From a virus: 64,000 nucleotides of DNA. The stretch lies in the IMG/VR virus record IMGVR_UViG_3300045988_174111, positions 32,001 through 96,000 of that record. One strand, given 5' to 3'. Positions 1-64,000 of this stretch are shown here, one piece after another. The notes beneath the pieces were generated by a model, which made no database searches, was not told the origin of the DNA, and was given only the letters and a program-made list of their open reading frames with translations. Made by a program: the position numbers and the translations under genes. Numbering within the stretch: position 1 is the first letter of the stretch; every line of letters starts with the position of its first letter.

Positions 1-68
1 TTTTTCACTTGCCCTTTACGTTCCTTAGTTCCAAAGAATTTTACTTTAAATTGAATTTTTTCTTCCAT
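1..68 (-). CDS. 5' end (22 codons) of an ORF that runs off the left edge of the window; product unknown
   Basis: ATG at 66-68 on the minus strand reads MEEKIQFKVKFFGTKERKGQVKK with no stop before position 1. Same strand as all neighbours. Confidence 0.3.
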   Translation of the reverse strand, partial: MEEKIQFKVKFFGTKERKGQVK

Positions 69-123
69 GATATACTGATTTTATTAAGTCAATAACTTAA
101 CGATTTTTCGATATTTTTCGAAG

Positions 124-2853
124 CTATTTCTTTAAATGTTTTTGTAAAAATTTTCTTGCCAACAGCTCGTTTTCATTCAGCCCTTTATTCACGACCCCCG
201 TAATAAGGCTTTTATCTTTAACGGTTTCCCTCATTTCTACATCTATTGTGTCGGGTGATAATAGGTAGGTGATATTTATACTATTCTTTTGCCCCATTCG
301 TTCAAGACGACTGTTCGTTTGTTCCAAGTCCGTTGATTTGTCAGGCAACTCAATATAGAAGAGATTACTACAATTCTCCTGAAGACCGTCCGTACCTGTA
401 CCAGCCGACTGAATGTTAGCGAAGAGCAAGCGATGTTTCTTCTCAGAAAACTCATTCACGATTTGTTGCTTCTTCTCTGATGAAACTCCACCCTGTATTA
501 CAGGTGCTTTAAAGAACTTCGCCAGCTCCTGAAGCGGTTCACGGTGTACACCAAAGACCACCAACTGTTCGTCTTCATTCGCCTCTAACCAATCCTTGAT
601 GTATGATTGTATGAACGGCAACTTCCCTTTCACCGACAGAGATTTCAGCGTATTAATCATCACAAGGTGTGGCGCGTTGACAGCATTGTTTGCTTTCTCA
701 ATATCGATTTTTTCAAGATATGCTAATAAATCCGACTCGGCTCGCCTGTATTCTTTTAGATTCGTTATAGGGACATCAACTGTTTGCTCAACCAATGGTG
801 GTAGCTCCTCAAGAACATCTCTTTTATTCCGTCGTATATAGCCACCCATCCGTAACAATTCATGAAGCTCCTCAAGGTTACTGAATCCGCTGTCGTCAAA
901 TCCATAAACAGTTTGTTTTCCGTTGCAATATCTGAACTTGAATTCCAACGTATCACCAAAAATATCATCGAATCTTCTAATTATCTTGAAAGGCTGTATC
1001 AAGTCGGCTGGCTTATTCTGTGTCAGTGTACCTGTCAACCCCCACACATGCTGAATTCTCTTGGTTATCTTTTTAGCCATCTTTGTTCTCAAAGCCTTTT
1101 CAGACTTTAAGAAGTGTATTTCATCCAACGCACAAGACCCCCAATATTTCTTGAGTAGCTCCTTGAATTTTGCTGTGGGTTTTTCCATGTTACGTTCCCC
1201 GAGCACATCATAATTGATAACCACAACATCATTATTCCACACAGTTGGGTCAAACTTTCGCTTTCTTTCAATAACGCCTACTTTTCGGTCAGGCATCCAT
1301 TTTGCCCATTCCTTTTTCCAGTTATATTTCACAGATGCTGGGGTAACTATAAGAGCTGGAAACGCTGCCAATAATTCAATAAGAATAATTGTCTGGGCAG
1401 TATTATGAGTCACACAAAAATCATCACACAAATAAAGACCATCTTCATTCGACACCCTAATACACTGCATTTCTGCAAATCCCACAGGCTTAATTTCTAT
1501 AATTTTTCTCGTTGGAATATATTTTCGGGAAAAATTCAATCTATCGATTTTACGTTTCAGTTTAAATGGAATTATTTCTGGGGGGGGCATTATACTCAAC
1601 CTCCAAGAACGTTTGCATTCAATTATTTTCCCGTTCCTTTTGTATTTTCCAATCCGAACCCTTTCCCTACAAATTCCACCAAAACTTAAAACAAGCTGCT
1701 TGACATCTTCTTTTAATTGTTCTGAAGTCGAACTATAATTAATATGGCCACCCTTAGACACATAACCATCTGTATCCATTAACCCTCTAAGAATTTCAAG
1801 CCTTATTTCAGGAGTATTATACAAATAATCTTTTGGAATAAATTTATCATGAGAATGCGTTCCTAGCAGCCCATATTGCTTTAGCAGAAATTTCATAATG
1901 CTTCTTGAATTTTTGTTTTCAAGAACATTATCAATGTTTCCAATATGATAAGTAATATCATCGCTTGGCCTTTTATATATCATAGTTCCTTTTGGGAGAA
2001 TTAAATACTCAATAATTTCGTCGTCAATAGTTGTAAGCCCAACCCCATCAGAAATCCCCCCATCTCCTAATAAGCACCCTAATAAATAAGGGGAAATCGA
2101 AACATTTCTTTTAGAGTATTGGATTATACTTGTCATTGGAATTCGCCACCGATAAGATTTCTGACAAGAAGATAGATAAATATTTTCATTCATAATTTCC
2201 TTTAAAGAAAGTGTTTTAAAACCCTTTCCTCTTTTTACCCAATTATCCGTGGATACGTTCCATAAATGTTCTTCGCAACATCGAGTAAATGTTCCGTCTG
2301 AAAACTTAATTTGATACATCAATTTCCTACCTTGGGGGAATACTCCAATAACCTTTTGACTCTTTCCAGAAGGGCTTAAAATTTCATCACCGACCTTAAT
2401 ATCCCCCATGAATATAAACCCATCAGGCGTCAATATCTTTGTATCAAGAGGTTGCGCTTTTCCTAGCCCACAATCATCCCCATTGATACAGTTTCCATGA
2501 TTAATCATATAGGCAACCCCCTCGCACTGATAGGGACGAGGAATTCGCTTCATTCCTATCTCCTTACAGGCTTGCTCAACTTCATCGGCTGTTATCACCT
2601 CTTCGGGTTCCTCATAATCAATCACACGACGAGAGGGAACGTAGTTCATTCCCTCTTTGAATCCGTTCTCCTCAAGCCACTTCTTCAACGGATTCACCGT
2701 GACAAGGGAAAACGGTATGTACCACTCTTTATTTTGAGGATTCCAGCCTGCCCCAGCGAACTTCTTTACCGAAGTCACCAACGCAGGGTCGTAGGAAAAG
2801 CCAATGTACCACCAATCATGGTCTCTATACCAATATCTCATTTTCAAATTCAT
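124..2853 (-). CDS. SNF2-family DNA helicase/translocase, interrupted by an intein in helicase motif I
   Basis: 909-aa ORF. Motif I is split as GDDCGLGK ... TAQTIILIE. Downstream motifs: DEIHFLKS (DExH), GLTGTLTQNKP, and a C-terminal helicase lobe with LVVFGVH, ANIQSAGTGTDGLQ and QTNSRLERMGQ. Confidence 0.9.
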   Translation of the reverse strand: MNLKMRYWYRDHDWWYIGFSYDPALVTSVKKFAGAGWNPQNKEWYIPFSLVTVNPLKKWLEENGFKEGMNYVPSRRVIDYEEPEEVITADEVEQACKEIGMKRIPRPYQCEGVAYMINHGNCINGDDCGLGKAQPLDTKILTPDGFIFMGDIKVGDEILSPSGKSQKVIGVFPQGRKLMYQIKFSDGTFTRCCEEHLWNVSTDNWVKRGKGFKTLSLKEIMNENIYLSSCQKSYRWRIPMTSIIQYSKRNVSISPYLLGCLLGDGGISDGVGLTTIDDEIIEYLILPKGTMIYKRPSDDITYHIGNIDNVLENKNSRSIMKFLLKQYGLLGTHSHDKFIPKDYLYNTPEIRLEILRGLMDTDGYVSKGGHINYSSTSEQLKEDVKQLVLSFGGICRERVRIGKYKRNGKIIECKRSWRLSIMPPPEIIPFKLKRKIDRLNFSRKYIPTRKIIEIKPVGFAEMQCIRVSNEDGLYLCDDFCVTHNTAQTIILIELLAAFPALIVTPASVKYNWKKEWAKWMPDRKVGVIERKRKFDPTVWNNDVVVINYDVLGERNMEKPTAKFKELLKKYWGSCALDEIHFLKSEKALRTKMAKKITKRIQHVWGLTGTLTQNKPADLIQPFKIIRRFDDIFGDTLEFKFRYCNGKQTVYGFDDSGFSNLEELHELLRMGGYIRRNKRDVLEELPPLVEQTVDVPITNLKEYRRAESDLLAYLEKIDIEKANNAVNAPHLVMINTLKSLSVKGKLPFIQSYIKDWLEANEDEQLVVFGVHREPLQELAKFFKAPVIQGGVSSEKKQQIVNEFSEKKHRLLFANIQSAGTGTDGLQENCSNLFYIELPDKSTDLEQTNSRLERMGQKNSINITYLLSPDTIDVEMRETVKDKSLITGVVNKGLNENELLARKFLQKHLKK
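1402..2457 (-). mobile_element. Intein (352 aa, residues 133-484 of the SNF2 protein) with a LAGLIDADG homing endonuclease; class 3-type signature
   Basis: It starts with Ala (GLGK|AQPLDTKILTPDG) and ends THN followed by Thr (CVTHN|TAQTI). Removing it restores GLGKTAQTI. LAGLIDADG blocks: YLLGCLLGDGG and ILRGLMDTDGYV. Trp in CEEHLW, Cys in EMQCIRV and Thr in VTHN form the WCT triplet. Confidence 0.8.
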
Positions 2854-4765
2854 CTTTGGTAATTATTTTTATCCCCTTTTCCTTAGCTTTTTTCATCTTA
2901 GAGGAAGTGCTGTTGATATCTTTTACAATGAGTAAATTGCATTCTTTAGTGACACCGCTCAACACTTCATGCCCGTTCTCAATAAATTTATTTTCTAGTT
3001 CTTTGTCACGAAATCCTGTCATGCAAACAAATAACTTGTTTTTCGCAGAAGTTTTCTTTTCGGGGGTTTTCACGTAGGAAATCTTCGCTTCAAAATCATT
3101 GTGAAATTTTGCCAAACCGTCAATGAACGCTTTTGCAGTAACTTCACCCACCCCATATATCTGAACTAATTTCTTAACAGTAAGATTCTCAGCTGCCGAT
3201 TCATATAAATTCCTCTTGATTTTATCTTCCGTTTGTGAATCTAAATTATCAAGAATTAATTGACAAGTTTTTTCAGCAAGCTTTCCTTCAAAAACATTGT
3301 ACGCAGTCATGAGCCTTGCCAATGGAAGCCCTTCAGTGACAACTCTTTGAATTTCATTGTACACTTTAGAACCTTTCACATTTCCAAGATAATGCTGATA
3401 ATTTTCTTCCCAAGTTCTCACGTAATTAAAAACGCAAGACCACCCTGCATCGTACAGAGTTCTAATAGTCGGCTCTTCAAACCCCTCACAGCCAACTGTC
3501 TTGAAGAAATATACAAGATTGGAAATCTGTCTTTCCTTACAAATCAAATTCGGGCAAAACAAATTAACATGATTTTCATCCCATTTCATTGGGACCCCAC
3601 AAGACGGACAGAAAATCATATCATCCATCATTTGTTCGTATTCACCTTCATCGTAGCTAATTGTATCTAAATGCTTAGGAATGACATCTCCGGAACGGGT
3701 TATCTCTATCAATGCCCCTTTACAGATGTGATTATCTACTAAGTATGCCGCATTGTACGCTGTTGCTCTTGATACTGTTGCACCGTCCATTTCAACTGGC
3801 TCTATTAAAATAACAGGATTCAACGCCCCTGTCTTCCCTATGCCATATTCTATCCCCAAAACCTTGGTCTGGTACGTATCAACCCACTCCGGCCTCTTAT
3901 ACGCTATTGAATAGGCTGGGTTTCCGTTAGGAAGCCTTCCAAGACGATTTCTAACATCAAATTCATTTACTTCAATAACAATTCCATCAATCTTGTATTC
4001 ACCATTCAATTCTGGATATACCTCTTCATTGAACAGGGTTTCAATTTCTTCATTACTCAATTCCAACAATTCTGTAATAGGGAATAAAAAGTAATTTGCT
4101 TTATTTCCGCAAAGAGTGTCTAATTGAGTGTCCTTATTAAGCTTATCTTCAACACTCGTTCCGTACTGAACGAAATCAACCTTATTAATATAAATATTCT
4201 TATGTCCTTCCGGAGAATTGAATATCCCAGCAACCATGTTGCGAGCATTTTTATATGAAAAATCTTTCACGGATTCTTTAAGTTCCTGAAAGTTTTTCTT
4301 AGACATAATGGCTTCGCCCCATACGTATTCAAATCCAACAGAAAATTTTGGTTCCATTTTTTTAAAGTGAATGTCACTTCTTTGCCCTTCGTACCCGTCG
4401 CCACGTGTCCACACTTTACTGCCTTTGCTTACGAGCAAACTTATTCCGTCAAATTTAGGGGTAACGATAATTTCTTTGCAACCGCTTACTGCCATTTTTT
4501 CAAGCCATTTACGCAAATCTTTGACGACCTTAACTTTTTCCAAACTGAACATGGGCATAGGAAGCTTCTCCATTCTATCAGTGGCTTCTTCAACCACGCC
4601 CTTCTTAAAGAATTCATCATCGGGACTAAGCTTCCGCAGACTTTCTTCCATACTGTCATACTCTGAATCTGACACCTGAGGATTCCCCTCACGATAAGCC
4701 TTATTCAGTTCTTTCAGTTTTCTTCTGAGTTCATTGATTTTTTTAAGATTTGTTGCTTTTTTCAT
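2825..4765 (-). CDS. ligA: NAD-dependent DNA ligase (LigA type)
   Basis: 646 aa. KxDG adenylation motif (TPKFDGISL), IDGIVIEVN, Cys4 zinc finger CPSCG...CPNLIC, HhH-like region, C-terminal BRCT-like LFVCMTGFRD. Confidence 0.9.
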   Translation of the reverse strand: MKKATNLKKINELRRKLKELNKAYREGNPQVSDSEYDSMEESLRKLSPDDEFFKKGVVEEATDRMEKLPMPMFSLEKVKVVKDLRKWLEKMAVSGCKEIIVTPKFDGISLLVSKGSKVWTRGDGYEGQRSDIHFKKMEPKFSVGFEYVWGEAIMSKKNFQELKESVKDFSYKNARNMVAGIFNSPEGHKNIYINKVDFVQYGTSVEDKLNKDTQLDTLCGNKANYFLFPITELLELSNEEIETLFNEEVYPELNGEYKIDGIVIEVNEFDVRNRLGRLPNGNPAYSIAYKRPEWVDTYQTKVLGIEYGIGKTGALNPVILIEPVEMDGATVSRATAYNAAYLVDNHICKGALIEITRSGDVIPKHLDTISYDEGEYEQMMDDMIFCPSCGVPMKWDENHVNLFCPNLICKERQISNLVYFFKTVGCEGFEEPTIRTLYDAGWSCVFNYVRTWEENYQHYLGNVKGSKVYNEIQRVVTEGLPLARLMTAYNVFEGKLAEKTCQLILDNLDSQTEDKIKRNLYESAAENLTVKKLVQIYGVGEVTAKAFIDGLAKFHNDFEAKISYVKTPEKKTSAKNKLFVCMTGFRDKELENKFIENGHEVLSGVTKECNLLIVKDINSTSSKMKKAKEKGIKIITKDEFENEILV

Positions 4766-4776
4766 GATAAATTATT

Positions 4777-5019
4777 TTAGTTTTGTTCTTTCTTGCAATT
4801 AGTAATTACTGTCACAATTTTTCTACCAGTTTTAAATGTATGGACACTGTATAACAGGTTTTCTTCTTCTTCGTCCCATACCCAATACATAGATGATTGA
4901 TTGTTGTACTTCATCAAGTTTTTGCCTTGAGTTCTAGCCATACGAGCAGCCTCTCTTGCTGAAGTTGTTTCTACTGTATAAGTATCACCACCATTGAATT
5001 GAATATTGAACCGTTTCAT
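4777..5019 (-). CDS. hypothetical protein (80 aa)
   Basis: ORF in the co-directional array, preceded by a TAnnTTTG box at 5043-5050. No recognisable motif. Confidence 0.5.
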   Translation of the reverse strand: MKRFNIQFNGGDTYTVETTSAREAARMARTQGKNLMKYNNQSSMYWVWDEEEENLLYSVHTFKTGRKIVTVITNCKKEQN

Positions 5020-5042
5020 AACCCTTGATTTTTATTACACCA

Positions 5043-5050
5043 CAAAAATA
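5043..5050 (-). promoter_or_regulatory. Bacteroidota-type -7 promoter box (TATTTTTG)
   Basis: The minus strand reads TATTTTTGTGG, 23 nt upstream of the ATG at 5019, in a 72-nt intergenic gap. It matches TAnnTTTG. Confidence 0.4.
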
Positions 5051-5091
5051 GTGGAATCTAATGATATTCCAAAGAGTTTCCCTGAAATTCT

Positions 5092-5322
5092 TCAATATTT
5101 TTCAAATTCTTCCGCGGTAAGGGTTAAACAGCCCACCCACGCATTGGTTTCACTTGCTGTATATGCTTCCATGCGTTCTATAATTTTACCACCTTTAGAC
5201 TTCACCCGTAACTTTGGATACTTCGTGAAGTCATAAGCAACTTCCTCAACTTCATCTACAAGAAATAGAGGCTGGTCTGTTTGTAATGCTTTATAAACTT
5301 CTTCCCTTGATAATCTTTTCAT
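5092..5322 (-). CDS. hypothetical protein (76 aa); its 5' end shares a 22-nt repeat with the SAH gene
   Basis: ATGA start/stop overlap with the upstream SAS-like gene. Codons 7-14 (EEVYKALQ) are nucleotide-identical to the start of ORF 6004-6426. Confidence 0.55.
   Translation of the reverse strand: MKRLSREEVYKALQTDQPLFLVDEVEEVAYDFTKYPKLRVKSKGGKIIERMEAYTASETNAWVGCLTLTAEEFEKY
5282..5303. repeat. 22-nt direct repeat, copy B (tgtaatgctttataaacttctt)
   Basis: Exact match to 6398-6419, in the same orientation and the same codon phase. Confidence 0.9.
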
Positions 5323-6017
5323 AACTTAATATTTCTTATTTCCTTGTAATACTTTTCACTTTCCTCGATAAGAACTATTGCCTCACCACTTGTTTTTGGC
5401 AACACACGTATTCTTTCGTAAATTTCATGTCCGCGTCCAGGAGCTACTCCTGACCTCCTACATTTTTCAAACAGTTCTTCTCCCAACAAAGTTTTCGAAA
5501 TTTCGGGTTTTTCCTTTCCAAAAATCATTTGAGGGGTGTTCACCTGTATTTCACCAATAAGGCCATTGCTGAACTCTATATTCAAAATATGACCCGAATA
5601 TCCCGCAAAATTTTCAGGCGTTTGAACCTTATGTCTGACAACCTTGAATTCACCCTTTAACTCAAAAAGAATTTCATCCAATTTAGAAGCCTCTACGATA
5701 AAAGTGTTTCGAATTAAATCCTTTAGCTTTGAAACAGAAGTTCCTTCCAATGCAACCTTTCGTTGAACACTGTCAACCGATTTAAGATTAACAGGTGTTA
5801 CCCGTATTCCAAACCTATTTGCAAAATCATAGGAATTTTTCTGAAAATTGGTTATATTCGGAATCACTTTTGACTTGAAATAATTCTTAATCTCAGTAAC
5901 TTCATCAACTTTTTGAACCCCGTATCTTTGCCCAACACGGTGTTTACGACGGTTTTCAGGCGTGTCTTTATACACGCCTGAACGAGACTTCAAAATTTGT
6001 AATTCAATTAAGTTCAT
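5319..6017 (-). CDS. RelA/SpoT-like nucleotide pyrophosphokinase (small alarmone synthetase / toxSAS-like), divergent
   Basis: 232 aa. Motif series: NLKSVDSVQRK, LKDLIRNTFIV, AGYSGHILNIEF, GEIQVNTPQM (compare ExQxRT), GHEIYER (compare HxxYK). Overlaps the upstream HD hydrolase gene by 14 nt. Confidence 0.5.
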   Translation of the reverse strand: MNLIELQILKSRSGVYKDTPENRRKHRVGQRYGVQKVDEVTEIKNYFKSKVIPNITNFQKNSYDFANRFGIRVTPVNLKSVDSVQRKVALEGTSVSKLKDLIRNTFIVEASKLDEILFELKGEFKVVRHKVQTPENFAGYSGHILNIEFSNGLIGEIQVNTPQMIFGKEKPEISKTLLGEELFEKCRRSGVAPGRGHEIYERIRVLPKTSGEAIVLIEESEKYYKEIRNIKL

Positions 6018-6426
6018 AGTTTAAAATTGAAAGCGCATTAGAGTATTTCTCAAGATTATACACTTTTCCTCTATTTGGGTCAGTATTGTCAGCAATATCA
6101 TACTTCTTAACATTAATTGCCAAACAGTTTTTACTATCCCTAATTTTTCTAACATAATCAAAATAAGGAACGCTTTTATCATGATTTAATAACTCCAATG
6201 CTTGAATGATACATTCATTATTTGTCACTTCCCGTTTTATATCCTCAACAGTATAATGAGTATCCTCAAGAACATCATGTAGCAACGCAACCACCTTTTC
6301 ATCATCTGTTGATGCTCTGTAAGACACTCTAACAGGGTGGAGGAAATACTGTACACCGCTCTTGTCAACTTGCCCCTCATGGGCTTTTTGAGCGAACTGT
6401 AATGCTTTATAAACTTCTTTTTTCAT
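6004..6426 (-). CDS. HD-domain (p)ppGpp/(pp)pApp hydrolase-like protein (small alarmone hydrolase, SpoT/Mesh1 type)
   Basis: 140 aa. AQKAHEGQVDKSGVQYFLHPVRV followed by VALLHDVLEDT is the canonical RelA/SpoT hydrolase-domain HD signature. Confidence 0.75.
   Translation of the reverse strand: MKKEVYKALQFAQKAHEGQVDKSGVQYFLHPVRVSYRASTDDEKVVALLHDVLEDTHYTVEDIKREVTNNECIIQALELLNHDKSVPYFDYVRKIRDSKNCLAINVKKYDIADNTDPNRGKVYNLEKYSNALSILNYELN
6398..6419. repeat. 22-nt direct repeat, copy A
   Basis: Exact match to 5282-5303. It lies in codons 3-10 of the SAH gene. Confidence 0.9.
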
Positions 6427-6448
6427 ACACTTGTTTTATTTGACGCTA

Positions 6449-6456
6449 CAAATGTA
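6449..6456 (-). promoter_or_regulatory. Bacteroidota-type -7 promoter box (TACATTTG) with an upstream TTTG
   Basis: The minus strand reads tttcTTTG-19 nt-TACATTTGTAGCGTC, 22 nt upstream of the ATG at 6426. Same extended sequence and 19-nt spacing as the box at 14210-14217. Confidence 0.55.
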
Positions 6457-6489
6457 GTCAAAGAAATTAGAAGAACAAAGAAATTTCAT

Positions 6490-6516
6490 GAATATTCGGC
6501 GGGATTCCGAATATTC
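6490..6516 (-). terminator. Intrinsic-terminator-like hairpin after ORF 6528-7142
   Basis: Perfect 10-bp inverted repeat GAATATTCGG/CCGAATATTC with a 7-nt loop, 11 nt past the stop codon. The downstream U-tract is only moderate. Confidence 0.5.
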
Positions 6517-6527
6517 CTTTAAAATTT

Positions 6528-7142
6528 TTACTCTTCCATCATGTTATGGTATAGGTCAAGGCGAATTTTCGCATAAGCTGCTTCGACATTTGTAAATGCC
6601 CTTTGATTGTTTGCACCCTGTTCATTGTATATTTCGGATTCAATAACTTTTGCAACCTGCTCAACCCATTTTGGATTTGTATAAGAAGACAATTTTTTGC
6701 CATGGTAGGAAAAACAGTCGAATTTTGAATTTCGGTCTTCATGAAGATTTGTTAAAAGCTGCCGGATTTTCTTTGCTGTGGCTTCTTTGTCCGAAATATG
6801 ATTCTCTTCCCGAACCTTCTTAATTATCCGGCAAACCCTTTCAATTGCAAGGTCGAAAGCCATATTAGTAACAGTTTTAATTCGTAGCTGCGTTTCCGGA
6901 ACTAGGCTCTCGGATATAGCACTAAGCTGGATATTTTGATTCCTCGTTTCTGTCAGTAGTTCCTTGAAAGTTTCTCGCTGGGAATTCATGGTGTCGTTTA
7001 TCACCTTCATGAACCAACGAAAAAACGTTACCCACATCAATGCGGACAAAACTAAGAAAAATCCGGCTGTAATAGCCAACATACCAAAGTCTCCAATACT
7101 CTTACCAGTTTCCAGAGCTGGATTGATTACATCTGTATTCAT
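6528..7142 (-). CDS. membrane protein, function unknown (204 aa)
   Basis: One N-terminal hydrophobic helix (FGMLAITAGFFLVLSALMWVTFFRWF) followed by a soluble helical region. It has its own promoter-like box and terminator-like hairpin. Confidence 0.6.
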   Translation of the reverse strand: MNTDVINPALETGKSIGDFGMLAITAGFFLVLSALMWVTFFRWFMKVINDTMNSQRETFKELLTETRNQNIQLSAISESLVPETQLRIKTVTNMAFDLAIERVCRIIKKVREENHISDKEATAKKIRQLLTNLHEDRNSKFDCFSYHGKKLSSYTNPKWVEQVAKVIESEIYNEQGANNQRAFTNVEAAYAKIRLDLYHNMMEE

Positions 7143-7174
7143 CTTTATAAAATTGTTAAAAGTTTATTATTATA

Positions 7175-7182
7175 CAAAGATA
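7175..7182 (-). promoter_or_regulatory. Bacteroidota-type -7 promoter box (TATCTTTG)
   Basis: The minus strand reads TATCTTTGTATAA, 32 nt upstream of the ATG at 7142, in a 59-nt gap. Confidence 0.4.
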
Positions 7183-7201
7183 ATAAATAAAATTGAAACT
7201 T

Positions 7202-7534
7202 TTAACCTTTATTCAAATCAACTTTTGTTATCCAGATATAATTATCCGTTCCAAACTTGAAATTTTCCTTATGAACAGACTGAGTTCTTTCTAAGAGCCT
7301 CTGTTCCGTCATTCCGGCTGCAAAATTGTGACCTACATTTGAAACCAAAAATGTAATTTCCTGAGCGTCCTGAACTTCATTGTAGCGGCATTCTCGAGTT
7401 TTTAGCCTCACTGATGGAGCCAAATAAGCTTTGAATTCCCCCATAACTTCAAGAATCAAAATATTACAGTTACAATTCATCACAAGCCCCCGACATGCGT
7501 CAAGGAATTCTTTTTTAGAAAGATTATTTTCCAT
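7202..7534 (-). CDS. hypothetical protein (110 aa)
   Basis: ORF in the array, overlapping its upstream neighbour by 11 nt. No motif recognised. Confidence 0.55.
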   Translation of the reverse strand: MENNLSKKEFLDACRGLVMNCNCNILILEVMGEFKAYLAPSVRLKTRECRYNEVQDAQEITFLVSNVGHNFAAGMTEQRLLERTQSVHKENFKFGTDNYIWITKVDLNKG

Positions 7535-7871
7535 ACCCTATTAATTTTTCAATTGCATTTCTTTTTCTTTGTTCTTTTTCGTCCGCAGAACCCCGTTTCA
7601 TATCCTTGTCAAAACGTTTTCTAAGAATTTCTTTTTTCTTATCATCCGGAAGTCCTTTAAATGTACTGACAGAAAATTCTGGAATCAAATTCTCAACTTC
7701 GACAAATTCCATAAGCCTTCCACATACAGGGCACACCCTTTCACTTTCATGAACCATTGTAGGAACAACCTTTTTCAATTTCTTGTCGTACTTCATTGTA
7801 AATTTCCCTGGAGGAATTTCTCTTCCCCTACTGGGGCAATCCGCCCCAGTACATTTCAACATATATATCAT
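7524..7871 (-). CDS. zinc-ribbon protein, function unknown (115 aa)
   Basis: CTGADC ... CPVCG cysteine pairs. 4-nt overlap with the RuvC-like gene. Confidence 0.55.
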   Translation of the reverse strand: MIYMLKCTGADCPSRGREIPPGKFTMKYDKKLKKVVPTMVHESERVCPVCGRLMEFVEVENLIPEFSVSTFKGLPDDKKKEILRKRFDKDMKRGSADEKEQRKRNAIEKLIGYGK

Positions 7872-8365
7872 AGATAATGCCTCCTTCCATATTCAGCGAT
7901 TAATAAACTGTCAGTCAAGTTGTCATCGGCTTTCGTGCAGTTCTCCGTCCGACGTAAATCCTGTCGGGGGAACAACCGCTTCGCTGCAAGCACTGACATC
8001 ACTTTCTTGTCGGGGTTCGGCTTGATGCCCTCGTACATTTCTTTTTGCCACTTCTTAGGAGTCACCAGAACAATTCTCAAACCACACATGATGAACCCCA
8101 TGCGGAGCGCATAACATACTCCCCCGAAAGTGAACGTAGCACCCGCAGCGGAACGTGGTAGAGCGTGAACATCCTCTATCACGACAACCGTGTTATTGAT
8201 GTCACACTCCTCCGATATCTGAATAATCAATTCTGACAGTTCATGCAGGTCAAGTTCCTTCCCTACCTTTGGCATCGGATAGTGCTTGATACCTGTACTT
8301 TTCATCACCGTGATGAACCCCTGTTTTCCTGGGTCTACTCCGATAACTGTTTGCTTCTTTTCCAT
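7868..8365 (-). CDS. RuvC-like Holliday junction resolvase
   Basis: 165 aa. VIGVDPGKQG (first catalytic Asp), VVVIEDVHALP (Glu/Asp), C-terminal DNLTDSLLIAEYG. This is the RNase H-fold resolvase pattern. Confidence 0.7.
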   Translation of the reverse strand: MEKKQTVIGVDPGKQGFITVMKSTGIKHYPMPKVGKELDLHELSELIIQISEECDINNTVVVIEDVHALPRSAAGATFTFGGVCYALRMGFIMCGLRIVLVTPKKWQKEMYEGIKPNPDKKVMSVLAAKRLFPRQDLRRTENCTKADDNLTDSLLIAEYGRRHYL

Positions 8366-8366
8366 A

Positions 8367-10367
8367 CTATTCTATATAACTGTAACCGTTTTCCTTCACA
8401 ACGGTGAGAGTGGTTACACCAGCACGAATATTCATGACGTGGCTGATTACATACACAGGATGATGAACATCGCTCATTGACTCAAGTAGAAGAGCCAAGC
8501 CCAACGGGTCTGTCCCCTCAAGAACCTCATCAATCATTAGGAAGTGAAGTCCTCCCCATTGGTTCGTTCCGTTAATCATTTCCTGAAATGCTTGTATCAA
8601 AGCCATTTCAATTCTTGCTCTCTCACCTCCGCTAAACGACCAGAATGATTTATATTCGCCCTCGCCATTGATGACCGATACAGTTATCTCCTCTTTGATT
8701 TTCCCTTTCGCATTACGTTTGAACCCGTCTATTGATAGGCGAAGTTCTGAACGCTGCTTCTGTAAGGACATATTCGCGAAGTTCTGAATTATCCGTAACT
8801 GCTCACAGGCGAGGCTCATCTTGAACTCCTTGAAACGCAATCCCCACTGTACCATGTCTGATACCTGTTTCTCGCACTCTCCGTATTCCTTGTTTGCCTT
8901 TTCGAGTTTCTTTTTCGTCAGGGCAACAAGACCTTCCAGTTCGGCTTCCTTGGTTTCCATTTCAGCCTGTTCAGCCTTTTCAAGATGTTCAACCAACTGT
9001 TCGCTCTCACTGTTACAACGTGATTGAATCCCTTCTTGATGCTTGATATCTTCTTGGTAGGAGGATATCATTTGGTTGCTTCGGGTTATCTCCCCACGGA
9101 TTTTTGTTATCTCCGCTTGAACCTCACGAATGGCTCTAACTGTACCCTGTTCCTGAACACGTATCTTCATGAACTTGTCGTCGTACTTCTTCACTCGTTC
9201 CTCGAATGAGTTAAGTTCTTCCAACGCTGTTTTCGCAAGGTTTTCCTGGGTCTCGGCTTCCTTCTTCTGGCTTTCAATTTTCTTCCGAGTAGTAGGAACA
9301 TCAACCGTTTCATCTGATGTCACGAACTCCGTTCCACACTTCGGACACTTTACAGTTCCTTTCAAGATAGCCGTGAGGCGGTTGGCTTCGGCAGTGTACT
9401 GTGAGGACAGTTCCTGTGCTGCTTTACGCTTCTTCCTCGCTGCCTCTACCTTTGTATCGGTCGAAGAACGTTCTTTCGTTAGAGAGTCATATTGAGCCTT
9501 ATAGTCAATCGCTTCTAATCCCTCTAACTTCTTAGAGGCTTCAGCGACTTTCTTCTGGTTGTCCTTGATACTCTGTTCAGCCAACTTGATAGCCGTCCGG
9601 GAATTCTCAATCTTCTTTTCCGCTCCGTCGTACTCCTGTATGACAGCGTCAATTCGTTCGTTTATACGCTCTATAAGCGATTGTCGTTCCTCCTCAAGAT
9701 TACGTTCTCGCTCCTCAGCCAACTGTGTCTCATAGACGCCCAATTCACCCTCTATCTTCTGAACCTTTCCCAAGGCAACAGCCTTCTTCTCTTCCAACGG
9801 CTTAATCTTCTCTTTGATTACGCTGTCAGAGTCGTCTAACTGTTCAGCCTTAATGAAGCGGTTTATCAACGACAGTTTGTCGGAGTTGGATGACGAAACG
9901 AATGACTTGAAATTCTCCTTGTTAAGGATATAAAAACTCTTCAGGTCTTCCGAGGATATACCTATCCAGTTCAAGATGTAAGCGTTTCCGTCATTGACGG
10001 TTGCTACCTGTACCGAACCCTCTTCCTCATTAATCATGAGTTCCAATGACGCTGAACCTTTCTGTCTCAGGGTTCTATGTATATTCAGCGTTTCTTTCCG
10101 TATCGGGCAGTAGATGTCAAGCCAGATGTCCGCCTCTTCTTCACCCCACAGGATTAAGTCCCTGTCAAGTGTTTGTTTCTTGAGCGAGTTAGCAAGGATT
10201 GCATACGCAATCCCTGCTTCCATCGTACTCTTCCCTGCTCCGTTCGTTTCCTTTGACTCTATCTCCGTCAGGTTCTTTCCCTTGATTAAGACAGGCTCAT
10301 TCACGAACTTATGTTTCAGTTCCTTGAATGACAGGAAATTCTTCAAACGCAAATAGGTGAGTTCCAT
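8367..10367 (-). CDS. Rad50/SbcC-like recombination ATPase (T4 gp46 analogue)
   Basis: 666 aa. Walker A NGAGKSTMEAG, long central coiled coil with a CxxC zinc hook (KCPKCG), signature FSGGERARIEMAL, Walker B FLMIDEVLEG. Confidence 0.85.
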   Translation of the reverse strand: MELTYLRLKNFLSFKELKHKFVNEPVLIKGKNLTEIESKETNGAGKSTMEAGIAYAILANSLKKQTLDRDLILWGEEEADIWLDIYCPIRKETLNIHRTLRQKGSASLELMINEEEGSVQVATVNDGNAYILNWIGISSEDLKSFYILNKENFKSFVSSSNSDKLSLINRFIKAEQLDDSDSVIKEKIKPLEEKKAVALGKVQKIEGELGVYETQLAEERERNLEEERQSLIERINERIDAVIQEYDGAEKKIENSRTAIKLAEQSIKDNQKKVAEASKKLEGLEAIDYKAQYDSLTKERSSTDTKVEAARKKRKAAQELSSQYTAEANRLTAILKGTVKCPKCGTEFVTSDETVDVPTTRKKIESQKKEAETQENLAKTALEELNSFEERVKKYDDKFMKIRVQEQGTVRAIREVQAEITKIRGEITRSNQMISSYQEDIKHQEGIQSRCNSESEQLVEHLEKAEQAEMETKEAELEGLVALTKKKLEKANKEYGECEKQVSDMVQWGLRFKEFKMSLACEQLRIIQNFANMSLQKQRSELRLSIDGFKRNAKGKIKEEITVSVINGEGEYKSFWSFSGGERARIEMALIQAFQEMINGTNQWGGLHFLMIDEVLEGTDPLGLALLLESMSDVHHPVYVISHVMNIRAGVTTLTVVKENGYSYIE

Positions 10368-10368
10368 A

Positions 10369-11331
10369 CTAAATTGTTTTCATGATTTGTTCTTCGATTT
10401 CTTCCGCAAGGTCAATGTCGCTTGAGATTATCTCACGAGCCTTTTCTTGACCCTGTGCCAGCGTCTTTCCTTTGTATTTAAAGAACGAGCCAGCCTTTTC
10501 AATGATTCCCCGTTCAACTCCTACGAGTAACAGTTCCGAAGCCTTATCAATTCCCTCACCGAAGCGAATGTCGAACTCGGCTTTCCTGAACGGAGGCGCA
10601 ACCTTATTCTTCTCAACTTTCACCTTGATGTGGTTAGCGGTTTCTTCGCCACGGTCTCCAACTGTACCCGACTTCGCAATGTCCAACACCTGCGAAGAGT
10701 AGAAGCCAAGAGCCTTTCCTCCTGGAGTAGTCTTCGGTGAACCGTACACCACGCCAATCTTGTCACGATACTGATTGATGAAGATTACCAACTGTTGGTT
10801 CAGTTTAATGTCACCAATCAATCCGGGAAGCCACGTAGCCATAAGCCGAGCCAGCACGCCCATCTTAGCATCACCCACATCGGCTTCCAAATAACATTTA
10901 GGGAACATTGCCGCCACCGAGTCCATCACGATTGCTCCGATTGCTTTCGACTTAACAGCCTCTCTCATGATTTCGAAACATTCTTCCGCAACTCCTGGTT
11001 GGCACAGAATAAACATCTCCGGAGATATGTTCACCCCCAGTGCTTCTACATAATCCATGTCAATTGCGTTCTCACGGTCTATGTAGAGAACCGCTTTGCC
11101 CGTCTGTTCCTGTATGTTCTTACAGGCTGTCAGAGCCAACGTAGTCTTTCCTGAAGACTCGTAGCCACGCAATTCAATGATACGACCCATCGCATAACCG
11201 CCACCAAGTGCCAAGTCGAGCGACAGGCTTCCTGACGATACGAACTCTACTCCTTGAGTATTGTTTCCCGCCACAACTTCTTTGCCGAACTTCTTTTGTA
11301 GGGAGTTCACCAAATCTTCTACTCCTGCCAT
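10369..11331 (-). CDS. recA: RecA-family recombinase
   Basis: 320 aa. GSLSLDLALGGGYAMGRIIELRGYESSGKTTLAL closely mirrors the bacterial RecA N-terminal core. Walker B IVMDSVAAM. Confidence 0.9.
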   Translation of the reverse strand: MAGVEDLVNSLQKKFGKEVVAGNNTQGVEFVSSGSLSLDLALGGGYAMGRIIELRGYESSGKTTLALTACKNIQEQTGKAVLYIDRENAIDMDYVEALGVNISPEMFILCQPGVAEECFEIMREAVKSKAIGAIVMDSVAAMFPKCYLEADVGDAKMGVLARLMATWLPGLIGDIKLNQQLVIFINQYRDKIGVVYGSPKTTPGGKALGFYSSQVLDIAKSGTVGDRGEETANHIKVKVEKNKVAPPFRKAEFDIRFGEGIDKASELLLVGVERGIIEKAGSFFKYKGKTLAQGQEKAREIISSDIDLAEEIEEQIMKTI

Positions 11332-12353
11332 TGCATTACTTCTTTTAATAGTTTATATCCTTCATCATATTCGTAGCCTTTTTCATCGCAAAATGCTTTG
11401 AACTTTTCGGCTATATCTGTTCCGGACAGTTCCTGAACCACTTCGGCTTCCTCAGCCTCCGTGACTTCAACGTCCGTGTACTTTGCTTTCACCGAGATAC
11501 CGTGTTCGGTGAAGACTTTTTTGTTGACAGCCTTAACAGCCTGTTGGTCTCCCACAAGCGTTATCCGAACGTTGATGCCATCTGTGTTCGTTTTAGCGAG
11601 TTTTAATATCTCTTCCTTTGAGGTCTTAAGGACATCAACTTTTATTTCCTTATACGGAACGAATTGAGCCTTTACGAACTCGAAGGACGTATCGCTGTAC
11701 AATACCGTAAATCCCTTCTCCTCATCTTCCCCGAAGTTATTCTGACGGGTACTCGGTAGGTGAAACACGTTGGCTCCTGGTTGCTGAGCGTCATGATAGT
11801 GTCCCAGCATGACCTTTCCGTACTTCGAGAACAGTTTCAACGGAATCTTGTTATTCACGACCTTCCCATCATTATTGATAGAACCCTGTACGGCTGTATG
11901 GCTGAACAGGATTGATATCTTACTCTTCGGAGTAGGTAGTTCAGCGAACTTCTCCAACCATACGTCTTGTGCGTAGAATGGTAAGAAGTGGCATTCAACC
12001 CCTTTCAGGTCTATACACGTAGGAACTTCAAAAAGATTGAAGCCTGGATGATATTTATATGATGTCAAAAAACTTTCGTCAGACTCATAATCAGTTTTAT
12101 CGTGATTCCCAGGAATACAAATCAAAGTAATTTCATTTTCATTGTACAATTCTATCATTTCCGTCAAACACGAAAGAAGTTCCTGTCTTTGACTTAATCT
12201 CGAATCAAATATATCCCCCAGCCATATCACAATGTCAACGCCTTTTTCTTTTGCCAAAGCTATTTCCTGCTCGGCAATATTCATAAGCTCAACTGCATTT
12301 GATTCTTGTAAATGCTTATCCGTACTTATTATTGCGATAGGTTCTTTTCCCAT
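11319..12353 (-). CDS. Mre11/SbcD-like nuclease (T4 gp47 analogue)
   Basis: Phosphoesterase motifs: STDKHL, LGDIFDS, IPGNHDK, FSHTAV, GHYHD. I prefer the ATG at 12353 over the GTG at 12383 in the track, because the extension falls inside an intergenic hairpin. Confidence 0.85.
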   Translation of the reverse strand: MGKEPIAIISTDKHLQESNAVELMNIAEQEIALAKEKGVDIVIWLGDIFDSRLSQRQELLSCLTEMIELYNENEITLICIPGNHDKTDYESDESFLTSYKYHPGFNLFEVPTCIDLKGVECHFLPFYAQDVWLEKFAELPTPKSKISILFSHTAVQGSINNDGKVVNNKIPLKLFSKYGKVMLGHYHDAQQPGANVFHLPSTRQNNFGEDEEKGFTVLYSDTSFEFVKAQFVPYKEIKVDVLKTSKEEILKLAKTNTDGINVRITLVGDQQAVKAVNKKVFTEHGISVKAKYTDVEVTEAEEAEVVQELSGTDIAEKFKAFCDEKGYEYDEGYKLLKEVMQWQE

Positions 12354-12372
12354 AATCGACTTTTTAATTGAA

Positions 12373-12396
12373 AGCCCAGACACACGTGTCTGGGCT
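12373..12396 (-). terminator. GC-rich hairpin between the SSB-like gene and the Mre11-like gene (terminator/attenuator or processing site)
   Basis: AGCCCAGACAC-AC-GTGTCTGGGCT is a near-perfect 24-nt palindrome (10-11 bp stem). On the minus strand it is followed by TTTCAATT. It is the most GC-rich stem I saw in the window. Confidence 0.45.
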
Positions 12397-12408
12397 CATA
12401 TTCAATTA

Positions 12409-13821
12409 TTAATTTGCTTTTTTCTTGTTTCGCATTTCGCGAATACGTTCAATTGCACTTTTGCCTGAAGAGCTTCCCGCATCACTAGGGGGATTTACAC
12501 CCGCAGGAGCTTCTGGTTCAGGCTCTGGCTCTGGGTCTGGGTCATCATCCGTTGTTCCTTCGGCCTCTTCGTCGACACCATCCCATCCAGGAACGTGTTC
12601 AATATCATAGCCAAGGTCTTCATGTTTTAAAGCCAACTGGTAAGCTTCTTCAAGCTCTTCGCCCTCAAGTTCCAAAGCTTCATAGCCATCTCCATACTGA
12701 CGAATAAATTCTTCATTGACCACTTTCAATTTGTCTTCCGGAGTAGGTTCAGCAGCCTTTTTCTTTGTTACAGCCTTTTTCGCCGGAGTCTTGGCAGCTG
12801 GCATAGGTTTTCTAGCAGCTTGCGGTTCCGGAGCTTTTTCTTCTTCCTTGTTCGGGTCAAAAGGTAAATCATCATCCCCAGACGGTGAATCACCTGCTTT
12901 CTCTTCTACCATACCTTGAAGTTCTTCAACCATGTCGAGGAAATCATCCTGTGCGAAAATCTTGTAGGAGTTTGCATCATCAAAACGCTTCAGACCGTCA
13001 AGGGCGAGGTCAAAATCGCGTTTTGTGTACGAATTAACATACAGTTTTTGAAGACTGGGCAAACCTTCCAATTCTTCAAGAATTTTATCAGGTACAGCAT
13101 TTTTTTCAAAATAGTCATCCCAAGTCTGGCCCATTTTCAATGGCAACGACTTAATAGTTTCAACAGTCTTGTTATTGTCGTCTTTTCCGCGACTCCATTG
13201 AATAGGGAAGCCCGTTGTCGGGTCGGAAAACATATCAATCGCTGCAGTATCGTTTTGGGCACACAAATCAGCAGACTCCTTATTCAAGGCTTCCATCTGT
13301 TTTGGTTTCAGGCTGTCACGCCAAATCTTACCCTCAATCAGCGCATAATATACATATTCCAACTGGGGGCGAATTCCTGGAACCCAAGTTCCGTTTTTCC
13401 CACCCATACGATACCCCGTGATAGGATTCAGGAATCGAGCACGTTCATCTTTGTCCTGGATTTGTTCCGCCTGTTCATATACTCTCTTGATGTACTCTTC
13501 GATGATATCGAACGGATAACCGCCATGAAGCGTCGCAAGGAAAATTTTCTTATTAGCAATTTTCTTCCCAGTTACTTTTCCGTCCTTGTCCTTTTCATCG
13601 ACTTCGCATTTCAGCATAGCTGTCAGCATAGGAACATACGGACTATCTCCTGGCTCATGTGCCGGAAGAACACGCTTAATGGTGATACCGTCTTTCTGTT
13701 TCCAAAACTGAGCATAGTCCCCTTTTTGACCATAATAAGTGTCATACTGTTTAGTTTGCTGAACTGTGTCGCTTACTGTAGAAAGTGGCGCGGCTTTCCA
13801 TTTACTTCTGTCTAATGCCAT
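12409..13821 (-). CDS. putative ssDNA-binding protein (gp32-like architecture: globular core plus Lys/Ala-rich linker plus acidic tail)
   Basis: 470 aa, located in the recombination/replication block. C-terminal region: AARKPMPAAKTPAKKAVTKKKAA, then DDDPDPEPEPEPE. Assignment rests on architecture and context only. Confidence 0.35.
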   Translation of the reverse strand: MALDRSKWKAAPLSTVSDTVQQTKQYDTYYGQKGDYAQFWKQKDGITIKRVLPAHEPGDSPYVPMLTAMLKCEVDEKDKDGKVTGKKIANKKIFLATLHGGYPFDIIEEYIKRVYEQAEQIQDKDERARFLNPITGYRMGGKNGTWVPGIRPQLEYVYYALIEGKIWRDSLKPKQMEALNKESADLCAQNDTAAIDMFSDPTTGFPIQWSRGKDDNNKTVETIKSLPLKMGQTWDDYFEKNAVPDKILEELEGLPSLQKLYVNSYTKRDFDLALDGLKRFDDANSYKIFAQDDFLDMVEELQGMVEEKAGDSPSGDDDLPFDPNKEEEKAPEPQAARKPMPAAKTPAKKAVTKKKAAEPTPEDKLKVVNEEFIRQYGDGYEALELEGEELEEAYQLALKHEDLGYDIEHVPGWDGVDEEAEGTTDDDPDPEPEPEPEAPAGVNPPSDAGSSSGKSAIERIREMRNKKKAN

Positions 13822-13845
13822 AAAATTAAAATTTAAAATTATAAA

Positions 13846-14172
13846 TTATTTTGTTGATTTTATTATCCTTGAAACACTTTCAAGGAATTCATTCTCATAA
13901 GTCTTAATAGATTCCATCAATTCAATGATGTCTTCAGCATCCTGACCAGCTATTTTATGAGCAATTAGCTGTAAGGCTCTCGGGAGCGAGCACCCATAAG
14001 CCATATCATCCATCTTTCCATTTGGGTGCCTAGTACTCTCAGATTTTTTAAGTTGATAGACATCATAACTTGACGCATGACTTTCAACGGGTTTTATGTA
14101 AAATTCTTCCGTTACTTTAATATAACCTTTAAATTCTTCCTCTGCACTCAAATAAGCTTGTTTCTTTGACAT
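13846..14172 (-). CDS. hypothetical protein (108 aa)
   Basis: ORF preceded by a promoter-like box at 14210-14217. No motif recognised. Confidence 0.55.
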   Translation of the reverse strand: MSKKQAYLSAEEEFKGYIKVTEEFYIKPVESHASSYDVYQLKKSESTRHPNGKMDDMAYGCSLPRALQLIAHKIAGQDAEDIIELMESIKTYENEFLESVSRIIKSTK

Positions 14173-14209
14173 AATTTCGATTATTAAATTAGACTTAATT
14201 TTTACGCTA

Positions 14210-14217
14210 CAAAGGTA
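14210..14217 (-). promoter_or_regulatory. Bacteroidota-type -7 promoter box (TACCTTTG) with an upstream TTTG
   Basis: The minus strand reads tttcTTTG-19 nt-TACCTTTGTAGCGTA, 37 nt upstream of the ATG at 14172. Near-identical extended box to 6449-6456. Confidence 0.55.
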
Positions 14218-14262
14218 TTGGAAAAATTCGAATTTACAAAGAAATCAACCGATTTTTCTTCA

Positions 14263-14793
14263 TTAAAATCCAACTTTCTTTATAAAGAAAGAATTCACAC
14301 TACCTTCGACAAGCTCATTCAGGAATTCAGTAGGAGTGACGGGCTTCAGCAGATTATTCAATTTCTTTGACTTGTCCTGAACCGCCCATTGAAGTGCATC
14401 TAATACACTGAAATTCTTTTGTGCCTCAATGTATTCTATACACAGTTCTTGATATTTCTCATCAAGCAAAAGAGCTTCATCCAAAGCCTTTTCAGAAAGT
14501 TTTATTTCTTCATCTTCAATTGTAAATTTGCCTCCATTTCGGTTCGCTTCTCTTCGCCATTCCTTTTTTGTTTGAGCCTCATACACATCCTTTTCTAATT
14601 TACATTCAGATACTTTCTTTTCGGCCTCGGCTCTAAGTAGCCCTACTTTATTAAGAAGGGCACTAACTGTAACCGCCTCTCCATATAAGTTACTGTAATC
14701 AATTGACGTCAGTCTATCAATGTCAACGCTATCTTCGAACCCATTAGTAACCAAAGTTACAGGGGTCTCGTTAAAATGTACCAATATATCCAT
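14263..14793 (-). CDS. hypothetical protein (176 aa)
   Basis: ORF in the array immediately downstream of dnaE. Helical, charged composition. Confidence 0.55.
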   Translation of the reverse strand: MDILVHFNETPVTLVTNGFEDSVDIDRLTSIDYSNLYGEAVTVSALLNKVGLLRAEAEKKVSECKLEKDVYEAQTKKEWRREANRNGGKFTIEDEEIKLSEKALDEALLLDEKYQELCIEYIEAQKNFSVLDALQWAVQDKSKKLNNLLKPVTPTEFLNELVEGSVNSFFIKKVGF

Positions 14794-14815
14794 TGTTTTA
14801 TTCCTTTATTCGTAA

Positions 14816-17800
14816 TTATAACGTCAAAGTCACTATATTCGTTTCGAAATTCGCTCTTAAAATATTTGAATCCTTACGATTATCGTATGACAAACAACCA
14901 TTTATAATAATTAAGTTCGAGCGGCTTCCCTCTAAAAGAGATGCCAATTGCTCATATTCCTGTTGAAATATAATGACTTCTAAGAATTCGTAATTTGCCT
15001 CTAAAATCAATCTGCACATAGTGTCACCTTTCCGAGTCTTTTTAATTTCCATATCGGAAACATAACCCGACACAACGACATATCCATTGTTAGGGCGGGA
15101 ATCCGTATCATTACAGTCTTCTACATTCGCAAATTCATAGGCATCCGGGAATTCTGACTTGAATCTTTCAAAGATTTGTTGATAGTCAAAGAAGGCCAAT
15201 CCTGAAACTTGTTTTTGTAGCAAAGCCCACCACCAAGAATCATTTGCGTGTAAATCCGCTCCTGACAGTACAGGGTCGTCGTCTTTTACTTCTGCTTTAA
15301 CCCCTACTAAAAAGTCAACAAGCAAATCAATTCGCTTAGAAATATCAGTAATGCCTTCTAATTTGTCAAATGCCCCTGCCAAAATTAAATTTCGAATAAT
15401 TCTATTATTCACAGCAGAACCTTTCCATTTGTGCCTTGTAATAAAATCATTCAAAGACCAATACTGGCCATTTTCTTTGCGTTCCTTAATAATTTGAGTC
15501 GCGGCTTTTTCTGCGACTTGTTTTACCCCAGTAATTGACCAATATAACGCCTTTTCTTCGAAATTAATCACTACGTCAACATCGGAAACATTAATGTCAA
15601 CTGGGCGAACTGTGCAAACGCCTGTCTTATTTATTTCTGCAATGTATCTTGAGTAATCTGTGTCCAAAGCATATTTAAACGCAACTGACCAATACTCAAT
15701 AGGATAGTGAACCTTTATCCATTGTGAAATATAGCCTGTAATCGCATAGGCAGCAGCGTGGCTTCGGTTGAACAGGTACGTCGAAGCCTTATCAATAGCG
15801 TCCCACACCTTTTCAGAGTATTCCTGGGTGACGTTATAGTTGTCCCGATAGTAAGGGATAAACCGTTCTTTATACTGCTGGAGAGCCTCGTATTTCTTCT
15901 TTACCATCGCTTTACGAACATCATCGGCTTCCACCAATGACAGCCCACCCAACTCACGACAAAGTTGCATGATTTGTTCTTGGTAGCAATTATGGACAAT
16001 TATTCCTCCAACTGTGAAACTATGAATATTTTCGACAGAGATATCATAGACCACCCTCTCCTCATCGTGTACAACTTCCTTCACCCTCCCCCACATATAA
16101 TTCGTAGGAGATTTTCTTGAAATTTTCTTTTTAGAAAGCATTCGATACGGTAAACAATAAAACAAATCTTTCCAAGAAACTGTCAATTTATTCAATCGGG
16201 GGAAAATAGAAGAATGAATCTGATAAGACTGTAAAGCAAAATATATGTCCTCAAGAAGAGAATTATTGCACATCTTCAAAGTATCATTTTTCAGGCACCC
16301 ATCGCCCTCTAATACCCCAGCAATCATATCCAAAGAATAATTACTTGGCAACCTTTTTTCATAGCAATTCTTCAGATAAAGTCCATATTTTTTCAAAAGA
16401 CTATTAAATTTGTTTTCTTGATAATTTTTACTAAAAAATCCATTCGATTTTCCTGAAACAGCTTTAACAGTCACTCTGATAGATTTACCAACATTTCCAG
16501 ATTTTTTCACCTGTGAACGTTCTTTTATTGTAACCTCAAAATCAGAATCTAATTCAAGTAACAATTCCCTTAATCTATTTGCAATTTCAAGATTTGAAAC
16601 TGTAAAATATGGAGAAGAATGCGTCGAAGTTCCTTCCGCAATAAAATACCCAATTAACCAATGCTCAAGTTTTTCCCTCTCCGTCAAGGAGTCAATTCTT
16701 ACAGGCTTTTCAAACCAACATTTTAGTTCATCATTTTTAACAAGATTCTGAGCCTCCACCCATCCACGTTTTGTTAAAATTTTATGGTCTGGAGTACAAA
16801 CAAGTTCCCTCCCAAAGTTAGAACGGACTCTAACTGTTTTCTTAACTCCATTATTTTTTAATAACAAAACTTTCTGAAAAGACCCGTCTTCAGTTTTAAC
16901 CATATCCCCAGGAATAATATCCTGGATTTTCTTAATTCCATTAAGAGTCAAAACTTCAGAATTTTCCGCAATACAGAAAACCCCATAAGTGTTATTAAGA
17001 ATCGATTCCGTTCCAACGAAATATTCTATCTCTTTCTTTCCTTCTTTTCTGACCACAAACTCATTGTGGAAGTTGTTCTCCATTGCTCCCGGACGATACA
17101 AAGAAATCGCTGCAATAAGGTCTTCAATATTATCAGGTTTCATTTGCTTACAATACCCTGTCAGCCCAGAACTTCCGAAGTGAAAATTATCTTCATTCCA
17201 CCCATTCTTAAAGTATCGATATACCTCCTTGTCATCCAAAGGAATACTGAAAATATCCAAGTCCACACCTTCGTGTTCCTTAACTAAACGAACCATATCT
17301 TGGAATTTGTCAAACTGTTTCACTCCAAGAACGTCTTCCTTTAGGAAACCTGCAGCATCCATTTCACCGCCTTCCCATTCAGTCACATATTCATCACCGC
17401 TCTTTCGAATAGGAACCCACCTAAACATGTCATTTTCATCCGGGAATACCATCATTGCACAAGCATGTATTGACTGAGCTTTAGGCGCAGGCATAATAAG
17501 CATTACTTCATTGATAAGGTCTGGGTGGCTCTTAACAAAATTCTTCACTTTCGAATTGGCACATGCAATTTTGAATAAATCTTCAGGTTTTCTGTCTTTA
17601 ACATCAAAAGCCTTCATCATCTCATTCGTAGACTGGAAATCTAGCCCATAAACTCTGGCCATATCCTTAATCGCAGCTCTTAGCTGAAGAGCACTATATG
17701 TTCCGACTGAACAAACCTGATTCCACCCGTATCGTTCTTCCATGTATTTCTTGACACGAGGACGGTCTTCCCCAGGATAGTCACAGTCAATATCAGGAAG

Positions 17801-19282
17801 AGATACCTTAACACGACCTGCATTCAAGAAACGTTCAAAAAGTAGATTATACCTCATCGGGTCTAACTTCGTAATTCCAAGAAGATAGGAAACAAGACAG
17901 CCCCCAGCAGAACCACGGCTGATTCCAGTCATTATCCCATTTCTGTGACACCAATTAATAATATCCCACGTAATTAAGAAATAATCAATTGCATCACCCA
18001 ATTTGATAACCCCTACTTCTCGGTCTATTCGCTCCATAATAACCTCTTCACCCCAATCCTCAATGAGGTCTGGGTGACGGTCAAGCCCATCCGATATAAG
18101 AGACCAAAAGAGGTCTTCATTCGTTTCAAATTTCTTGGCTTCTTCTTTTGTCATTTTATAACGCGGTAAATGTCTTTTTTTAACGTCAATGACAAAAGTA
18201 ATAGATTCGGCAATACTTTCAAGAAATTCCAAACCTTCTGTGAACCTTGAATAGACATCCATAAGGCCTTCATCTGTGTCTGGAAACATCTGTGAAAGCT
18301 CTGTAAATAATTGGTCGTTTGATTTGAAATATTGATTATCACTTTCGTATGCCGTTGTCCCTCCAATACTATGTAGGCGAGGCCTTATACAACTGTATTC
18401 TTCATCCAAATACCAAGCATCAACCGACGGAACAGGTAGCAAATTTCTATCCATGAAGAACTTTTTCAAGTTCTTCAAATACCATTCGTCCCTACTGTTA
18501 TCAACATATTCACATGGGTCAAGCTGATAGATAGCAGCATCCAAATTTAAACTTGATAAAACATCATAATCTAAGGTTTTGGGGTCCAGAAACAAAATCA
18601 AATCATCATTATCTCTCGTAATTTGATTAAAATCTTGAAGGCCAATGTATTTTGGATTGTCACAGTTTATGAACTTATTTATCGTCAAAAGGTCTTTCCA
18701 CCCCTTATCATTTCTTGCATACACTTTTACTGTGAATCTAATATCTCTTGGCTGGTCATATACGGTGCATTCCATCCCAATTATACTTTTCAGGCCGTTC
18801 TTTTGACATTCTGCCTGAAACTTCAAAGAACCAGCTAGCGAATTCTTTTCACAAATCCCTAAAGTGTTAACTCCAAGAAATTTAGCTTTTTTACACCAAT
18901 CAGAATACGTCCCGGAACCAGACATCATCTCATATTGGCCATGAACCCCAAGAAATACTTTAGTTTCAAATTCTTGTTTTGCAGCTCCAATATACTTCAA
19001 TCGTGTCAACTTGACATCATTTTCTTGCCCTTTTGACAACATGTAATACACCCCTCCAAATCGGTAAGCATAGAAGTCACAGTTTGTCTCAACTGTTCCA
19101 TCTTCAGCCCCACGATTGGGGTCAGCAGGAATTCCAACAAAATTGAAACTGTCATCAAACATCGCTCCGTCAAAGGCTTCTTTATACAGCTCAAAAGTCT
19201 TGCCGCCAATTTCAACTATATAGTCGGATAATTGTGTATAATCAAGTAAATTTTTTTCAAGGTATTCTTTAAATCTTTTCAT
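14816..19282 (-). CDS. dnaE: DNA polymerase III alpha-subunit-type replicase (DnaE family), interrupted by an intein
   Basis: 1488 aa. PHP-like region FLGVHGQYEMMSGSG, ISRGSAGGCLVSYLLGIT, catalytic LPDIDCDY, finger motif split as NNTYGVF|...|CYQEQIMQ, C-terminal OB/HhH-like region. Confidence 0.9.
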   Translation of the reverse strand: MKRFKEYLEKNLLDYTQLSDYIVEIGGKTFELYKEAFDGAMFDDSFNFVGIPADPNRGAEDGTVETNCDFYAYRFGGVYYMLSKGQENDVKLTRLKYIGAAKQEFETKVFLGVHGQYEMMSGSGTYSDWCKKAKFLGVNTLGICEKNSLAGSLKFQAECQKNGLKSIIGMECTVYDQPRDIRFTVKVYARNDKGWKDLLTINKFINCDNPKYIGLQDFNQITRDNDDLILFLDPKTLDYDVLSSLNLDAAIYQLDPCEYVDNSRDEWYLKNLKKFFMDRNLLPVPSVDAWYLDEEYSCIRPRLHSIGGTTAYESDNQYFKSNDQLFTELSQMFPDTDEGLMDVYSRFTEGLEFLESIAESITFVIDVKKRHLPRYKMTKEEAKKFETNEDLFWSLISDGLDRHPDLIEDWGEEVIMERIDREVGVIKLGDAIDYFLITWDIINWCHRNGIMTGISRGSAGGCLVSYLLGITKLDPMRYNLLFERFLNAGRVKVSLPDIDCDYPGEDRPRVKKYMEERYGWNQVCSVGTYSALQLRAAIKDMARVYGLDFQSTNEMMKAFDVKDRKPEDLFKIACANSKVKNFVKSHPDLINEVMLIMPAPKAQSIHACAMMVFPDENDMFRWVPIRKSGDEYVTEWEGGEMDAAGFLKEDVLGVKQFDKFQDMVRLVKEHEGVDLDIFSIPLDDKEVYRYFKNGWNEDNFHFGSSGLTGYCKQMKPDNIEDLIAAISLYRPGAMENNFHNEFVVRKEGKKEIEYFVGTESILNNTYGVFCIAENSEVLTLNGIKKIQDIIPGDMVKTEDGSFQKVLLLKNNGVKKTVRVRSNFGRELVCTPDHKILTKRGWVEAQNLVKNDELKCWFEKPVRIDSLTEREKLEHWLIGYFIAEGTSTHSSPYFTVSNLEIANRLRELLLELDSDFEVTIKERSQVKKSGNVGKSIRVTVKAVSGKSNGFFSKNYQENKFNSLLKKYGLYLKNCYEKRLPSNYSLDMIAGVLEGDGCLKNDTLKMCNNSLLEDIYFALQSYQIHSSIFPRLNKLTVSWKDLFYCLPYRMLSKKKISRKSPTNYMWGRVKEVVHDEERVVYDISVENIHSFTVGGIIVHNCYQEQIMQLCRELGGLSLVEADDVRKAMVKKKYEALQQYKERFIPYYRDNYNVTQEYSEKVWDAIDKASTYLFNRSHAAAYAITGYISQWIKVHYPIEYWSVAFKYALDTDYSRYIAEINKTGVCTVRPVDINVSDVDVVINFEEKALYWSITGVKQVAEKAATQIIKERKENGQYWSLNDFITRHKWKGSAVNNRIIRNLILAGAFDKLEGITDISKRIDLLVDFLVGVKAEVKDDDPVLSGADLHANDSWWWALLQKQVSGLAFFDYQQIFERFKSEFPDAYEFANVEDCNDTDSRPNNGYVVVSGYVSDMEIKKTRKGDTMCRLILEANYEFLEVIIFQQEYEQLASLLEGSRSNLIIINGCLSYDNRKDSNILRANFETNIVTLTL
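15989..16975 (-). mobile_element. Class 1 intein (329 aa, residues 770-1098 of DnaE) with a LAGLIDADG homing endonuclease
   Basis: Starts CIAENSEVLTLNG, has block B CTPDHKILT, and ends IIVHN followed by Cys (CYQEQ). LAGLIDADG blocks: WLIGYFIAEGTS and MIAGVLEGDGCL. Boundary codons checked on the nucleotide sequence. Confidence 0.85.
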
Positions 19283-19916
19283 GTCTTAATTCCTTTTTAA
19301 CAAGCTCAGTTATATTTTCACCATCTTTACATCCAAGTGAAAGAAAAGTTTGAGCAAACTTTTCACTTACATGTGAATTTATTTCGTAGGAATCAGAATG
19401 ATAATCACAAAAAATTATCTCAACTTCTTTCCCGCATGAAGCCGAAAGCCTAAAAATTGCCTGAGCTTCAATAGGAAATCTAAGAGAACCAAAAACAACA
19501 TCACACGCTGCTGATTCCTCGATTGTCATTTTAGACAAACGATTCGTAATATCATTGACAGTCCATCTTGCCCAAATATCTTCTCCAGCTATCTTCTTCA
19601 AATATTCGCCTGTATTTTGCAATATTTCACGGCCGGATACAAACGAAAAATCAGGAACTATTGAATTCCCAGAAGTTGGGAGCATAATGTTTTGTTTCAG
19701 TTCTTTCCATTTTGCATAAACCGTTCCATCTAACTGAATACCTCTGTCACGTCCTGTGAAAGTATTCATAAGCGTTTGACGAATTCCCTCGCTGAAATCC
19801 CCTATAATAATCGAACGATTTTCTGAATCGGCCTTTGCTCTTAAAAATTCTGCACGATAAGACTTCCCGGAGCCAATAACCCCAACAAGCCCATAAATCT
19901 TTCCTTTATGGTTCAT
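19269..19916 (-). CDS. P-loop nucleotide kinase, putative dNMP kinase
   Basis: 215 aa. Walker A GVIGSGKSYRAEF. Size and context (nucleotide-metabolism block) resemble phage dNMP kinases. Confidence 0.45.
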   Translation of the reverse strand: MNHKGKIYGLVGVIGSGKSYRAEFLRAKADSENRSIIIGDFSEGIRQTLMNTFTGRDRGIQLDGTVYAKWKELKQNIMLPTSGNSIVPDFSFVSGREILQNTGEYLKKIAGEDIWARWTVNDITNRLSKMTIEESAACDVVFGSLRFPIEAQAIFRLSASCGKEVEIIFCDYHSDSYEINSHVSEKFAQTFLSLGCKDGENITELVKKELRHEKI

Positions 19917-20445
19917 ACTGTAACATAAATTTTTGAATACTTGTAAAAAGTTCCCAGTCCTTTGAATACTTTTTCATCAGATTCTCACAGTTTTCAATAC
20001 ACTGTAATAATTTCTTAGACGAGTTCCCAAGGGCACATTCGTTTTTACAGAAAATCCACAAATCTAAATAATCACATGTCTTAAATAGGCGATACTGTAA
20101 ATCAGACATTAAAGACTTAATCTCAGAATCAGAATATGGTGCCAAAACTGTATCTCCATGACAAATCTCATATTCAATGATATCCCACGCGGAAGAAGTA
20201 TTTTCATTAAATTTCTTCACGCACGCATTAAGGTCGCCAGTAACACTTTCGACAAAATCATGAAGCAATACTTTGTCAAATACATTAATGTCGTAGGATA
20301 CGTCTTCTTCGGAAGCAAACCAACGAAATAACATACCTACTACGAGGCCATGCTCCAAGAGATTGTACCCCCTGTGGTGGGGGGTATTTGGCAATCTCTG
20401 GATATCTTTCATTCCTAAAAGGATGTCAATTTTTTTGTAATTCAT
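19906..20445 (-). CDS. HD-domain 5'-deoxynucleotidase (YfbR-like)
   Basis: 179 aa. RLPNTPHHRGYNLLEHGLVV, then LLHDFVESVTGDL...VKK, matching the YfbR pattern (...EHS..., HD..E..TGD). Confidence 0.65.
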   Translation of the reverse strand: MNYKKIDILLGMKDIQRLPNTPHHRGYNLLEHGLVVGMLFRWFASEEDVSYDINVFDKVLLHDFVESVTGDLNACVKKFNENTSSAWDIIEYEICHGDTVLAPYSDSEIKSLMSDLQYRLFKTCDYLDLWIFCKNECALGNSSKKLLQCIENCENLMKKYSKDWELFTSIQKFMLQYEP

Positions 20446-20465
20446 GCTATATTTATTTTAGTGAA

Positions 20466-21578
20466 CTATCCAATAAATAATTCATTCAACAACGGGTTTT
20501 TAAACTCGATAGGCTGTTTTGTCCAATAACGATAAATTATTTTACCCCAATCGGAAAATAAACCTTTAAAAAATCCAAGTTCTTCAAGTAAATCTTCCTT
20601 CTTTAAGCCTGCACGACACATCTCTTCAAATTGAGATAATTCCCCTATCCAGTAGTCGAACTCCTCTAATGTTTTAAACGTTGCATCGTATGTAAAGTTT
20701 ATTCCGGAAGAATATAAATTCGGGTCTCTTTTAGCTATTTCTTCGACCATAGGAATAAAATCCTTATAGACGTGAAGATTATCTACCTTATGGTAATATT
20801 TTCCGACAGGCACGCCCACTATTGCCGCAACATATTCCTGCATCAATGTAAAGTTAAATACATTCACTGCGCTAAACCCCCATATCAGGTCATTCGAACG
20901 CATATCAACATAACAGTTCATCTTCCCATCGACAACCATAAAATGAATTGAACGTGTGCAAGGAGTATCCTTTGTTTCCAAGATAGCTGCCTTTTCTGAA
21001 CCGCCTTCTTCATTTTGATAATGAGCATTAAAATTGTCAGAAATAGGGTCGTGAATCGTAATAACCGCTTCACGAGTGTCAATATCCTGTTTGAATTTTT
21101 CAATCACAAAGCGTAATTGGTCAGTAACATTTTGGTATGGAGCTGGCCGTTTCAACTTTGTTTGGCGACCGTTATCGTCTGCTTTTCCGTTCTTATACTG
21201 ACGTGGAAGGAGTTGTCCGGACAATGTTACCATCGACTCAAAATTATCGCCGTAACGACGTATTCGAGGCCCATACCCAGCTCTCATAAATTTACCATCA
21301 TCAGAAAAGTTCAACAAATTCTTTACATAGCTTGCAGGCATTTCCAAACTGTTATCTCCACGAGCAAGCCACAAACTTTCAATCCATCCTAATGTTTTGT
21401 TCCATTTACGTTCCGGAATACGAACGTAACGGTCAGTTGGATTTGAAATTTCAATCAAAACTGCCCCAGGAAATTCTCTACATTGAAAGCCTCTTCTTGT
21501 AACATCAATTCCTCTTTCAACTAGCCCCCGACTTAATAGGATGAGGGCACTACTTAAATTTTCTGCTTGAAAAAACAT
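20466..21578 (-). CDS. Thymidylate synthase-fold enzyme, candidate dUMP hydroxymethylase
   Basis: 370 aa. RKWNKTLGWIESLWLARG, catalytic-Cys context DTPCTRSIHFMV, YVDMRSNDLIWGFSAVNVFNF (compare QRSxDxxLGxPFN). About 100 aa longer than ThyA. Sits next to a DNA-modification-type gene pair. Confidence 0.6.
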   Translation of the reverse strand: MFFQAENLSSALILLSRGLVERGIDVTRRGFQCREFPGAVLIEISNPTDRYVRIPERKWNKTLGWIESLWLARGDNSLEMPASYVKNLLNFSDDGKFMRAGYGPRIRRYGDNFESMVTLSGQLLPRQYKNGKADDNGRQTKLKRPAPYQNVTDQLRFVIEKFKQDIDTREAVITIHDPISDNFNAHYQNEEGGSEKAAILETKDTPCTRSIHFMVVDGKMNCYVDMRSNDLIWGFSAVNVFNFTLMQEYVAAIVGVPVGKYYHKVDNLHVYKDFIPMVEEIAKRDPNLYSSGINFTYDATFKTLEEFDYWIGELSQFEEMCRAGLKKEDLLEELGFFKGLFSDWGKIIYRYWTKQPIEFKNPLLNELFIG

Positions 21579-21591
21579 ATCTCTAAATTAT

Positions 21592-22635
21592 TTATTCAAC
21601 AATAAATTCTCCTGGCTTAGGAAGAACCGCATTCCATTTAGGAGGAAAGACAAAATTAATCTCCTTGGAGCTTTTTTCATACGTGTGTTTGATTCTTTCA
21701 TTGCGCCCTTTATTGAAGGAAGCACCAAGCCCCTTGGCAAACTTACTTGTCTCACAGAAACAGTTTTGCAAATTTGTTAAAGTCGGAACAGGTTCCCAAG
21801 GTAAGGGATTCCATTTCATACCGCTTTCTTTGCAAAATTTATTCATCAATTCTTCGAAATTTTCGTGAACCCATTTAATTACTCCCACATAATCATAACG
21901 TTTCCCGGACGCTCCTTCAAATGTCCACCCGATTCCTTTTAAAGACCCTGGACCAGTAATGACAAAATCATTTTCCGAAAAATTAAACAAAGGGGAATAA
22001 TTCAAGTCGATGCAATACTGTTGTGCAGTAAAGTCCCCGTATATTTTCATTTTTCGAAATACCCAATACAATTCTTCAAAAGACTTTGCCTCCAGAAAAT
22101 CATACAAATGACCATTCTGAAATATTTCATCTTCGAAGATACGAAAATGCGCCCGATGCTTACTCATCCCCGTGATATGCTTGTATTCGGGGTATTGATA
22201 AAAGAAGCAATTAACGATATACGCATTCCCATAAATTGTATCACCACTTTCAATTACTTCATCTAAGAACTTAGCAATATTTTCTAGCCCTACTTCGTAG
22301 GTAATATCACCAAATTCTTTTTCAAGCAAGTCCCAAGTTTCGTTTTTGTTGAAATGCTTAAAAAGCAATATGCGAAAGAACATATCTTCTGGCTCATACT
22401 GTTTTCCGTTGTAAATTACACGACTCAACAGGTATTGGCTCACACGGTCAAGGCATCTATAAACATTCGTAAACTTGAATCTCCGAAGTATTTCATCGTC
22501 TGTCCATGGTCCAACCTGTCCATTGTACTTCTTCCAGAAGATATTCATTCTTTCGCATATCCAATACAAAAACCAATTAAATGTTTCTAATGGGACTGGA
22601 ATAAACTCATTTTCCTTTCTTTTTCCCATTTTCAA
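21592..22635 (-). CDS. putative DNA base hypermodification protein (aGPT-Pplase-like, alpha-glutamyl/putrescinyl-thymine pyrophosphorylase family)
   Basis: 347 aa. N-terminal WTDDEILRRFKFTNVYRCLDRVSQYL matches, from memory, the hallmark motif of this family (...W.D..L....F.NVYRe.DR.T). Overlaps the kinase gene by 29 nt. Confidence 0.5.
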   Translation of the reverse strand: MKMGKRKENEFIPVPLETFNWFLYWICERMNIFWKKYNGQVGPWTDDEILRRFKFTNVYRCLDRVSQYLLSRVIYNGKQYEPEDMFFRILLFKHFNKNETWDLLEKEFGDITYEVGLENIAKFLDEVIESGDTIYGNAYIVNCFFYQYPEYKHITGMSKHRAHFRIFEDEIFQNGHLYDFLEAKSFEELYWVFRKMKIYGDFTAQQYCIDLNYSPLFNFSENDFVITGPGSLKGIGWTFEGASGKRYDYVGVIKWVHENFEELMNKFCKESGMKWNPLPWEPVPTLTNLQNCFCETSKFAKGLGASFNKGRNERIKHTYEKSSKEINFVFPPKWNAVLPKPGEFIVE

Positions 22636-23353
22636 ATGTTTTAAACGAATTTCTGTCTATATAATCTGATTTTTTACAAAAAGCAATAAATTCATCACAC
22701 AACTCAGAAAGTTCGAAAAATTTTAAAATGTGGACACCTAAATCCCACACTGGAGAATCATAGGGTTGGTCATGTAAAACCACATTCCCTCCGGCATCGT
22801 TCACTTCTTTTCTCTCTCTTTGAGCCTTTTCAAAATCGTGAAGGAAAGTACGGTGCTTTCTCCACATGCAATCCCCCTTTGGAGGCTCGCCAGAGCGATA
22901 TGTTATCCGAGCACAGTATTCATCCCACTGGTCATCACGATAATCGTAGCGAACGTGAAGAATGTTTGAAAAACCTGAACTCTCACACAAACTCAAAGGA
23001 CGCAATCTCCAAGAAACTGTCGTACCTGCCCCATCAATTAGAACTCCATGACCTGCCTTCGAAACTTCTTCTAGGAAGAAGGAAAGCCCCTCAGCCTTGC
23101 AAAGTCTTGAAGTCATGCTATCATACCCCTGCCAACGACGAACTCCCCCGTTCTCGTAAAACTTTCCCACAAAAACCATATTAAAGTCAGGTGAATAAAC
23201 CCCAACTTCCTTTTCCTTTCCGTCAAGAGTTTTGAACTTATACGGGAGAAGTTCCATCCCTAAGGATTCTAAAAATTCCAGGAAGAGGTAAACCCTTGTG
23301 GACTTACCACTTCCAGAAATTCCTTTTACTAAAACTATAGATTCACCGTCCAT
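22607..23353 (-). CDS. P-loop kinase, candidate 5-hydroxymethyl-dU DNA kinase (5-HMUDK-like)
   Basis: 248 aa. Walker A VKGISGSGKSTRV. Translationally coupled to the aGPT-Pplase-like gene. Assignment rests on context plus P-loop only. Confidence 0.45.
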   Translation of the reverse strand: MDGESIVLVKGISGSGKSTRVYLFLEFLESLGMELLPYKFKTLDGKEKEVGVYSPDFNMVFVGKFYENGGVRRWQGYDSMTSRLCKAEGLSFFLEEVSKAGHGVLIDGAGTTVSWRLRPLSLCESSGFSNILHVRYDYRDDQWDEYCARITYRSGEPPKGDCMWRKHRTFLHDFEKAQRERKEVNDAGGNVVLHDQPYDSPVWDLGVHILKFFELSELCDEFIAFCKKSDYIDRNSFKTFENGKKKGK

Positions 23354-23356
23354 TTG

Positions 23357-24040
23357 TTATTTCTTTTTCGGCGTTTTCTTTGCAGGCGCAGATTGAGTAT
23401 CCTCAGCCAGTTCCAACGCTGTTGCGCGTTTCTTCACAGGCTTATCATCACCAAACTTAACCATACATTTTTCTTTTCCATCGCCGGACTGATATAAACG
23501 AACAACTTCGCCAACAGTGCTGGAACCTTTCAACGTTACTTTTGAGCCAACTTTCAGTCCTGGAACCTCTGTTGATTCTTCAAGATTCTGTCGTTTTGTT
23601 TCACGCGATTTTTCAGATTTTCCGGCCTTGGCACCCTCTCTCATTGATTTGTCTGACTTAGAAGGGGTCTTTCTTTCTTTCTGACGCTTGTCATATTCTT
23701 TTTCAGCAGCGGCAAGACGGGCTTCTTCTTCTTCGGTAAGCTTTTCTTCGGACTGATAATTCGAATTGCGTTTGTTCTGACGCTTCATAGCTGCTTCTGG
23801 TGAACCATCACCGTCTTCATCTTCAGACTCTTTTTCTTCCTCTTTCTTTACCGGAGCCTTCTTCGGAGCCTTTTTAGGAGCTTCCTTCTTTTCTTCCGCT
23901 TCACCGCCCATTTTTTCCAAAAATTCCTGAGCAATTTTTACTTCCAATTCGGTTGATTCCTCATTGTTAACAATTTCTTCCAACTGTTCTTTCGAAAATT
24001 TTCTGTACTTCATGCGAAGTGCTAATGCATTGTTTGCCAT
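23357..24040 (-). CDS. Lys/Glu-rich low-complexity protein with a small C-terminal beta-rich (KOW/SH3-like) domain
   Basis: 227 aa. EEKKEAPKKAPKKAPVKKEEEKESEDED tracts. C-terminal VGSKVTLKGSSTVGEVVRLYQSGDGKEKCMVKFGDDKPV. First gene after the promoter box at 24102-24109. Confidence 0.55.
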   Translation of the reverse strand: MANNALALRMKYRKFSKEQLEEIVNNEESTELEVKIAQEFLEKMGGEAEEKKEAPKKAPKKAPVKKEEEKESEDEDGDGSPEAAMKRQNKRNSNYQSEEKLTEEEEARLAAAEKEYDKRQKERKTPSKSDKSMREGAKAGKSEKSRETKRQNLEESTEVPGLKVGSKVTLKGSSTVGEVVRLYQSGDGKEKCMVKFGDDKPVKKRATALELAEDTQSAPAKKTPKKK

Positions 24041-24101
24041 AATCGTTTTTCTTTTTTGGTTAAAATTCTATTTTAGAAATAAATTATCACTTATCTCGGT
24101 A

Positions 24102-24109
24102 CAAATATA
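24102..24109 (-). promoter_or_regulatory. Bacteroidota-type -7 promoter box (TATATTTG)
   Basis: The minus strand reads TATATTTGTACCG in the 116-nt gap between dut and ORF 23357-24040. Confidence 0.4.
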
Positions 24110-24156
24110 ACGTAAATAATTCGAATCCTAATGATTTTTCTCAATAAAAATCGAAA

Positions 24157-24606
24157 TTATTTTGTTCCAGTATGGCCAAATCCTCCAGTTCCTCTTTCTG
24201 TATCAGTAAGTTCTTCGACTGAAGAAACTTCGACAACTTCCTCGACTTTTGCATAGGGGGCAAAGACAATTTGGGCAATTCTGTCACCATTCTCAATAGT
24301 TTGTGGTTCTGTCGACAGGTTAATCAACGGAACACCTACTTCCCCACGATAGTCAGCGTCAATGGTTCCAGGAGCATTGATTACGGTCAGACCCTGTTTA
24401 ACAGCGCAACCGCTGCGAGGTCTCACCTGACCCTCGTACCCCTGTTCGATTTCCATATACAAACCAGTAGGGATGATTTTACGCTCCATCGGAGCCAATG
24501 TGATTGAACCCTCGGGAAGATAGGCACGCAAGTCCATACCCGAACTGTCTGGAGTTTTGTACTCCGGCAGAGCATTTGTGCTCTTGTTTACGATTCTTAA
24601 TTTCAT
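24157..24606 (-). CDS. dut: dUTP diphosphatase (trimeric dUTPase)
   Basis: 149 aa with all five motifs: SSGMDLRA, PRSG, GTIDADYRGE, GDRIAQ, RGTGGFGHTG. Confidence 0.95.
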   Translation of the reverse strand: MKLRIVNKSTNALPEYKTPDSSGMDLRAYLPEGSITLAPMERKIIPTGLYMEIEQGYEGQVRPRSGCAVKQGLTVINAPGTIDADYRGEVGVPLINLSTEPQTIENGDRIAQIVFAPYAKVEEVVEVSSVEELTDTERGTGGFGHTGTK

Positions 24607-24629
24607 ACTTTAAATGATTAAAATGAATG

Positions 24630-25121
24630 TTACAACCAATCAAAATTGTTTATAATTGTGATGTCATTATATTTAACGAGAAAATCACCTTTCGAGCCTC
24701 GAATTTTGACTTCCTCCTTAGCAGGATTGTTGCTTACGACCTCCATTATCGTCCCTTTGTACAGGACTTTGGTGTCCCTGTAAAGGATATACCAACGGTC
24801 ATAATTTCCCTGAACTCTTCTCTGTTCTTCGTCTTTGTACTGAAACGCTGGAAGACCTTTCTTTCCCCAGAAATTCTTTTCGACGAACTCCGCCACATTA
24901 TATCCAGGAGTGAATATGCTGTCGACGTTGAATTTCACACTCAACTCAATAATCTTCAACCGCTTCTTCTTAGCAATATCCGCTGCGACTGACGCATACG
25001 TTCCATTACGGTATATAGAGGAACGTAATTTGTGAGTCAGATACTCTAATTGAAGCCGTGTCAAAAACTGTCTGTGGCGCAGTCCTTTGTCCTCACAGGT
25101 TTCTTCTCTTACTTTGTCCAT
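24630..25121 (-). CDS. hypothetical protein (163 aa)
   Basis: ORF in the array between primase and dut. No motif recognised. Confidence 0.55.
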   Translation of the reverse strand: MDKVREETCEDKGLRHRQFLTRLQLEYLTHKLRSSIYRNGTYASVAADIAKKKRLKIIELSVKFNVDSIFTPGYNVAEFVEKNFWGKKGLPAFQYKDEEQRRVQGNYDRWYILYRDTKVLYKGTIMEVVSNNPAKEEVKIRGSKGDFLVKYNDITIINNFDWL

Positions 25122-25127
25122 AATTGC

Positions 25128-26180
25128 TCAAATTTTTATTTCCACTTTATTATAAAAGAAGCTAATTGGGTCGACCGCACCCCTCAAAACTTCTTCGAGA
25201 TATTCCAAATCAATGTTTCCAGGGTCTATTCCTGGCTTCCTAATCGCTGTCACGTACACACGGTCAAACAGTTCCTTCATCTTTAATGCCGACTCTTTGC
25301 TCTCGTTTATAGTTCCAAAATCGTACAGAAGTATGACGTTCTTGATACCTTTCTTGAGCATCATGTTAATCTGTCCTTGACCGATATTATTCCCGAACGT
25401 GAAGCAACACTTAATGTCGTCAAGATGTTGAAGTCCTAAGAGGTTGTCGATATTCACTTTGTCAAAGATGCCCTCAACGATTATGACCGTTTCAGTCTTC
25501 CCCTCTATCAACTCATCGCAACCCCCTAACAGGTCTTGAAAGTTGTTCTCGGAGTTCCTGTAACGTAACACCAAGTCAGCCTCGTGACGCTTGTATGCCT
25601 CAAGATTTTCTTTGTGCCATTCCTTTGAATACCTACTTCTAGCCCACCATGCTACGCACACGCCATCGACTTTCATCTTAAAAATAATGAAATTCTTTAA
25701 TTTTGGCTCTAAGGGGGTATCAGTGTAGGAAGGCTCAAATTCCTCATAATGTTCTTTTTTAAATCCGCGACTGTCCAAATAGGGGTCGTCAACCAACGGC
25801 TTAATTCTTAATGGGAGAACAACAGGCTTTAATTCCTGCTTTGCTTCAGATTCATCAGAATCCATCCATTTTGAATGTTCAACCTGAAGCTCGCCAATTT
25901 TGGGGCAGTCCTCTAATTCATTTAATTTAACTGAATAAGAACGTTTCGTAAGGTCGAGCCTTCCGAGTTTCTTTAAAAATTCAAAAACAGAAACTTTTCT
26001 TGGGCATTTCCAACAGTGGAACGTCGCCCTTCCGTCTTGATTAAATATCACCCCCCATTTTCCCATTTTACCACAAAAGGGGCATGGCATATCCTTATTC
26101 GTCAGCCACCCTTGAGCTCCAAAAGGGGATAAATTAAATTCTGAAATTATACGTTCCTTATCGTACCTCATGTCTATCAA
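25128..26180 (-). CDS. DNA primase (zinc finger plus TOPRIM)
   Basis: 350 aa. CPFCGK...FHCWKCPRK zinc-binding motif. TOPRIM-like VIIVEGIFDKV ... ILLYDFG. Directly downstream of the helicase gene. Confidence 0.65.
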   Translation of the reverse strand: MIDMRYDKERIISEFNLSPFGAQGWLTNKDMPCPFCGKMGKWGVIFNQDGRATFHCWKCPRKVSVFEFLKKLGRLDLTKRSYSVKLNELEDCPKIGELQVEHSKWMDSDESEAKQELKPVVLPLRIKPLVDDPYLDSRGFKKEHYEEFEPSYTDTPLEPKLKNFIIFKMKVDGVCVAWWARSRYSKEWHKENLEAYKRHEADLVLRYRNSENNFQDLLGGCDELIEGKTETVIIVEGIFDKVNIDNLLGLQHLDDIKCCFTFGNNIGQGQINMMLKKGIKNVILLYDFGTINESKESALKMKELFDRVYVTAIRKPGIDPGNIDLEYLEEVLRGAVDPISFFYNKVEIKI

Positions 26181-27782
26181 TTATGAAATTGCCCTTTTTT
26201 GTAAATACTCCTTCAGGGACTGTCTTTCGCTGCGCTTATTTAACGTCTCTTTTGGCTGTCTAACGGAAGAATCACTTTCCCCTGATACTTTTGTACCAAA
26301 CACTCCTGGGGATATCTCAACTCGTTCCTTTTTCTCGCCAACAGCCGAATCACCATTTCCTTTTCTAGAACGCCTGCTTTCCAATTTATCGAGTGCAGAC
26401 ATATCTAAGACTTGCTCAACAGTTGTTGAACGGGGTATGTCGTAGAAAAATCCATTCTCATAATTTGTAGGGATTCTAATTATAATTCCATTATTTCGGT
26501 AATTACGCAATTTATCACAATAAATACGGGCGATATTTTCCTTCCCTTCTTCTATTGTAATATTCCCAGTAAATACAAAGGAAAAAGGCTTAATAAGTGT
26601 TCTATCGCCTTCTGTATTTTGACGAGTAATTACGCGAGTAGGGTCATTCCACACTTCAAGCGGTACGTCCCCAGTCTGTGTTGCAGTTATAACTGCACAA
26701 TCGTATTTCTTTGCGATATCCTTTAATCTCTGAGCGCATTTTTGCAACCGATACTTAATAAAATTCGGGTCAAAATCAATCTTCTTATTTTCACCAGTCA
26801 ATAACAAATCGATTGAATCGACAGTAATTAAATCCGGATAATATCCATACTCTTTTTTATAATCTTCTATAGCCTGAACCAAATCCGCCACAGTCATGTC
26901 CATCATTTCTTCAGACGCATATACATCAATATCACTGTTAACCGTTGCGGCTCTCTTTATTAATGCCGAAATCCTTTGGCGTGTCTCATCTGTGACTTCG
27001 CCTTTCATTATTTTCGAATAAGTGGTATTCGCCAACATTTGGTCAAATTTGACAACCGCTTCATCTAGACCACCCTCCAACTGAAAATGTAAACAGTGAT
27101 TATGCGCAATTGATGTGTTGTACCATGCAAAATACTTCAGAGCTGTTGATTTACCTACTCCGGAACGCATAATTAACAAAACGGTATCCTGACGTGGGAT
27201 TCCCCCATCAGTAAGTTCGTCGATTGTTGTTATACCTGTTGGCATTTTTGCTCTACGAATCTCATCTTCAGCCTTTAATTGTGCGCTTCCAATATTACGA
27301 TAAAAATCTCGATATACGCGAACAAACTTCCCCCGAAACTTGTCCAAGGAAAAAGAATTTATTTCAGACATTCGCTTTTCCAATAAAAGCATAGCTTCCT
27401 CTGGACGCCCTTCATTATACATGTCAGAAATTTCATGCTGAGTTGCAACAAATGTTTGTCTACGAATGAAAGTCTCTAACTGTCGAACCATTGGTTCAAA
27501 ATCAGGAATCTTCAACGCTTTAACTTCAGAAATCTTTTTAGAAACATCTTCATTATTTGGGAAGGTCATTTCAACCATTCCAAATGTAGCAAGACTTCCA
27601 GACTTCTTTAAGGTATCCGAAAGAACTTTTAACATCGCTTTACAGCCTCCTAATTCACGGGGGAAATTACTTAAATCGAGATTATCAACAACCAATTCCG
27701 CAAACTGTTTGTTCGAAAACGCCAATCTAAGCATTTCTTCAACAAAACTTGGACTCAATACTGCGTCAACTTTCTTTGCCAT
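26181..27782 (-). CDS. DnaB-like replicative DNA helicase
   Basis: 533 aa. Walker A LIMRSGVGKSTALKYF, Walker B DLITVDSIDLL, AVITATQT. RecA-like C-terminal domain with a helical N-terminal domain. Confidence 0.75.
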   Translation of the reverse strand: MAKKVDAVLSPSFVEEMLRLAFSNKQFAELVVDNLDLSNFPRELGGCKAMLKVLSDTLKKSGSLATFGMVEMTFPNNEDVSKKISEVKALKIPDFEPMVRQLETFIRRQTFVATQHEISDMYNEGRPEEAMLLLEKRMSEINSFSLDKFRGKFVRVYRDFYRNIGSAQLKAEDEIRRAKMPTGITTIDELTDGGIPRQDTVLLIMRSGVGKSTALKYFAWYNTSIAHNHCLHFQLEGGLDEAVVKFDQMLANTTYSKIMKGEVTDETRQRISALIKRAATVNSDIDVYASEEMMDMTVADLVQAIEDYKKEYGYYPDLITVDSIDLLLTGENKKIDFDPNFIKYRLQKCAQRLKDIAKKYDCAVITATQTGDVPLEVWNDPTRVITRQNTEGDRTLIKPFSFVFTGNITIEEGKENIARIYCDKLRNYRNNGIIIRIPTNYENGFFYDIPRSTTVEQVLDMSALDKLESRRSRKGNGDSAVGEKKERVEISPGVFGTKVSGESDSSVRQPKETLNKRSERQSLKEYLQKRAIS

Positions 27783-27784
27783 AA

Positions 27785-29956
27785 TTATACTGCATCAACT
27801 TTAATCATTAAGGTGCTTTCTCTTAATCTATTAATTGCCATAAAAGAAGAGGAAACCGTATCATCATGCCCACTAATACTTTCGAGAGTTCCCTTGTCAC
27901 TTCTAAATGCAATAGAATTAAATTCTCCAAACATTTGGTCTATTTTTTGAGAAGTGTCCGGATGATAAGGGCATTTAATAGCTCCTCTCTCAAATAACGC
28001 TGCAAGTGACGCCCATCCAGTTCTCAAGTCCTTTTTATTTCCCGAAGTAGTAGTGAACGGAGTAATATTTCTAATGCCCATTTGAACGCACATGTCCGCC
28101 AAAATATTTTGAAACCCATTGTTCTCAACGACAATTTCATTTGGCTTAAATGTTTGATTCAGCAAATTTATCTTCTGAATTTGTTCATTATGAGACAGCC
28201 CCTTTTCTCGGAAAATATACAAAAGATAATAATTTCCTTGGATGTCTTTCCCCCAAACCGTGTAACAGGTATAATCGGCACCAACGTTACCAGATACGGC
28301 AAAGTCACAACCAATAACAACTCTTTGAAGCTTAATAGGAAAAGACTCTATATTCTCAACGAGCCTGACATTTTCCATACCGATTGTGCTTCTCTTTAGT
28401 ATCTCCCAAGGGAAAATCGTACTGTCGTCAGATATAGGTACAACCAAATATTCTCGAGAAAATACGAGAGTCCCAAGAGATGCTTTTTCTTCCATAAGTT
28501 TCTTCCATGTAAAACGGTCTGGAGCTAATAGACGCCCGTCCGGGAAAATTGCTGGGTATTCAAAAACTTTGAATTTGGGGTCTTTTTTAAGTTCCGCGTA
28601 TAAGTCCTCTTGCTGATATGGGGTTCCATCTACAATATTGTATCCATACGGCTCAACGATAGGGGTGATTGCTCCTTTAAACAGGTCTCTAAGTTTTTCT
28701 CTTTGTTCCAAGGAATAAATACTACTTTCGTCCGGCAAGTCATCACTCACTGCCGCCCCAACATGAAGCCCTCGAATAAACCCGTCCTTTCCGCGCAAAT
28801 GAAGCTTCGTTCCATTTTCGCATTCTATACTAGTTGCGGCCAAAGAAGCCTTTCCAGTAGGATTCAACTTTGCTGCTAAAGCCTCGTTTACTCGAATTTC
28901 CTCAACAACTTTGTCAATGTGCTGTTTACCCAGCTTCTCCGTGTTGGTGATAATACAGGTTTCCTGACGATTCTTATTATCGGGAATGTCAGGTCTCATA
29001 AACGTTGGTCGTCTATAACTGTACAACCTCCACAATGGAAATGCCATGCAAAACTCATAAGAGTTGTGAACAACGGTTCCGTCTTCCAACTGGAATATAT
29101 GGTCTCCGTCGCACATAAAACCATAATAGGATTCTTCCCCTATGGGTTCAACACGTATATTCCCTCTTTCGAAGACAGGCTTATCGTAGGAAAAAACCCT
29201 ATACCCCTGGAATCTTCTTTGTTTCTTCACAGGATACTTCAAGAATTGCCCCATCTCAATTTCAACATATTTTTTCTTCTTTGTATCCCACAGGCATAAA
29301 ATGTGCGCTCGATTTACAGCATAAGGCATTCCATTTTCCTGTTCGACTCTGAACATCTGTGAACGCCCAATATGACGTGTCAAAACTTTTCTCGGGGTAA
29401 AATCAACGCCCATCACCTCCATTCCTGGATAAATGTCCTCAACATTTTTCACCGAAAAATCTGACATTAAAATTCTTGTCCCCCTCGCAAAACATTTTCC
29501 GTGGGAACGGGCAGCAAGATAAGCACTATTCGGATAGAGCTGTACCATGTTTCCCCACTCAAGATTTCTCCACCCCTGACGGAAGTTCGGAAGCATTGTC
29601 GTCTTGAAATAATTATAGGACTGAATTTTTAAAGTTTCATCCATAGACTCTTCTAATTGGTCTATATAATCAAGACGTTCTGTTTCTAAAGTTGAATTTA
29701 ACGTCAGTACATTATTTGTTTGGATAAAAATTTCTGATAAAAGGGAATCAATATCGCCTGAATATCCGTTAACTAGCTGATTTATTGCAACTGGCGGCAA
29801 AGACTCTATCACATTAAATGCGGTAGAAAAAACTGTATCAAGCTGCTTATATGACAATTTTGAATCTTCATTAAAATGTATCATATCACACCAACTGAAA
29901 TCCTTCTCTGAATCTTGATTCTTTTTTCGTTGACGCCACAGGGGTAGAAACTCCAA
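27785..29956 (-). CDS. terL: Terminase large subunit, interrupted by a mini-intein in the Walker A motif
   Basis: Walker A split as ARSHGK|...|SYEF. Also AAVSDDLPDE, IVDGTPYQ, and nuclease motifs VIGCDFAVSG...DYTCYTVWG, VENNGFQ, GHDDTVSS. The ATG at 29884 (Met25) would avoid a 71-nt overlap and may be the true start. Confidence 0.85.
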   Translation of the reverse strand: MEFLPLWRQRKKNQDSEKDFSWCDMIHFNEDSKLSYKQLDTVFSTAFNVIESLPPVAINQLVNGYSGDIDSLLSEIFIQTNNVLTLNSTLETERLDYIDQLEESMDETLKIQSYNYFKTTMLPNFRQGWRNLEWGNMVQLYPNSAYLAARSHGKCFARGTRILMSDFSVKNVEDIYPGMEVMGVDFTPRKVLTRHIGRSQMFRVEQENGMPYAVNRAHILCLWDTKKKKYVEIEMGQFLKYPVKKQRRFQGYRVFSYDKPVFERGNIRVEPIGEESYYGFMCDGDHIFQLEDGTVVHNSYEFCMAFPLWRLYSYRRPTFMRPDIPDNKNRQETCIITNTEKLGKQHIDKVVEEIRVNEALAAKLNPTGKASLAATSIECENGTKLHLRGKDGFIRGLHVGAAVSDDLPDESSIYSLEQREKLRDLFKGAITPIVEPYGYNIVDGTPYQQEDLYAELKKDPKFKVFEYPAIFPDGRLLAPDRFTWKKLMEEKASLGTLVFSREYLVVPISDDSTIFPWEILKRSTIGMENVRLVENIESFPIKLQRVVIGCDFAVSGNVGADYTCYTVWGKDIQGNYYLLYIFREKGLSHNEQIQKINLLNQTFKPNEIVVENNGFQNILADMCVQMGIRNITPFTTTSGNKKDLRTGWASLAALFERGAIKCPYHPDTSQKIDQMFGEFNSIAFRSDKGTLESISGHDDTVSSSFMAINRLRESTLMIKVDAV
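29063..29494 (-). mobile_element. Mini-intein (144 aa, TerL residues 155-298), no endonuclease domain
   Basis: Starts CFARGTRILMSD, has block B-like NRAHILC, and ends GTVVHN followed by Ser. Excision restores RSHGKSYEF. Boundary codons checked on the nucleotide sequence. Confidence 0.8.
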
Positions 29957-30560
29957 CCCCTCGGAACTTCTCTATGTATTTTAACATAAGAAGGGCATTC
30001 GCTCTTGTATCATTCAACGCCCTATGAGCGTCAACAAGTTCGACCCCTTCAAGTCGGCAACAGGTTCCAAGCTTATAATTTTCCTGCTCAACTGCCCTAT
30101 ACCATGATAATTTCATAGTGTCCTCTACGAACTTCACATATTCCCATAAAGAATCTCCATAAAATTCAAACAAGCCTTCAAAAAAGGGTATATCAAACAG
30201 TTGAAAATTATGCCCGCATAAAATTGAACCAATTCGCGGATTTTTATATTTAACCAAAAAGGACTTTACTTTTTGGTAAACTTCTTTCGCGTTTTGGCCA
30301 TTTTCCTTCAAATTTGAAACTGAAAGGCCATGAACTTTCTCAGCTTCAGGATTATATTCAAGTCCGTCTTTGTAAGGCTGAATAATTGCATCGTACTCAT
30401 CAACAATTTTCAAGGCATTCAAATCAATCACAACTAATGCAATTTCACATAATGCAACATCGAAAAAAGCCTTCTTTTCTGGCTTTCCTTTAGAAGCCTT
30501 GCTTGGAAGCCCACCTGTTTCGGTATCTGCAACTATCATATAATTAGCAGTCGTTTTCAT
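29886..30560 (-). CDS. DnaQ-like DEDDh 3'-5' exonuclease (probable proofreading subunit)
   Basis: 224 aa. ExoI MIVADTETGGL, ExoII GHNFQLFDIPFF, ExoIII HRALNDTRAN. Confidence 0.85.
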   Translation of the reverse strand: MKTTANYMIVADTETGGLPSKASKGKPEKKAFFDVALCEIALVVIDLNALKIVDEYDAIIQPYKDGLEYNPEAEKVHGLSVSNLKENGQNAKEVYQKVKSFLVKYKNPRIGSILCGHNFQLFDIPFFEGLFEFYGDSLWEYVKFVEDTMKLSWYRAVEQENYKLGTCCRLEGVELVDAHRALNDTRANALLMLKYIEKFRGVGVSTPVASTKKESRFREGFQLV

Positions 30561-30577
30561 ATAAAAATTATTTTATT

Positions 30578-30832
30578 TTAATCAATTAAATCTTTCAAAG
30601 CCTGTAAGTCCTCGTCCCTTTCATCAATATTTGAATAGACTAAGACTAAATTAATAACGGGATTTTTATCCCCTTTCAGCCCTAATGGGAAATCATTTAA
30701 TACGATAGTTGGTTCTCCTTCATCGGTTAAATCACCCCTGAACTGTATAATATAATTTTTCCTAATTATTTGTTTGCTTTTATCGCGAAATTCGAATAAA
30801 AGCTTTCTTTTAGGTTCTTCCATAACTAACAC
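30578..30832 (-). CDS. hypothetical protein (84 aa)
   Basis: ORF in the array. No motif recognised. Confidence 0.5.
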   Translation of the reverse strand: MLVMEEPKRKLLFEFRDKSKQIIRKNYIIQFRGDLTDEGEPTIVLNDFPLGLKGDKNPVINLVLVYSNIDERDEDLQALKDLID

Positions 30833-31224
30833 GTTTTTCGTTTTCCAAATTCATATTTTTGGTGACATTCTTCACAAGTCAATTCAATGTTACTCTTCTC
30901 AAGCCTTAACTCCGGATGAGCACCCTTAGACTTAATGTGACTAAAGTAAATTGGTTTAAGCGGTTCTAAGAGACGTTTCCCACAATGCGTACAAATGTGA
31001 GGACGCTCCGCCCATATTTCCTTAAAGAGAGCCAATTCACCCGTTGCGCGTCGCATTTTAGGTTTCTTTGCTTTACTTTTTTCAGCCCGAACTTCAGCCC
31101 TAGACATCCCTTCGTGAAGCCTCCTGTAATTACAGTCATCGCAAAGGCATTTTGTTCGATTTACAATAAACCTATATTTTCCACACTTCTTACATATTTG
31201 ATATCTTTCAATCGTCTTTGTCAT
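30826..31224 (-). CDS. HNH/NinG-like zinc-binding nuclease
   Basis: 132 aa. CKKCGK...CDDC, CTHCGK, then SHIKSKGAHPELRLEKSNIELTCEECH (H-N-H spacing with flanking Cys pairs). Confidence 0.55.
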   Translation of the reverse strand: MTKTIERYQICKKCGKYRFIVNRTKCLCDDCNYRRLHEGMSRAEVRAEKSKAKKPKMRRATGELALFKEIWAERPHICTHCGKRLLEPLKPIYFSHIKSKGAHPELRLEKSNIELTCEECHQKYEFGKRKTC

Positions 31225-31867
31225 AGTTATTTGTACGCATTACTTTCCTTATTGTAACGTTCGACCCACTTAATTGTTTAGCCTCTTCTGGGCTTTTTTC
31301 GGCTAGCAAAATATTTTTTAATAAAGTTTTCCCGTCTTTACACCTCGAAAACAATATTTCGCAATCCTTTTTAAAAGGACATGAAAAACATATTTCATCA
31401 TCAGGATGATAGGAATCCTCTCCGAACTTTGCTATACAAAAATTTGGACCTGAAATTCTTGACATTCGTAGCTTTTCTTTCCTAAAAACTTCTTCTGAAA
31501 TAGGTGTGTAACTTTGGGAAATTACAGGGTTCCTAAACCCATTCTCTTTTGCCCAATCCCTTGAATGCCATTTTGCTTCATCAGAATAATCATTCCAACG
31601 TCTCCAAGCTTCTTTTCCCATAAACCAACTTGGCATTGGTTTTTGCTTATGGCCTTGTTCTGAAAATACATAGAATTGGAAAACCAAAAAATTCCAAATA
31701 AAATCTGCTCCTGCCGTTGACGGTAAACTTTGTAAAAAAGAAACAACCGCAGAACGATGTAACGGTTTATCCATCTTCAAAGTTCTGGGCTGTTTCTTTA
31801 CTTTCATTTGCAGATATTCGTATATTCTTAGAACTATTTTTAAAGTTTCATTGTGTGAATATAGCAT
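31208..31867 (-). CDS. hypothetical protein (219 aa)
   Basis: ORF in the array. Trp-rich (WRRWNDYSDEAKWHSRDW). No family recognised. Confidence 0.5.
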   Translation of the reverse strand: MLYSHNETLKIVLRIYEYLQMKVKKQPRTLKMDKPLHRSAVVSFLQSLPSTAGADFIWNFLVFQFYVFSEQGHKQKPMPSWFMGKEAWRRWNDYSDEAKWHSRDWAKENGFRNPVISQSYTPISEEVFRKEKLRMSRISGPNFCIAKFGEDSYHPDDEICFSCPFKKDCEILFSRCKDGKTLLKNILLAEKSPEEAKQLSGSNVTIRKVMRTNNYDKDD

Positions 31868-31877
31868 ACTTCAAATT

Positions 31878-32447
31878 CTATTCCCAATCAATAATTACGT
31901 TAACAGACTCCTGCATAGGGTGAGTCACAGGTTTATAACGTCTTCCTGTGGGGTCAGCTGGGTCTGGCTCGCAAACTAAATTGTATTGCTCTTTAGCCTT
32001 GTCTATATCAACATGTCTACAAATCCACAGCCCTATTTCATCCCCTGCTTCCAAATTTCCGATTTCTAATATTGCATCGTCTGTCATATCAATGAATTTT
32101 GCTCTAAACGGTTTATTTGTTGGCGCAATAACATTCTCCATTGATTTTTGATTGTATTTATTTACAATATTCATCTCACCAACAGCCATTTTATAGGAAC
32201 AGATAGCATGTTCTTCCCGACTTATTTTTATTGTAATATTTTGGCATGGCTCGTTAAATTCATTCTTAATGACTATCGCACGATACTCGTCTCTTTCAGA
32301 CTTCATTGTCATTAATGATATTTCATCAAAAATATTACTAAAATCATCGTTCGAAACAGGGGTTTTTGATTTAAAACCCCCTAAAGAACGTTCTGGATTT
32401 GGCTGTTCAGCATTATATCCTGTTGTTGTGGTATAATATAATTTCAT
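31878..32447 (-). CDS. hypothetical protein (189 aa), possibly virion-associated
   Basis: ORF between the GIY-YIG gene and the replication block. N-terminal YNAEQPNPERSLGGFKS. No confident family. Confidence 0.5.
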   Translation of the reverse strand: MKLYYTTTTGYNAEQPNPERSLGGFKSKTPVSNDDFSNIFDEISLMTMKSERDEYRAIVIKNEFNEPCQNITIKISREEHAICSYKMAVGEMNIVNKYNQKSMENVIAPTNKPFRAKFIDMTDDAILEIGNLEAGDEIGLWICRHVDIDKAKEQYNLVCEPDPADPTGRRYKPVTHPMQESVNVIIDWE

Positions 32448-32451
32448 TTCA

Positions 32452-33048
32452 TTATGAATTTAATTTATTTTTCAAATATCTTTGCCTCGCTTCCGAAAGT
32501 TTCTTTCGATGCTCATCAGTAAATTTCTTTCCAAAGAAATGATGGTTCTCCCCACGCTTCTTTTCAGAAATACGTTTTCTTGAATCTTCTGAATGAGTTC
32601 TATGATAAAAGGGGTTCTTCTCACCTATCTTTGATTCTGACAGTTTCTTCCTCTGTTCAGCAGATAAATTTTCACGACGTTTTGCTTCAGAAATTTTCTT
32701 CTTGGCTTCTTCAGACATTTTCAATCCCACAGTTCCTTTATCTCCACCATCTGTCGAATTATACCCGTCAATCTTAGTGTTGAACCGCTTTATAAGCCTC
32801 ATTTCAACGTAGTCAAGTTTCTTCTTCAGAATCTCTTTCGTAGGAGCGGAAACAGTCAAAACCTCTTCAACGATAAAGTTCTCCGCACCATACTTTCGAA
32901 TGGCTCTGTGGAACTTATGATTTGAACCTTTCTTAGAACTACTCAAATGTCGAACCCATCTATCTCCAATAGGAGTCACCGTCTGACCAAAGTACAGTTT
33001 CCCAGTGAGCAGACAGGTGACGCAATATATGTGGCCGACACTTTTCAT
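32452..33048 (-). CDS. Free-standing GIY-YIG homing endonuclease (I-TevI-like, with NUMOD3-type repeats)
   Basis: 198 aa. GHIYCVT...GKLYFGQT (GIY-YIG), R/H core. Three K/R-rich repeats: SEEAKKKISEAKR, SAEQRKKLSESKIGEKNPFY, HSEDSRKRISEKKRGENHHFFGKKFTDEHRKKLSEA. Confidence 0.8.
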   Translation of the reverse strand: MKSVGHIYCVTCLLTGKLYFGQTVTPIGDRWVRHLSSSKKGSNHKFHRAIRKYGAENFIVEEVLTVSAPTKEILKKKLDYVEMRLIKRFNTKIDGYNSTDGGDKGTVGLKMSEEAKKKISEAKRRENLSAEQRKKLSESKIGEKNPFYHRTHSEDSRKRISEKKRGENHHFFGKKFTDEHRKKLSEARQRYLKNKLNS

Positions 33049-34433
33049 TATCCTTCATTCACCTTTACCATGACGCCTTCATATTCACCAGTTCCGGCTT
33101 GAGTCGGTACGGTAAACAGTTCATATCCTCCGTCAGCAGTCTTAGTTTCGAAGTCCCAAAAATCATCTTGAGTATCTTCAACGAATTCAGCCACATAAAC
33201 TTCATCTGCTTGTGCAACGACATTTTGTACAGCAATTTGATTATATGGGGAATCATCTCTAAGCCATCGTGAAAAGCGATAACCCGCTGCGGCTTGAGCA
33301 CATATCTGAACTGAAGTCCCAATGGGCACGGAAATAGAATCTTCAGCTTTATTAATTGTCGTAGAATTATTAATTGAAACTCCCCCTTGAGAAGTCCCTC
33401 CATCTGAAGTCCTTACAGTAATTTCCACTTCCCTTCCTGGCTCGGTGTCTTCTTCCAAAACAATATTAAGAGTTTCATCTTTATTAGAGACTAGCAAATT
33501 TCCAGTCTTCGTGATATATCCAGGTTTTGACACTGACCATGCCAATGTTCTTCCGCTAACTGCTTGAACAGTGTTGGTAGTAACTCCGTCTATAATGACT
33601 TGTGCATCCGCAGGAGTAGGGTTGATAAATATCGTATAAGTTTCACTTCCCGACCCCCCAGAACCTCCTAAAGACCAATATTGAGTGCGTTCATCAAGAA
33701 TCGTAATTGAACCTCCATTATTCCTTAATCGTGCAATATAATATTCATTATCTTCTTTATGAGGCATTGTTCCCTCAGAAGGTTCTTCAATTAATTCTAA
33801 TTTATAGGAATCAAAAGTGTATAGACCTTCTAATTGCTCATCGGTAAATCTTTGCCCCATTGGAATACTTCCAAGAACAATGACCCTTAATTGACTTTCG
33901 GCTTGAAAAGATACCCCTCCAGAGAGGATAATATTATTATCATTGATAATGTCAACAACTTGATAGACTTTGTCATTAAGAGGCTTAGAACCATCATCTT
34001 TGACAAATCTAATGCAAGTCGGAACACCTGAACTTTGACCTCTTACAATTCCATTAAAACGAACTGTTCCAGAAACATTTCCCGATGTATCAACTTGAAC
34101 ATAGCCATTCTCATAATTCCTAGAATCAGGCTTAACTTTTAGCCAATAATACTTTTGGTCATTTGGAATAGGGAAATCAATCTGATTTTCAACTTTATAC
34201 GCTTTCAAATCCGAACCAATGACATATCCGCCAAGAATATTCACGGCTCCAATTGTCGTAGACGCCATTACTTTAAATGCCCCACCAGCTTTTCCTCCAG
34301 GAGACACCAAACCAAAAGAAATCGAAGCCGCAAAAATTGCTGAAACTTCAGATTTTTCGGAAAGAAACCCTATCATTCGGGTCAGTTCTTCTTTTTCAAG
34401 AAAAGTTCCTCTATGAATATTTATTTTGCTCAT
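33048..34433 (-). CDS. tail fibre / distal baseplate protein (461 aa)
   Basis: Lies in the baseplate-fibre block. The C-terminal part carries a Listeria-Bacteroides-type repeat (AAGYRFSRWLRDD) and beta-rich Thr/Gly segments. Confidence 0.4.
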   Translation of the reverse strand: MSKINIHRGTFLEKEELTRMIGFLSEKSEVSAIFAASISFGLVSPGGKAGGAFKVMASTTIGAVNILGGYVIGSDLKAYKVENQIDFPIPNDQKYYWLKVKPDSRNYENGYVQVDTSGNVSGTVRFNGIVRGQSSGVPTCIRFVKDDGSKPLNDKVYQVVDIINDNNIILSGGVSFQAESQLRVIVLGSIPMGQRFTDEQLEGLYTFDSYKLELIEEPSEGTMPHKEDNEYYIARLRNNGGSITILDERTQYWSLGGSGGSGSETYTIFINPTPADAQVIIDGVTTNTVQAVSGRTLAWSVSKPGYITKTGNLLVSNKDETLNIVLEEDTEPGREVEITVRTSDGGTSQGGVSINNSTTINKAEDSISVPIGTSVQICAQAAAGYRFSRWLRDDSPYNQIAVQNVVAQADEVYVAEFVEDTQDDFWDFETKTADGGYELFTVPTQAGTGEYEGVMVKVNEG

Positions 34434-34456
34434 AATTAAAATATTTTGTTCGAAAT

Positions 34457-36619
34457 TTAATCGCTTATCTCCTCAAAAATAGCTTGAATATATAAATCAT
34501 GGTCACCAACCCAATACTGTGTAGGATTTCGAGAATCCTCTGTCAAATCTGTAACAATATTCCATTTTACAAACGAATATCCTGGATTTGGAGTTGCAAT
34601 CAAGGTAATTTCCGTTCTTGGTAAACAGCTTCCTTCGACCCTTGCTTCACCCCAGCCCTGTTGTACAATTTCAATTTCTACGTGTAAAGGAAGATTCATA
34701 ATTACGTCAACCGTAACGTCTTTATCCAAAGAAACTGACCCCTGTGAAGTAATCCCTTTTGCAGAAATTTCCCAACTAATATTTGAATTCTTTGGCAACT
34801 CAAATCTTACATACCCATTCTTATCAGTTTGAGAAGTGAACCCATTACTTAGTGTTACTTGCGCATTTTCAATAGGCTGGCCATCTAATTCTCTTTTCAC
34901 ATTAAAAGTAAGGAAATAAGAATTTCTTACTACCCAATCGAGCCAAGTATAAGATGCCACATTTTTATAGGAAACCAAATATCTTTTAATGAATTCTTCA
35001 ATATCTGATTTAGTTCTTGAAGAATTTATTTGGGAATACATAGCAATCACATTTTTTTGTCCTAAATACCCCTGAGAAAATGGTAATTTCAATGGTTTTA
35101 AACAAATCCCAGCAATTAAAATATCGCAAGAAACTGAATCCCTATTTTGAACAATATAAGGGGCCATATATTTTACACCCCCCATGAATCTCAATGGCCT
35201 TCCATTCTCGAAATTCAAATACAAATTTTCATCCTTTTCTTCAAGAATATTGTATATAATTCCCCTCAATCGGTAATACACTCCTGGAATTTTACATGGG
35301 CTTTGATAGCGTTCGCCTTCAAAAAAGCTATTTGTTTCGCGCCAATCGGTGATTCTAACCTGATTAATTAACTGTAAATTTGAATCATAACAATGAACAC
35401 CAAATTCTATATTCTGATTTCCAAGATTTAATGCTCGCACCCATACAGTAATTTCGTAATCAAGGCCTGGATAAACTTCCAATACTTTTGTTTTGTCTAT
35501 TTCTGTAGAAATTCCAACTCTTCCATAACCTTTTGGCTGAAAAACATACATTCCATCAACAAACCTGCGCTCAACTGTTCCAATAATCGGGTAGTCAGAA
35601 AGCTTCCCAACACCAGCTGCATTAATTTCAGAATAATCTGTAGGAAGTTCATCTTCTGTGTATATCTTCCAGGGGTATTCCGTTTGAATTTCATTCAATT
35701 CTGGTGCCCCAGTCTTTTTCATTACGATTTCATCGTTCGCAAACTTAATCAAATCCGTTGAAATATTTCCGGAATAATCAGTACCAAAATCCCACCCTTT
35801 CGAAACTTCATTTACAGTTTCAGTGCCATACCAAGTCGGAGAACTCCAGCCTAAACACCAGCCCACACTTTCTGGGGGTAAAACCGCAAAAATAAATTCA
35901 TTTGGTTTTTCATAGCCAACTAATCTCCTAAGTTCGCCTTCTATTTCGCTACCTGTTGCAGCAATTTTATCAGTCCCTCTGTTGTAAAATTCTTGAATCC
36001 AATTCAAAAATAGATATCTTCGCTGGTCAAGTGTTTCAATGTTTTCGTAGACGATTCCCCAATTTTCAATAAATTCTTTCATCAACAAATCGCTGTTTTC
36101 TAACTGCCGATAATTTCTGGAATAAATAACAATAAACGCAAAATAATGCGTTATCGCTAAAAAGAAAGAATTATAGTCATCCTGATTATTACGACTCACA
36201 TACAAAGGCACTATTCCAGGCTCAAAAAGCTTCTCTAAGACATTTATTGCCCATGCTAAAACCTGTGGGTCGTTACTGTCAAAAAATGTCTTAAAAATCG
36301 TTTTATCGTAAATAATTGCTGAAGCCTGTTTTGGGGAATTCCTTTGAAAAACTTTAGGTGCTGAAAATGGCTTTGTCACATAGTCTAAAACTAAATCATC
36401 ACTATCAGTAAGCCTTCCCAATTTTTCCAAACAATTATTTGAAAAAACTTCCCAATTAGAATATGTTCTTCCGCCATCTTTTGAATACCTAAAAAGAGAA
36501 TATTCATTTTCCCTTGCTGCCCTTAAAATAGCAACTAAGCCAGCCAAAGGTATTATCTGAGTATAAATTGTAAACCCACAGCCAATATGAGGAAATTCTT
36601 TTAATTTTATTGAAGCCAT
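34457..36619 (-). CDS. tail fibre / receptor-binding structural protein (720 aa)
   Basis: Large ORF following the baseplate genes. C-terminal Ig-like segments and a repeat with PGYSFVKWNI. Confidence 0.4.
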   Translation of the reverse strand: MASIKLKEFPHIGCGFTIYTQIIPLAGLVAILRAARENEYSLFRYSKDGGRTYSNWEVFSNNCLEKLGRLTDSDDLVLDYVTKPFSAPKVFQRNSPKQASAIIYDKTIFKTFFDSNDPQVLAWAINVLEKLFEPGIVPLYVSRNNQDDYNSFFLAITHYFAFIVIYSRNYRQLENSDLLMKEFIENWGIVYENIETLDQRRYLFLNWIQEFYNRGTDKIAATGSEIEGELRRLVGYEKPNEFIFAVLPPESVGWCLGWSSPTWYGTETVNEVSKGWDFGTDYSGNISTDLIKFANDEIVMKKTGAPELNEIQTEYPWKIYTEDELPTDYSEINAAGVGKLSDYPIIGTVERRFVDGMYVFQPKGYGRVGISTEIDKTKVLEVYPGLDYEITVWVRALNLGNQNIEFGVHCYDSNLQLINQVRITDWRETNSFFEGERYQSPCKIPGVYYRLRGIIYNILEEKDENLYLNFENGRPLRFMGGVKYMAPYIVQNRDSVSCDILIAGICLKPLKLPFSQGYLGQKNVIAMYSQINSSRTKSDIEEFIKRYLVSYKNVASYTWLDWVVRNSYFLTFNVKRELDGQPIENAQVTLSNGFTSQTDKNGYVRFELPKNSNISWEISAKGITSQGSVSLDKDVTVDVIMNLPLHVEIEIVQQGWGEARVEGSCLPRTEITLIATPNPGYSFVKWNIVTDLTEDSRNPTQYWVGDHDLYIQAIFEEISD

Positions 36620-36625
36620 GCTAAG

Positions 36626-37096
36626 TTATTTATTGAGTTTTCTTACAATTAAAAACACTCTAAATCCAATTGAAAACATTCCTGCATAGAAGAAAATCTT
36701 TTCCCACCATCTTAATGGCATTCTTTTAGGAACTTCAACCTTCTTTTCAACCTCAACAGGATAAGGAGTAGGAACTTCCTTAGTAACTTCTTTGTCTCTA
36801 TATACTACTTTCACTGGAATACTGTCTTGCTTATTCTCAATGTTATGTTCGAGAATTCCAGTTTTCCCATGATACGTAGCAGTTGAACGAGCATATTTTG
36901 TTTCAACTGTGCTCGTAGTGTCGGAAGTAGTATTTCCGACACTTTCTTTTTCAATTTGGACCTGAATAATTGTGTCCCGAATAATTTCTGTTGTCGTAAT
37001 AACTTTTTCAACAGGAACATAAACTTTTTTACTACACGAACAAAGCCAAATATTCAGCCCAACAAAAAACGCAATTGCGATTAAAATTTTTCTCAT
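36626..37096 (-). CDS. lipoprotein with a C-terminal transmembrane helix (unimolecular-spanin-like architecture)
   Basis: 156 aa. Signal peptide plus lipobox-like MRKILIAIAFFVGLNIWLCS|C. Extended Thr/Glu/Val-rich middle. C-terminal TM IFFYAGMFSIGFRVFLIV followed by RKLNK. Confidence 0.45.
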   Translation of the reverse strand: MRKILIAIAFFVGLNIWLCSCSKKVYVPVEKVITTTEIIRDTIIQVQIEKESVGNTTSDTTSTVETKYARSTATYHGKTGILEHNIENKQDSIPVKVVYRDKEVTKEVPTPYPVEVEKKVEVPKRMPLRWWEKIFFYAGMFSIGFRVFLIVRKLNK

Positions 37097-37102
37097 AACT
37101 CA

Positions 37103-37561
37103 TCATTCAATTGTTATCCAAACTTGCTGGCCACTGTCAATTGAATTCTTAATAAGTTTCTTGACACGGCTAATCGTATCGAATTGATTCTTCAATTGCT
37201 CTTTTCCAGGAATTCTCTCGCCAACCAAAATACACCCCTCCGTATGTTCAACAGTTGAACCTGCATGAATCAATATTCCTAAGAAATGAGGAACGTTTTC
37301 AAGTGCCGGATATTCCTTTCCAAATTTAGGAGAATACCGATATACAACTTTATAACGTCCGGCAGGAATGCAAGTTTTCCCATAAACTTTTTCCGGACAT
37401 TTACATGTTTCTCCCTTAGAAGTGTATGGGCAAGATTCCGGAAGCTTTCGTCTCGTGTCTTCTAAGGTATCACAAACTTTCAATCCGTCAACATATAAAA
37501 CTCCAATAGTCGCTGTTGAAGTAAATTCCTGGCGCACCAGCTTTAATTCAAAATCTTTCAT
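37103..37561 (-). CDS. putative cell-wall-active enzyme (DUF5675-like; YkuD-type His/Cys motif)
   Basis: 152 aa. IPAGRYKVVYRYSPKFG...VPHFLGILIHAGSTVEHTEGCILVG resembles the H-G-x-Gly/Thr-x-GC catalytic motif of the L,D-transpeptidase fold. Recalled from memory, not searched. Confidence 0.4.
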   Translation of the reverse strand: MKDFELKLVRQEFTSTATIGVLYVDGLKVCDTLEDTRRKLPESCPYTSKGETCKCPEKVYGKTCIPAGRYKVVYRYSPKFGKEYPALENVPHFLGILIHAGSTVEHTEGCILVGERIPGKEQLKNQFDTISRVKKLIKNSIDSGQQVWITIE

Positions 37562-37615
37562 AATTTAAAATTTTTAGATTTGTAAATTTATTTCTTTTTT
37601 AGATAAAAAACAACC

Positions 37616-38788
37616 TTATCCTGCCGGATAGAACAGTGGGGAAAATTCATTTTCTTCATCAAACATTACATTGCCGTCCAAATCTCTCATTATGAATTTC
37701 TTAATTCTTGGAAGCATAAAATCTGGAACCAATTCATCTAAATTCGGCTTGAACCATTCTGAGGCAACATATCTGACGCCTTCCGTGTTTTTTACAATCT
37801 CCAATAAATCATCCCATTCAATTTTTTGTCCAGGTTCCCAAAACCTAAAGTCAAAATACTTTGTCAGCCCAATTTGAATATTTTTCCTTACTGTTGAAAT
37901 ATCATACCCTGCCTCAATTTCACATCTAAAATCTATTCCAGATTCACCTCCCACTTCATACCACGAAGCGTTCTCTAGTTTAATTCCAACTAATTTCCCT
38001 GACACTGCCATATCTCCTATTCCAAAATAGGGGGCAGATTTTTCAAGCAATGTTCTCAATTCGGAAAAAGTAAGTTCCTGTCCATTTTGAGTTGCTAATT
38101 GAATATGAATAAAAGAATCTTCCATAATTCCGATATACATAACTTTTAAAATTCGGTTATCAAAATTTTGGAAAATTTGAGTCAATTTTTCAATTGTCGA
38201 AGAAGCATACACATTTTGATGATTCAAGATTCTTCTACGAAACATTTCATCACTTTCAGAATCTCTTCCACCAATGGCATAATATTCATTCGTACATTCG
38301 TAATGGCCCTGTGGGATAGGGTTAACGTTCACAATGCTATTTGCGTCAACATTCGTAAATGCCCCTAATGATTCACTTCTTACTTTTACGTATCCATAAC
38401 CAGACTCCCCAATCGTTACAGAATTCTCAATAGCAAATCTTACTCCATCAGTACTGACAAAATAATTTTCCCCAGCAATGTATTGAGTTCCAGGTTCTGC
38501 ATACACCCTGATATAAGTAGAAGAACCTAATGCTCCATATCGAGCTGTAACCCCAAACAAAGCTGCTGCTCTATCAAGGTATTCCCCTGCTGCGGTTTCG
38601 GGGAAAATTTGAGCTTCGACAATTGCAACATCTTTAATTGCCTTCTGGGCAACTTTCGCTGACGCATAAGCTACTGCATTCAAGACTGAGTTATCCGTAA
38701 TGTCGGACACCTTATCTGTCTTATTTAAGAAAACCTCAATCCAAAGATTCTTTAAAAAAGAAATCGTATTATTTACTTTTGTTATCAT
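37616..38788 (-). CDS. baseplate J-like wedge protein
   Basis: 390 aa. N-terminal AQIFPETAAGEYLDRAAALFGVTAR resembles the Baseplate_J signature (A.G..LD.....G..R). Position is upstream of the fibres. Confidence 0.55.
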   Translation of the reverse strand: MITKVNNTISFLKNLWIEVFLNKTDKVSDITDNSVLNAVAYASAKVAQKAIKDVAIVEAQIFPETAAGEYLDRAAALFGVTARYGALGSSTYIRVYAEPGTQYIAGENYFVSTDGVRFAIENSVTIGESGYGYVKVRSESLGAFTNVDANSIVNVNPIPQGHYECTNEYYAIGGRDSESDEMFRRRILNHQNVYASSTIEKLTQIFQNFDNRILKVMYIGIMEDSFIHIQLATQNGQELTFSELRTLLEKSAPYFGIGDMAVSGKLVGIKLENASWYEVGGESGIDFRCEIEAGYDISTVRKNIQIGLTKYFDFRFWEPGQKIEWDDLLEIVKNTEGVRYVASEWFKPNLDELVPDFMLPRIKKFIMRDLDGNVMFDEENEFSPLFYPAG

Positions 38789-39705
38789 ATCTGAATATTT
38801 GTTACAATGAAATTATTCGTGACTGTTTTAGCTTGTATTTTCATAAAGATTGAATCTTCTTTTCGATACAAGTCTAAAAGATTTACTTCCACCCAACGAG
38901 CGTCTCTTTGAAACATTCCGACAAGATGCTTGAACAAAGAAGGATACTGAATTGCATTTACAGAACTTCCTATCGCTTCATTTGACAAACCATAATCAGG
39001 AAATTCGGGAATAGAACCTTTCAAAGAATTAATAATAGTATCCAATGCTTGATTAACTGCCGCCTCATATTGCAATACAGCTAAATCGTTATTTTCTATT
39101 CTCAAATTCTTATCAATATCCTTCCCTAAGATTTTCTTTGAATCCAAATTATCAACAATATTCGGAATATTGTAATTACCCGTTGAACGAATATTTATCT
39201 TGAACATTCCCCCACCATTATTTGAATCATAGTCTTCTTCCTCAACAAAATTATTCTTTGCAATATCTACCCAATCATCTTGAGGGTTATTAGAACCTAA
39301 CTGAGACGCAACATTTTCAAATGTTTCCCTAGTTTTCAAAACTCTTTCAAGAACAATATTTGTCGCATACCTTCCAATAATAGCAGAACGAAGCCATCTT
39401 GACGAATTATCAATTGTCCACAGCTTAGTTTGGCAATCTGTAAACATATCAAGCAATTCCCAAAAATCTATTCTTGAAAAATTTGAAGCATGTAAAGAAA
39501 AGAGAGGCTCAATTTCCTTTGAAGATTTTAACAAATCATCAAGCCTTCCAAAAGCGTCTTTAACATCAATATCTTCCTGCCCCGTATAATAAGCCACTAT
39601 CAATGGATAATAGGAATTTGAGAACAGTACGAACGATTCAAAATACGATTTAATGTCGTACCCTGTTTTCTTCTTAAAATTTTCTAAAGCCTCTCTCATA
39701 ACCAC
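38785..39705 (-). CDS. baseplate protein (C-terminal region gp25/GPW-like)
   Basis: 306 aa. 4-nt overlap with the J-like gene. SLKGSIPEFPDYGLSNEAIG...RDARWVEV weakly resembles the gp25-family motif. Confidence 0.3.
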   Translation of the reverse strand: MVMREALENFKKKTGYDIKSYFESFVLFSNSYYPLIVAYYTGQEDIDVKDAFGRLDDLLKSSKEIEPLFSLHASNFSRIDFWELLDMFTDCQTKLWTIDNSSRWLRSAIIGRYATNIVLERVLKTRETFENVASQLGSNNPQDDWVDIAKNNFVEEEDYDSNNGGGMFKINIRSTGNYNIPNIVDNLDSKKILGKDIDKNLRIENNDLAVLQYEAAVNQALDTIINSLKGSIPEFPDYGLSNEAIGSSVNAIQYPSLFKHLVGMFQRDARWVEVNLLDLYRKEDSIFMKIQAKTVTNNFIVTNIQI

Positions 39706-40487
39706 CCCTCCAAAACTGTTTCTGATACAGGTTTCAAAGCACTTGACACTGTAGAAGCAACCTCGCTCACTCCAGTTTGAATCATTGACGGCAATAGTTT
39801 GTCAAGCAATTTACTATTCTTACTCGATACCGCTTCTAAAGGAGCTAAAGCAATCATCGTCAAATTATAGTTCCACACCATATTTTTTGACAAATCCTGA
39901 GAAAATTGAACCCCACTTGGAGGAATGGCAACAAGATAACTTTCCCCCAATGCCATATTGTAGAAATACAAACGAAACGGCTTCCCTTTGTCATCAAGGC
40001 CAACACTTTTATTTGCAATAGCTTGCAAGATTTTTAAAACTCCGTATCCGGTTTTTACATTCAAATTGAAATTAGAAAATGCCAGTCCAGAAATAGAACC
40101 ACTTTTCTTCGAAATATCAAACAAAGTATATTTCCCAGCTTTCACCGATTTATTTGTAGAATTAATATTTACGCTTGGTTTTGGGTCAATCAAAATCTTA
40201 AATTGACGACCAAAATTTCCTTTAATATTAATTTCCTGAGGGGAAAACGAAGGCGTGGACAAAACTGTTACCCCAGCCATAGACTTCTTTATGTTTGTTC
40301 TGGTTGGTTCAGTTTTTGTGATTGAATCCGGCATTATAGGAAACGTCAAATAGTCTATGGTATTGTCAGAACTATCTGCTAATTCTAAGGCAACCATATA
40401 CCATTCAAAATCATTTGGGTATAAACTCGCAAGTGTCTGAGACCCAATTGATTTTGCCATATTCATAACTGTATCTAATGCAGACAT
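39696..40487 (-). CDS. virion structural protein, baseplate module (263 aa)
   Basis: ORF in the baseplate block with its own promoter-like box upstream. No family recognised. Confidence 0.45.
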   Translation of the reverse strand: MSALDTVMNMAKSIGSQTLASLYPNDFEWYMVALELADSSDNTIDYLTFPIMPDSITKTEPTRTNIKKSMAGVTVLSTPSFSPQEINIKGNFGRQFKILIDPKPSVNINSTNKSVKAGKYTLFDISKKSGSISGLAFSNFNLNVKTGYGVLKILQAIANKSVGLDDKGKPFRLYFYNMALGESYLVAIPPSGVQFSQDLSKNMVWNYNLTMIALAPLEAVSSKNSKLLDKLLPSMIQTGVSEVASTVSSALKPVSETVLEGWL

Positions 40488-40505
40488 ATCTTTTACATTT
40501 TTCTA

Positions 40506-40513
40506 CAAATATA
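40506..40513 (-). promoter_or_regulatory. Bacteroidota-type -7 promoter box (TATATTTG)
   Basis: The minus strand reads TATATTTGTAGAA, 18 nt upstream of the ATG at 40487, within the 34-nt gap. Confidence 0.35.
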
Positions 40514-40521
40514 GTAAAAAA

Positions 40522-40743
40522 TTACAATATTTTTCCAGGTCCAGTCGTTGCTCCTGATTGTGCAGTAGCAGAACCCGTCGTAGATACGGGAATTCCAGGC
40601 TGAACTTCACCCGTCTTAACAAATGCATCAATGGCATCAGCCAAACCCTTGGCAAACTTACTGTCATCAATCTCTGTTTCTTGTCTCATCTGTGTTAGTA
40701 GATTCAATATTGAACTTTCTAATACGTCTTTCTGTAAAGCCAT
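40522..40743 (-). CDS. hypothetical protein (73 aa)
   Basis: Small ORF between the spike-like gene and the baseplate genes. Gly/Thr/Ala-rich C-terminus. Confidence 0.45.
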   Translation of the reverse strand: MALQKDVLESSILNLLTQMRQETEIDDSKFAKGLADAIDAFVKTGEVQPGIPVSTTGSATAQSGATTGPGKIL

Positions 40744-40747
40744 AACC

Positions 40748-41788
40748 TTATTTATTAAAAAATTTCTTCAGTAATGAATTTAATTCCTCGGTCTTTGTAA
40801 TTGTAGGCGGTAATGGCGTCCCACTCGGCCCAACAGCGGTCGAAACTGTCAATGTAGCAATTGCGTCAACAATTTTCGTCAAAAGCTCATTTAACCCTGT
40901 TCCACCATTAATAATTGACATCTTTCCTTCACTTATTTCTATGATTGCATCCCCTTGAGATAGTGTAACCTTTTTATCTTCAAACTTCAATGTGCAATCA
41001 AAAATTTTCGTCTCTGCTTTGTTTTCATCAACAGTGTGATTATACTTTGTATCACCCACTTTTGTTTCTGTCACAAACCCTTTCTCCGTTATAGTCGTTT
41101 TTGAGAAGTTTTTATCTTCCCCCTCACCATACGTAGCAAAAACCGCCATTTCTTCTTTATTGACGCTTATTCCCGACTCATTTTCGGTAACAGGGTCTAT
41201 CAGTTTAGCAGTGAGTTCTTTAAAAGCTTCTATTTCTGCCTTTTTACTTGCAGACACTTTTACCAATCCAGAAGAGCCAACTTCAAGAATAGCATTTTCA
41301 TCCCCTAAAGCATTAATCTTAAGAGTTCCAAACTGTTGACCTCTCACATTGATAAAAAGAGTCCCAGCCTTTGCACTCCCTACAATACTCAAAGAGCCTC
41401 TATCCCACTTTCTATTTATACAAAATTCTTCATCGCTTCTCAAAGGAATATCCCCATTAGTAGGGGAAAACGTTCCGACAATCATTGGCTGATTCATATA
41501 GGATTGCGAAATCCACATCACTGGAGTCCCCTTTTCACCAACTTTTCTTGGAAACTTTATATTCTGTAAAGCTTCATTTGAAATGAAACAATTATGTATA
41601 ATATTCCCATCACTATCATCAATAATTGATATCTTATTTTGTCGAAAACATGAATCAACAAACTTATCTCTATCAACTCCTTCAGGAATTAATACATAGC
41701 CAAAGCCCGTTGTTTGCTGAGAAACGCCTCGTTTCTGCAAAGGTGACACCCCTTGCTTTTTAGCCTTTTTTATTCTAATCGTTCCCAT
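40748..41788 (-). CDS. baseplate hub/central spike candidate (346 aa)
   Basis: Position after the tape measure and the large hub-like ORF. The beta-rich C-terminal half has repetitive strands (KVTLSQGDAIIEISEGKMSIINGG). Confidence 0.3.
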   Translation of the reverse strand: MGTIRIKKAKKQGVSPLQKRGVSQQTTGFGYVLIPEGVDRDKFVDSCFRQNKISIIDDSDGNIIHNCFISNEALQNIKFPRKVGEKGTPVMWISQSYMNQPMIVGTFSPTNGDIPLRSDEEFCINRKWDRGSLSIVGSAKAGTLFINVRGQQFGTLKINALGDENAILEVGSSGLVKVSASKKAEIEAFKELTAKLIDPVTENESGISVNKEEMAVFATYGEGEDKNFSKTTITEKGFVTETKVGDTKYNHTVDENKAETKIFDCTLKFEDKKVTLSQGDAIIEISEGKMSIINGGTGLNELLTKIVDAIATLTVSTAVGPSGTPLPPTITKTEELNSLLKKFFNK

Positions 41789-43949
41789 CTTTATACATAT
41801 CTCTTTTTAAAAAGAAATTAAAAACATCAGAATTCACTCCAAATTTAGTGGAAGACTCTGAAATTGTGTCATCTTTAGAATGAGAATCCCTTTTTTTAAT
41901 TTCAGAACGAATTCCTTCAATATTCACAATATTAAAATAGTTATTCTTCGAATCTGTTATGTTCTGCAAAAGCATACCCCTTTCGACAGTAACTGTCGTC
42001 ACACGGTCAATTGCATCATTCGTGAAAGTTATTGTATTATTCACTGCAGTCACATAGAACAATTCCTGAGTAGATTCCAATATAATGAAAGTTCCAACTT
42101 TAATTCTTCTATCCCCATTCAAAGTAATTGTTCCTTTTCGCGTAAACGGAAGATAACAAGAAGTTTCAATAACATACAACAAATCATTAAGTAATGCCTG
42201 AGACATTGTATTAATATTTTTCTCACAATCCTTACCCTTTAAAGATTTCTCAGACAAATAAATATCATTTGTCACACACCTTTTATTTCCAAACCGCTCC
42301 ACAAATTCATTTAAGAAAATAATAGGAACTAAGGCAAGAGAAGAAAATTGAGAACTGCCTGTCAGGGAATTTTGAGGCATAATTCTATACCATCCATATG
42401 CCCTGTTATCATACTCAAGGGAAACTGACAGTAAATCTTTTGGTTCAACCCCAATATACTTTTTATCATCTAAAACAGATTGAATTGCATCCTTAGTAAA
42501 GGGAGGCTGTCTTGCAATAAAATCATATTCGTTCCCCCACGTATCCCCCCAAAATTCGACGAAAGGTTGCTGGCATATCTTATTGAAAAAGTCCATAAGA
42601 GTCCCCTCTGGATTCGTCAATGAACGGTCAACTATTCTTCTATCTGAAAGAAGAGGGTCAACAAGCATCTTCACTATTTTCCAAACCCCTTTTGCATCTT
42701 CACGCTGTGCACAATGGGCAAACAGGCTGTCTGGGGCAATACCAATATTCGACAAATGGTCAATAACAAATGAAGACACTATTTCAATCTGCTGAAATTC
42801 AAATGCAAAATAATAATCATAAGAACCTGATACCATATTCCTCTTAAACCAAGAAGACTCAGGGTCGCCCCCATAAAACCACCTGTCAGGACTCCCTTCA
42901 ACATATTTAAGTGGGATAAAATAGGAGCCATCCTCAACAAGTAACTTCGACAGGTCTCTTCCATTAATTGTAATTGAATAGTCAGTTCCAGAAGAATCTG
43001 CATTTACAAAAACTGAATCAACTAAACCTATCATATCCCATATCAATTTTTCATTCAATTCTGAAGGTTCGATGATATGCGTACTAGATTGAAGCTTCCC
43101 TTGGTCTTCATATTTTTCGGCCTTTAGCTTTTCAAAACGAATAAAAACTATATCATTATATTGTATAAATTTTGAAAACCAATCCCTGTTCAGGCTCCCT
43201 CTCTTATCAGTAATATTAAATTGATTTGCAAAATCTTCCCCAAAAGTCTGTATCTTAAGAGTATCCGTAGGAGAAAGCTCTATTGAGAAAGTTCCAACAT
43301 TCATGTCTTTATTCGTTGAACATGTCACAATCCAAGAACTAATATCATAAATTTTATCAAAAGCATAAGAATATACCCAAACTTTTACATTCAGATTTTT
43401 CATTTGAACGTGGTATTCCTTATCTTCATTTCCAGAACCTAAAGGTGTAGCTCTAGCTCTTCTTCTCGCAGCATAAGAATCATTAATAGGCGTTGCACTA
43501 CTGCTTTCCCCATTATTTGTTGGGGAAAGCCAATCGACATATTCAGGGTCACTAAGTAATTCTTCCTGCTTTTCAGTCCAAAATGCGGAAAAACCACCAT
43601 CTTGTTTTAAGAACAAATCCGAAGCCAATAATTGTTGCAATTCAGCGGTTATTTGGCTATTTGGGACAGCATATCTCGTCCCAACAACAATCACTGGAGG
43701 GTTATTGTTATCTATATCACTCTTATATTTTTCTTTCATTGCAGGGGAGTAATTATCAACAATCGCTTCTGAATTTGTCAAACTTCCATCAGAAAATTTT
43801 AAAAAATCTTCAACAGTTAAATCTTCTTGATATCCCTGATTTTTTAAATCATCTAAAAATTCCTGTATCGTTACAGGCTCACGACTCTCCCCAATCCCTT
43901 TGAACCAATCGGTTGAATAAGGTGGAATTTTATTTTCTTTTTCTGCCAT
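41775..43949 (-). CDS. large virion structural protein, distal tail/baseplate hub candidate (724 aa)
   Basis: Immediately downstream of the tape measure gene (3-nt gap). No motif recognised. Confidence 0.35.
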   Translation of the reverse strand: MAEKENKIPPYSTDWFKGIGESREPVTIQEFLDDLKNQGYQEDLTVEDFLKFSDGSLTNSEAIVDNYSPAMKEKYKSDIDNNNPPVIVVGTRYAVPNSQITAELQQLLASDLFLKQDGGFSAFWTEKQEELLSDPEYVDWLSPTNNGESSSATPINDSYAARRRARATPLGSGNEDKEYHVQMKNLNVKVWVYSYAFDKIYDISSWIVTCSTNKDMNVGTFSIELSPTDTLKIQTFGEDFANQFNITDKRGSLNRDWFSKFIQYNDIVFIRFEKLKAEKYEDQGKLQSSTHIIEPSELNEKLIWDMIGLVDSVFVNADSSGTDYSITINGRDLSKLLVEDGSYFIPLKYVEGSPDRWFYGGDPESSWFKRNMVSGSYDYYFAFEFQQIEIVSSFVIDHLSNIGIAPDSLFAHCAQREDAKGVWKIVKMLVDPLLSDRRIVDRSLTNPEGTLMDFFNKICQQPFVEFWGDTWGNEYDFIARQPPFTKDAIQSVLDDKKYIGVEPKDLLSVSLEYDNRAYGWYRIMPQNSLTGSSQFSSLALVPIIFLNEFVERFGNKRCVTNDIYLSEKSLKGKDCEKNINTMSQALLNDLLYVIETSCYLPFTRKGTITLNGDRRIKVGTFIILESTQELFYVTAVNNTITFTNDAIDRVTTVTVERGMLLQNITDSKNNYFNIVNIEGIRSEIKKRDSHSKDDTISESSTKFGVNSDVFNFFLKRDMYKDGND

Positions 43950-43952
43950 AAT

Positions 43953-46076
43953 TTACTCCTGAGTGATAACCATATTATTTAACGTTTTTTCGGTTCCTTC
44001 TTTTGCCCCTCTAGCTACTGCCTCATAAACTTTCTTAATAGCTTCATCAGATAACTGTATAGTGGGATATACTCCGGAACTTCCTAAATTTGTACCTGCA
44101 CTTCCTGAAGGTGGGGAAACCAAAACAACTGGAATTGGTTCTTTCTTTAATTCACTTATAATTCCCGAAATCGAAGTTTTCCCAGACAAAATTTCATCAA
44201 TTCCATCTCGAATTTTTCTATTTTGAGTCGCGGCTGTAGAAGCGGCAATCTCCCCAACCTTACTTCTAGCATCTTCTTCAGAATAAGCTATTCCAGTAGA
44301 ACGCCCACTTTTAAAAATTTTTTTAGCGTCCATCCCAGTACTTTTTTCCAAATCAATAATATCTCTCATTGAAAGATTTGGAAAGATTTGTTTCAACACT
44401 TGACGACCAATTTCACCTCCTCCAGTCATTTTTTGAACCCTTTCAAAAAACTTCATTTGCAATTCAGGGTTATTTGGCATTTCCTCTATCATTGCCTGTA
44501 AGTCTGAAAGGTTGCCTTCGCCACCGCTAATATCTCTTGCGGTTCTCAATAACAATGCTTGGGTCACGTCATCTTGACTTATGTTATTTCCCATTAAAGA
44601 ATTCTGTACACGCTCTAATTGACGGCCTTCCATTCCAGTAGCATTCTGTATGCTCGTCATCGAACGAACAATTCCAGCCGTATTAATCGAGCCGACCTTT
44701 GTTAAGATAGATTCTGAAATACGATTAAAGGACTGTAAATACTCTCCAAGTGTAGAAGCTATATATTGGTCACTCTTCCCTAGACCCTGCAAATTAGTGT
44801 CAAAAGCTTGAACAACATTCGCCCCAGTCCGCCCTGAACGGTCAAAACGAGTAGTTGCCAATACAGCAGCTGCATCTTCTTCAGAAAGGCCTCTAATCTT
44901 ACCAGCCATTAAAAGCTGATTAATATCGTACAAAGAAGTATTTCGTTCATAAACCCCAGCTTTTTGTAGAGAAGTAACTTTTGTCAAGTATTCTGTCATA
45001 TTTAAACCCAATGTCCTAGACGCCCAATTAGGAAGCTCTTCTTCAGTAATTCCATTAGATGAAGCCTTCGAAGTTCTTCCTCTCATCCAATCTTGATATT
45101 CGCCTTTTTCTGAAGTCGTCGCAGGATAAAATGGGGTAGTGGGCTCATACAAAGGGTTCAAGGCTTTTCGTTCCCTGACATAATCGTACCAAGTATTTCC
45201 ATCATCGGCTGCTATTTTTGCAGTATCTTGAAAAGAATCTATAAATTGACGCCCAATCGCTTCTCGATAAGAAATATTATGTAATGCAGCATACTCTTCT
45301 AAAGCCTTATCATTTTGAGTCGCTGCCATTCTACCAACTTCTTTCTTTTCTGCTTCAGCACCAGAAATTCCAAAAGTTAGCATATTTAAAAGCCAATGAT
45401 TCCCTAAATTATTCCGTCGTTGGAATTCATTTTCAGCTCCGTATTGCTGTGCGCTAAATTTAGCCTGCTGACCTAAAATTGTTCCTATGCTCATAATTAA
45501 TGCCCCAAAAGGAAGCATGCTCATAAGGCCACCCATATTAGTAGGAATTCTGAATCCACTTGAGGGCTTATTCTCCACAACAGGTTCTGAAACAGGAAGC
45601 TCCGGTGACGATGGTGGAGGTAGTGCTGAGGACGGTGCATTTTCTTCAGTTGTTGGTAAAACCCCATTTGTATCATCCCTTTGATTCTTTTCAAGAATAT
45701 CAGCAATTCTTACAATTTCTGCCAAAATTTTATCATAAGCCAAAAGCTGCTTTTCCGCCATTGGGGATATTAGTGGCCGTTCCAAATTCCCAGAACCCCC
45801 ATCCTGAGAAATCAGTGGCCGTTCTGTATAAGGGTCAATAAGAGTCGGGGTTCGCCTTGTTTCATTTGCTGGAAAAGATAAATTTTCACTTAAAAGTGAA
45901 TTTCGCTCTTTCAACAAATTAATTTGTTCTTGAATCACTCCAACAGTTTTTTCAGCTAAATCTTTAAATGAATTTTCCATTTTAGAAAAATCATTCCATA
46001 AAGCTTGTGCATTTTGTCGAAGCTCTTGAAGTGGAGTTGAATCAGCCGATACGCGAATTCTTTTATCTTCTGCCAT
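43953..46076 (-). CDS. tail tape measure protein
   Basis: 707 aa. Located after the chaperone pair. Helical composition with an internal hydrophobic segment (GGLMSMLPFGALIMSIGTILG). Confidence 0.65.
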   Translation of the reverse strand: MAEDKRIRVSADSTPLQELRQNAQALWNDFSKMENSFKDLAEKTVGVIQEQINLLKERNSLLSENLSFPANETRRTPTLIDPYTERPLISQDGGSGNLERPLISPMAEKQLLAYDKILAEIVRIADILEKNQRDDTNGVLPTTEENAPSSALPPPSSPELPVSEPVVENKPSSGFRIPTNMGGLMSMLPFGALIMSIGTILGQQAKFSAQQYGAENEFQRRNNLGNHWLLNMLTFGISGAEAEKKEVGRMAATQNDKALEEYAALHNISYREAIGRQFIDSFQDTAKIAADDGNTWYDYVRERKALNPLYEPTTPFYPATTSEKGEYQDWMRGRTSKASSNGITEEELPNWASRTLGLNMTEYLTKVTSLQKAGVYERNTSLYDINQLLMAGKIRGLSEEDAAAVLATTRFDRSGRTGANVVQAFDTNLQGLGKSDQYIASTLGEYLQSFNRISESILTKVGSINTAGIVRSMTSIQNATGMEGRQLERVQNSLMGNNISQDDVTQALLLRTARDISGGEGNLSDLQAMIEEMPNNPELQMKFFERVQKMTGGGEIGRQVLKQIFPNLSMRDIIDLEKSTGMDAKKIFKSGRSTGIAYSEEDARSKVGEIAASTAATQNRKIRDGIDEILSGKTSISGIISELKKEPIPVVLVSPPSGSAGTNLGSSGVYPTIQLSDEAIKKVYEAVARGAKEGTEKTLNNMVITQE

Positions 46077-46383
46077 CTTGTTCTATTTTAAGTTGTTCTT
46101 CAATTTCCCTTTCTGCCTCTTTCGTGAAATCTTCAAGTGTGGCAGGAGAATTAAATATTTCACCTATTCCAGGAATATATGTATCTTTTTCTTCTTTTCG
46201 TTCAGTTTGGAATCTCTTCATAAACAACTTATCTTCTTCAAATTCTAAAAGCTGATATATAAAAGAAGATTCCCTATGGTCAGGTGACATGAAAGGGATA
46301 TTATGCTTCATTCTCCACCACCTGTCCAACGGGAATCTATTATTCCAACTGACTACATTTCGAACCAGTTCGGAATGTTTCAT
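46063..46383 (-). CDS. tail assembly chaperone, second ORF of the pair
   Basis: 106 aa. Between the tube and tape measure genes. In the same reading frame as ORF 46387-46746, separated by TAA plus one codon. Confidence 0.45.
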   Translation of the reverse strand: MKHSELVRNVVSWNNRFPLDRWWRMKHNIPFMSPDHRESSFIYQLLEFEEDKLFMKRFQTERKEEKDTYIPGIGEIFNSPATLEDFTKEAEREIEEQLKIEQDGRR

Positions 46384-46386
46384 AAC

Positions 46387-46746
46387 TTACTCTTTTACTT
46401 CATTATCTTCTCCTTTTAGAAGGTCAGTGATTTCTTTGAAGAAAGGCGCGACTGTTTCTAAATATCCGTCCCGAATAACTTTGTAGTCCCGAACATCTAA
46501 TTCAGAAAAATTCTTCACCTTTAAGTCTTCTATCAACTGTGGACAAAGAACGACGAGAGCGGCTTCAATATCAATCATGTCTAAAGCATGTTGAGTCAAA
46601 ACCGATGGGCTCATTACCATTGAGTTATAAAATCCTCTCGAAAGATTTTGTTTCATTGATTCAATCTGATAAAATTGTCCAACAGTTGGGAACTTCACAG
46701 AATAATCACGTCCCTTAATTTTTAAAGTAACTGCGTCTTTAATCAT
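46387..46746 (-). CDS. tail assembly chaperone, first ORF of the pair
   Basis: 119 aa. Canonical position between the tube and tape measure genes. Confidence 0.5.
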   Translation of the reverse strand: MIKDAVTLKIKGRDYSVKFPTVGQFYQIESMKQNLSRGFYNSMVMSPSVLTQHALDMIDIEAALVVLCPQLIEDLKVKNFSELDVRDYKVIRDGYLETVAPFFKEITDLLKGEDNEVKE

Positions 46747-46762
46747 AATATTTACGTATTAA

Positions 46763-47251
46763 TTATCCAGCCATGCTAATCGGCTCGAGATATATACCAC
46801 TAACATCTACCCCAGCAATTCCGCCTTCCTGAATATTAAAAGACTGAGTATTAAGAAGACACCCCTGCAATCTAGCAATAGTCTCTCCAGTATTGTCAAC
46901 TTCAGTGACTAGCTTAGAATTTGCATCCTCGCTTGAAACTGTCTTCGAATAAACAGTAATATCAAAAGCAATATCTCCAAGAACCAAACTATTTTTAATT
47001 TCAGCAATGCTTCCAAATTTCTTCAACATCTTCTTCATAATAGGAGTGCTGAACGAAATGAAATACTGTGATACACTCCACTGGCAAGTGTACGCCACAG
47101 GAGGAGCCTCCTGATAAGTAAGGCTCCCAAGACCCTGAACATTTGCTCGTTGAACATTTTCGGAAAATGTAAGATTCCGAACATACCCAGCAACTTCGTT
47201 GTCTATTTTAATAAACGCTTTTGGAGCGGTAAAAACTCTTCCTTTTGACAT
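46763..47251 (-). CDS. tail tube protein
   Basis: 162 aa. Directly downstream of the sheath gene. Size and position are typical of contractile-tail tube proteins. Confidence 0.6.
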   Translation of the reverse strand: MSKGRVFTAPKAFIKIDNEVAGYVRNLTFSENVQRANVQGLGSLTYQEAPPVAYTCQWSVSQYFISFSTPIMKKMLKKFGSIAEIKNSLVLGDIAFDITVYSKTVSSEDANSKLVTEVDNTGETIARLQGCLLNTQSFNIQEGGIAGVDVSGIYLEPISMAG

Positions 47252-47263
47252 ATCATTCTAATT

Positions 47264-48922
47264 TTAATTTCCTAAAACAAAACCAGTGAAGAAAATCTTT
47301 GTAACTTCACTATTCACAACAACTTCATAAGTGACGTTATAATAGTCCTCAATTCTAGTAGCCACTACATTCTGGAAACGCTGTATCAAGTTATCCTGAT
47401 TTTCCGTAGCAACTCTTGACTGGAGGAAATTAATTGTCCAAGTTTCCAAAGACCCTTTAGACAGGGTATTGATATTCACACCATTTTCATCCCCCAATAA
47501 ATCAATTTCTGCATTGACGACACATTCTTTATTCAGTTGTGCAATTATTCGCATAAATTGAATGCTGAATGACAGACCTTTTGCATTGAATAACGTTTTG
47601 TTATCCTGCAAAGTAGTAATCCCCTGAAGAATGACGAAACGACCTAAGAATGGATTCGGGTAAACAACAACCAATCCTGCATTAACGGCCTTTTCGCGTT
47701 CTTTTTCATCTGGAACGTGTTGAAGTTTATCTCCTCCAATTGTCTTATTAGTGACAGGGACATAAGGCGGCTTTCCGCTTACTCGGCCAATCACCTGACA
47801 TAGATTATAGAATACGCCCCACCAACGAACTTTAGAAGCAACTGCATCACTCGCTGTTCCAATTCCGCCATGAACACAAACTACATAAGCATTATTAAAC
47901 TTCTTAGCCATTGCTAAAGATTCAGCAAATTTTGTTTTACTGTCATGAGCACCGACATAAACAAACTTATCAAACTTTGCTTGAGTATTTCTGTGGGTAA
48001 TTACTTTCAAATTCTTTGCGCTGCTTCCAGAATCGCCAACTTGGTCTGTGAAGACAATGTTATAATCAACATCTGAAATTTGATTCAACAAGTCGTCCAA
48101 ATCAGTTTCTTTATATTGTTCCGTAGCACCAGTTGCAACCTGATACTCGGCACTTCCTTCAATGTCCGCAGAATCTACAGTTCCATCCCCTTGTATTTCG
48201 CTTGATTCATCTAAGATAAATCGTGCGCCAAAATTTTCATCGGTCTGGCACCAAGCAATAACTTCTGCAAGTGAAGTACATTCCGGAGTCTGACAAATCA
48301 ATTGTGGCTCGGCCTGTTCAACTGTCAATTCATCATACGAAAGTTCTACCCCAGTAACGGGGTCTTTATAAGAACCTGTATATGTTCCAAGCCAAAACTT
48401 CATTACGAATGCTTCGGGGTCTTCGGTTCCGGCCTCTACTGTATAAGCATAGCCAGTCTTTAACAATTTTCCCTCGAGTTCACCATTTGCATTCAAACCT
48501 TCATCAATTGTCTTAACAATTAAAGAACCTCCGTTAGAGCCTCCACCAGTTGGTGAAAACGTCATTGTTGCAGGAGTAGTTGTACACGCTCTCGCATAAA
48601 GCAATTTACTGATTCCAACTGAATCAGAATTATACGGGTCAGGAGTAAATAATGCCTCAGCACATTTCCAAAACATCCCACCTTTTACAAAATCACGAAA
48701 ATCTGACAGTGTCTCAAATTCATACACTGCATCTTTTCCCTGTTTGTTAGTTCCATTAACACCAGAACCTCCTCCAAATTTAGCCCCGTAGACTCCTGTA
48801 TCGATTAACAATACAGTTCCATAATCTAAATTTCGAGAAGCACTACTCGCCCCAGAAGTAATCGTAGAATAAACCCCAGGAAGAGTTCTCATTTTCCCAT
48901 TAAAATAGACACTTGTCGCCAT
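47264..48922 (-). CDS. contractile tail sheath protein
   Basis: 552 aa. N-terminal ...TLPGVYSTI... is typical of sheath proteins. Followed by tube, chaperones and tape measure. Confidence 0.75.
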   Translation of the reverse strand: MATSVYFNGKMRTLPGVYSTITSGASSASRNLDYGTVLLIDTGVYGAKFGGGSGVNGTNKQGKDAVYEFETLSDFRDFVKGGMFWKCAEALFTPDPYNSDSVGISKLLYARACTTTPATMTFSPTGGGSNGGSLIVKTIDEGLNANGELEGKLLKTGYAYTVEAGTEDPEAFVMKFWLGTYTGSYKDPVTGVELSYDELTVEQAEPQLICQTPECTSLAEVIAWCQTDENFGARFILDESSEIQGDGTVDSADIEGSAEYQVATGATEQYKETDLDDLLNQISDVDYNIVFTDQVGDSGSSAKNLKVITHRNTQAKFDKFVYVGAHDSKTKFAESLAMAKKFNNAYVVCVHGGIGTASDAVASKVRWWGVFYNLCQVIGRVSGKPPYVPVTNKTIGGDKLQHVPDEKEREKAVNAGLVVVYPNPFLGRFVILQGITTLQDNKTLFNAKGLSFSIQFMRIIAQLNKECVVNAEIDLLGDENGVNINTLSKGSLETWTINFLQSRVATENQDNLIQRFQNVVATRIEDYYNVTYEVVVNSEVTKIFFTGFVLGN

Positions 48923-49005
48923 ATTTATTTATTTAAAAGTTTACACTTATTTTCGGAAATAAAGGTAAAAATTTTTCCAAAAATTCTATAATTATAAATC
49001 TTATA

Positions 49006-52000
49006 TCAAGAAATTTTCCAAGAAGTATTTGTCGAAATTGAAAATTTGCTTGAGCCTCCAGTAGCCCCAAAAGATAAACTCGTAGGAGAAACGTCAAGAT
49101 ACAAAATTTTCGCAACCAAATTTCTCGCTCCATTCACCGTAAATGAATAAGACAGATTTGAGCTTACCTTTCTACCATTTTCATACCAGCCATCAAAGAC
49201 ATCCTGGCTATTCTTTTTCGTACATGTTACAGTTGCCTGAGCCCCATAATTATAGGAACCACCTCCAGACACTGAGCCTCGACTAGAAGAAGAGCTTTCC
49301 ATACCAATCGAAACTGTATATGATTTAACGCTTCGAGTCCCTCTTGCTTCAAGTGTCAATGCTCCAGTAATATTAGTTGGGGCATAAGTTACTCCGGAAG
49401 AAACCTTCGAAGAACCATTATACCAACCGTCAAATCCGTATGAATACTGAGCATTACTTGCCATAACCGTAGCAGTAGAACCTTGAGCATTAGAACCATA
49501 ATTAACAGATTCACTTGCTCGGCTTACGGAAGAAATATAATTCCCTTTGTTATAAGTAACTGTATAGCTTCTCAAAGTACGAGTTCCTTTAGCCAAGTAA
49601 GTAGCATTTGCAGTTACCCCCGTAGGCGCAAAAGTCGCCCCAGAAGAAACCTTCGAAGAGCCATTATACCAACCGTCAACCCCATACGAATATTGGGCAG
49701 TAGTTGAATTAACCGTCATTGTTGAACCAACAGCATTTGTGCCATGCGCAACACGTTCTGACGAACGGCTCACACTTGTCACATAATCTCCAACTTGATA
49801 AGTTATTGTATAATATTTTTTCGTAAATCTTGCATAAACTATCACTGACGAAGTCACGTTCGAAATTGTATATGACAAGGAACTACTCAACAAAGAACCT
49901 CCACTTTCCCCAGCAGAATACCACCCATCAAAATTATAACCAGCAGCCACTGAAGCAATAACAGTTGAATTGGCTCCATGATTAACTGTGCCTCCACCAG
50001 AAACAGTTCCACCGCTTGTCCCAAGTGTATAGTCCCCTGTTCCATCTGTATTGCGATAATATGCTTGTGGAGTTACAGTATAAGAATTTAGAGTTGCCTT
50101 AGCTGTAAGAGACATATTTGACCTAACATCTGTGGGAGCATACGTCAAAGACGACGACTTTTTCGTTTCCCCTTCGTACCATCCATCAAATGTGTACCCC
50201 TCTATCACTGTCGCAGTACACCCAACTGCATTTCCACCCCAATTCACAATTTCAGATTCTCTACTAATTGTGTCAATTCCAGTTCCCTTCAAATAAGTTA
50301 CTGTATAAGAATTTATTGAATATTCCGCAGTATATGTAGCGTCTCCAGTAACAGTAACTTCTCTTGACTTGGTCGTCACACCATCAGACCACTTCACAAA
50401 TGCTTTTCCTTCTATTTCCAAAGCCGAAATCGTAACCTTTGTTCCATAATCATAAGTTCCGGAACCTGTTCCGTCAACAACTGTCAGCGTATATTTTCTC
50501 AATGAAGAAACTCCTCTTGCTTCGAAACTTCTATCTGAAGAAATATTCTCAATACTTAATATCAAATCTTCTCCAACCTTTTCACCATTTTCGTACCAGC
50601 CATCAAAAGAATAAGCCAATTGAACCGTATTCTCAAGAAGAGTCGCTTCACATGTTGCAGTTCCACCATAATTAACAGATTCACTTTCTTTAGTAAGCGA
50701 AGCAATATTCGCATTCTTAGAATAAGAAATCGAATAAACATTGATAGTCGCAGAAGCAACCAATGTGCAATCTGATTGAATTGCTGATAATGTTGCAATT
50801 CCATCTAAAACATTCAAAGTTCCAGTTCCTGAAGTTTTTTCCCAAGTTGGAGTATTGTACCCAGTAGAAGCAACAGCCTTTTCAGAAGTTACTGTGCCAT
50901 TATATGCAACTCTTTCAGTTGTTTTTGTTAAATCAACAACTCCAACTCCTTTAGAATAGGTGACAGAAAACCAATTTTTCTGAAATCTTGCATAAACTGT
51001 CATTGAAGATGTGATATTCTCCACCTCATAAGTTGAAGAATCACTAATTCGAGTATCCTCAGAATTATACCAGCCTTGAAAAGTATAACCAACCTTTGCA
51101 GAAGCGGTTAAAGTCGCTTTAGAGCCATAATCATACTCTCCCGAACCAGTCACTGTTCCTCCATTCGTTCCATCCGTAAACGAACCAATAGAATCCGCAT
51201 CACGGTACTGGGGTAAACATTCAATTGAAAAGGTTTTTATTACCCCCTTTGCAGTAAATTCTAAATTTTCCCTCACATTCAAAGGAGCATATTTTAACTC
51301 CTGACTGACACGAACCTCTTCTTCATTGTACCATCCATCAAAATTATACCCTTCTTCTAATTCTGCAACTGAACCCTCAGCATTGGAACCATATTCAACA
51401 GCTTCAATTTCAGGAGTAACTGAAATAATTCCTTTCCCTTTCTTGTAAGTAACTGTATTGACAGACATTCCAAAAGAAGCAGCATAAGTTTCATCTTTCG
51501 TCACATTCGTAACGGTAAGCTCTAAAGTTTCAACCCCATTACTCCATCCACTAAATAAATGACCCGTATCAGGTGTGGCAGTAGAAGAAGCTGACCCACC
51601 ATATTCCACACGGGCTGAAGTCGGGGACACTGTTCCTCCTGGGCCAGCAATAAATTTCAACGTGAACCACATACGCTGAAACCTAGCAGTCAAATTCCTT
51701 GAAGAATCCGCATTAAATGTATATGACAAATCTTCAGAAATTTTCAATTCTCCATCATACCAACCATCAAACGAATAACCCTCGCTTGGAACTGCTTCAA
51801 TCGTAACACTTTCTCCATGATTAAAAGTTCCTCCACCAAAAACGGTTCCACCGTTCTCACCATCAAGAAAATCACCTGATTCAGCAATTCTATATTTCGA
51901 CTTCAGATTAATATCGTAACTCTTAATTTGAAAAATTGCCTGAATAGTTCTATTTTTAGTAATTTCCCAACTAGAATAAGGGTTTTCAAAAAACTCGTTA

Positions 52001-52893
52001 CCTTCTTCGTCAATCCATTTTATAAAATTATATCCAACGGCAGGATTCGCGGTTGATTTAATCAGAGAACCATAATCATAATTTCCTGAACCAGCTACTG
52101 TTCCAGAACCCTCTGGGGAAATTACAAAAGATAAAGAATATCTATTTGTTTCTCTTGACCCAATCGCTGTAAATGTCCTGTCTGAAACAATATTTTCAAT
52201 ATTTAACAATAAATCAGAAGAAACCTTTTCGCCACCTTCGTACCAGCCTAAAAATGAATAAGAAAATTGGGCTGTATCTGAGGGTATTGTTGCAACTGCT
52301 GTTGCAGAACCACCCCACTTAACTGTCTCAGAAATCTTGTCAATTGATTTAATATGCTCCCCCTTTTGATAAGAAATTGTATATGTAGAAGATTCCTGAA
52401 TAATTGTCACTTCTTCTGATATCAATGATGAAAAGCCCGTAACGGCAATCTTACCAATCCTCTGGCCAACAGTATTTTTAGGAATAAGAAATTCCGCATA
52501 AAAGTTAAATTCTCCTTTAGCTCCAGGGTCTCCAGAAATATCACTTCCATTCTCAGTACTCAGCCCATTTGCAATGTAATTTTCTGGAATTTGAAAAGAA
52601 ATCCCATTCCCTTTCCCAAAAGAAAAAGTAATATTTTTAGAATTGCTTTTCCCAGAAATAACAACTTTTTGCTGATTCTGACTAATAGTAAATAAAGTTT
52701 TATCTAAAATTATATATTCAGGGGAAGCCTCTTGCTTCACCTGATATGATTTAGCTGATTCAACCTTATCAGTAATTGCAATCACTGCCGTCTCCCTCAC
52801 GAGACGGCCTTTATGTTCTTCTCCTGTATTTATTAAAGTTGAATCCCCTATTCCACTAGAGGGGGAAACTTCAAGCCAAGATTCTTTTCCCAT
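49006..52893 (-). CDS. giant repeat adhesin: 14 Listeria-Bacteroides-type repeats flanked by BACON-like half-domains
   Basis: 1295 aa. 14 repeats, each ending in G(Y/H)xFxGW(Y/S), e.g. GYSFDGWYDGE and GYTFQGWYNSE. N-terminus SWLEVSPSSGIGDSTL. C-terminus LDVSPTSLSFGATGGSSKFSISTNTSWKIS. Confidence 0.8.
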   Translation of the reverse strand: MGKESWLEVSPSSGIGDSTLINTGEEHKGRLVRETAVIAITDKVESAKSYQVKQEASPEYIILDKTLFTISQNQQKVVISGKSNSKNITFSFGKGNGISFQIPENYIANGLSTENGSDISGDPGAKGEFNFYAEFLIPKNTVGQRIGKIAVTGFSSLISEEVTIIQESSTYTISYQKGEHIKSIDKISETVKWGGSATAVATIPSDTAQFSYSFLGWYEGGEKVSSDLLLNIENIVSDRTFTAIGSRETNRYSLSFVISPEGSGTVAGSGNYDYGSLIKSTANPAVGYNFIKWIDEEGNEFFENPYSSWEITKNRTIQAIFQIKSYDINLKSKYRIAESGDFLDGENGGTVFGGGTFNHGESVTIEAVPSEGYSFDGWYDGELKISEDLSYTFNADSSRNLTARFQRMWFTLKFIAGPGGTVSPTSARVEYGGSASSTATPDTGHLFSGWSNGVETLELTVTNVTKDETYAASFGMSVNTVTYKKGKGIISVTPEIEAVEYGSNAEGSVAELEEGYNFDGWYNEEEVRVSQELKYAPLNVRENLEFTAKGVIKTFSIECLPQYRDADSIGSFTDGTNGGTVTGSGEYDYGSKATLTASAKVGYTFQGWYNSEDTRISDSSTYEVENITSSMTVYARFQKNWFSVTYSKGVGVVDLTKTTERVAYNGTVTSEKAVASTGYNTPTWEKTSGTGTLNVLDGIATLSAIQSDCTLVASATINVYSISYSKNANIASLTKESESVNYGGTATCEATLLENTVQLAYSFDGWYENGEKVGEDLILSIENISSDRSFEARGVSSLRKYTLTVVDGTGSGTYDYGTKVTISALEIEGKAFVKWSDGVTTKSREVTVTGDATYTAEYSINSYTVTYLKGTGIDTISRESEIVNWGGNAVGCTATVIEGYTFDGWYEGETKKSSSLTYAPTDVRSNMSLTAKATLNSYTVTPQAYYRNTDGTGDYTLGTSGGTVSGGGTVNHGANSTVIASVAAGYNFDGWYSAGESGGSLLSSSLSYTISNVTSSVIVYARFTKKYYTITYQVGDYVTSVSRSSERVAHGTNAVGSTMTVNSTTAQYSYGVDGWYNGSSKVSSGATFAPTGVTANATYLAKGTRTLRSYTVTYNKGNYISSVSRASESVNYGSNAQGSTATVMASNAQYSYGFDGWYNGSSKVSSGVTYAPTNITGALTLEARGTRSVKSYTVSIGMESSSSSRGSVSGGGSYNYGAQATVTCTKKNSQDVFDGWYENGRKVSSNLSYSFTVNGARNLVAKILYLDVSPTSLSFGATGGSSKFSISTNTSWKIS
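49082..49153. repeat. 72-nt repeat, copy 1 (3' end of the 1295-aa gene)
   Basis: About 80 percent identical to 52981-53052, with a 26-nt exact core (49098-49123 = 52997-53022). Encodes NLVAKILYLDVSPTSL. Confidence 0.85.
49102..52386 (-). repeat. Array of 14 tandem protein-coding repeats (about 75-85 aa each) inside the adhesin gene; boundaries approximate
   Basis: The periodic GWY/KW motif was counted 14 times. Adjacent units near the 3' end are close duplicates (QYSYGVDGWYNGSSKVSSG and QYSYGFDGWYNGSSKVSSG). Confidence 0.7.
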
Positions 52894-52905
52894 ACATTCT
52901 TTTTG

Positions 52906-53436
52906 TTATTTTATATTCCAAGAAACATTCGAGTCAACTCTAAACTCCGAATTTCCTCCAACAGCTTCAAATTCCAATGACGTAGGAGAAACATCGAGAT
53001 ACAAAATTTTCGCAACCAAATTCACTTCATTTTCAACGGTAAATGAATAAGTAGCTTCTGAGGAAACCTTTTCACCACCTTTATACCAACCATCAAAAAC
53101 ATCACCCTCTTTTAAAAGATTGCATTTTAATACCACTTTTTCCCCCACAGCAACTTCTTTTGAAGCATTCGTCCCAGCTTCTCCATTATCAATTTCAACC
53201 GATGCCCTTGAAGTTACGTCAGAATTCAATGAAATTGAAATTAAAAAAGACCCTTTTTGAATGTCCTTCAATAAAATAAAATCATTATCACCATAAGAAG
53301 ACAAAGGTTCTTTGTCAAATTTCCCAGCAGAAATGAGTTCCTTTTTCCGAACAAAATTCTTTTCAGAAACCCCAATGTCCTCAGGGGTAATTCCCACAAT
53401 ATCTGCAGCCTGTTTAGAAGTTGAATAATTTTCCAT
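52906..53436 (-). CDS. small adhesin-module protein: N-terminal domain plus one Listeria-Bacteroides repeat plus first half of a BACON-like domain
   Basis: GDVFDGWYKGGEKV, then LDVSPTSLEFEAVGGNSEFRVDSNVSWNIK-stop. I prefer the ATG at 53436 over the TTG at 53469 in the track. Same frame as the 1295-aa ORF, separated by one TAA and four codons. Confidence 0.7.
   Translation of the reverse strand: MENYSTSKQAADIVGITPEDIGVSEKNFVRKKELISAGKFDKEPLSSYGDNDFILLKDIQKGSFLISISLNSDVTSRASVEIDNGEAGTNASKEVAVGEKVVLKCNLLKEGDVFDGWYKGGEKVSSEATYSFTVENEVNLVAKILYLDVSPTSLEFEAVGGNSEFRVDSNVSWNIK
52981..53052. repeat. 72-nt repeat, copy 2 (3' end of the 176-aa gene)
   Basis: See 49082-49153. Confidence 0.85.
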
Positions 53437-53438
53437 AA

Positions 53439-53663
53439 TTAAGTTGTTTTTCCAGCACCTTGCTGGCAATCAACAAATTTTTTAAAAACAATATTCCCAG
53501 AAACTGAATTGATTTTATCAATCAAACCTTGTCCAGTTAACTTGTCAAGAATATTCTTTTCTGTCAAACTATCTAAGATACTAGAAGGGTTCTCCTGCTG
53601 TTTCTGAACAGCAGATAAAAGTTCATCAACTTTTGCCCCAGTAAATTTCGATTTATATGCCAT
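53439..53663 (-). CDS. hypothetical protein (74 aa)
   Basis: ORF in the array, 2 nt upstream of the next ATG. Confidence 0.5.
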   Translation of the reverse strand: MAYKSKFTGAKVDELLSAVQKQQENPSSILDSLTEKNILDKLTGQGLIDKINSVSGNIVFKKFVDCQQGAGKTT

Positions 53664-53689
53664 AATACATTATCTTTATTCGTAAATAA

Positions 53690-54157
53690 TTATACAAATT
53701 TTTCCCATTCCACATGAATTTCTTTTTTCATCATATCATTTATCCATTCATCAAAAATCTTTCCTTCATGTCCATTTGGGTTCATTAGCATTTTGTAAGC
53801 GGTATCAAAACAAGAAATTTCCTCTTTAATTGGAGTTGGAACAAACATAGAATATGACAAATTGGCCAAATAAACAACGTCGCCCATAAGTTTTTCTGGG
53901 ACAGAAAAGCCAAGATTCTTCATTGCCTTCTTAACCTGTTCAAAAGACCAAGTATGCTGATAATTATTTGAATTTTTCAGCATTTTACTCGCATATTCAG
54001 ATAATTTCTCATTGAAATGGTACCCGTACTTCCCCAAATATTTCTGATACGCTTCATCGGAAGCCAGCTCAATATATTTGTCATTTAGACTCATGGTAGG
54101 AGCTGGGTTCATGCTTTTCAGCAATTTCCGAATTATAATATACTTCAAGAATATCAT
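53690..54157 (-). CDS. hypothetical protein (155 aa)
   Basis: ATG 4 nt after the upstream stop. No motif recognised. Confidence 0.5.
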   Translation of the reverse strand: MIFLKYIIIRKLLKSMNPAPTMSLNDKYIELASDEAYQKYLGKYGYHFNEKLSEYASKMLKNSNNYQHTWSFEQVKKAMKNLGFSVPEKLMGDVVYLANLSYSMFVPTPIKEEISCFDTAYKMLMNPNGHEGKIFDEWINDMMKKEIHVEWEKFV

Positions 54158-54161
54158 AACA

Positions 54162-54662
54162 TCACTGTTTTGGGTTAAAGTTTTTCAAAACTTTCTCAAA
54201 CATTTCTTGCTGGGTTTGAAGCATATCTTTCATTTCTCTGACAGAAGTCTCAATCTGACTAAATCTCTTTTCGGTTTCTTGTTTCTCTTTTAGAACCGGA
54301 TTCAATTCCATTAAAAGCTTTGAACTCTCTTCCAAATCTTTTTCTACCTTCGGACGCTCCTTCAAATACTGCTCTGCTTTGTTTTTTATAGCTTCCAGCT
54401 CACTGATTATACCATTCTTATCTGTTGCTAATATGATGTCCCCAGAAGATGAAATACACAAATTTTCAGGAACAATGTATGTCGCGCTCTTATCTCCGGC
54501 CTCAATAACTAAATCGACAACCATTTTCCCCATTGTCATTGGATTTGTATTATCGATATGCGGGAATGTATTTGAAACAACGCGCCCCTCTGTATAGGAG
54601 AAATTTTGTTTATCCAAAATGTAAATCGGATAACTCTGCTTAACATCTCTGAATTGTAACAT
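54162..54662 (-). CDS. hypothetical protein with a C-terminal coiled coil (166 aa)
   Basis: ORF starting just downstream of the terminator at 54676-54712. Glu/Lys-rich heptad-like C-terminal half. Confidence 0.55.
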   Translation of the reverse strand: MLQFRDVKQSYPIYILDKQNFSYTEGRVVSNTFPHIDNTNPMTMGKMVVDLVIEAGDKSATYIVPENLCISSSGDIILATDKNGIISELEAIKNKAEQYLKERPKVEKDLEESSKLLMELNPVLKEKQETEKRFSQIETSVREMKDMLQTQQEMFEKVLKNFNPKQ

Positions 54663-54675
54663 AATTTTCTATTTT

Positions 54676-54712
54676 TAAATAAAAGAGCCTCAAACAAATA
54701 TTGAGGCTCTTT
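54676..54712 (-). terminator. Rho-independent terminator
   Basis: On the minus strand: AAAGAGCCUCAA-UAUUUGU-UUGAGGCUCUUU followed by UAUUU. 12-bp perfect stem, 7-nt loop, 18 nt after the stop of ORF 54731-55150. Confidence 0.8.
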
Positions 54713-54730
54713 CTGTTATTCAACCATAAT

Positions 54731-55150
54731 TTATGAAGCAGCGGCAGCAGCTTCAATAGATACGACGATAGAATCATTAATCAACATACAGTTACCTTGC
54801 GCACGTACTAATCTCCCTACAGATGTAATCGTTGGTTGAACAGTCGGCAACGCTGTTTGCCCCTGAAACGCAACATCAAAATGTTCCGTAATAGGTTGCC
54901 CGTTGTTGTTACATCCGCAATTATTGAACTGAGGAATGTTGATTGTTGCAGTTATCGGTACGTAAACGGTACTTCCTGATAGAATAGGAGTTCCGCTTGC
55001 GTATTGAATCGTGACAGGAATATTGCTTGCCGCTCCCATCATTGAACATACTGATTTACACAACTTTTCTCTGAATGTTGCCATAGTTGACAACTGGTTA
55101 GCAGTCAGTGCTGTTGTTGCTAACCCTACTGGGGATAATGATACTGACAT
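54731..55150 (-). CDS. hypothetical protein (139 aa), Ala/Thr/Val/Gln-rich; second gene of a self-contained cassette
   Basis: No family recognised. Features: NNCGCNNNGQP and a C-terminal EAAAAAS. Visibly more GC-rich codons than its neighbours (by eye). Confidence 0.6.
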   Translation of the reverse strand: MSVSLSPVGLATTALTANQLSTMATFREKLCKSVCSMMGAASNIPVTIQYASGTPILSGSTVYVPITATINIPQFNNCGCNNNGQPITEHFDVAFQGQTALPTVQPTITSVGRLVRAQGNCMLINDSIVVSIEAAAAAS

Positions 55151-55168
55151 AGCTATACCCTTTCATCA

Positions 55169-55294
55169 TTAATAGCCGATACCATTACCACCGCCAAAAA
55201 GACCGTTACCACTGTTTGCACCTGCCATAAAAGGCAACCAACTACTGCCCCAACCATTGTCGCAACAGTAAACTTTCTCCATTGTAGAGTCCAT
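55169..55294 (-). CDS. unannotated small ORF (41 aa), Gly/Trp/Cys-rich peptide
   Basis: Not in the ORF track (below its size cutoff). Hand translation: MDSTMEKVYCCDNGWGSSWLPFMAGANSGNGLFGGGNGIGY, then TAA. A TAnnTTTG box lies 42 nt upstream. The next gene starts 18 nt downstream. Confidence 0.4.
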   Translation of the reverse strand: MDSTMEKVYCCDNGWGSSWLPFMAGANSGNGLFGGGNGIGY

Positions 55295-55335
55295 AAATAA
55301 AAAATTTAAATTAATAATTTAAGTTAACTACACTA

Positions 55336-55343
55336 CAAAATTA
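55336..55343 (-). promoter_or_regulatory. Bacteroidota-type -7 promoter box (TAATTTTG)
   Basis: The minus strand reads TAATTTTGTAGTG, 42 nt upstream of the ATG at 55294, at the end of the largest noncoding gap in the window. Confidence 0.45.
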
Positions 55344-55541
55344 CTAATTTTATTTTTCAATAAAAACTTCACATCAATACATCAGAACACCTCTCCCCTC
55401 TAAATAATCAAAATGCTGCAAGGAATTTTATGCGCTCCCCGATAGCACATCTTACATGGCTGGTTAAATCCAATGCGGCCTTCTTACAACCGTACCTTGC
55501 AACATTTTTCTAAATTATTTTTTATTTTCCTAGTTAAAAAC

Positions 55542-55775
55542 CTACAGACACCCGATAACAATACCCACCGCATCGGCTATCAGGTCTTTCTTGTCGAATG
55601 TACCTTTCTTCAAAAACTTGTCCCACGCGAATTCCTTGGCTATACCGATGAAAGCTGCAATCAGTACAGCAATCCACATCGGAAGAAAGATATTCACTAA
55701 AACTACAATAAGATTGCTCACAATTATATGCTTCAATCCATCAAATCCAAAATAATCGAAAACTTTGTTTATCAT
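55542..55775 (-). CDS. small multi-pass membrane protein (77 aa); holin-like size, function unknown
   Basis: Hydrophobic segments HIIVSNLIVVLVNIFL, MWIAVLIAAFIGIA and LIADAVGIVIGCL. Confidence 0.5.
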   Translation of the reverse strand: MINKVFDYFGFDGLKHIIVSNLIVVLVNIFLPMWIAVLIAAFIGIAKEFAWDKFLKKGTFDKKDLIADAVGIVIGCL

Positions 55776-56041
55776 ATCTCTTCTTCTTTATTACTCCATT
55801 TCTCACTTTTAAGTAGATTATTCAATTCATCTGTATTATATTCATAATTTGGATAAGTCCATTGGATAACTCTATTCTCATCCGTAGGAAGAATACTCAT
55901 ATCTAATGCTTGTCTTTTTTCTAAAAGAGTTTCTTCATGTACGATTACCTCTGTTCCATCAATACTCTTTCTATGAGTTTCTAATTCTTTTTCTGTGAAG
56001 ATTATTTTAGCATCTTCTATAGGTAACACAATAAACTTCAT
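55772..56041 (-). CDS. hypothetical protein (89 aa)
   Basis: ORF with a 4-nt overlap onto the downstream membrane-protein gene. Confidence 0.5.
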   Translation of the reverse strand: MKFIVLPIEDAKIIFTEKELETHRKSIDGTEVIVHEETLLEKRQALDMSILPTDENRVIQWTYPNYEYNTDELNNLLKSEKWSNKEEEI

Positions 56042-56061
56042 ATTTCTTTAAATTTAATGGT

Positions 56062-56721
56062 TTAACTTACTTCTATTTCATCTACTCCGTCTAATAAATT
56101 ATATTTCTTGATTATAGCATTTATTTGTTCTTCGGTTAGAGCTTCTTTGAAGCCGAGGAATTTGTAGAGTGCCATATCGCTATAATATCCTGAATTGGTA
56201 GCATTAGCCCCAATAGTCGGTCTACTTTCTTGTACTTCATCATTAGTTAATACGTAAATAAGTTGTTTTTTATTAATTAATTCATTAACTTTAATACTAC
56301 GATTTAACATTCCATTAATAAAAGTATCATATTTATTTCTCTCGCAATATGCTACAAAATTACCATTGTTAAAAAAAATGGCATACTCCATATATTTCTC
56401 TAAAGTATTTTTTCTTTGGTCGTATAATATCATGCCACCTAATTTTTTATACAATGGATTACAAAGCATAAACATAGTCTTAAACCCACTATCAAAAGCA
56501 TCAAGATTTACATAATCATCTACGCCATCAAAGACTAATGCACCATCCTTATATCCACTACCTTGTTCATTCCAAGCAAAGTTATGAGCAACAGCATCAT
56601 TTCCATTACCACTATAATCCTTTATAGTATCTCTTGTTTCATCATCATTACTTCCTTGACTAAAATCATAATAACAATCAGGAGTAGGAATTTTCAGATG
56701 GAAGAAGATATTCGGGGTCAA
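56062..56721 (-). CDS. LamG/concanavalin-like domain protein (intact paralog)
   Basis: DYSGNGNDAVAHNFAWNEQGSGYKDGALVFDGVDDYVNL is typical of Laminin_G_3-type domains. Start is uncertain: TTG at 56721, with no in-frame ATG before residue 83. Confidence 0.55.
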   Translation of the reverse strand: MTPNIFFHLKIPTPDCYYDFSQGSNDDETRDTIKDYSGNGNDAVAHNFAWNEQGSGYKDGALVFDGVDDYVNLDAFDSGFKTMFMLCNPLYKKLGGMILYDQRKNTLEKYMEYAIFFNNGNFVAYCERNKYDTFINGMLNRSIKVNELINKKQLIYVLTNDEVQESRPTIGANATNSGYYSDMALYKFLGFKEALTEEQINAIIKKYNLLDGVDEIEVS

Positions 56722-57763
56722 TATATTTTCTAATAAATGCTTTTATTTCTTGTTCGTCTAAGCTGCGGTCGAAGAGATAGGTGGAGTAGAAAGCAAAATT
56801 AGAACGTCCCATATGATTATCTCTAACAATCCCAATCCATAATTTATTTCCATCTATGCCATTTCCTGATAATATGTTATCACCATTATATACATTTTTA
56901 TTTGCATAAGAAATTTCTGAATCCAAATGATTTACATTATTCATCATACCATAATTCCAAACCTCCATTTTATTTGTACCAAGATTATTTTTTTTCAAAT
57001 ATAAATGCTCCTCGACCAACAGAATATGATTTTGATAAAATACAAAAATCTTTTTTATAATCAAGAATTTCTCTTTTGCAGATAATAGTATAATCCGTCA
57101 AAATCGGCATATTCTCATTAATACCATAATCATCTACTCCGTCAAATATTAGAGCATCAGGGTATTCGGGAAGAAGTTCAATAAGAACATCGCATGTTAT
57201 TGATTCATTAGTATTTTTTATTATAATGTATCTATAATAATCAATATTTTCATTTAACTGATTTATTTCATAAATACCATCTTGCGTTATATTAATTATT
57301 TCTGTTATTTTAGAACCTACTACATAATCAATTTTAAAACTAGTGACATTCCCAGTTATACCTTTTACTTTTATTTTATATTTTGGTAAGTTGGATAATT
57401 TGGTTTTTTCTATAAAAACAATACTTGTTATATTTTTTACAATTTGAGAAATATGTATTGTATGTTCACTTATTTCTTTTATATAAAAACTATCGTCTTT
57501 GGTAATCCAATTTTTATAATTAGCCCAATACCCCCCTACCCACTCATCTCACTAAAAGCAAATCCATTCAAAGTAATATCATGTCCATTACCTGTCAAAT
57601 CTTTAAGAGTTGCTCTATCTGCATCATCATTAGTTTTACCTTTTGCTGACCATGCGGCAATAAGACCTGGATAAGAAATAGAGCCTCCTGAACCCCCTTT
57701 TCCCTTCAGCCTTCTGTATTTAAACAGGCTTATTCCAAGCCCTAAATTCATTCCTAAACTCAT
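56678..57763 (-). pseudogene. LamG-like paralog broken by two frameshifts at homopolymers (or needing two recoding events)
   Basis: Three consecutive open segments. Frame a: 57763-57536 (...DLTGNGHDITLNGFAFSEMSG, then TAG). Frame b: open from about 57541 to 56985 (WVGGYWANYKNW...DALIFDGVDDYG...FIFEKK, then TAA). Frame c: 57064-56678 (...LFDRSLDEQEIKAFIRKY...). Junctions are at GGGTAGGGGGG (57531-57541) and A8 (56988-56995). Confidence 0.6.
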
Positions 57764-57765
57764 AA

Positions 57766-58098
57766 TCAGATTCCAATTGACAATTTAGTAACAGTTGTCC
57801 CCTCAAAAATTATCGTGTCAACAAGATACAGCATAGGGGTGCCAATGAACGCACTCACTTCTTCCGAAGAAATTGTATATATTTCACCAGTATTTCCTGA
57901 AAGTTTCACTTTAATCACCCCTTCTGAAAGAGGAATGATTATAAATGGAAAGTGCTTTCCGTTATTCCCTTCAACAAAAATGTCTTCTGCTATTTCTTGA
58001 AAATTCCAAGCCTGACTAATAGTATTTGGAGAAACCAATCCATTTGGATTTGTACTCTGAACTTTATTCAATCCAATTGTAATTATATCCTTTTTCAT
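57766..58098 (-). CDS. hypothetical protein (110 aa)
   Basis: ORF in the array, 2 nt upstream of the LamG-like gene start. Confidence 0.5.
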   Translation of the reverse strand: MKKDIITIGLNKVQSTNPNGLVSPNTISQAWNFQEIAEDIFVEGNNGKHFPFIIIPLSEGVIKVKLSGNTGEIYTISSEEVSAFIGTPMLYLVDTIIFEGTTVTKLSIGI

Positions 58099-58153
58099 AA
58101 CCGTAAAATTTTATTGAAAATACAAGTTTTATTTTTAAAACCAAAATCAAAAA

Positions 58154-58804
58154 TCATTCCTTTATGGAAATAGCATCTCTAATCACAAATTTTTTCACGA
58201 TTTCAGGGCGAATAATCGAACAATAGTCATCAATGCCCTCAACTTCAATAGATACATTTTTAATCAAAATTGGCTGTGGGAACAATGAATTTTCAGCAAT
58301 AAGCTCATTCATACTGAAATTAAACTTTATAAATTCCTCTTCTAAAGTATTACGAGCTCCTACCAGCAATGCATAAAGCACTTCCCCAATCAAAATTGAC
58401 TCAAGCATATTCTCACTAAGGCACATCAAATCAATTTTTGACAAAGCTGGCTGCCGAAAACCTTCCCTTTCATATTCAGGCTTTCCATATGCGTCAAGTG
58501 TCATTTCTCCAAAGCCCCCTAAAGGTGATTCTATATTCTGAGAGCGTCCTGGCTCTCTAACTATAATACAAGGAAGGTGAGTTTTATCTTTAGGATATTC
58601 CATTTTCACCTGTAATTTTCGAGGTGAGGAATTCGCCCTTAAAAACAATTTTTTTGCTTGAGAATAAAAATCAAAACTTCCATCAGAAATTCCATAGAAC
58701 ATGTGATATAGAAAAGTTTCACTTTCAGGAACATTTTCAAAATCATTCTGAACATAGCTCAGAAGCCCCTCGACCATTTGTTTTATTCTAGAAATAAGTA
58801 TCAT
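58154..58804 (-). CDS. virion morphogenesis protein, neck/tail-completion module (216 aa)
   Basis: Position between the head genes and the accessory block. No family recognised. Confidence 0.4.
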   Translation of the reverse strand: MILISRIKQMVEGLLSYVQNDFENVPESETFLYHMFYGISDGSFDFYSQAKKLFLRANSSPRKLQVKMEYPKDKTHLPCIIVREPGRSQNIESPLGGFGEMTLDAYGKPEYEREGFRQPALSKIDLMCLSENMLESILIGEVLYALLVGARNTLEEEFIKFNFSMNELIAENSLFPQPILIKNVSIEVEGIDDYCSIIRPEIVKKFVIRDAISIKE

Positions 58805-58809
58805 AAATT

Positions 58810-59577
58810 TTAAATTTGACTTAAAAATTCATCAATAACTATATTTGCAACTTCGGAAATCTGTGATTCATCCAATGCTTTGTCCATAAATTTTTTCGCT
58901 TCAAACCCAGGATGAATCCAACTTAATACGTCACTTTTATCGCTCACCCTCCTGAAAGTAAAATATCCGCCACGATTCTCTTGATTCGTAGAAGAAATGT
59001 CAATCCTAACAAGACCCTGATATTTGGGGGCTTTGTGAACATATTCAGGAATTATTCCGTTTGAAGTTTGAATTGCCTTTCGCCGCCCAACCTGAGCATA
59101 CTGTTCCGGGAGCTGAGACTTTTTCAGTGGTTGAATGCTTTTCTTTGCAATCCCATAAATTTCTTTAGGGAGCTGATTCTGAAAAATCATTGATTCTGCA
59201 ACAGCTCCTGGAGTCGCATATCTAAATGGTATTGTCAAATACCAACCCCCGTCCAATTTTACCTTCTTCTTTGAAGAACCTTGAAAACCAATTTTCTCAT
59301 CAAACGGGGGTTTTCCTTCTTCAATCGCTAAAGCCAACCCATCTTCTCCAGGAGCCAAACCAAATACAACTTCCGTCGAGCTTACTCTGTCAACGTACAT
59401 TGCCCTTTTATACAGCTTCCTTGTCTTCTGTAAGCCTCTATTTACAAGGTTTTCCCACTTGTGCGTATATTCGGTAACGATTCTATTTATAATCTCGCTA
59501 CCGAGCGATTCAGCCTGAGCACCAGTTAGTGCGAACTCAGCAACAATCTCACTTAAATCAACGTGTATCGGTATCAT
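58810..59577 (-). CDS. virion morphogenesis protein, head-tail joining module (255 aa)
   Basis: Position only. Overlaps its upstream neighbour by 20 nt. Confidence 0.4.
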   Translation of the reverse strand: MIPIHVDLSEIVAEFALTGAQAESLGSEIINRIVTEYTHKWENLVNRGLQKTRKLYKRAMYVDRVSSTEVVFGLAPGEDGLALAIEEGKPPFDEKIGFQGSSKKKVKLDGGWYLTIPFRYATPGAVAESMIFQNQLPKEIYGIAKKSIQPLKKSQLPEQYAQVGRRKAIQTSNGIIPEYVHKAPKYQGLVRIDISSTNQENRGGYFTFRRVSDKSDVLSWIHPGFEAKKFMDKALDESQISEVANIVIDEFLSQI

Positions 59578-60364
59578 CGTTGTGTATTATCCCACCTCCA
59601 TCATAATTAGGGCGTTGAATGTCAATTAAATGGGTTCTTCTTCCAATTGCCTGAATCGGCATCTTTAATATTTGGAATTGACCGCTCTTTTTATCCTTAC
59701 CTAAAGAAGCACGAATTTCATGAGGTAAATCAATAATGTGATATTCAACCCTATGCTTGTATAGCACAGAAACACCAGCTTCCGGTCGAACCTTCCCTGT
59801 TTTAAATCTAAGGCAATACGGATTTTCCGGAACTATCTCATAGTCAGAAGCCGATAACTTAATAAGAGGCAAATCGGAAGACTCATAAATGTACACTGCC
59901 ACGATACCGTTCTCTATTGGGGCATAAGAAAGAAAAACAGCAATCTCATCACCTATCATCTCTTTCGCAACTAACATTTCCGTAAACGAAGCATATTCGT
60001 CCTCAACAGTCACCCTGTCAAAATAGGAAAGAAAGTCTTTGTCTTCATCTCGAACAGTAATTGATGCAGTCCCCATTAGTTCAGGAGACCACTGGACATA
60101 CTGCGTATTTCGATTCAATCCAGTAATTAACGCTTTTGTCCGAGTTGGGTTTATGAAAAAATACCCAAACCCATGGCAATTTTGACAGTCTGGCAAAGGA
60201 CTTCCGGAATCGCCTTGACATGGGCATCTTATTGCTTTCTCGCAAATTATATCATAGCCATGTGACCAAATAACTGAATTAAAGTCATTGGGGCGAAATG
60301 AAACCTGTGGCTGGCCATACAAAGATTGGTCAGGAGCGTTTGAAATAAATCTTTCGTTCATCAT
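59558..60364 (-). CDS. virion morphogenesis protein with a Cys-rich motif (268 aa)
   Basis: CPCQGDSGSPLPDCQNCHGFGYF. Position in the head-tail connector block. Confidence 0.4.
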   Translation of the reverse strand: MMNERFISNAPDQSLYGQPQVSFRPNDFNSVIWSHGYDIICEKAIRCPCQGDSGSPLPDCQNCHGFGYFFINPTRTKALITGLNRNTQYVQWSPELMGTASITVRDEDKDFLSYFDRVTVEDEYASFTEMLVAKEMIGDEIAVFLSYAPIENGIVAVYIYESSDLPLIKLSASDYEIVPENPYCLRFKTGKVRPEAGVSVLYKHRVEYHIIDLPHEIRASLGKDKKSGQFQILKMPIQAIGRRTHLIDIQRPNYDGGGIIHNDDTDTR

Positions 60365-61161
60365 ACAACAACCATACGAATTTCGTCATACACTAATTTC
60401 AATCTCTTTACAGTCTCTTTTATTTCACGCTCATACTGAACCAAACGTGCCCCGTATCCCGCATTTGTGGCAGAAGATGTCGAACTAATTGATTGGCTCA
60501 ACCCATCAACACCTAGAGACTGAGAAGCAATACCCGCACCAAGAATCAAGTCTCCGGCAACACCTAGAGGGCCAAAGGTCGCTAATTTTCCAGTAAGATT
60601 TATCAAGTCCATTGGCATATGGTCAATATCGAAACCAGTAATGTACTGAAAATCCCAATAGTCAGGAATCATTCTGAAATGCTGACTTCCCAATTGAGTA
60701 GTCAATCCACTCAGAATCACTTCTGCATTAGCAGTTGCAACAGCCGAACCAGTCGGAACAATTGAAACTCTTCGCTTAAATAAGCCATAACTATTTTGAT
60801 GAGTTGTAAGCCACTGTGTCGGATAGGAAATTTGTTCCAAATTATTGAACCGACCCGTCAACGAAATCGGCTTGTTGACGGGGTAATTCGTGAATAAAAT
60901 TGGAAAACTTTGCCAATAATCTGCTCGATAAAATGTCAACTTCTCTTGGTCAATGAATTGACGCATCAATTTAAGATTGAAAAAATTCTCAACTTCTTTC
61001 TGCGCTGCCTGAATATAGAACCTCATGCTTTCATTGCTAAATGATGTTCCATCTCCGCCCTGTATAGTTATCCCATACAGATACAAGGAAAAAATTTCAG
61101 AGGGGTTAAATATCATCCCAGTGTTTTTCCGATACTTCATTGTCAAAACAAGTTGTCCCAT
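60361..61161 (-). CDS. virion morphogenesis protein (266 aa)
   Basis: Position downstream of the capsid gene block. 4-nt overlap with the next gene. Confidence 0.4.
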   Translation of the reverse strand: MGQLVLTMKYRKNTGMIFNPSEIFSLYLYGITIQGGDGTSFSNESMRFYIQAAQKEVENFFNLKLMRQFIDQEKLTFYRADYWQSFPILFTNYPVNKPISLTGRFNNLEQISYPTQWLTTHQNSYGLFKRRVSIVPTGSAVATANAEVILSGLTTQLGSQHFRMIPDYWDFQYITGFDIDHMPMDLINLTGKLATFGPLGVAGDLILGAGIASQSLGVDGLSQSISSTSSATNAGYGARLVQYEREIKETVKRLKLVYDEIRMVVV

Positions 61162-61166
61162 CTATC

Positions 61167-61727
61167 TTACTCTTTAGTAACTTTAATCAAAAAATCAATA
61201 ATTTCTGCTTTTGTCTTGTCAGCCACTGAAGTCATGTCTACACCGCTGTCCTGGCCAAAAGCAATCAGCTCATCCTTTTTCATGGATGAAAATTCCTTTC
61301 TGAGTTTTTCATCTTCACCTTCTTCCATTACAGGGGTTTCTTCGGCAGGCTTCAAAACTTCAGGATTTGACATGCTCTCCGCAAGTTTCATGCGAGCTTC
61401 CCGTTCCTTTTCGTACTCCGCCTTCCAATTTGAAACTTCCTGAGTCAATTCATCAATCTTCTTTTTATAGGAAGTAGAAATATTTGTCAGCCGAGCAATT
61501 TCTTTCTGGTACCATTCTTCTTTGTCCTTAAAATCAGACTTCATCTGTACCTCTTTTGGCGTATGAAAAGCTGGCTGTTTACCATTCTCATACACATCAG
61601 GAATTCCGAGCTTTAAGATTTCCTTTCCAAAGCTGTCATCAACATCTGCAACACAATTTACGAACTTTACTTGTTTCCCATTATAATTAATGGTTTTATT
61701 TCCTGCTTTTCGATTAAATAACTTCAT
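61167..61727 (-). CDS. hypothetical head-associated protein with a coiled coil (186 aa)
   Basis: First ORF after the capsid-gene terminator. Glu/Lys-rich helical C-terminal half. Confidence 0.45.
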   Translation of the reverse strand: MKLFNRKAGNKTINYNGKQVKFVNCVADVDDSFGKEILKLGIPDVYENGKQPAFHTPKEVQMKSDFKDKEEWYQKEIARLTNISTSYKKKIDELTQEVSNWKAEYEKEREARMKLAESMSNPEVLKPAEETPVMEEGEDEKLRKEFSSMKKDELIAFGQDSGVDMTSVADKTKAEIIDFLIKVTKE

Positions 61728-61747
61728 GATGATAATTCTTTTTAATT

Positions 61748-61784
61748 AAATAAAAATAGGGATGGGATACATTACCCCATCCCC
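61748..61784 (-). terminator. Rho-independent terminator after the putative major capsid gene
   Basis: On the minus strand: GGGAUGGG-GUAAUGUAU-CCCAUCCC followed by UAUUUUUAUUU, 27 nt after the stop at 61811. Confidence 0.75.
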
Positions 61785-61810
61785 ATCAATCAAACGTACA
61801 ACAAACGGCA

Positions 61811-63328
61811 TTAAGCAGTCGGAAGGCCAATCTTACCAATATTGATGATTCGAGCAATCTTTCCTGGCATATATTCAACAGGAGTTCCGTAATTCAAGAC
61901 AGAGAATGAACGTCTCGGACCAACAATCGCATAGTCAAGCTTCATTGTTCCACCCAGTTCAAGGTATTCCATCATTTCGCTTCCATTGAAATATACGAGA
62001 GCGGATTTTGTACCAGCAATCCAACGGTTTCTATCGTGAACTTCTCCAGCACCTGCACCATCCCATCCAGCAGCCAATTCTGTTTTGGAAACTTCAAAAA
62101 TAGGATAGAAATCAGCCGTATTCTTGTCAACAGGGTCTTTTTCTGTACGATAAATGACGTAACAAGTTTCCGGATACGGGGAAGAAACTGCACCAGTGAA
62201 TTTCAAAGTCACTGACTGTGCAACCCCAACGGCCTGTTCACTATCATTCATCAATACAGGCTCTGATTCTCCATAACGGTTCTTTGCAGTAATTGCATAG
62301 AAATAATTTCCGGCATGAACAGAACCAAATGCGCCCTTGGTGTCAGTAGCAACTTGTACAGGGGTCGAAGAATCTCGAACAGGGGCATTCGGAGCCTTGT
62401 CGGAAGTTTTACCGCGACCCAACTTAATTGGCTGCGCAAAGTCGAAATACTTATCTGCGCGAATATTCACTTTTCCAAACTGGGTAGTGATATCGTTCAC
62501 TGACTGACCCATTGTTGCACCAACAACTCCGCCAGCCATTCCAACAATCACACGTTTTGATTCGTGGAATAACTTAACATAATTGTTGAACACAACCGGA
62601 GAAGAAACAATACGGTCGATAACACCATTTCGGTCATTGACAACCGCCTGAGCAGCATCTTCAATCAAGGCATCGTTCAATACTGAACCATTTGCATTCA
62701 ATACTGCAATGTCCCCAAAATAAGCGTCCAAAATTTGTTCAGATGTCTTACCTACAAGACCACCAGTGATGTCATTGATTCCGGAAATATGCTGAGCAAA
62801 AACACCATCGAATTCTTCTGGAACCTTGTTTGAATCAGCGTCAATCACCTTCTTGTCAAGAATAGTCTGAAGCAAAATTGTCTTGTTTTCAACTTCCTTC
62901 GTGTACAAAGAGCCAACGACAGTCTTAACAATCATTCCCGGATGAGTAACCTGACCAGAAACACCTGTAAATTTCACGACGATTGACTTCCGACGATATA
63001 CAGAATCAGTTTCGGTAGGAGTTTCACCTTCTTGGTTGAAAATACCAACTTCTTGACCGTATTTATAAAGCTGATTATACTGATGAACAGTATTATCAAT
63101 TTTCTGTCGGTTCAATTCATTCCAAAATACCAACTGGTCCAAACGGTTTTCAAGGTTTTTCAATACAGAATCCAATGATTCCGGCTTCAGGCCACCACCA
63201 TTATTCAATTGGTTGTCGTACTGCATACCAGTCAACAGACCTGCTTCCATTGCCTTCAAAATTTCTTCAGAAGACATACTTTCCAACGGATTTGTTGCTT
63301 CCGTTCCTGAATAGTTGTATAAATCCAT
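61811..63328 (-). CDS. putative major capsid protein
   Basis: 505 aa. Immediately downstream of a scaffold-like ORF and followed by a strong terminator. Codon usage looks less AT-skewed than its neighbours. Assignment is by position only. Confidence 0.55.
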   Translation of the reverse strand: MDLYNYSGTEATNPLESMSSEEILKAMEAGLLTGMQYDNQLNNGGGLKPESLDSVLKNLENRLDQLVFWNELNRQKIDNTVHQYNQLYKYGQEVGIFNQEGETPTETDSVYRRKSIVVKFTGVSGQVTHPGMIVKTVVGSLYTKEVENKTILLQTILDKKVIDADSNKVPEEFDGVFAQHISGINDITGGLVGKTSEQILDAYFGDIAVLNANGSVLNDALIEDAAQAVVNDRNGVIDRIVSSPVVFNNYVKLFHESKRVIVGMAGGVVGATMGQSVNDITTQFGKVNIRADKYFDFAQPIKLGRGKTSDKAPNAPVRDSSTPVQVATDTKGAFGSVHAGNYFYAITAKNRYGESEPVLMNDSEQAVGVAQSVTLKFTGAVSSPYPETCYVIYRTEKDPVDKNTADFYPIFEVSKTELAAGWDGAGAGEVHDRNRWIAGTKSALVYFNGSEMMEYLELGGTMKLDYAIVGPRRSFSVLNYGTPVEYMPGKIARIINIGKIGLPTA

Positions 63329-63358
63329 TTTTTAAAAATTTTTATAATTCAACAAACT

Positions 63359-64000
63359 TTATTTTACAAGACGAATGTTCTTCTTGCCGTACAAATACAT
63401 TGCAGCCTCCTTACTTACTTCACCACAAATAGGGTCAATCATGTAAGCATTTGTGCCTTCTCTTAAAGATTTCTGAAGTTCGGGGTCGGTTTCTTCGCTA
63501 ATTGATTTTGCAATCAATTCTCGAACAATCGAACGGTCTTTTGTGACGCTCAATACAGTTTTATTTTCCGAATCCTTCACTCCACCGCCAGTTTCAAGAC
63601 TTTTTTCGATAATTGCTTTACTCAAGTTTTGACTCTTGAACTTTGGAGCTTGGTCGCCTAAAACAATAATCGCCTGACGCATACCGTCCAAAGATTTTTC
63701 AATCTTGTCAACAATTGGCTGCATAGCACCTTCTACGATAGCAGGAAGAGATTTCAGGATGTCGTCCTGTTTTTCCTTCATTCCTTCAAGAACACGGTTT
63801 TCAATACTCTTGACAATTTCAGAAGTAATTGATTTTGCCAAATCGTCTTTTTCTTTGTCTCCACAACCCTTTTCGACATTATCAGGGTCTTCTTTGTCCC
63901 CCTTTTTGTCGGGGTCTTTCTTACCACCTTCTTCATCGGGGTCTTCTTCATCGGGGTCTTCTTTAGAAACAGACTTCTCAAAAGTGATAGCACCTGTTTC
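63359..64000 (-). CDS. scaffolding-like protein, 5'-truncated by the window edge
   Basis: The track begins this ORF at a TTG (63841), but the same frame stays open to position 64000 (ETGAITFEKSVSKEDPDEEDPDEEGGKKDPDKKGDKEDPDNVEKGCGDKEKDD...). Charged, helical, directly upstream of the capsid gene. Confidence 0.45.
   Translation of the reverse strand, partial: ETGAITFEKSVSKEDPDEEDPDEEGGKKDPDKKGDKEDPDNVEKGCGDKEKDDLAKSITSEIVKSIENRVLEGMKEKQDDILKSLPAIVEGAMQPIVDKIEKSLDGMRQAIIVLGDQAPKFKSQNLSKAIIEKSLETGGGVKDSENKTVLSVTKDRSIVRELIAKSISEETDPELQKSLREGTNAYMIDPICGEVSKEAAMYLYGKKNIRLVK

What the first reader, a model, noticed from the sequence alone, without database searches (positions are those of the whole stretch)
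19269..24606. Predicted thymidine-replacement and DNA hypermodification operon with no visible tailoring enzymes
Seen in sequence: the genes below lie on one strand, downstream of dut and of a TAnnTTTG box at 24102-24109. (1) 20466-21578 is a 370-aa thymidylate-synthase-fold protein. It has the catalytic-Cys context DTPCTRS, the RSND motif, and an Asn in AVNVFNF, which in this superfamily goes with uracil rather than cytosine substrates. It is about 100 aa longer than ThyA. (2) 21592-22635 carries WTDDEILRRFKFTNVYRCLDRVSQ, which I recall as the hallmark of the alpha-glutamyl/putrescinyl-thymine pyrophosphorylase (aGPT-Pplase) family. (3) 22607-23353 is a 248-aa P-loop kinase overlapping gene (2) by 29 nt, as expected for a 5-hmdU DNA kinase. 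(4) A YfbR-like HD 5'-deoxynucleotidase, a dNMP-kinase-like P-loop protein and a dUTPase flank these three genes. Established knowledge: in phages phiW-14, SP10, ViI and M6, thymidine hypermodification runs in steps. A dUMP hydroxymethylase makes 5-hmdUMP, 5-hmdU is incorporated into DNA, a DNA kinase phosphorylates the hydroxymethyl group, and an aGPT-Pplase-type enzyme replaces the phosphate with an amine or amino acid. PLP or radical-SAM enzymes then trim the product. Inference: this phage replaces T with 5-hmdU (the dTMP pool removed by the HD nucleotidase, dUMP supplied by dUTPase) and decorates it after replication. No PLP or radical-SAM enzyme is visible in the window, so the final base could be an untrimmed adduct different from the characterised ones. 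I know of no characterised example from a Bacteroidota phage.
Basis: partly seen in the sequence, partly recalled or inferred. Interest (0 to 1): 0.85.

Follow-up and report, generated by a model that had tools for sequence, protein, structure and literature searches.

The report
Thymine-replacement operon lacking the known transferase
A common phage lineage, probably infecting gut Bacteroidales, carries genes to swap thymine for 5-hydroxymethyluracil and phosphorylate it in DNA, but it lacks the only enzyme known to finish the decoration and has an uncharacterised relative of it instead.

Summary
On the minus strand lie dUTPase, a K/E-rich protein, a 5-hmdU DNA kinase (PF18747), an aGPT-Pplase clade-1 protein (PF18723), a uracil-type thymidylate-synthase-fold enzyme, a YfbR-like HD nucleotidase, a dNMP kinase-like protein, then DnaE. 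About 32 related IMG/VR contigs keep this order.

The interpretation needs one correction. Gene 21592-22635 is clade 1, whose activity is unknown. It is not clade 2 (ADDT, PF18724), the only family shown to replace the phosphate with an amine or amino acid.

No ADDT, PLP, radical-SAM, FAD, GNAT or glycosyltransferase gene turned up in the window. None was listed for a fully walked 109-kb relative either. A sister lineage (L035) and Vibrio phage D503 carry ADDT exactly between the kinase and clade-1 genes, L035 with a GATase and a GNAT beside it.

Replacement of T by 5-hmdU is well supported by homology. What happens after phosphorylation is open.

Clade 1 keeps an invariant Cys-Glu pair and folds like SP10 gp186C, with ADDT as the next-nearest fold. 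Its most constant partner is the hydroxymethylase, including in Bacteroidota chromosomal cassettes with TIR and Nmad domains.

Verdict: a new variant of a known system, of moderate interest.

The parts
24157..24606 (-). Trimeric dUTPase. It would supply dUMP and keep dUTP out of DNA.
   Evidence: PF00692 at 3.1e-28, phrog_135 at 4e-60. It holds this position in about 32 related contigs.
24102..24109 (-). TATATTTG, which matches the Bacteroidota -7 promoter consensus TAnnTTTG. It is only a candidate promoter element.
   Evidence: Present in the 116-nt gap between dut and the next gene. The motif count in the window is at chance level, 79 against 72.5 +/- 9.4.
23357..24040 (-). K/E-rich 227-aa protein of unknown function, always sitting between dut and the kinase.
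   Evidence: No Pfam or PHROG family above threshold. Its position is conserved at 44-77% identity in relatives. The protein in the same position in a distant relative carries a Rho_N domain.
22607..23353 (-). P-loop 5-hmdU DNA kinase of the 'kinase 2' type. It is predicted to make 5-phosphomethyl-dU in DNA. Walker A GISGSGKST lies at 23297-23323.
   Evidence: PF18747 HMUD2 at 6.4e-21, 75 bits against a cutoff of 25. Its tblastn relatives are Ackermannviridae and Vibrio phage genes that sit next to ADDT. ViI gp243, listed as 'Kinase2', was shown to make 5-PmdU (PMC5889632, PMC8989533).
21592..22635 (-). aGPT-Pplase clade-1 protein (Pfam PF18723, 'HMUDK_hel'), activity unknown. The N-terminal hallmark motif lies at 22435-22506. 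The invariant Cys294-Glu295 lie at 21751-21756 and Lys298 at 21742-21744.
   Evidence: PF18723 at 8.2e-76, the same family as M6 gp55 and the Nachito protein annotated 'aGPT-pyrophosphorylase clade 1'. AF2 model: pLDDT 93.7. Nearest structures are SP10 gp186 (TM 0.72), phiW-14 and phiRSL1 clade-1 proteins, followed by ADDT proteins at E 0.026-0.66. The top PDB hit is PUGT 8z2m but it is not significant, E 1.7. Invariant residues are listed.
20466..21578 (-). Thymidylate-synthase-fold enzyme, predicted to be a dUMP 5-hydroxymethylase. Catalytic Cys207 lies at 20958-20960 and the uracil-specifying Asn239 at 20862-20864.
   Evidence: PF00303 at 1.6e-17, phrog_5131 at 7e-62. SPO1 gp29 (a dUMP hydroxymethylase) matches at 6e-28 and about 30% identity. 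In an NJ tree it groups with the SPO1, M6, D503, Nachito and Colly enzymes, apart from E. coli ThyA and T4 gp42, in 196 of 200 bootstraps. All catalytic residues and the Asn are conserved.
19906..20445 (-). YfbR-like HD 5'-deoxynucleotidase. It is a candidate dTMP-clearing enzyme, but that role is inferred.
   Evidence: PF12917 at 2.6e-13, HD_3 at 7e-5. It is syntenic with M6 gp59, an HD hydrolase directly after the TS gene.
19269..19916 (-). P-loop dNMP kinase-like protein, predicted to convert 5-hmdUMP to 5-hmdUDP.
   Evidence: phrog_139 at 4e-11, no Pfam hit. It contains GVIGSGKS. A gene annotated as dNMP kinase follows the TS gene in Vibrio phage D503.
14816..19282 (-). DnaE-type replicative polymerase carrying an intein at about 15987-16976. 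This enzyme would have to accept 5-hmdUTP.
   Evidence: Hits DNA_pol3_alpha, PHP, finger, HHH_6, Intein_splicing and LAGLIDADG_3. The intein is absent from relatives.

Best explanation
This is a thymidine-replacement and post-replicative modification operon of the phiW-14 / SP10 / ViI / M6 kind, in a minimal form.

Inferred from homology and synteny:
- dUTPase supplies dUMP.
- The TS-fold enzyme, which has the uracil-type Asn and belongs to the SPO1 gp29 clade, makes 5-hmdUMP.
- The dNMP kinase and the host NDP kinase raise it to 5-hmdUTP, while the HD nucleotidase depletes dTMP.
- The phage DnaE then builds DNA with 5-hmdU in place of T.
- The PF18747 kinase phosphorylates some 5-hmdU residues in the polymer to 5-PmdU.

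Less certain is the last step. The clade-1 protein is translationally coupled to the kinase and always sits beside the hydroxymethylase. It probably acts on 5-hmdU or 5-PmdU through its invariant Cys294/Glu295, by analogy with the Cys-C6 chemistry of clade-2 ADDT.

The lineage has no detectable ADDT and no PLP, radical-SAM, FAD, GNAT or sugar-transfer enzyme. The end product therefore cannot be any of the characterised trimmed bases. It should be one of three things: residual 5-hmdU/5-PmdU, a simple untrimmed adduct as SP10 appears to make, or thymine regenerated at the polymer level. My single best guess is partial conversion of 5-hmdU to a simple clade-1-dependent product, with the rest left as 5-hmdU.
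For: - Family assignments.
- The operon order is conserved in about 32 related contigs at 43-100% protein identity, and in a more distant lineage.
- It is syntenic with M6 (kinase, clade 1, Nmad5, gp57, TS, HD..., polymerase) and with Vibrio phage D503 (kinase, ADDT..., clade 1..., TS, dNMPK).
- The TS-like protein groups with SPO1 gp29 and carries Asn239 plus all catalytic residues.
- Members of both kinase families make 5-PmdU in vitro (PMC8989533).
- Clade 1 has 18 invariant, mostly polar residues, including C294-E295-xx-K298, across sequences only 19-44% identical.
- The clade-1 fold is closest to SP10 gp186C, with ADDT next. Sub-threshold collinear motif matches align its Cys with the ADDT catalytic Cys.
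- ADDT and tailoring enzymes are absent from the window and from a 109-kb relative.
- ADDT is inserted between the kinase and clade-1 genes in L035 (with GATase and GNAT) and in D503.
Against: - There is no biochemical evidence for any step in this phage.
- Clade-1 activity has never been shown. M6 gp55 was not needed in vitro (PMC8989533).
- Sequence comparisons of clade 1 against ADDT are not significant. The ADDT metal ligands E-T are Q290-N291 here.
- The part of this exact genome outside the window was not seen. Only a relative 66-83% identical at the nucleotide level was examined, and 4 of the 29 Pfam families found there were not displayed.
- The role of the HD enzyme as a dTMPase is assumed.
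- Clade 1-TS pairs occur without any kinase in other phages and in bacterial cassettes. Clade 1 may therefore not need a phosphorylated substrate, or may not act on DNA at all.
Confidence: 0.55

Rival explanations
1. Canonical hypermodification. The clade-1 protein is itself the amine or amino-acid:DNA transferase, so the virion carries an untrimmed adduct such as an amino-acid- or polyamine-substituted thymine.
For: SP10 makes alpha-glutamylthymine with a kinase-clade-1 fusion (gp186), and no second Pplase was detected in its genome (PMC5889632, Table 3). No ADDT was found in SP10 95-144 kb with a local HMM. Clade 1 has an invariant Cys-Glu pair, and ADDT is its next-nearest fold. The kinase + clade 1 arrangement without ADDT recurs in other lineages: L038, L040, L043 and Nachito.
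Against: Transfer has never been shown for clade 1, and M6 gp55 was dispensable. The metal-binding E-T of ADDT is missing. SP10 also has a large radical-SAM protein (gp185) whose role is unknown. Phages that already have ADDT keep clade 1 as well, which argues that clade 1 does something else.
Confidence: 0.25
2. Polymer-level thymine synthesis. Clade 1 converts 5-PmdU or 5-hmdU back to thymine, so mature DNA is T, possibly with residual 5-hmdU in certain sequence contexts.
For: SP10, phiW-14, M6 and ViI all convert the unmodified remainder of 5-hmdU to T before packaging, and the papers read here assign no enzyme to that step (PMC8989533). By Pfam or the literature, all four encode a clade-1 protein (PMC5889632). 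M6 gp51 plus borohydride gives thymidine through the exocyclic methylene (PMC8989533), so the chemistry is feasible for a Cys enzyme of this fold.
Against: No reductant-binding domain or cofactor motif was seen. The case is purely correlative. A replace-then-revert cycle with no hypermodified base has no obvious benefit.
Confidence: 0.2
3. Clade 1 is a non-catalytic or DNA-binding partner of the kinase, as the Pfam name 'helical domain' suggests. The final bases are then 5-hmdU and 5-PmdU.
For: It is fused to the kinase in SP10 gp186. It overlaps the kinase by 23-29 nt here. The SP10 kinase domain alone is active (PMC8989533).
Against: An invariant set of polar residues including a Cys-Glu pair points to an active site. 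Clade 1 occurs without any kinase next to TS-like genes in phages and in at least 42 bacterial loci. Homing endonucleases split it from the kinase in several relatives.
Confidence: 0.15
4. The clade 1-TS pair works on free nucleotides rather than on DNA, making or removing a modified dUMP derivative, as may happen in the bacterial TIR/Nmad cassettes. In the phage it would serve pool manipulation or counter-defence.
For: Clade 1-TS adjacency is the most conserved link: all the phage lineages examined and 42 of 73 cellular loci. Those cellular loci sit with TIR, Nmad1 and Nmad2 and have no polymerase or kinase. HhH-glycosylase-fold enzymes can act on nucleotides, as Qng1/DUF2419 does. Related cassettes are predicted or validated as defence systems (PMC13092281).
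Against: ADDT, the nearest characterised fold, acts on DNA. A DNA kinase is coupled to clade 1 here. The literature treats clade-1-bearing phages as DNA hypermodifiers.
Confidence: 0.1
5. The TS-like protein is an ordinary thymidylate synthase and the operon is plain nucleotide metabolism.
For: It has the TS fold with all dUMP-binding residues and Asn. Databases often annotate its homologues as 'thymidylate synthase'.
Against: It is 19% identical to E. coli ThyA against 27-32% to the hydroxymethylase group. It shares the group's SDDG and TKDxPC motifs. It lacks the ThyA WDEW tryptophans and the PCH His. It groups away from ThyA in 196 of 200 bootstraps. Its best PDB match is the hydroxymethylase MilA. 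It sits beside a 5-hmdU DNA kinase.
Confidence: 0.05

Closest known systems
Pseudomonas phage M6 / PaMx11 thymidine hypermodification cluster (5-NedU, 5-AcNmdU)
   Same: The backbone and order match: 5-hmdU DNA kinase, clade-1 protein (gp55), TS-like hydroxymethylase (gp58), HD hydrolase (gp59), all upstream of the DNA polymerase.
   Different: M6 adds ADDT (gp51), a PLP decarboxylase (gp52), a radical-SAM isomerase (gp53) and Nmad5. None of these is present here. The M6 kinase is PF18748, while this one is PF18747. The polymerase here is DnaE-type.
Salmonella phage ViI (Ackermannviridae) and Vibrio phage D503 cluster (5-NeOmdU type)
   Same: The same kinase family (PF18747, ViI gp243 type), and the same order in D503: kinase ... 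clade 1 ... TS, dNMP kinase.
   Different: Those phages have ADDT (ViI gp247 type) between the kinase and clade 1, plus a PLP enzyme elsewhere in the genome. Here the kinase gene runs straight into clade 1. Sister lineage L035 has GATase, ADDT, an unknown gene and GNAT at that exact site.
Bacillus phage SP10 gp186 (alpha-glutamylthymine)
   Same: Kinase plus clade 1 with no clade-2 transferase detected. The clade-1 model superposes best on gp186C, TM 0.72 (PMC5889632).
   Different: In SP10 the two are fused and the kinase is PF18748-type. A large radical-SAM protein (gp185) is adjacent. The host is Gram-positive.
Bacillus phage SPO1 and other hmU phages
   Same: A dUMP hydroxymethylase of the same clade (gp29, about 30% identity), and the same logic of dNMP kinase plus dUTP/dTTP control.
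   Different: The literature reports no aG/PT-PPlase in SPO1, and its 5-hmdU stays unmodified (PMC5889632, PMC8989533). Table 3 of PMC5889632 lists the 5-hmdU DNA kinase among genes unique to the hypermodifying phages.
Bacteroidota chromosomal cassettes: clade 1, TS-like, Nmad1, TIR, Nmad2
   Same: Outside this lineage, the closest cellular relatives found for the clade-1 protein (35-45% identity). They too are followed directly by an Asn-type TS-like gene.
   Different: No kinase, polymerase, dUTPase or dNMP kinase. They are associated with TIR and Nmad domains and are probably defence systems (PMC13092281). None of those partners is in the phage.

Membership tests
5-hmdU-derived thymidine hypermodification cluster (phiW-14 / SP10 / ViI / M6 type) | Uracil-specific TS-fold dUMP hydroxymethylase | tested here: met
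   PF00303. Asn239 and all catalytic residues are present. It groups with SPO1 gp29 and M6 gp58.
5-hmdU-derived thymidine hypermodification cluster (phiW-14 / SP10 / ViI / M6 type) | 5-hmdU DNA kinase (PF18748 or PF18747) | tested here: met
   PF18747 at 6.4e-21, with Walker A present.
5-hmdU-derived thymidine hypermodification cluster (phiW-14 / SP10 / ViI / M6 type) | Clade-2 aGPT-Pplase = amino acid/diamine:DNA transferase (PF18724, E-T-x-x-C) | tested here: not met
   No Pfam hit in any window ORF of at least 90 aa. A local 5-sequence ADDT HMM found nothing in the six-frame window or the 109-kb relative, best E 1.2 or worse. The positive controls L035, M6 and D503 scored 1e-77 to 1e-175.
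5-hmdU-derived thymidine hypermodification cluster (phiW-14 / SP10 / ViI / M6 type) | Tailoring enzymes (PLP decarboxylase, radical SAM, FAD oxidoreductase, acetyltransferase, and similar) | tested here: not met
   None in the window. None among the families listed for the rest of a relative's genome.
5-hmdU-derived thymidine hypermodification cluster (phiW-14 / SP10 / ViI / M6 type) | Non-canonical thymidine derivative in virion DNA | not testable with these tools
   Requires LC-MS/MS or signal-level sequencing of virion DNA.
aGPT-Pplase clade 1 (PF18723, 'HMUDK_hel') | Full-length profile match and the family's invariant residues | tested here: met
   255.5 bits against a cutoff of 25, covering profile positions 3-273 of 281. 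R29, P43, F55, N57, R60, D63, T100, A138, Y139, K159, F202, D210, G228, G230, G234, C294, E295 and K298 are all present.
aGPT-Pplase clade 1 (PF18723, 'HMUDK_hel') | Fold shared with known members (SP10 gp186C, phiW-14 gp72) | tested here: met
   Foldseek against BFVD: SP10 gp186 at E 3e-12, TM 0.72; phiW-14 C9DG43 at E 3e-7.
aGPT-Pplase clade 1 (PF18723, 'HMUDK_hel') | A defined biochemical activity | not testable with these tools
   The literature read here reports none for any member (PMC8989533, PMC5889632, PMC13458397).
ADDT / aGPT-Pplase clade 2 (PF18724), considered for gene 21592-22635 | Profile match to PF18724 | tested here: not met
   Only PF18723 was reported at E up to 0.1. The local ADDT HMM scored -3.8 bits. 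hhalign against M6 gp51 gave probability 0.3%.
ADDT / aGPT-Pplase clade 2 (PF18724), considered for gene 21592-22635 | Catalytic motif: metal-binding Glu-Thr followed by Cys (PaMx11 E243, T244, C247) | tested here: not met
   The Cys aligns (C294), but Glu-Thr are replaced by Q290-N291. An invariant Glu follows the Cys instead (PMC11472151).
ADDT / aGPT-Pplase clade 2 (PF18724), considered for gene 21592-22635 | Shared fold | tested here: inconclusive
   PDB rank 1 is PUGT 8z2m, but with E 1.7 and TM 0.39-0.45. BFVD ADDT proteins rank just below clade 1, with E 0.026-0.66 and probability 0.66-0.99.
dUMP hydroxymethylase (SPO1 gp29 type) | Closer to characterised hydroxymethylases than to ThyA or dCMP hydroxymethylase | tested here: met
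   27-32% identity against 19-21%. NJ bootstrap 196 of 200. phrog_5131 at 7e-62 against phrog_160 at 6e-30.
dUMP hydroxymethylase (SPO1 gp29 type) | Product is 5-hmdUMP, not dTMP | not testable with these tools
   Needs an enzyme assay or thyA complementation.
5-hmdU DNA kinase 2 (PF18747, ViI gp243 type) | Phosphorylates 5-hmdU within DNA | not testable with these tools
   Supported only by homology and context.

The most novel reading that the evidence does not exclude
The clade-1 'aGPT-Pplase' may be an autonomous Cys-dependent enzyme that processes 5-hmdU or 5-PmdU. If so, this abundant phage lineage, probably of gut Bacteroidales, is a natural minimal system (hydroxymethylase + kinase + clade 1 only). 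Its DNA would carry a thymidine derivative not yet described, or would reveal the long-missing enzyme for polymer-level conversion of 5-hmdU to thymine.
Probability: 0.25. Interest if true: 0.8.

Novelty: new variant of a known kind. Interest (0 to 1): 0.55.

Why it matters
Thymidine hypermodification is understood only where the clade-2 transferase is present. The partner clade-1 family is in all four classical hypermodifying phages, yet it has had no assigned activity since it was predicted in 2013.

This lineage has the hydroxymethylase, the DNA kinase and clade 1, and no detectable transferase or tailoring enzyme. That makes it a clean place to ask what clade 1 does.

The lineage is also common in human-associated metagenomes: one clade-1 protein cluster holds 3,796 member sequences. 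Non-canonical thymidines would then affect restriction evasion in a major gut phylum. They could also affect how well such phages are recovered by enzyme-based library preparation and nanopore base-calling.

The same clade 1-TS pair sits in Bacteroidota chromosomes with TIR and Nmad domains. That links phage DNA modification to a probable defence system.

Tried and rejected
- **Close relatives in GenBank.** Megablast of the operon against GenBank phages gave no match.
- **Exact-sequence look-up** of the clade-1 protein found nothing on record.
- **One frameshifted fusion gene?** I tested whether the kinase and clade 1 are a single gene like SP10 gp186. Rejected: GIY-YIG homing endonuclease genes are inserted between them in several relatives, and both ORFs stay intact.
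- **A transferase hiding elsewhere in the genome?** I walked a 109-kb relative with six viral-contig scans and scanned its ORFs. None was found.
- **DUF2400 as a cryptic ADDT?** Rejected. Its model matches Qng1/DUF2419 and the MutY, EndoIII and OGG glycosylases, not PUGT. It shows no profile similarity to clade 1.
- **Clade 1 versus clade 2 by sequence.** Profile comparison was not significant. Only fold ranking supports a relationship.
- **Partners of the bacterial cassette.** Nmad1, TIR and Nmad2 homologues were not found in the phage.
- **Regulatory and RNA signals.** Sigma-70 promoter and terminator scans were at chance level. No tRNAs and no Rfam families.
- **Literature.** The 2013 Iyer et al. 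paper that defined the families is not held in the library. Statements about it are second-hand, from PMC8989533 and PMC5889632.

Full report
**What is in the sequence.** Every gene in the 64-kb window is on the minus strand. In transcription order the region of the finding reads:
- dUTPase, 24157-24606 (PF00692, 3e-28)
- a 116-nt gap holding TATATTTG at 24102-24109
- a K/E-rich 227-aa protein with no family, 23357-24040
- a 248-aa P-loop protein, 22607-23353 (PF18747 '5-hmdU DNA kinase 2', 6e-21)
- a 347-aa protein, 21592-22635 (PF18723, 8e-76)
- a 370-aa thymidylate-synthase-fold protein, 20466-21578 (PF00303, 1.6e-17; phrog_5131, 7e-62)
- a YfbR-like HD protein, 19906-20445 (2.6e-13)
- a dNMP-kinase-like protein, 19269-19916 (phrog_139, 4e-11)
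- an intein-bearing DnaE polymerase

The TAnnTTTG box is real, but the motif is no more frequent in the window than in shuffled sequence, 79 against 72.5 +/- 9.4. It is a reasonable candidate promoter only because of where it lies.

**Which 'aGPT-Pplase' this is.** The current Pfam splits the family under new names. I ran reference proteins through the same library:
- M6 gp51, the glycine:DNA transferase, is PF18724 'ADDT'.
- M6 gp54, the kinase, is PF18748.
- M6 gp55 and the Bacillus phage Nachito protein annotated 'aGPT-pyrophosphorylase clade 1' are PF18723, the family of the window protein.

The Pfam label '5-hmdU DNA kinase, helical domain' reflects SP10 gp186, a fusion of the kinase with a clade-1 domain (PMC5889632, Table 3). 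A local clade-1 HMM places that domain at gp186 residues 329-647.

It has been shown only for clade 2: M6 gp51, ViI gp247, PaMx11 gp46, phiW-14 gp109 and the SH-Ab 15599 enzyme (PMC8989533, PMC11472151, PMC13458397). In the M6 reconstitution the kinase plus gp51 were sufficient, and gp55 could be left out (PMC8989533). The window gene therefore belongs to a family whose function is unknown.

**No transferase and no tailoring enzymes.** Pfam scans of all window ORFs of at least 90 aa showed replication, recombination, packaging and myovirus-like structural genes only. There was no ADDT, PLP, radical-SAM, FAD, acetyltransferase, amidotransferase or glycosyltransferase.

The window is only part of a genome of about 105-110 kb. 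To cover the rest, I walked a complete 109,370-bp relative (IMGVR_UViG_3300045988_073438) with successive scans. I then mapped the window onto it: the window corresponds to contig positions of about 103,270 down to 44,600, at 66-83% nucleotide identity.

The 95 ORFs outside the window's equivalent gave these Pfam hits:
- Cpn60 fragment
- sigma-70
- BACON
- ferritin
- RNase H
- NUDIX
- Tad2-like
- Rep3
- portal
- UvrD
- class II RNR
- DUF2400

None of the listed families is a transferase or a tailoring enzyme.

I also built a local ADDT HMM from five diverse sequences. It scored the positive controls at 1e-77 to 1e-175. In the six-frame translations of the window and of the relative it found nothing better than E = 1.2.

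Three caveats apply:
- Only 25 of the 29 families were displayed.
- The relative is not the same genome as the window.
- ORFs under 90 aa in the window were checked only with the local HMMs.

**Comparative context.** Thirty-two related IMG/VR loci (66-91% identical on the clade-1 protein, L002-L034) keep the same order from dut to DnaE. None has ADDT within 10 kb. Some have a GIY-YIG homing endonuclease gene between the kinase and clade 1. The two are therefore separate genes and not a broken fusion.

A sister lineage, L035 (44% identity), has four extra genes at exactly that junction: a glutamine amidotransferase, an ADDT (9e-20), an unknown 292-aa protein and a GNAT acetyltransferase. Vibrio phage D503 has the arrangement kinase, ADDT, two small genes, clade 1, two genes, TS, dNMP kinase.

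M6 has ADDT, PLP, rSAM, kinase, clade 1, Nmad5, gp57, TS, HD and, further on, the polymerase.

The window lineage thus carries the conserved backbone of these clusters without the variable transferase-and-tailoring insert.

The same bare arrangement recurs elsewhere. It appears in a more distant lineage (Rho_N protein, kinase, clade 1, TS). It appears with a PF18748-type kinase in L038, L040 and L043, and in SP10 and Nachito.

**The TS-like enzyme.** Its best phage relatives are the Maribacter phages Colly and Molly, SPO1 gp29 (the classical dUMP hydroxymethylase; 6e-28, about 30% identity over 85% of the length), Bacillus phage G and the M6-like phages. Its best solved structure is the CMP hydroxymethylase MilA (5e-20). 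True thymidylate synthases follow at 1e-9 or weaker.

In an alignment with references it keeps E67, Y102, R169, C207, R227, S228, D230, H269 and Y271. It has Asn239 where ThyA and SPO1 gp29 have Asn and T4 dCMP hydroxymethylase has Asp. It shares SDDG and TKDxPC with the hydroxymethylase group, and it lacks the ThyA WDEW tryptophans and the PCH histidine.

A neighbour-joining tree places it with the phage hydroxymethylases, apart from E. coli ThyA and T4 gp42, in 196 of 200 bootstraps. That tree has few outgroups, so it is supportive rather than decisive. The length of about 350-390 aa is typical of this group.

**The clade-1 protein.** Across twelve members only 19-44% identical to it, eighteen residues are invariant. 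They are mostly polar: R29, P43, F55, N57, R60, D63, T100, A138, Y139, K159, F202, D210, G228, G230, G234, C294, E295 and K298. The conserved cysteine is C294, in F-C-E-x-x-K near the C-terminus.

ADDT catalysis uses E-T-x-x-C, with Glu and Thr binding a metal and Cys attacking C6 (PMC11472151, PMC13458397). Sub-threshold but collinear HMM matches align two pairs of segments:
- ADDT 'fGrlsawkfiealk' with clade-1 'FGDFLAYQMAQDL'
- ADDT 'lElEtvlCklKk' with clade-1 'NLQNCFCEYDKF'

That puts C294 on the catalytic Cys, with the metal ligands replaced by Q290-N291. Sequence statistics alone do not support homology.

An AlphaFold model built on 56 homologues is confident: pLDDT 93.7, pTM 0.91, all-helical. 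Against viral models, its nearest neighbours are clade-1 proteins of SP10 (TM 0.72), phiRSL1, phiW-14 and others. Directly below them come 'amino acid:DNA transferase' proteins at E 0.026-0.66 and probability up to 0.99. Against the PDB, the top-ranked entry is PaMx11 gp46/PUGT, followed by OGG-type glycosylases, but none is significant (E 1.7).

I read this as a distant relative of ADDT that has kept the nucleophile but not the metal site. It is probably an enzyme rather than a passive domain.

**An unexpected partner pattern.** I scanned one genome per prokaryotic species with the clade-1 alignment. This returned 73 loci, mostly Bacteroidota and including megabase-scale chromosomes, at 35-45% identity.

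In 42 of them clade 1 is followed directly by a TS-like gene. Only one of the 73 (L250, probably a phage contig binned into a MAG) has a kinase and ADDT.

All 44 of the cellular TS-like proteins that could be aligned, and all 41 from the IMG/VR loci, have the uracil-type Asn and the full set of eight catalytic residues checked.

Pfam on 122 neighbouring genes from 25 loci gave TIR domains (28), Nmad2 (21) and DUF1599/Nmad1 (15).

Another phage group (L041 type) has a TET-associated glycosyltransferase, a radical-SAM/SPASM protein, clade 1, TS, HD and dCTP deaminase, with no kinase.

So the hydroxymethylase, not the kinase, is the constant partner of clade 1. A recent study lists aGPT-Pplase/Nmad/dUTPase cassettes as predicted defence systems. 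It also validated a system containing TS, dNMP kinase, 5-hmdU kinase and NMAD domains (PMC13092281). None of the TIR or Nmad partners is in the phage.

**Mechanism and its limits.** Homology and synteny support four things: replacement of T by 5-hmdU before replication, with dUMP supplied by dUTPase; hydroxymethylation; phosphorylation of the nucleotide by the dNMP kinase; and post-replicative phosphorylation of some 5-hmdU residues by the PF18747 kinase. None of these is demonstrated here. The dTMP-clearing role of the HD enzyme is an assumption.

What follows phosphorylation is open. Three outcomes fit the data.
- A simple adduct installed by clade 1. SP10 is the precedent.
- Regeneration of thymine. 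All four classical phages do this, and the papers read here assign no enzyme to that step (PMC8989533).
- No further chemistry.

I put about 0.8 on 5-hmdU incorporation, about 0.6 on DNA phosphorylation, and no more than 0.25-0.3 on any one final product.

**Host and prevalence.** The host evidence is indirect but points one way:
- BACON domains and Listeria-Bacteroides repeats in structural proteins
- crAss001_48 and DUF4494 domains in the relative
- a DUF2400 gene 44-47% identical to Bacteroidales proteins
- the Bacteroidota bias of the clade-1 relatives

Many related contigs come from Human Microbiome Project-style sample identifiers. One clade-1 protein cluster has 3,796 member sequences.

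I found no paper describing a characterised thymidine modification in a Bacteroidota phage. The flavobacterial Maribacter phages carry a related TS next to a glucosyltransferase and sugar-nucleotide enzymes, but that is annotation only.

**Verdict.** The key enzyme was assigned to the wrong clade, and this changes the conclusion. This is not a hypermodification pathway missing only its trimming steps. It is one missing its known transferase as well. It is a new variant of a known system, and its main value is as a minimal natural setting for working out what clade 1 does.

Noticed in passing
Genome-contig loci L250-L322 (for example L292 CP091725.1, L293 OZ007032.1, L261 OY782858.1): Clade-1 homologues at 35-45% identity are widespread in Bacteroidota chromosomes. 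In 42 of 73 loci they are followed directly by an Asn-type TS-like gene. They sit in a cassette with TIR, Nmad2 and DUF1599/Nmad1 proteins and no kinase (L250 apart). This is probably a defence system built on the same two enzymes.
   Followed up: partly
L035:6902-9989 (IMGVR_UViG_3300025575_000059); also L250: A sister phage lineage has a glutamine amidotransferase, an ADDT, an unknown 292-aa protein and a GNAT acetyltransferase inserted exactly between the kinase and clade-1 genes. I did not see this enzyme combination among the pathways described in the papers read here.
   Followed up: partly
L154:15333-16085 (relative contig 073438, positions 22679-23431; outside the window): Relatives carry a DUF2400/TIGR02757 gene (Pfam 1.2e-62) in their early region. 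Its AlphaFold model (pLDDT 94.5) matches the queuosine-5'-phosphate glycosylase Qng1/DUF2419 and the MutY, EndoIII and OGG glycosylases. Its closest cellular homologues are from Bacteroidales, at 44-47% identity. Function unknown.
   Followed up: partly
window 15987-16976, 1405-2454 and within 27785-29956: There are inteins or Hint-LAGLIDADG insertions in DnaE, the SNF2 helicase and the large terminase. The walked relative lacks the DnaE and SNF2 insertions, and its genes are uninterrupted there.
   Followed up: partly
window 32452-33048: A GIY-YIG/NUMOD3 homing endonuclease gene. Its paralogues sit at different places in relatives, including between the kinase and clade 1, after DnaE and after the primase-like gene. 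These look like mobile endonucleases actively shuffling within the lineage.
   Followed up: partly
window 8001-12000: The segment encoding RecA, an Mre11-like phosphoesterase and a 666-aa protein I take to be Rad50-like (no Rad50 family hit) has 45-46% G+C, against 35-40% for the rest of the window.
   Followed up: no
L041:8210-13532 and similar loci L037-L045: Another phage group has a TET-associated glycosyltransferase, a radical-SAM/SPASM protein, clade 1, TS, an HD protein and dCTP deaminase. There is no 5-hmdU kinase next to clade 1 in L041 and L045, while L038, L040 and L043 have a PF18748-type kinase there.
   Followed up: partly
L001 (Maribacter phage Colly_1, 69830-74589): In this flavobacterial phage the nearest cultured-phage relative of the TS-like enzyme lies next to a beta-glucosyltransferase, a UDP-glucose dehydrogenase and an epimerase. 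That suggests a glycosylated hydroxymethylpyrimidine in another Bacteroidota phage.
   Followed up: no
window 55150-58100: A low-G+C (about 30%) stretch with few long ORFs. No tRNA or Rfam family was found there.
   Followed up: partly
window 49006-52893: A 1295-aa protein made largely of Listeria-Bacteroides (Flg_new) repeats, probably a fibre or adhesin. Together with the BACON-domain proteins in relatives, it hints at a Bacteroidota host.
   Followed up: no

What the first reader, a model, noticed from the sequence alone, without database searches (positions are those of the whole stretch)
52768..53004. A BACON-like domain is split across two genes by a single in-frame TAA
Seen: ORF 52906-53436 ends ...LDVSPTSLEFEAVGGNSEFRVDSNVSWNIK-TAA. 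Four codons later (QKEC), in the same reading frame, the 1295-aa ORF starts MGKESWLEVSPSSGIGDSTLINTGEEHKGRLVRETAVIAIT. Established (from memory of the BACON family): the domain reads roughly l.vsp..l.f.a.gg....v.sn..W.v.....Wl.vsp.sG.G.....v......R.a.i.v. The upstream gene would therefore end with the first half of the fold, and the downstream gene would begin with the second half. The 1295-aa protein itself ends with another first-half copy (...SISTNTSWKIS-TGA), and there the continuation beyond the stop is not BACON-like. Three explanations are possible. (a) A nonsense mutation or sequencing error split one gene of about 1475 codons. (b) Low-level stop-codon readthrough or suppression makes a long fusion that attaches the adhesin through the N-terminal domain of the small protein. 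(c) The half-domains complement in trans, joining the small protein to the giant one, or joining giant subunits head to tail.
Basis: partly seen in the sequence, partly recalled or inferred. Interest (0 to 1): 0.65.

Follow-up and report, generated by a model that had tools for sequence, protein, structure and literature searches.

The report
Split BACON domain joining phage proteins
Two neighbouring genes of a gut Bacteroidota phage each encode half of one Ig-like (BACON) domain, and because the same split recurs at gene borders in many unrelated phages, it is probably a plug-and-socket joint between separately made fibre or adhesin proteins, not a broken gene.

Summary
The 176-aa ORF (52906-53436, minus strand) ends ...SNVSWNIK-TAA. 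Four in-frame codons later the 1295-aa ORF starts MGKESWLEVSPSSG. Neither protein alone matches BACON. Joined, they match Pfam BACON_2 above its cut-off and are colinear with solved BACON domains.

It is not a nonsense mutation, an assembly error or readthrough:
- Orthologues of the small protein (35-60% identity) all stop at the same point.
- Orthologues of the giant protein (355-919 aa) all start with the second half and end with a first half.
- No fused protein was found.
- The closest relative has two stops and a frame shift at the junction.
- In 68 loci of a related 200-aa family, 66/66 upstream genes end with a first half and 60/64 downstream genes start with a second half. Spacings and frames vary.

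Best reading (confidence about 0.55): a naturally split BACON domain is completed in trans, tethering the giant Flg_new-repeat adhesin to the small adaptor protein. The adhesin's own terminal half stays free, or pairs with another copy.

Main rival: the giant protein closes on itself as a circular permutant.

No physical evidence exists. I found no published description. The phenomenon is widespread.

The parts
53439..53663 (-). 74-aa gene directly upstream; its stop lies 2 nt before the small protein's ATG. Conserved with the same position in the closest relative (L002). Function unknown.
52906..53436 (-). Small protein, 176 aa: N-terminal helical domain (about aa 1-62), one Flg_new (InlB B-repeat-like) domain (about aa 63-145), and a terminal first half of BACON (C1). 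Proposed adaptor/anchor that donates C1.
   Evidence: Flg_new 84-143; orthologues of 173-181 aa, plus one of 269 aa, all end at C1; AF2: pLDDT 93-97 for the first two domains
52909..53001 (-). C1: first half of the BACON-like sandwich (about aa 146-176, LDVSPTSLEFEAVGGNSEFRVDSNVSWNIK), at the extreme C-terminus of the small protein.
   Evidence: HMM E 2e-20; pLDDT only 74-84 and few regular strands when modelled alone
52906..52908 (-). TAA stop of the small gene, in frame with the giant gene.
   Evidence: identical in a second assembly
52894..52905 (-). 12-nt A-rich spacer (CAAAAAGAATGT, 'QKEC'). It resembles the 25-nt spacer of the relative L002, where the two genes are out of frame.
49006..52893 (-). 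Giant protein, 1295 aa: N2 half-BACON, an Ig-like 'mid' domain, about 14 Flg_new/Flg_new_2 repeats, and a terminal C1 half-BACON. Putative adhesin.
   Evidence: Flg_new_2 4.5e-64, Flg_new 2.2e-40; 13 GW motifs spaced 69-87 aa
52720..52893 (-). N2: second half of the BACON-like sandwich (aa 1-58, MGKESWLEVSPSSGIGDSTLINTGEEHKGRLVRETAVIAIT...VKQ), at the extreme N-terminus of the giant protein.
   Evidence: (HMM E 4.8e-28)
52384..52719 (-). 'Mid' Ig-like domain (about aa 59-170), homologous to the middle domain of the 200-aa N2-mid-C1 family.
   Evidence: (38-54% identity)
49009..49110 (-). Second C1 copy (aa 1262-1295, LDVSPTSLSFGATGGSSKFSISTNTSWKIS) at the extreme C-terminus of the giant protein. 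By my count it is 64% identical to the small protein's C1. A 42-nt stretch at the Flg_new/C1 border is nearly identical in DNA. No N2 partner gene follows.
47264..48922 (-). Next gene downstream, which I read as the tail sheath from its position and conserved synteny (no family hit supports the name). It starts MATSVYFNGK and has no N2. It places the cassette at the head/tail module border of a probably contractile-tailed phage.

Best explanation
The TAA is a genuine gene border that cuts a BACON-type Ig-like sandwich in the loop between its two conserved tryptophans. The small protein ends with the first roughly three strands (C1). The giant Flg_new-repeat protein begins with the remaining four strands (N2).

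Proposed mechanism: the two genes are translated one after the other from the same message, so the small protein's C1 is available just as the giant protein's N2 emerges. The two pieces fold together into one complete sandwich. This ties the giant adhesin non-covalently to the small protein, whose own N-terminal domain would anchor the pair on the virion.

The giant protein's own C-terminal C1 is made more than 1200 residues later. It stays free, or it plugs into the N2 of another copy (head-to-tail).

The same joint is used in many other Bacteroidota phages, usually in three-gene cassettes: an anchor ending in C1, a 200-aa connector (N2-mid-C1), and a tip or cap starting with N2.

Shown: the split, its conservation, its independence of reading frame, and the fact that neither half is a domain on its own. 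Inferred: physical complementation, which half pairs with which, and the virion location.
For: - **Domain identity.** Only the joined halves match BACON_2 above the cut-off (33.4 bits vs 25). The join is colinear with the solved BACON domains 3zmr, 8va4 and 9s8x.
- **Small-protein orthologues.** They are 35-60% identical and 173-181 aa long (one is 269 aa), and all end at C1.
- **Giant-protein orthologues.** Proteins of 355, 745 and 919 aa all start with N2 and end with C1.
- **No fused version.** None was found.
- **Closest relative (L002).** It has the same gene order, but the small gene ends TAG-TAA, a 25-nt spacer follows, the frame changes, and the N2 frame opens one codon before its ATG.
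- **Survey of 68 loci of the 200-aa family.** 66/66 upstream ORFs end W-x-[IVL]-x(1-3)-stop and 60/64 downstream ORFs start M..W..G. Spacings run from -1 to 71 nt, all three relative frames occur, and 28 central-to-downstream junctions are ATGA overlaps.
- **Half-only proteins exist.** Most downstream proteins are only 77-124 aa, so an N2 half-domain of about 60 residues makes up most of them. Upstream proteins carry only C1. Such halves need a partner in trans.
- **C1 is not self-sufficient.** In the AF2 model of the small protein alone, the first two domains have pLDDT 93-97. C1 has 74-84 and almost no regular strands.
- **Size of the family.** More than 4883 hits, and the top 120 are all about 200 aa and full length. 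It also occurs in Crassvirales cr111_1, next to a lysis-regulator gene.
- **No recoding.** There are no tRNA genes in 84 kb of the genome and no sign of recoding in the window.
Against: - No physical or structural evidence for the complex exists.
- AF2 models the 200-aa relative as a confident monomer with both termini well placed (pLDDT 93.4, pTM 0.78). Intramolecular closure of N2 with the same chain's C1 is therefore sterically possible.
- The window has two C1 copies and only one N2. No further N2 lies in 84 of the roughly 104 kb, so one C1 is left without a partner in any model.
- A divergent subfamily (L069-L086, csAssE-Sib) has no upstream C1 gene, and in csAssE-Sib the gene stands alone. 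Self-complementation must therefore be possible in this family.
- A distance-correlation test of which halves co-vary did not discriminate between pairings.
Confidence: 0.55

Rival explanations
1. Intramolecular closure (circular permutant). The giant protein's own N2 and C1 fold together, so the repeat array forms a closed loop. In the relatives, the 200-aa protein would be a compact two-domain monomer. The small protein's C1 would then be unpaired, would act only transiently as a chaperone-like placeholder for N2 until the giant protein's own C1 is made, or in three-gene cassettes would pair with the downstream N2 cap.
For: - The AF2 monomer of P0004 is confident at both termini (pLDDT 93.4, pTM 0.78).
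- P0004's own C1 plus its own N2 gives the best full-length BACON_2 match (42.1 bits, profile 2-93 of 94).
- The stand-alone member in csAssE-Sib has no partner genes.
- This model could account for two C1 copies and one N2, if the small protein's C1 is a transient placeholder.
Against: - AF2 tends to satisfy inter-chain contacts within one chain, so the monomer model does not discriminate.
- The small protein's C1 would have no lasting partner, yet it is conserved to the last residue in eight clusters down to 35% identity.
- In the three-gene cassettes surveyed, every N2-starting gene with an upstream ORF on the contig is preceded by a C1-ending gene (66/66), and many junctions are translationally coupled. 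This model gives no reason for that.
- N2 of the giant protein would have to wait unfolded for more than 1200 residues of translation.
- Closing a rod of about 14 repeats into a loop seems awkward.
Confidence: 0.2
2. Head-to-tail homo-oligomerisation. The giant protein's C1 plugs into the N2 of another giant protein, giving chains or rings. The small protein acts as the primer or terminator at the N2 end, much like donor-strand exchange in pili.
For: - BIG C1 plus BIG N2 scores 36.7 bits for BACON_2, slightly better than small C1 plus BIG N2.
- The two C1 copies are 64% identical by my count.
- Stand-alone family members imply self-complementation.
- This model gives the otherwise orphan, conserved terminal C1 a role.
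Against: - No evidence for polymers.
- It would compete with the small protein's C1.
- In most other phages the chain is ended by a dedicated N2-only cap, and no such cap was found in the 84 kb examined here.
Confidence: 0.1
3. The halves do not pair at all. N2 (which equals the 61-residue Pfam BACON model) is a self-sufficient small domain, and C1 is merely a short beta-hairpin tail of the preceding Flg_new domain. The adjacency would be a relic of an old gene fission.
For: - Pfam PF13004 covers only the N2 part.
- C1 in the AF2 model of the small protein is not fully disordered (pLDDT 74-84).
- The numbers of halves are unbalanced in several genomes.
Against: - In the solved BACON domains that align, the C1-equivalent stretch directly precedes N2 in the same chain.
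- A relic would not stay conserved to the exact residue across 66 junctions and in families at 35-60% identity.
- Downstream proteins of 77-124 aa, made mostly of an N2 half, make little sense without a C1 to complete.
Confidence: 0.1
4. One long gene was broken by a nonsense mutation or sequencing error, or it is expressed as a fusion by low-level TAA read-through or suppression.
For: In this window the two ORFs are in frame, only four codons apart. In-frame junctions are somewhat over-represented among upstream-to-central borders (31 of 66). That fits an origin by fission of a once continuous gene.
Against: - No fused orthologue was found in either protein library.
- The relative L002 has two stops and a frame change.
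- All three frames and overlaps occur elsewhere.
- The junction is identical in a second assembly.
- No tRNA genes, and no other interrupted genes in the window.
- TAA is generally regarded as the most efficient stop codon in bacteria (from memory).
Confidence: 0.03

Closest known systems
Contiguous BACON / viral BACON_2 domains (Pfam PF13004, PF19190; solved in BoGH5A 3ZMR, 8VA4, 9S8X; tandem repeats in the crAssphage BACON protein, PMC6949934)
   Same: Same sequence family and motif order (L.V.P..l.f...GG...f.v.SN..W.v.s...W..vsP.sG.G...v.....N.g.R.a.i.v). The joined halves pass the BACON_2 cut-off and align colinearly with solved domains.
   Different: In all described cases the domain lies within one polypeptide. 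Here it is divided between the C-terminus of one gene product and the N-terminus of the next. Neither product alone matches the family.
Donor-strand complementation/exchange in chaperone-usher pili, and strand-exchange polymerisation of Bacteroidia type V pili (FimA/Mfa1) (from memory)
   Same: An incomplete Ig-like fold in one subunit would be completed by strands from another, giving ordered non-covalent chains. There are donor-only, donor-plus-acceptor and acceptor-only subunits, comparable to initiator, shaft and cap.
   Different: - Here three strands (about 33 residues), not one, are donated, and they come from the C-terminus.
- No chaperone, usher or activating protease is evident.
- Assembly order would be set by gene order and translational coupling.
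- This is a phage virion context.
- Complementation itself is not demonstrated.
Circular permutation and 3D domain swapping of beta-sandwich proteins
   Same: The N2-mid-C1 proteins have the two halves of one domain at opposite chain ends, as a permutant or a swap-prone protein would. AF2 closes the 200-aa relative as a monomer.
   Different: Partner proteins carrying only one half (the small protein here, and the upstream anchors and downstream caps elsewhere) cannot be explained by permutation alone.
Multi-gene phage fibres assembled in gene order (T4 gp34-gp35-gp36-gp37; anchor-branch depolymerase systems of Klebsiella phages) (from memory)
   Same: Consecutive genes encode consecutive segments of a fibre. 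A small adaptor attaches a large receptor-binding or adhesin protein.
   Different: As I recall, those joints are made by complete, usually trimeric docking domains, not by completing a single split Ig-like fold.
Ig-like/BACON modular adhesins of gut phages (PMC13370021, 2026; T4 Hoc-type mucus adherence)
   Same: Bacteroidota gut phages, including an unassigned myovirus-like group, carry BACON/Ig-like proteins next to structural genes. These proteins mediate adherence. The giant Flg_new protein here is of that kind.
   Different: A term search of that paper found no complementation and nothing pointing to a domain split between genes. Domain screens on single proteins would miss half-domains.
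Engineered split-domain tags (SpyTag/SpyCatcher from a split CnaB2 domain; split GFP) (from memory)
   Same: Two polypeptides reconstitute one beta-rich domain and are thereby joined.
   Different: Those are man-made, and SpyCatcher forms a covalent isopeptide bond. This would be a natural, non-covalent and widespread counterpart.

Membership tests
BACON / BACON_2 domain (PF13004 / PF19190) | Profile match above the curated cut-off within one polypeptide | tested here: not met
   Small protein alone and giant protein alone: no BACON or BACON_2 hit at E<=1.
BACON / BACON_2 domain (PF13004 / PF19190) | Profile match above the cut-off for the two halves taken together, in the order C1 then N2 | tested here: met
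   Small C1 + giant N2: BACON_2 33.4 bits (cut-off 25), profile 2-72 of 94. Giant C1 + giant N2: 36.7 bits. The reversed order gives only separate partial hits. With the native stop and 4-codon spacer: 24.1 bits.
BACON / BACON_2 domain (PF13004 / PF19190) | Colinearity with experimentally solved BACON domains | tested here: met
   P0004 C1+N2 aligns contiguously with 3zmr_A residues 16-91 (E 0.0011) and 8va4_A residues 40-120. The window join aligns across the junction with the same chains, but weakly (E 0.13-1.5).
BACON / BACON_2 domain (PF13004 / PF19190) | A complete beta-sandwich is actually formed by the two chains | not testable with these tools
C1 modelled alone is the least confident part of the small protein (pLDDT 74-84).
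Donor-strand complementation / strand-exchange assembly (pilus-like) | An incomplete Ig-like fold in one subunit is completed by strands of another subunit | not testable with these tools
   Inferred only, from half-only proteins always encoded next to their complement.
Donor-strand complementation / strand-exchange assembly (pilus-like) | Dedicated chaperone, usher or activating protease | not tested
   No such family appeared in the Pfam scans of neighbouring genes. No systematic search was made.
Circularly permuted single-chain domain | N- and C-terminal segments of the same chain pack into one domain | tested here: inconclusive
   The AF2 monomer of the 200-aa relative is confident throughout (pLDDT 93.4, pTM 0.78). 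No coordinates were available, and AF2 cannot tell intra-chain from inter-chain pairing.
Programmed stop-codon read-through / recoding | In-frame arrangement conserved among relatives | tested here: not met
   L002: TAG-TAA, 25-nt spacer, frame change. In 66 upstream junctions the relative frames are 31/13/22. In 64 downstream junctions they are 10/8/46, including 28 overlaps.
Programmed stop-codon read-through / recoding | Suppressor tRNA, or other genes with in-frame stops | tested here: not met
   No tRNA in the window or in 20 kb of flanks. The window is densely filled with long standard-code ORFs.
Pseudogene (gene broken by a nonsense mutation) | Intact, fused orthologues exist | tested here: not met
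   No protein covers both sides of the junction (best query coverage 48%). The phmmer search with the small protein found orthologues that all end at C1.
Split intein / protein trans-splicing | Intein (Hint) halves flanking the junction | tested here: not met
   No Hint or intein family hits in either protein, although other genes of this phage do contain inteins.

The most novel reading that the evidence does not exclude
Gut Bacteroidota phages, including Crassvirales, use a naturally split BACON domain as a standard non-covalent connector. Separately encoded anchors, spacers, giant adhesins and tips or caps would be strung together in gene order by co-translational completion of half-domains. 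In this phage the giant adhesin, with a half at each end, could even polymerise head to tail from the small primer protein. This would be a phage counterpart of pilus donor-strand exchange, and a natural analogue of engineered split-domain tags.
Probability: 0.45. Interest if true: 0.8.

Novelty: new variant of a known kind. Interest (0 to 1): 0.68.

Why it matters
If the halves do complement in trans, four things follow.

1. It would explain how large, highly variable adhesins and receptor-binding tips are attached to virions of abundant but largely uncultured gut phages. In the one crassvirus solved by cryo-EM the tail fibres are unresolved.
2. It would show a simple route to modular exchange of fibre parts. 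Any protein starting with N2 could be plugged onto any protein ending with C1.
3. It would matter for annotation. Domain screens of single proteins miss these half-domains, and gene callers or curators may wrongly merge or 'repair' such gene pairs.
4. It would offer a natural split Ig-like pair as a protein-assembly tool.

It also gives a directly testable case of a protein domain divided between two genes and conserved as such.

Tried and rejected
- **blastn of the junction region against phage genomes:** no match.
- **Search of IMG/VR with the small protein:** no confirmed relative.
- **PHROGs and NCBIfam:** no family for the small protein, the giant protein's N-terminus, the 200-aa family or the upstream proteins.
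- **Synteny with the nearest GenBank phage:** MT835500 (51% identity in the gene downstream of the cassette) has an unrelated gene at this position, so it gave no junction to compare.
- **MSA for the 355-aa orthologue:** MAFFT misaligned C1 with Flg_new, so I did not use it.
- **Foldseek of both models against PDB and BFVD:** only generic Ig-like tandem hits, uncharacterised phage orthologues and the InlB B-repeat. Nothing for the small protein's N-terminal domain.
- **Distance-correlation (mirror-tree) test on 56 non-redundant cassettes:** partial correlations were 0.51 (upstream C1 vs central N2), 0.51 (central C1 vs central N2), 0.43 (central C1 vs downstream N2) and 0.39 (upstream C1 vs downstream N2). 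This is confounded by linkage, so I treat it as inconclusive.
- **Search for a further N2-starting gene in this phage:** none in the window or in 20 kb of flanks. About 20 kb of the genome was not seen.
- **Literature searches for a split or complemented BACON/Ig-like domain in phage fibres:** nothing found.
- **tblastn for cultured phages carrying the cassette:** only uncultured genomes.
Full report
**1. Observation**

All genes in this part of the window lie on the minus strand. The ORF 52906-53436 (176 aa from its ATG) ends ...ILYLDVSPTSLEFEAVGGNSEFRVDSNVSWNIK, followed by TAA. Four in-frame codons (QKEC) follow. Then ATG at 52893 opens a 1295-aa ORF that starts MGKESWLEVSPSSGIGDSTLINTGEEHKGRLVRETAVIAIT and ends ...LDVSPTSLSFGATGGSSKFSISTNTSWKIS-TGA. 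The sequence after that TGA is not BACON-like. The description in the finding is exact.

**2. Is it really a BACON domain cut in two?**

Below, C1 means the first half of the domain and N2 the second half.

- Pfam finds one Flg_new repeat in the small protein and Flg_new/Flg_new_2 repeats in the giant one (E 2e-40 and 4.5e-64). It finds no BACON in either alone.
- The read-through concatenate hits BACON_2 (PF19190) across the stop at 24.1 bits. The direct join of the halves scores 33.4 bits (E 4.2e-8; cut-off 25).
- The giant protein's own C-terminal half joined to its N-terminal half scores 36.7 bits. The reversed order gives only separate partial hits.
- Against PDB sequences, the joined halves of a relative align contiguously with the BACON domains of BoGH5A (3zmr, E 0.0011), a GH16 (8va4) and a sulfatase (9s8x). 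The window's own join gives the same alignment more weakly.
- The break falls in the loop between the two conserved tryptophans (W-x-I-S | x-x-S-W).

C1 is therefore about 33 residues and N2 about 58 residues of one fold.

**3. The split is conserved**

*Giant-protein relatives.* A search with the region across the junction returned only proteins that begin at N2 (M-A/G-K-x-S-W...) and end at C1 (...S-N-T-S-W-x-I-S-stop): P0001 and P0002 (355 aa, 54% identical) and a family of 200-202 aa. None covered both sides of the junction.

*Small-protein relatives.* A full phmmer scan of 1.8 billion representatives with the small protein found eight orthologous clusters. Seven are 173-181 aa and one is 269 aa, at 35-60% identity. 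Every one ends at C1. The scan also found giant-protein orthologues of 745 and 919 aa with N2 at the start and C1 at the end.

*Closest relative.* Contig L002 has the same gene order: a 74-aa gene, a 178-aa gene, a 355-aa gene, then the same 552-aa gene that follows the cassette in the window. There the small gene ends TAG-TAA, a 25-nt spacer follows, the downstream gene is in another frame, and that frame opens only one codon before its ATG.

This rules out a recent nonsense mutation, an assembly error and conserved read-through. The junction is also identical over 770 nt in a second assembly. No tRNA gene occurs in the window or in 20 kb of flanking genome.

**4. The same split is widespread**

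The 200-aa N2-mid-C1 family has more than 4883 hits. The top 120 are all about 200 aa and full length. I extracted 80 IMG/VR loci and found 68 loci with such a gene.

| Junction | Half-domain signature present | Spacing | Relative frames (0/1/2) |
|---|---|---|---|
| Upstream ORF (62-293 aa) to central gene | 66 of 66 end W-x-[IVL]-x(1-3)-stop | 6 to 71 nt | 31 / 13 / 22 |
| Central gene to downstream ORF (77-471 aa) | 60 of 64 start M..W..G (an N2) | -1 to 53 nt, with 28 ATGA overlaps | 10 / 8 / 46 |

- Most downstream proteins are only 77-124 aa, so an N2 half makes up most of them. Others carry Laminin_G_3 or glycine-rich domains.
- The cassette also occurs in the crassvirus cr111_1, next to a lysis-regulator gene. 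There the central gene is annotated 'lipocalin-like, BACON'.
- In L002 a conserved 293-aa protein has acquired a C1-like end. It is followed by a 217-aa N2...C1 protein and an 86-aa protein with a weak N2-like match.

**5. Structure predictions**

- The small protein, modelled with nine sequences, is confident for its N-terminal helical domain and its Flg_new domain (pLDDT 93-97).
- Its last 26 residues drop to 74-84 and have almost no regular strands, so C1 is not a domain of its own.
- The 200-aa relative P0004, modelled as a monomer, is confident throughout (pLDDT 93.4, pTM 0.78), including both termini.
- Closure of N2 with the same chain's C1 is therefore sterically possible. I had no coordinates, and AF2 is known to satisfy inter-chain contacts within one chain.

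**6. Interpretation**

The comparative data establish a conserved, frame-independent split of one domain at gene borders. Proteins carrying only one half exist: the small protein here, and the upstream anchors and downstream caps elsewhere. They are always encoded next to the complementary half, which argues that halves are completed in trans.

For this window I favour pairing of the small protein's C1 with the giant protein's N2, for three reasons:
- It is the only N2 available.
- The two are made consecutively from adjacent genes.
- The giant protein's own C1 appears more than 1200 residues later.

The small protein would then be the adaptor, with its N-terminal domain free to bind the virion. 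The giant Flg_new array would be the displayed adhesin. The cassette sits directly upstream of the gene I read as the tail sheath. It is absent at the corresponding position in the nearest GenBank relative. The giant protein's length varies widely: 355, 745, 919 and 1295 aa among orthologues, and 1083 aa in a second assembly of this phage. This is typical of an accessory, fast-evolving adhesin.

**7. Caveats and rivals**

- There are two C1 copies and one N2 here, so one C1 is left over. It may stay free, or it may bind another copy of the giant protein head to tail.
- Intramolecular closure is the main rival (see point 5).
- A divergent subfamily (L069-L086, csAssE-Sib) has no upstream C1 gene, and in csAssE-Sib the gene stands alone. 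Self-complementation must therefore occur somewhere in the family.
- A distance-correlation test could not tell which halves co-evolve.
- It also remains possible, though less likely, that the halves do not pair at all.

**8. Known or new**

- Contiguous BACON domains, phage BACON repeats and BACON/Ig-like phage adhesins are known (PMC6949934, PMC13370021).
- Fold completion between subunits is known from pili (from memory).
- I found no description of a BACON or other Ig-like domain split between adjacent phage genes.
- The fibres of the one crassvirus solved by cryo-EM are unresolved.

I class this as a new variant of a known kind of mechanism. It is widespread, testable, and still unproven at the protein level.

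Noticed in passing
window 14816-19282(-), 27785-29956(-), 124-2853(-); L087 13676-16180 and 16602-19922; L088 5118-7127: Several essential genes of this roughly 104-kb phage carry intein or homing-endonuclease domains. DNA polymerase III alpha has Intein_splicing + LAGLIDADG_3. The terminase large subunit has Hom_end_hint. An SNF2 helicase has LAGLIDADG_3. Just outside the window, a UvrD helicase has Hom_end, and a protein with a faint RNR-II domain hit (probably a ribonucleotide reductase) and a 669-aa protein both have Intein_splicing (weak for the latter). This is an unusually high number of such elements for one phage.
   Followed up: no
window 49006-52893(-) versus L088 20436-end: The giant adhesin is 1295 aa in the window and in the Logan contig ERR1110366_206. 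It is called as 1083 aa in the ENA assembly (scaffold_45). Either the repeat number truly varies or the Flg_new array collapsed in assembly. Orthologues range from 355 to 919 aa.
   Followed up: partly
window 49070-49111 and 52970-53011 (approximate): A 42-nt stretch (AATTTGGTTGCGAAAATTTTGTATCTYGAYGTTTCTCCTACG) at the Flg_new/C1 border is nearly identical (40 of 42) in the small and giant genes. The surrounding DNA is only about 60% identical. These direct repeats flank the whole giant gene and could mediate its deletion, duplication or exchange by recombination.
   Followed up: partly
window 34457-36619(-): A 720-aa protein in the tail region ends with a CarboxypepD_reg domain and a Flg_new_2 repeat (aa 649-718 of 720). 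This is a second protein with the same repeat type, but without a half-BACON end.
   Followed up: no
L006 187-3342: This contig, which carries the P0006 member of the 200-aa family, has called genes interrupted by stops under the standard code (202-aa gene broken at codon 157; 747-aa gene broken). This suggests a phage with a reassigned stop codon.
   Followed up: no
L069-L086 (e.g. L071 3989-4648 and 4745-5062); L091 2417-3073 (csAssE-Sib): A divergent subfamily of 218-219 aa has Phe in place of the N-terminal Trp. A 14-17-residue basic tail follows C1 (...SWTWAQAAARTVLRMMGR). No C1-ending gene lies upstream. In L071 an N2-starting 105-aa gene lies 96 nt downstream. In csAssE-Sib the gene stands alone between opposite-strand genes and is annotated 'glycosyl hydrolase family 5', presumably only because of its BACON similarity.
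   Followed up: partly
L002 3310-4191: A 293-aa protein ends with two C1-like repeats (...SNTDWVLS and ...AKTAWRLE-stop). Judging by N-terminal sequence similarity, it is the counterpart of a shorter conserved protein in MT835500 (L001 10263-10961, 232 aa), and perhaps of the window's 219-aa ORF at 56062-56721. A core protein seems to have acquired a half-BACON socket in some phages.
   Followed up: partly
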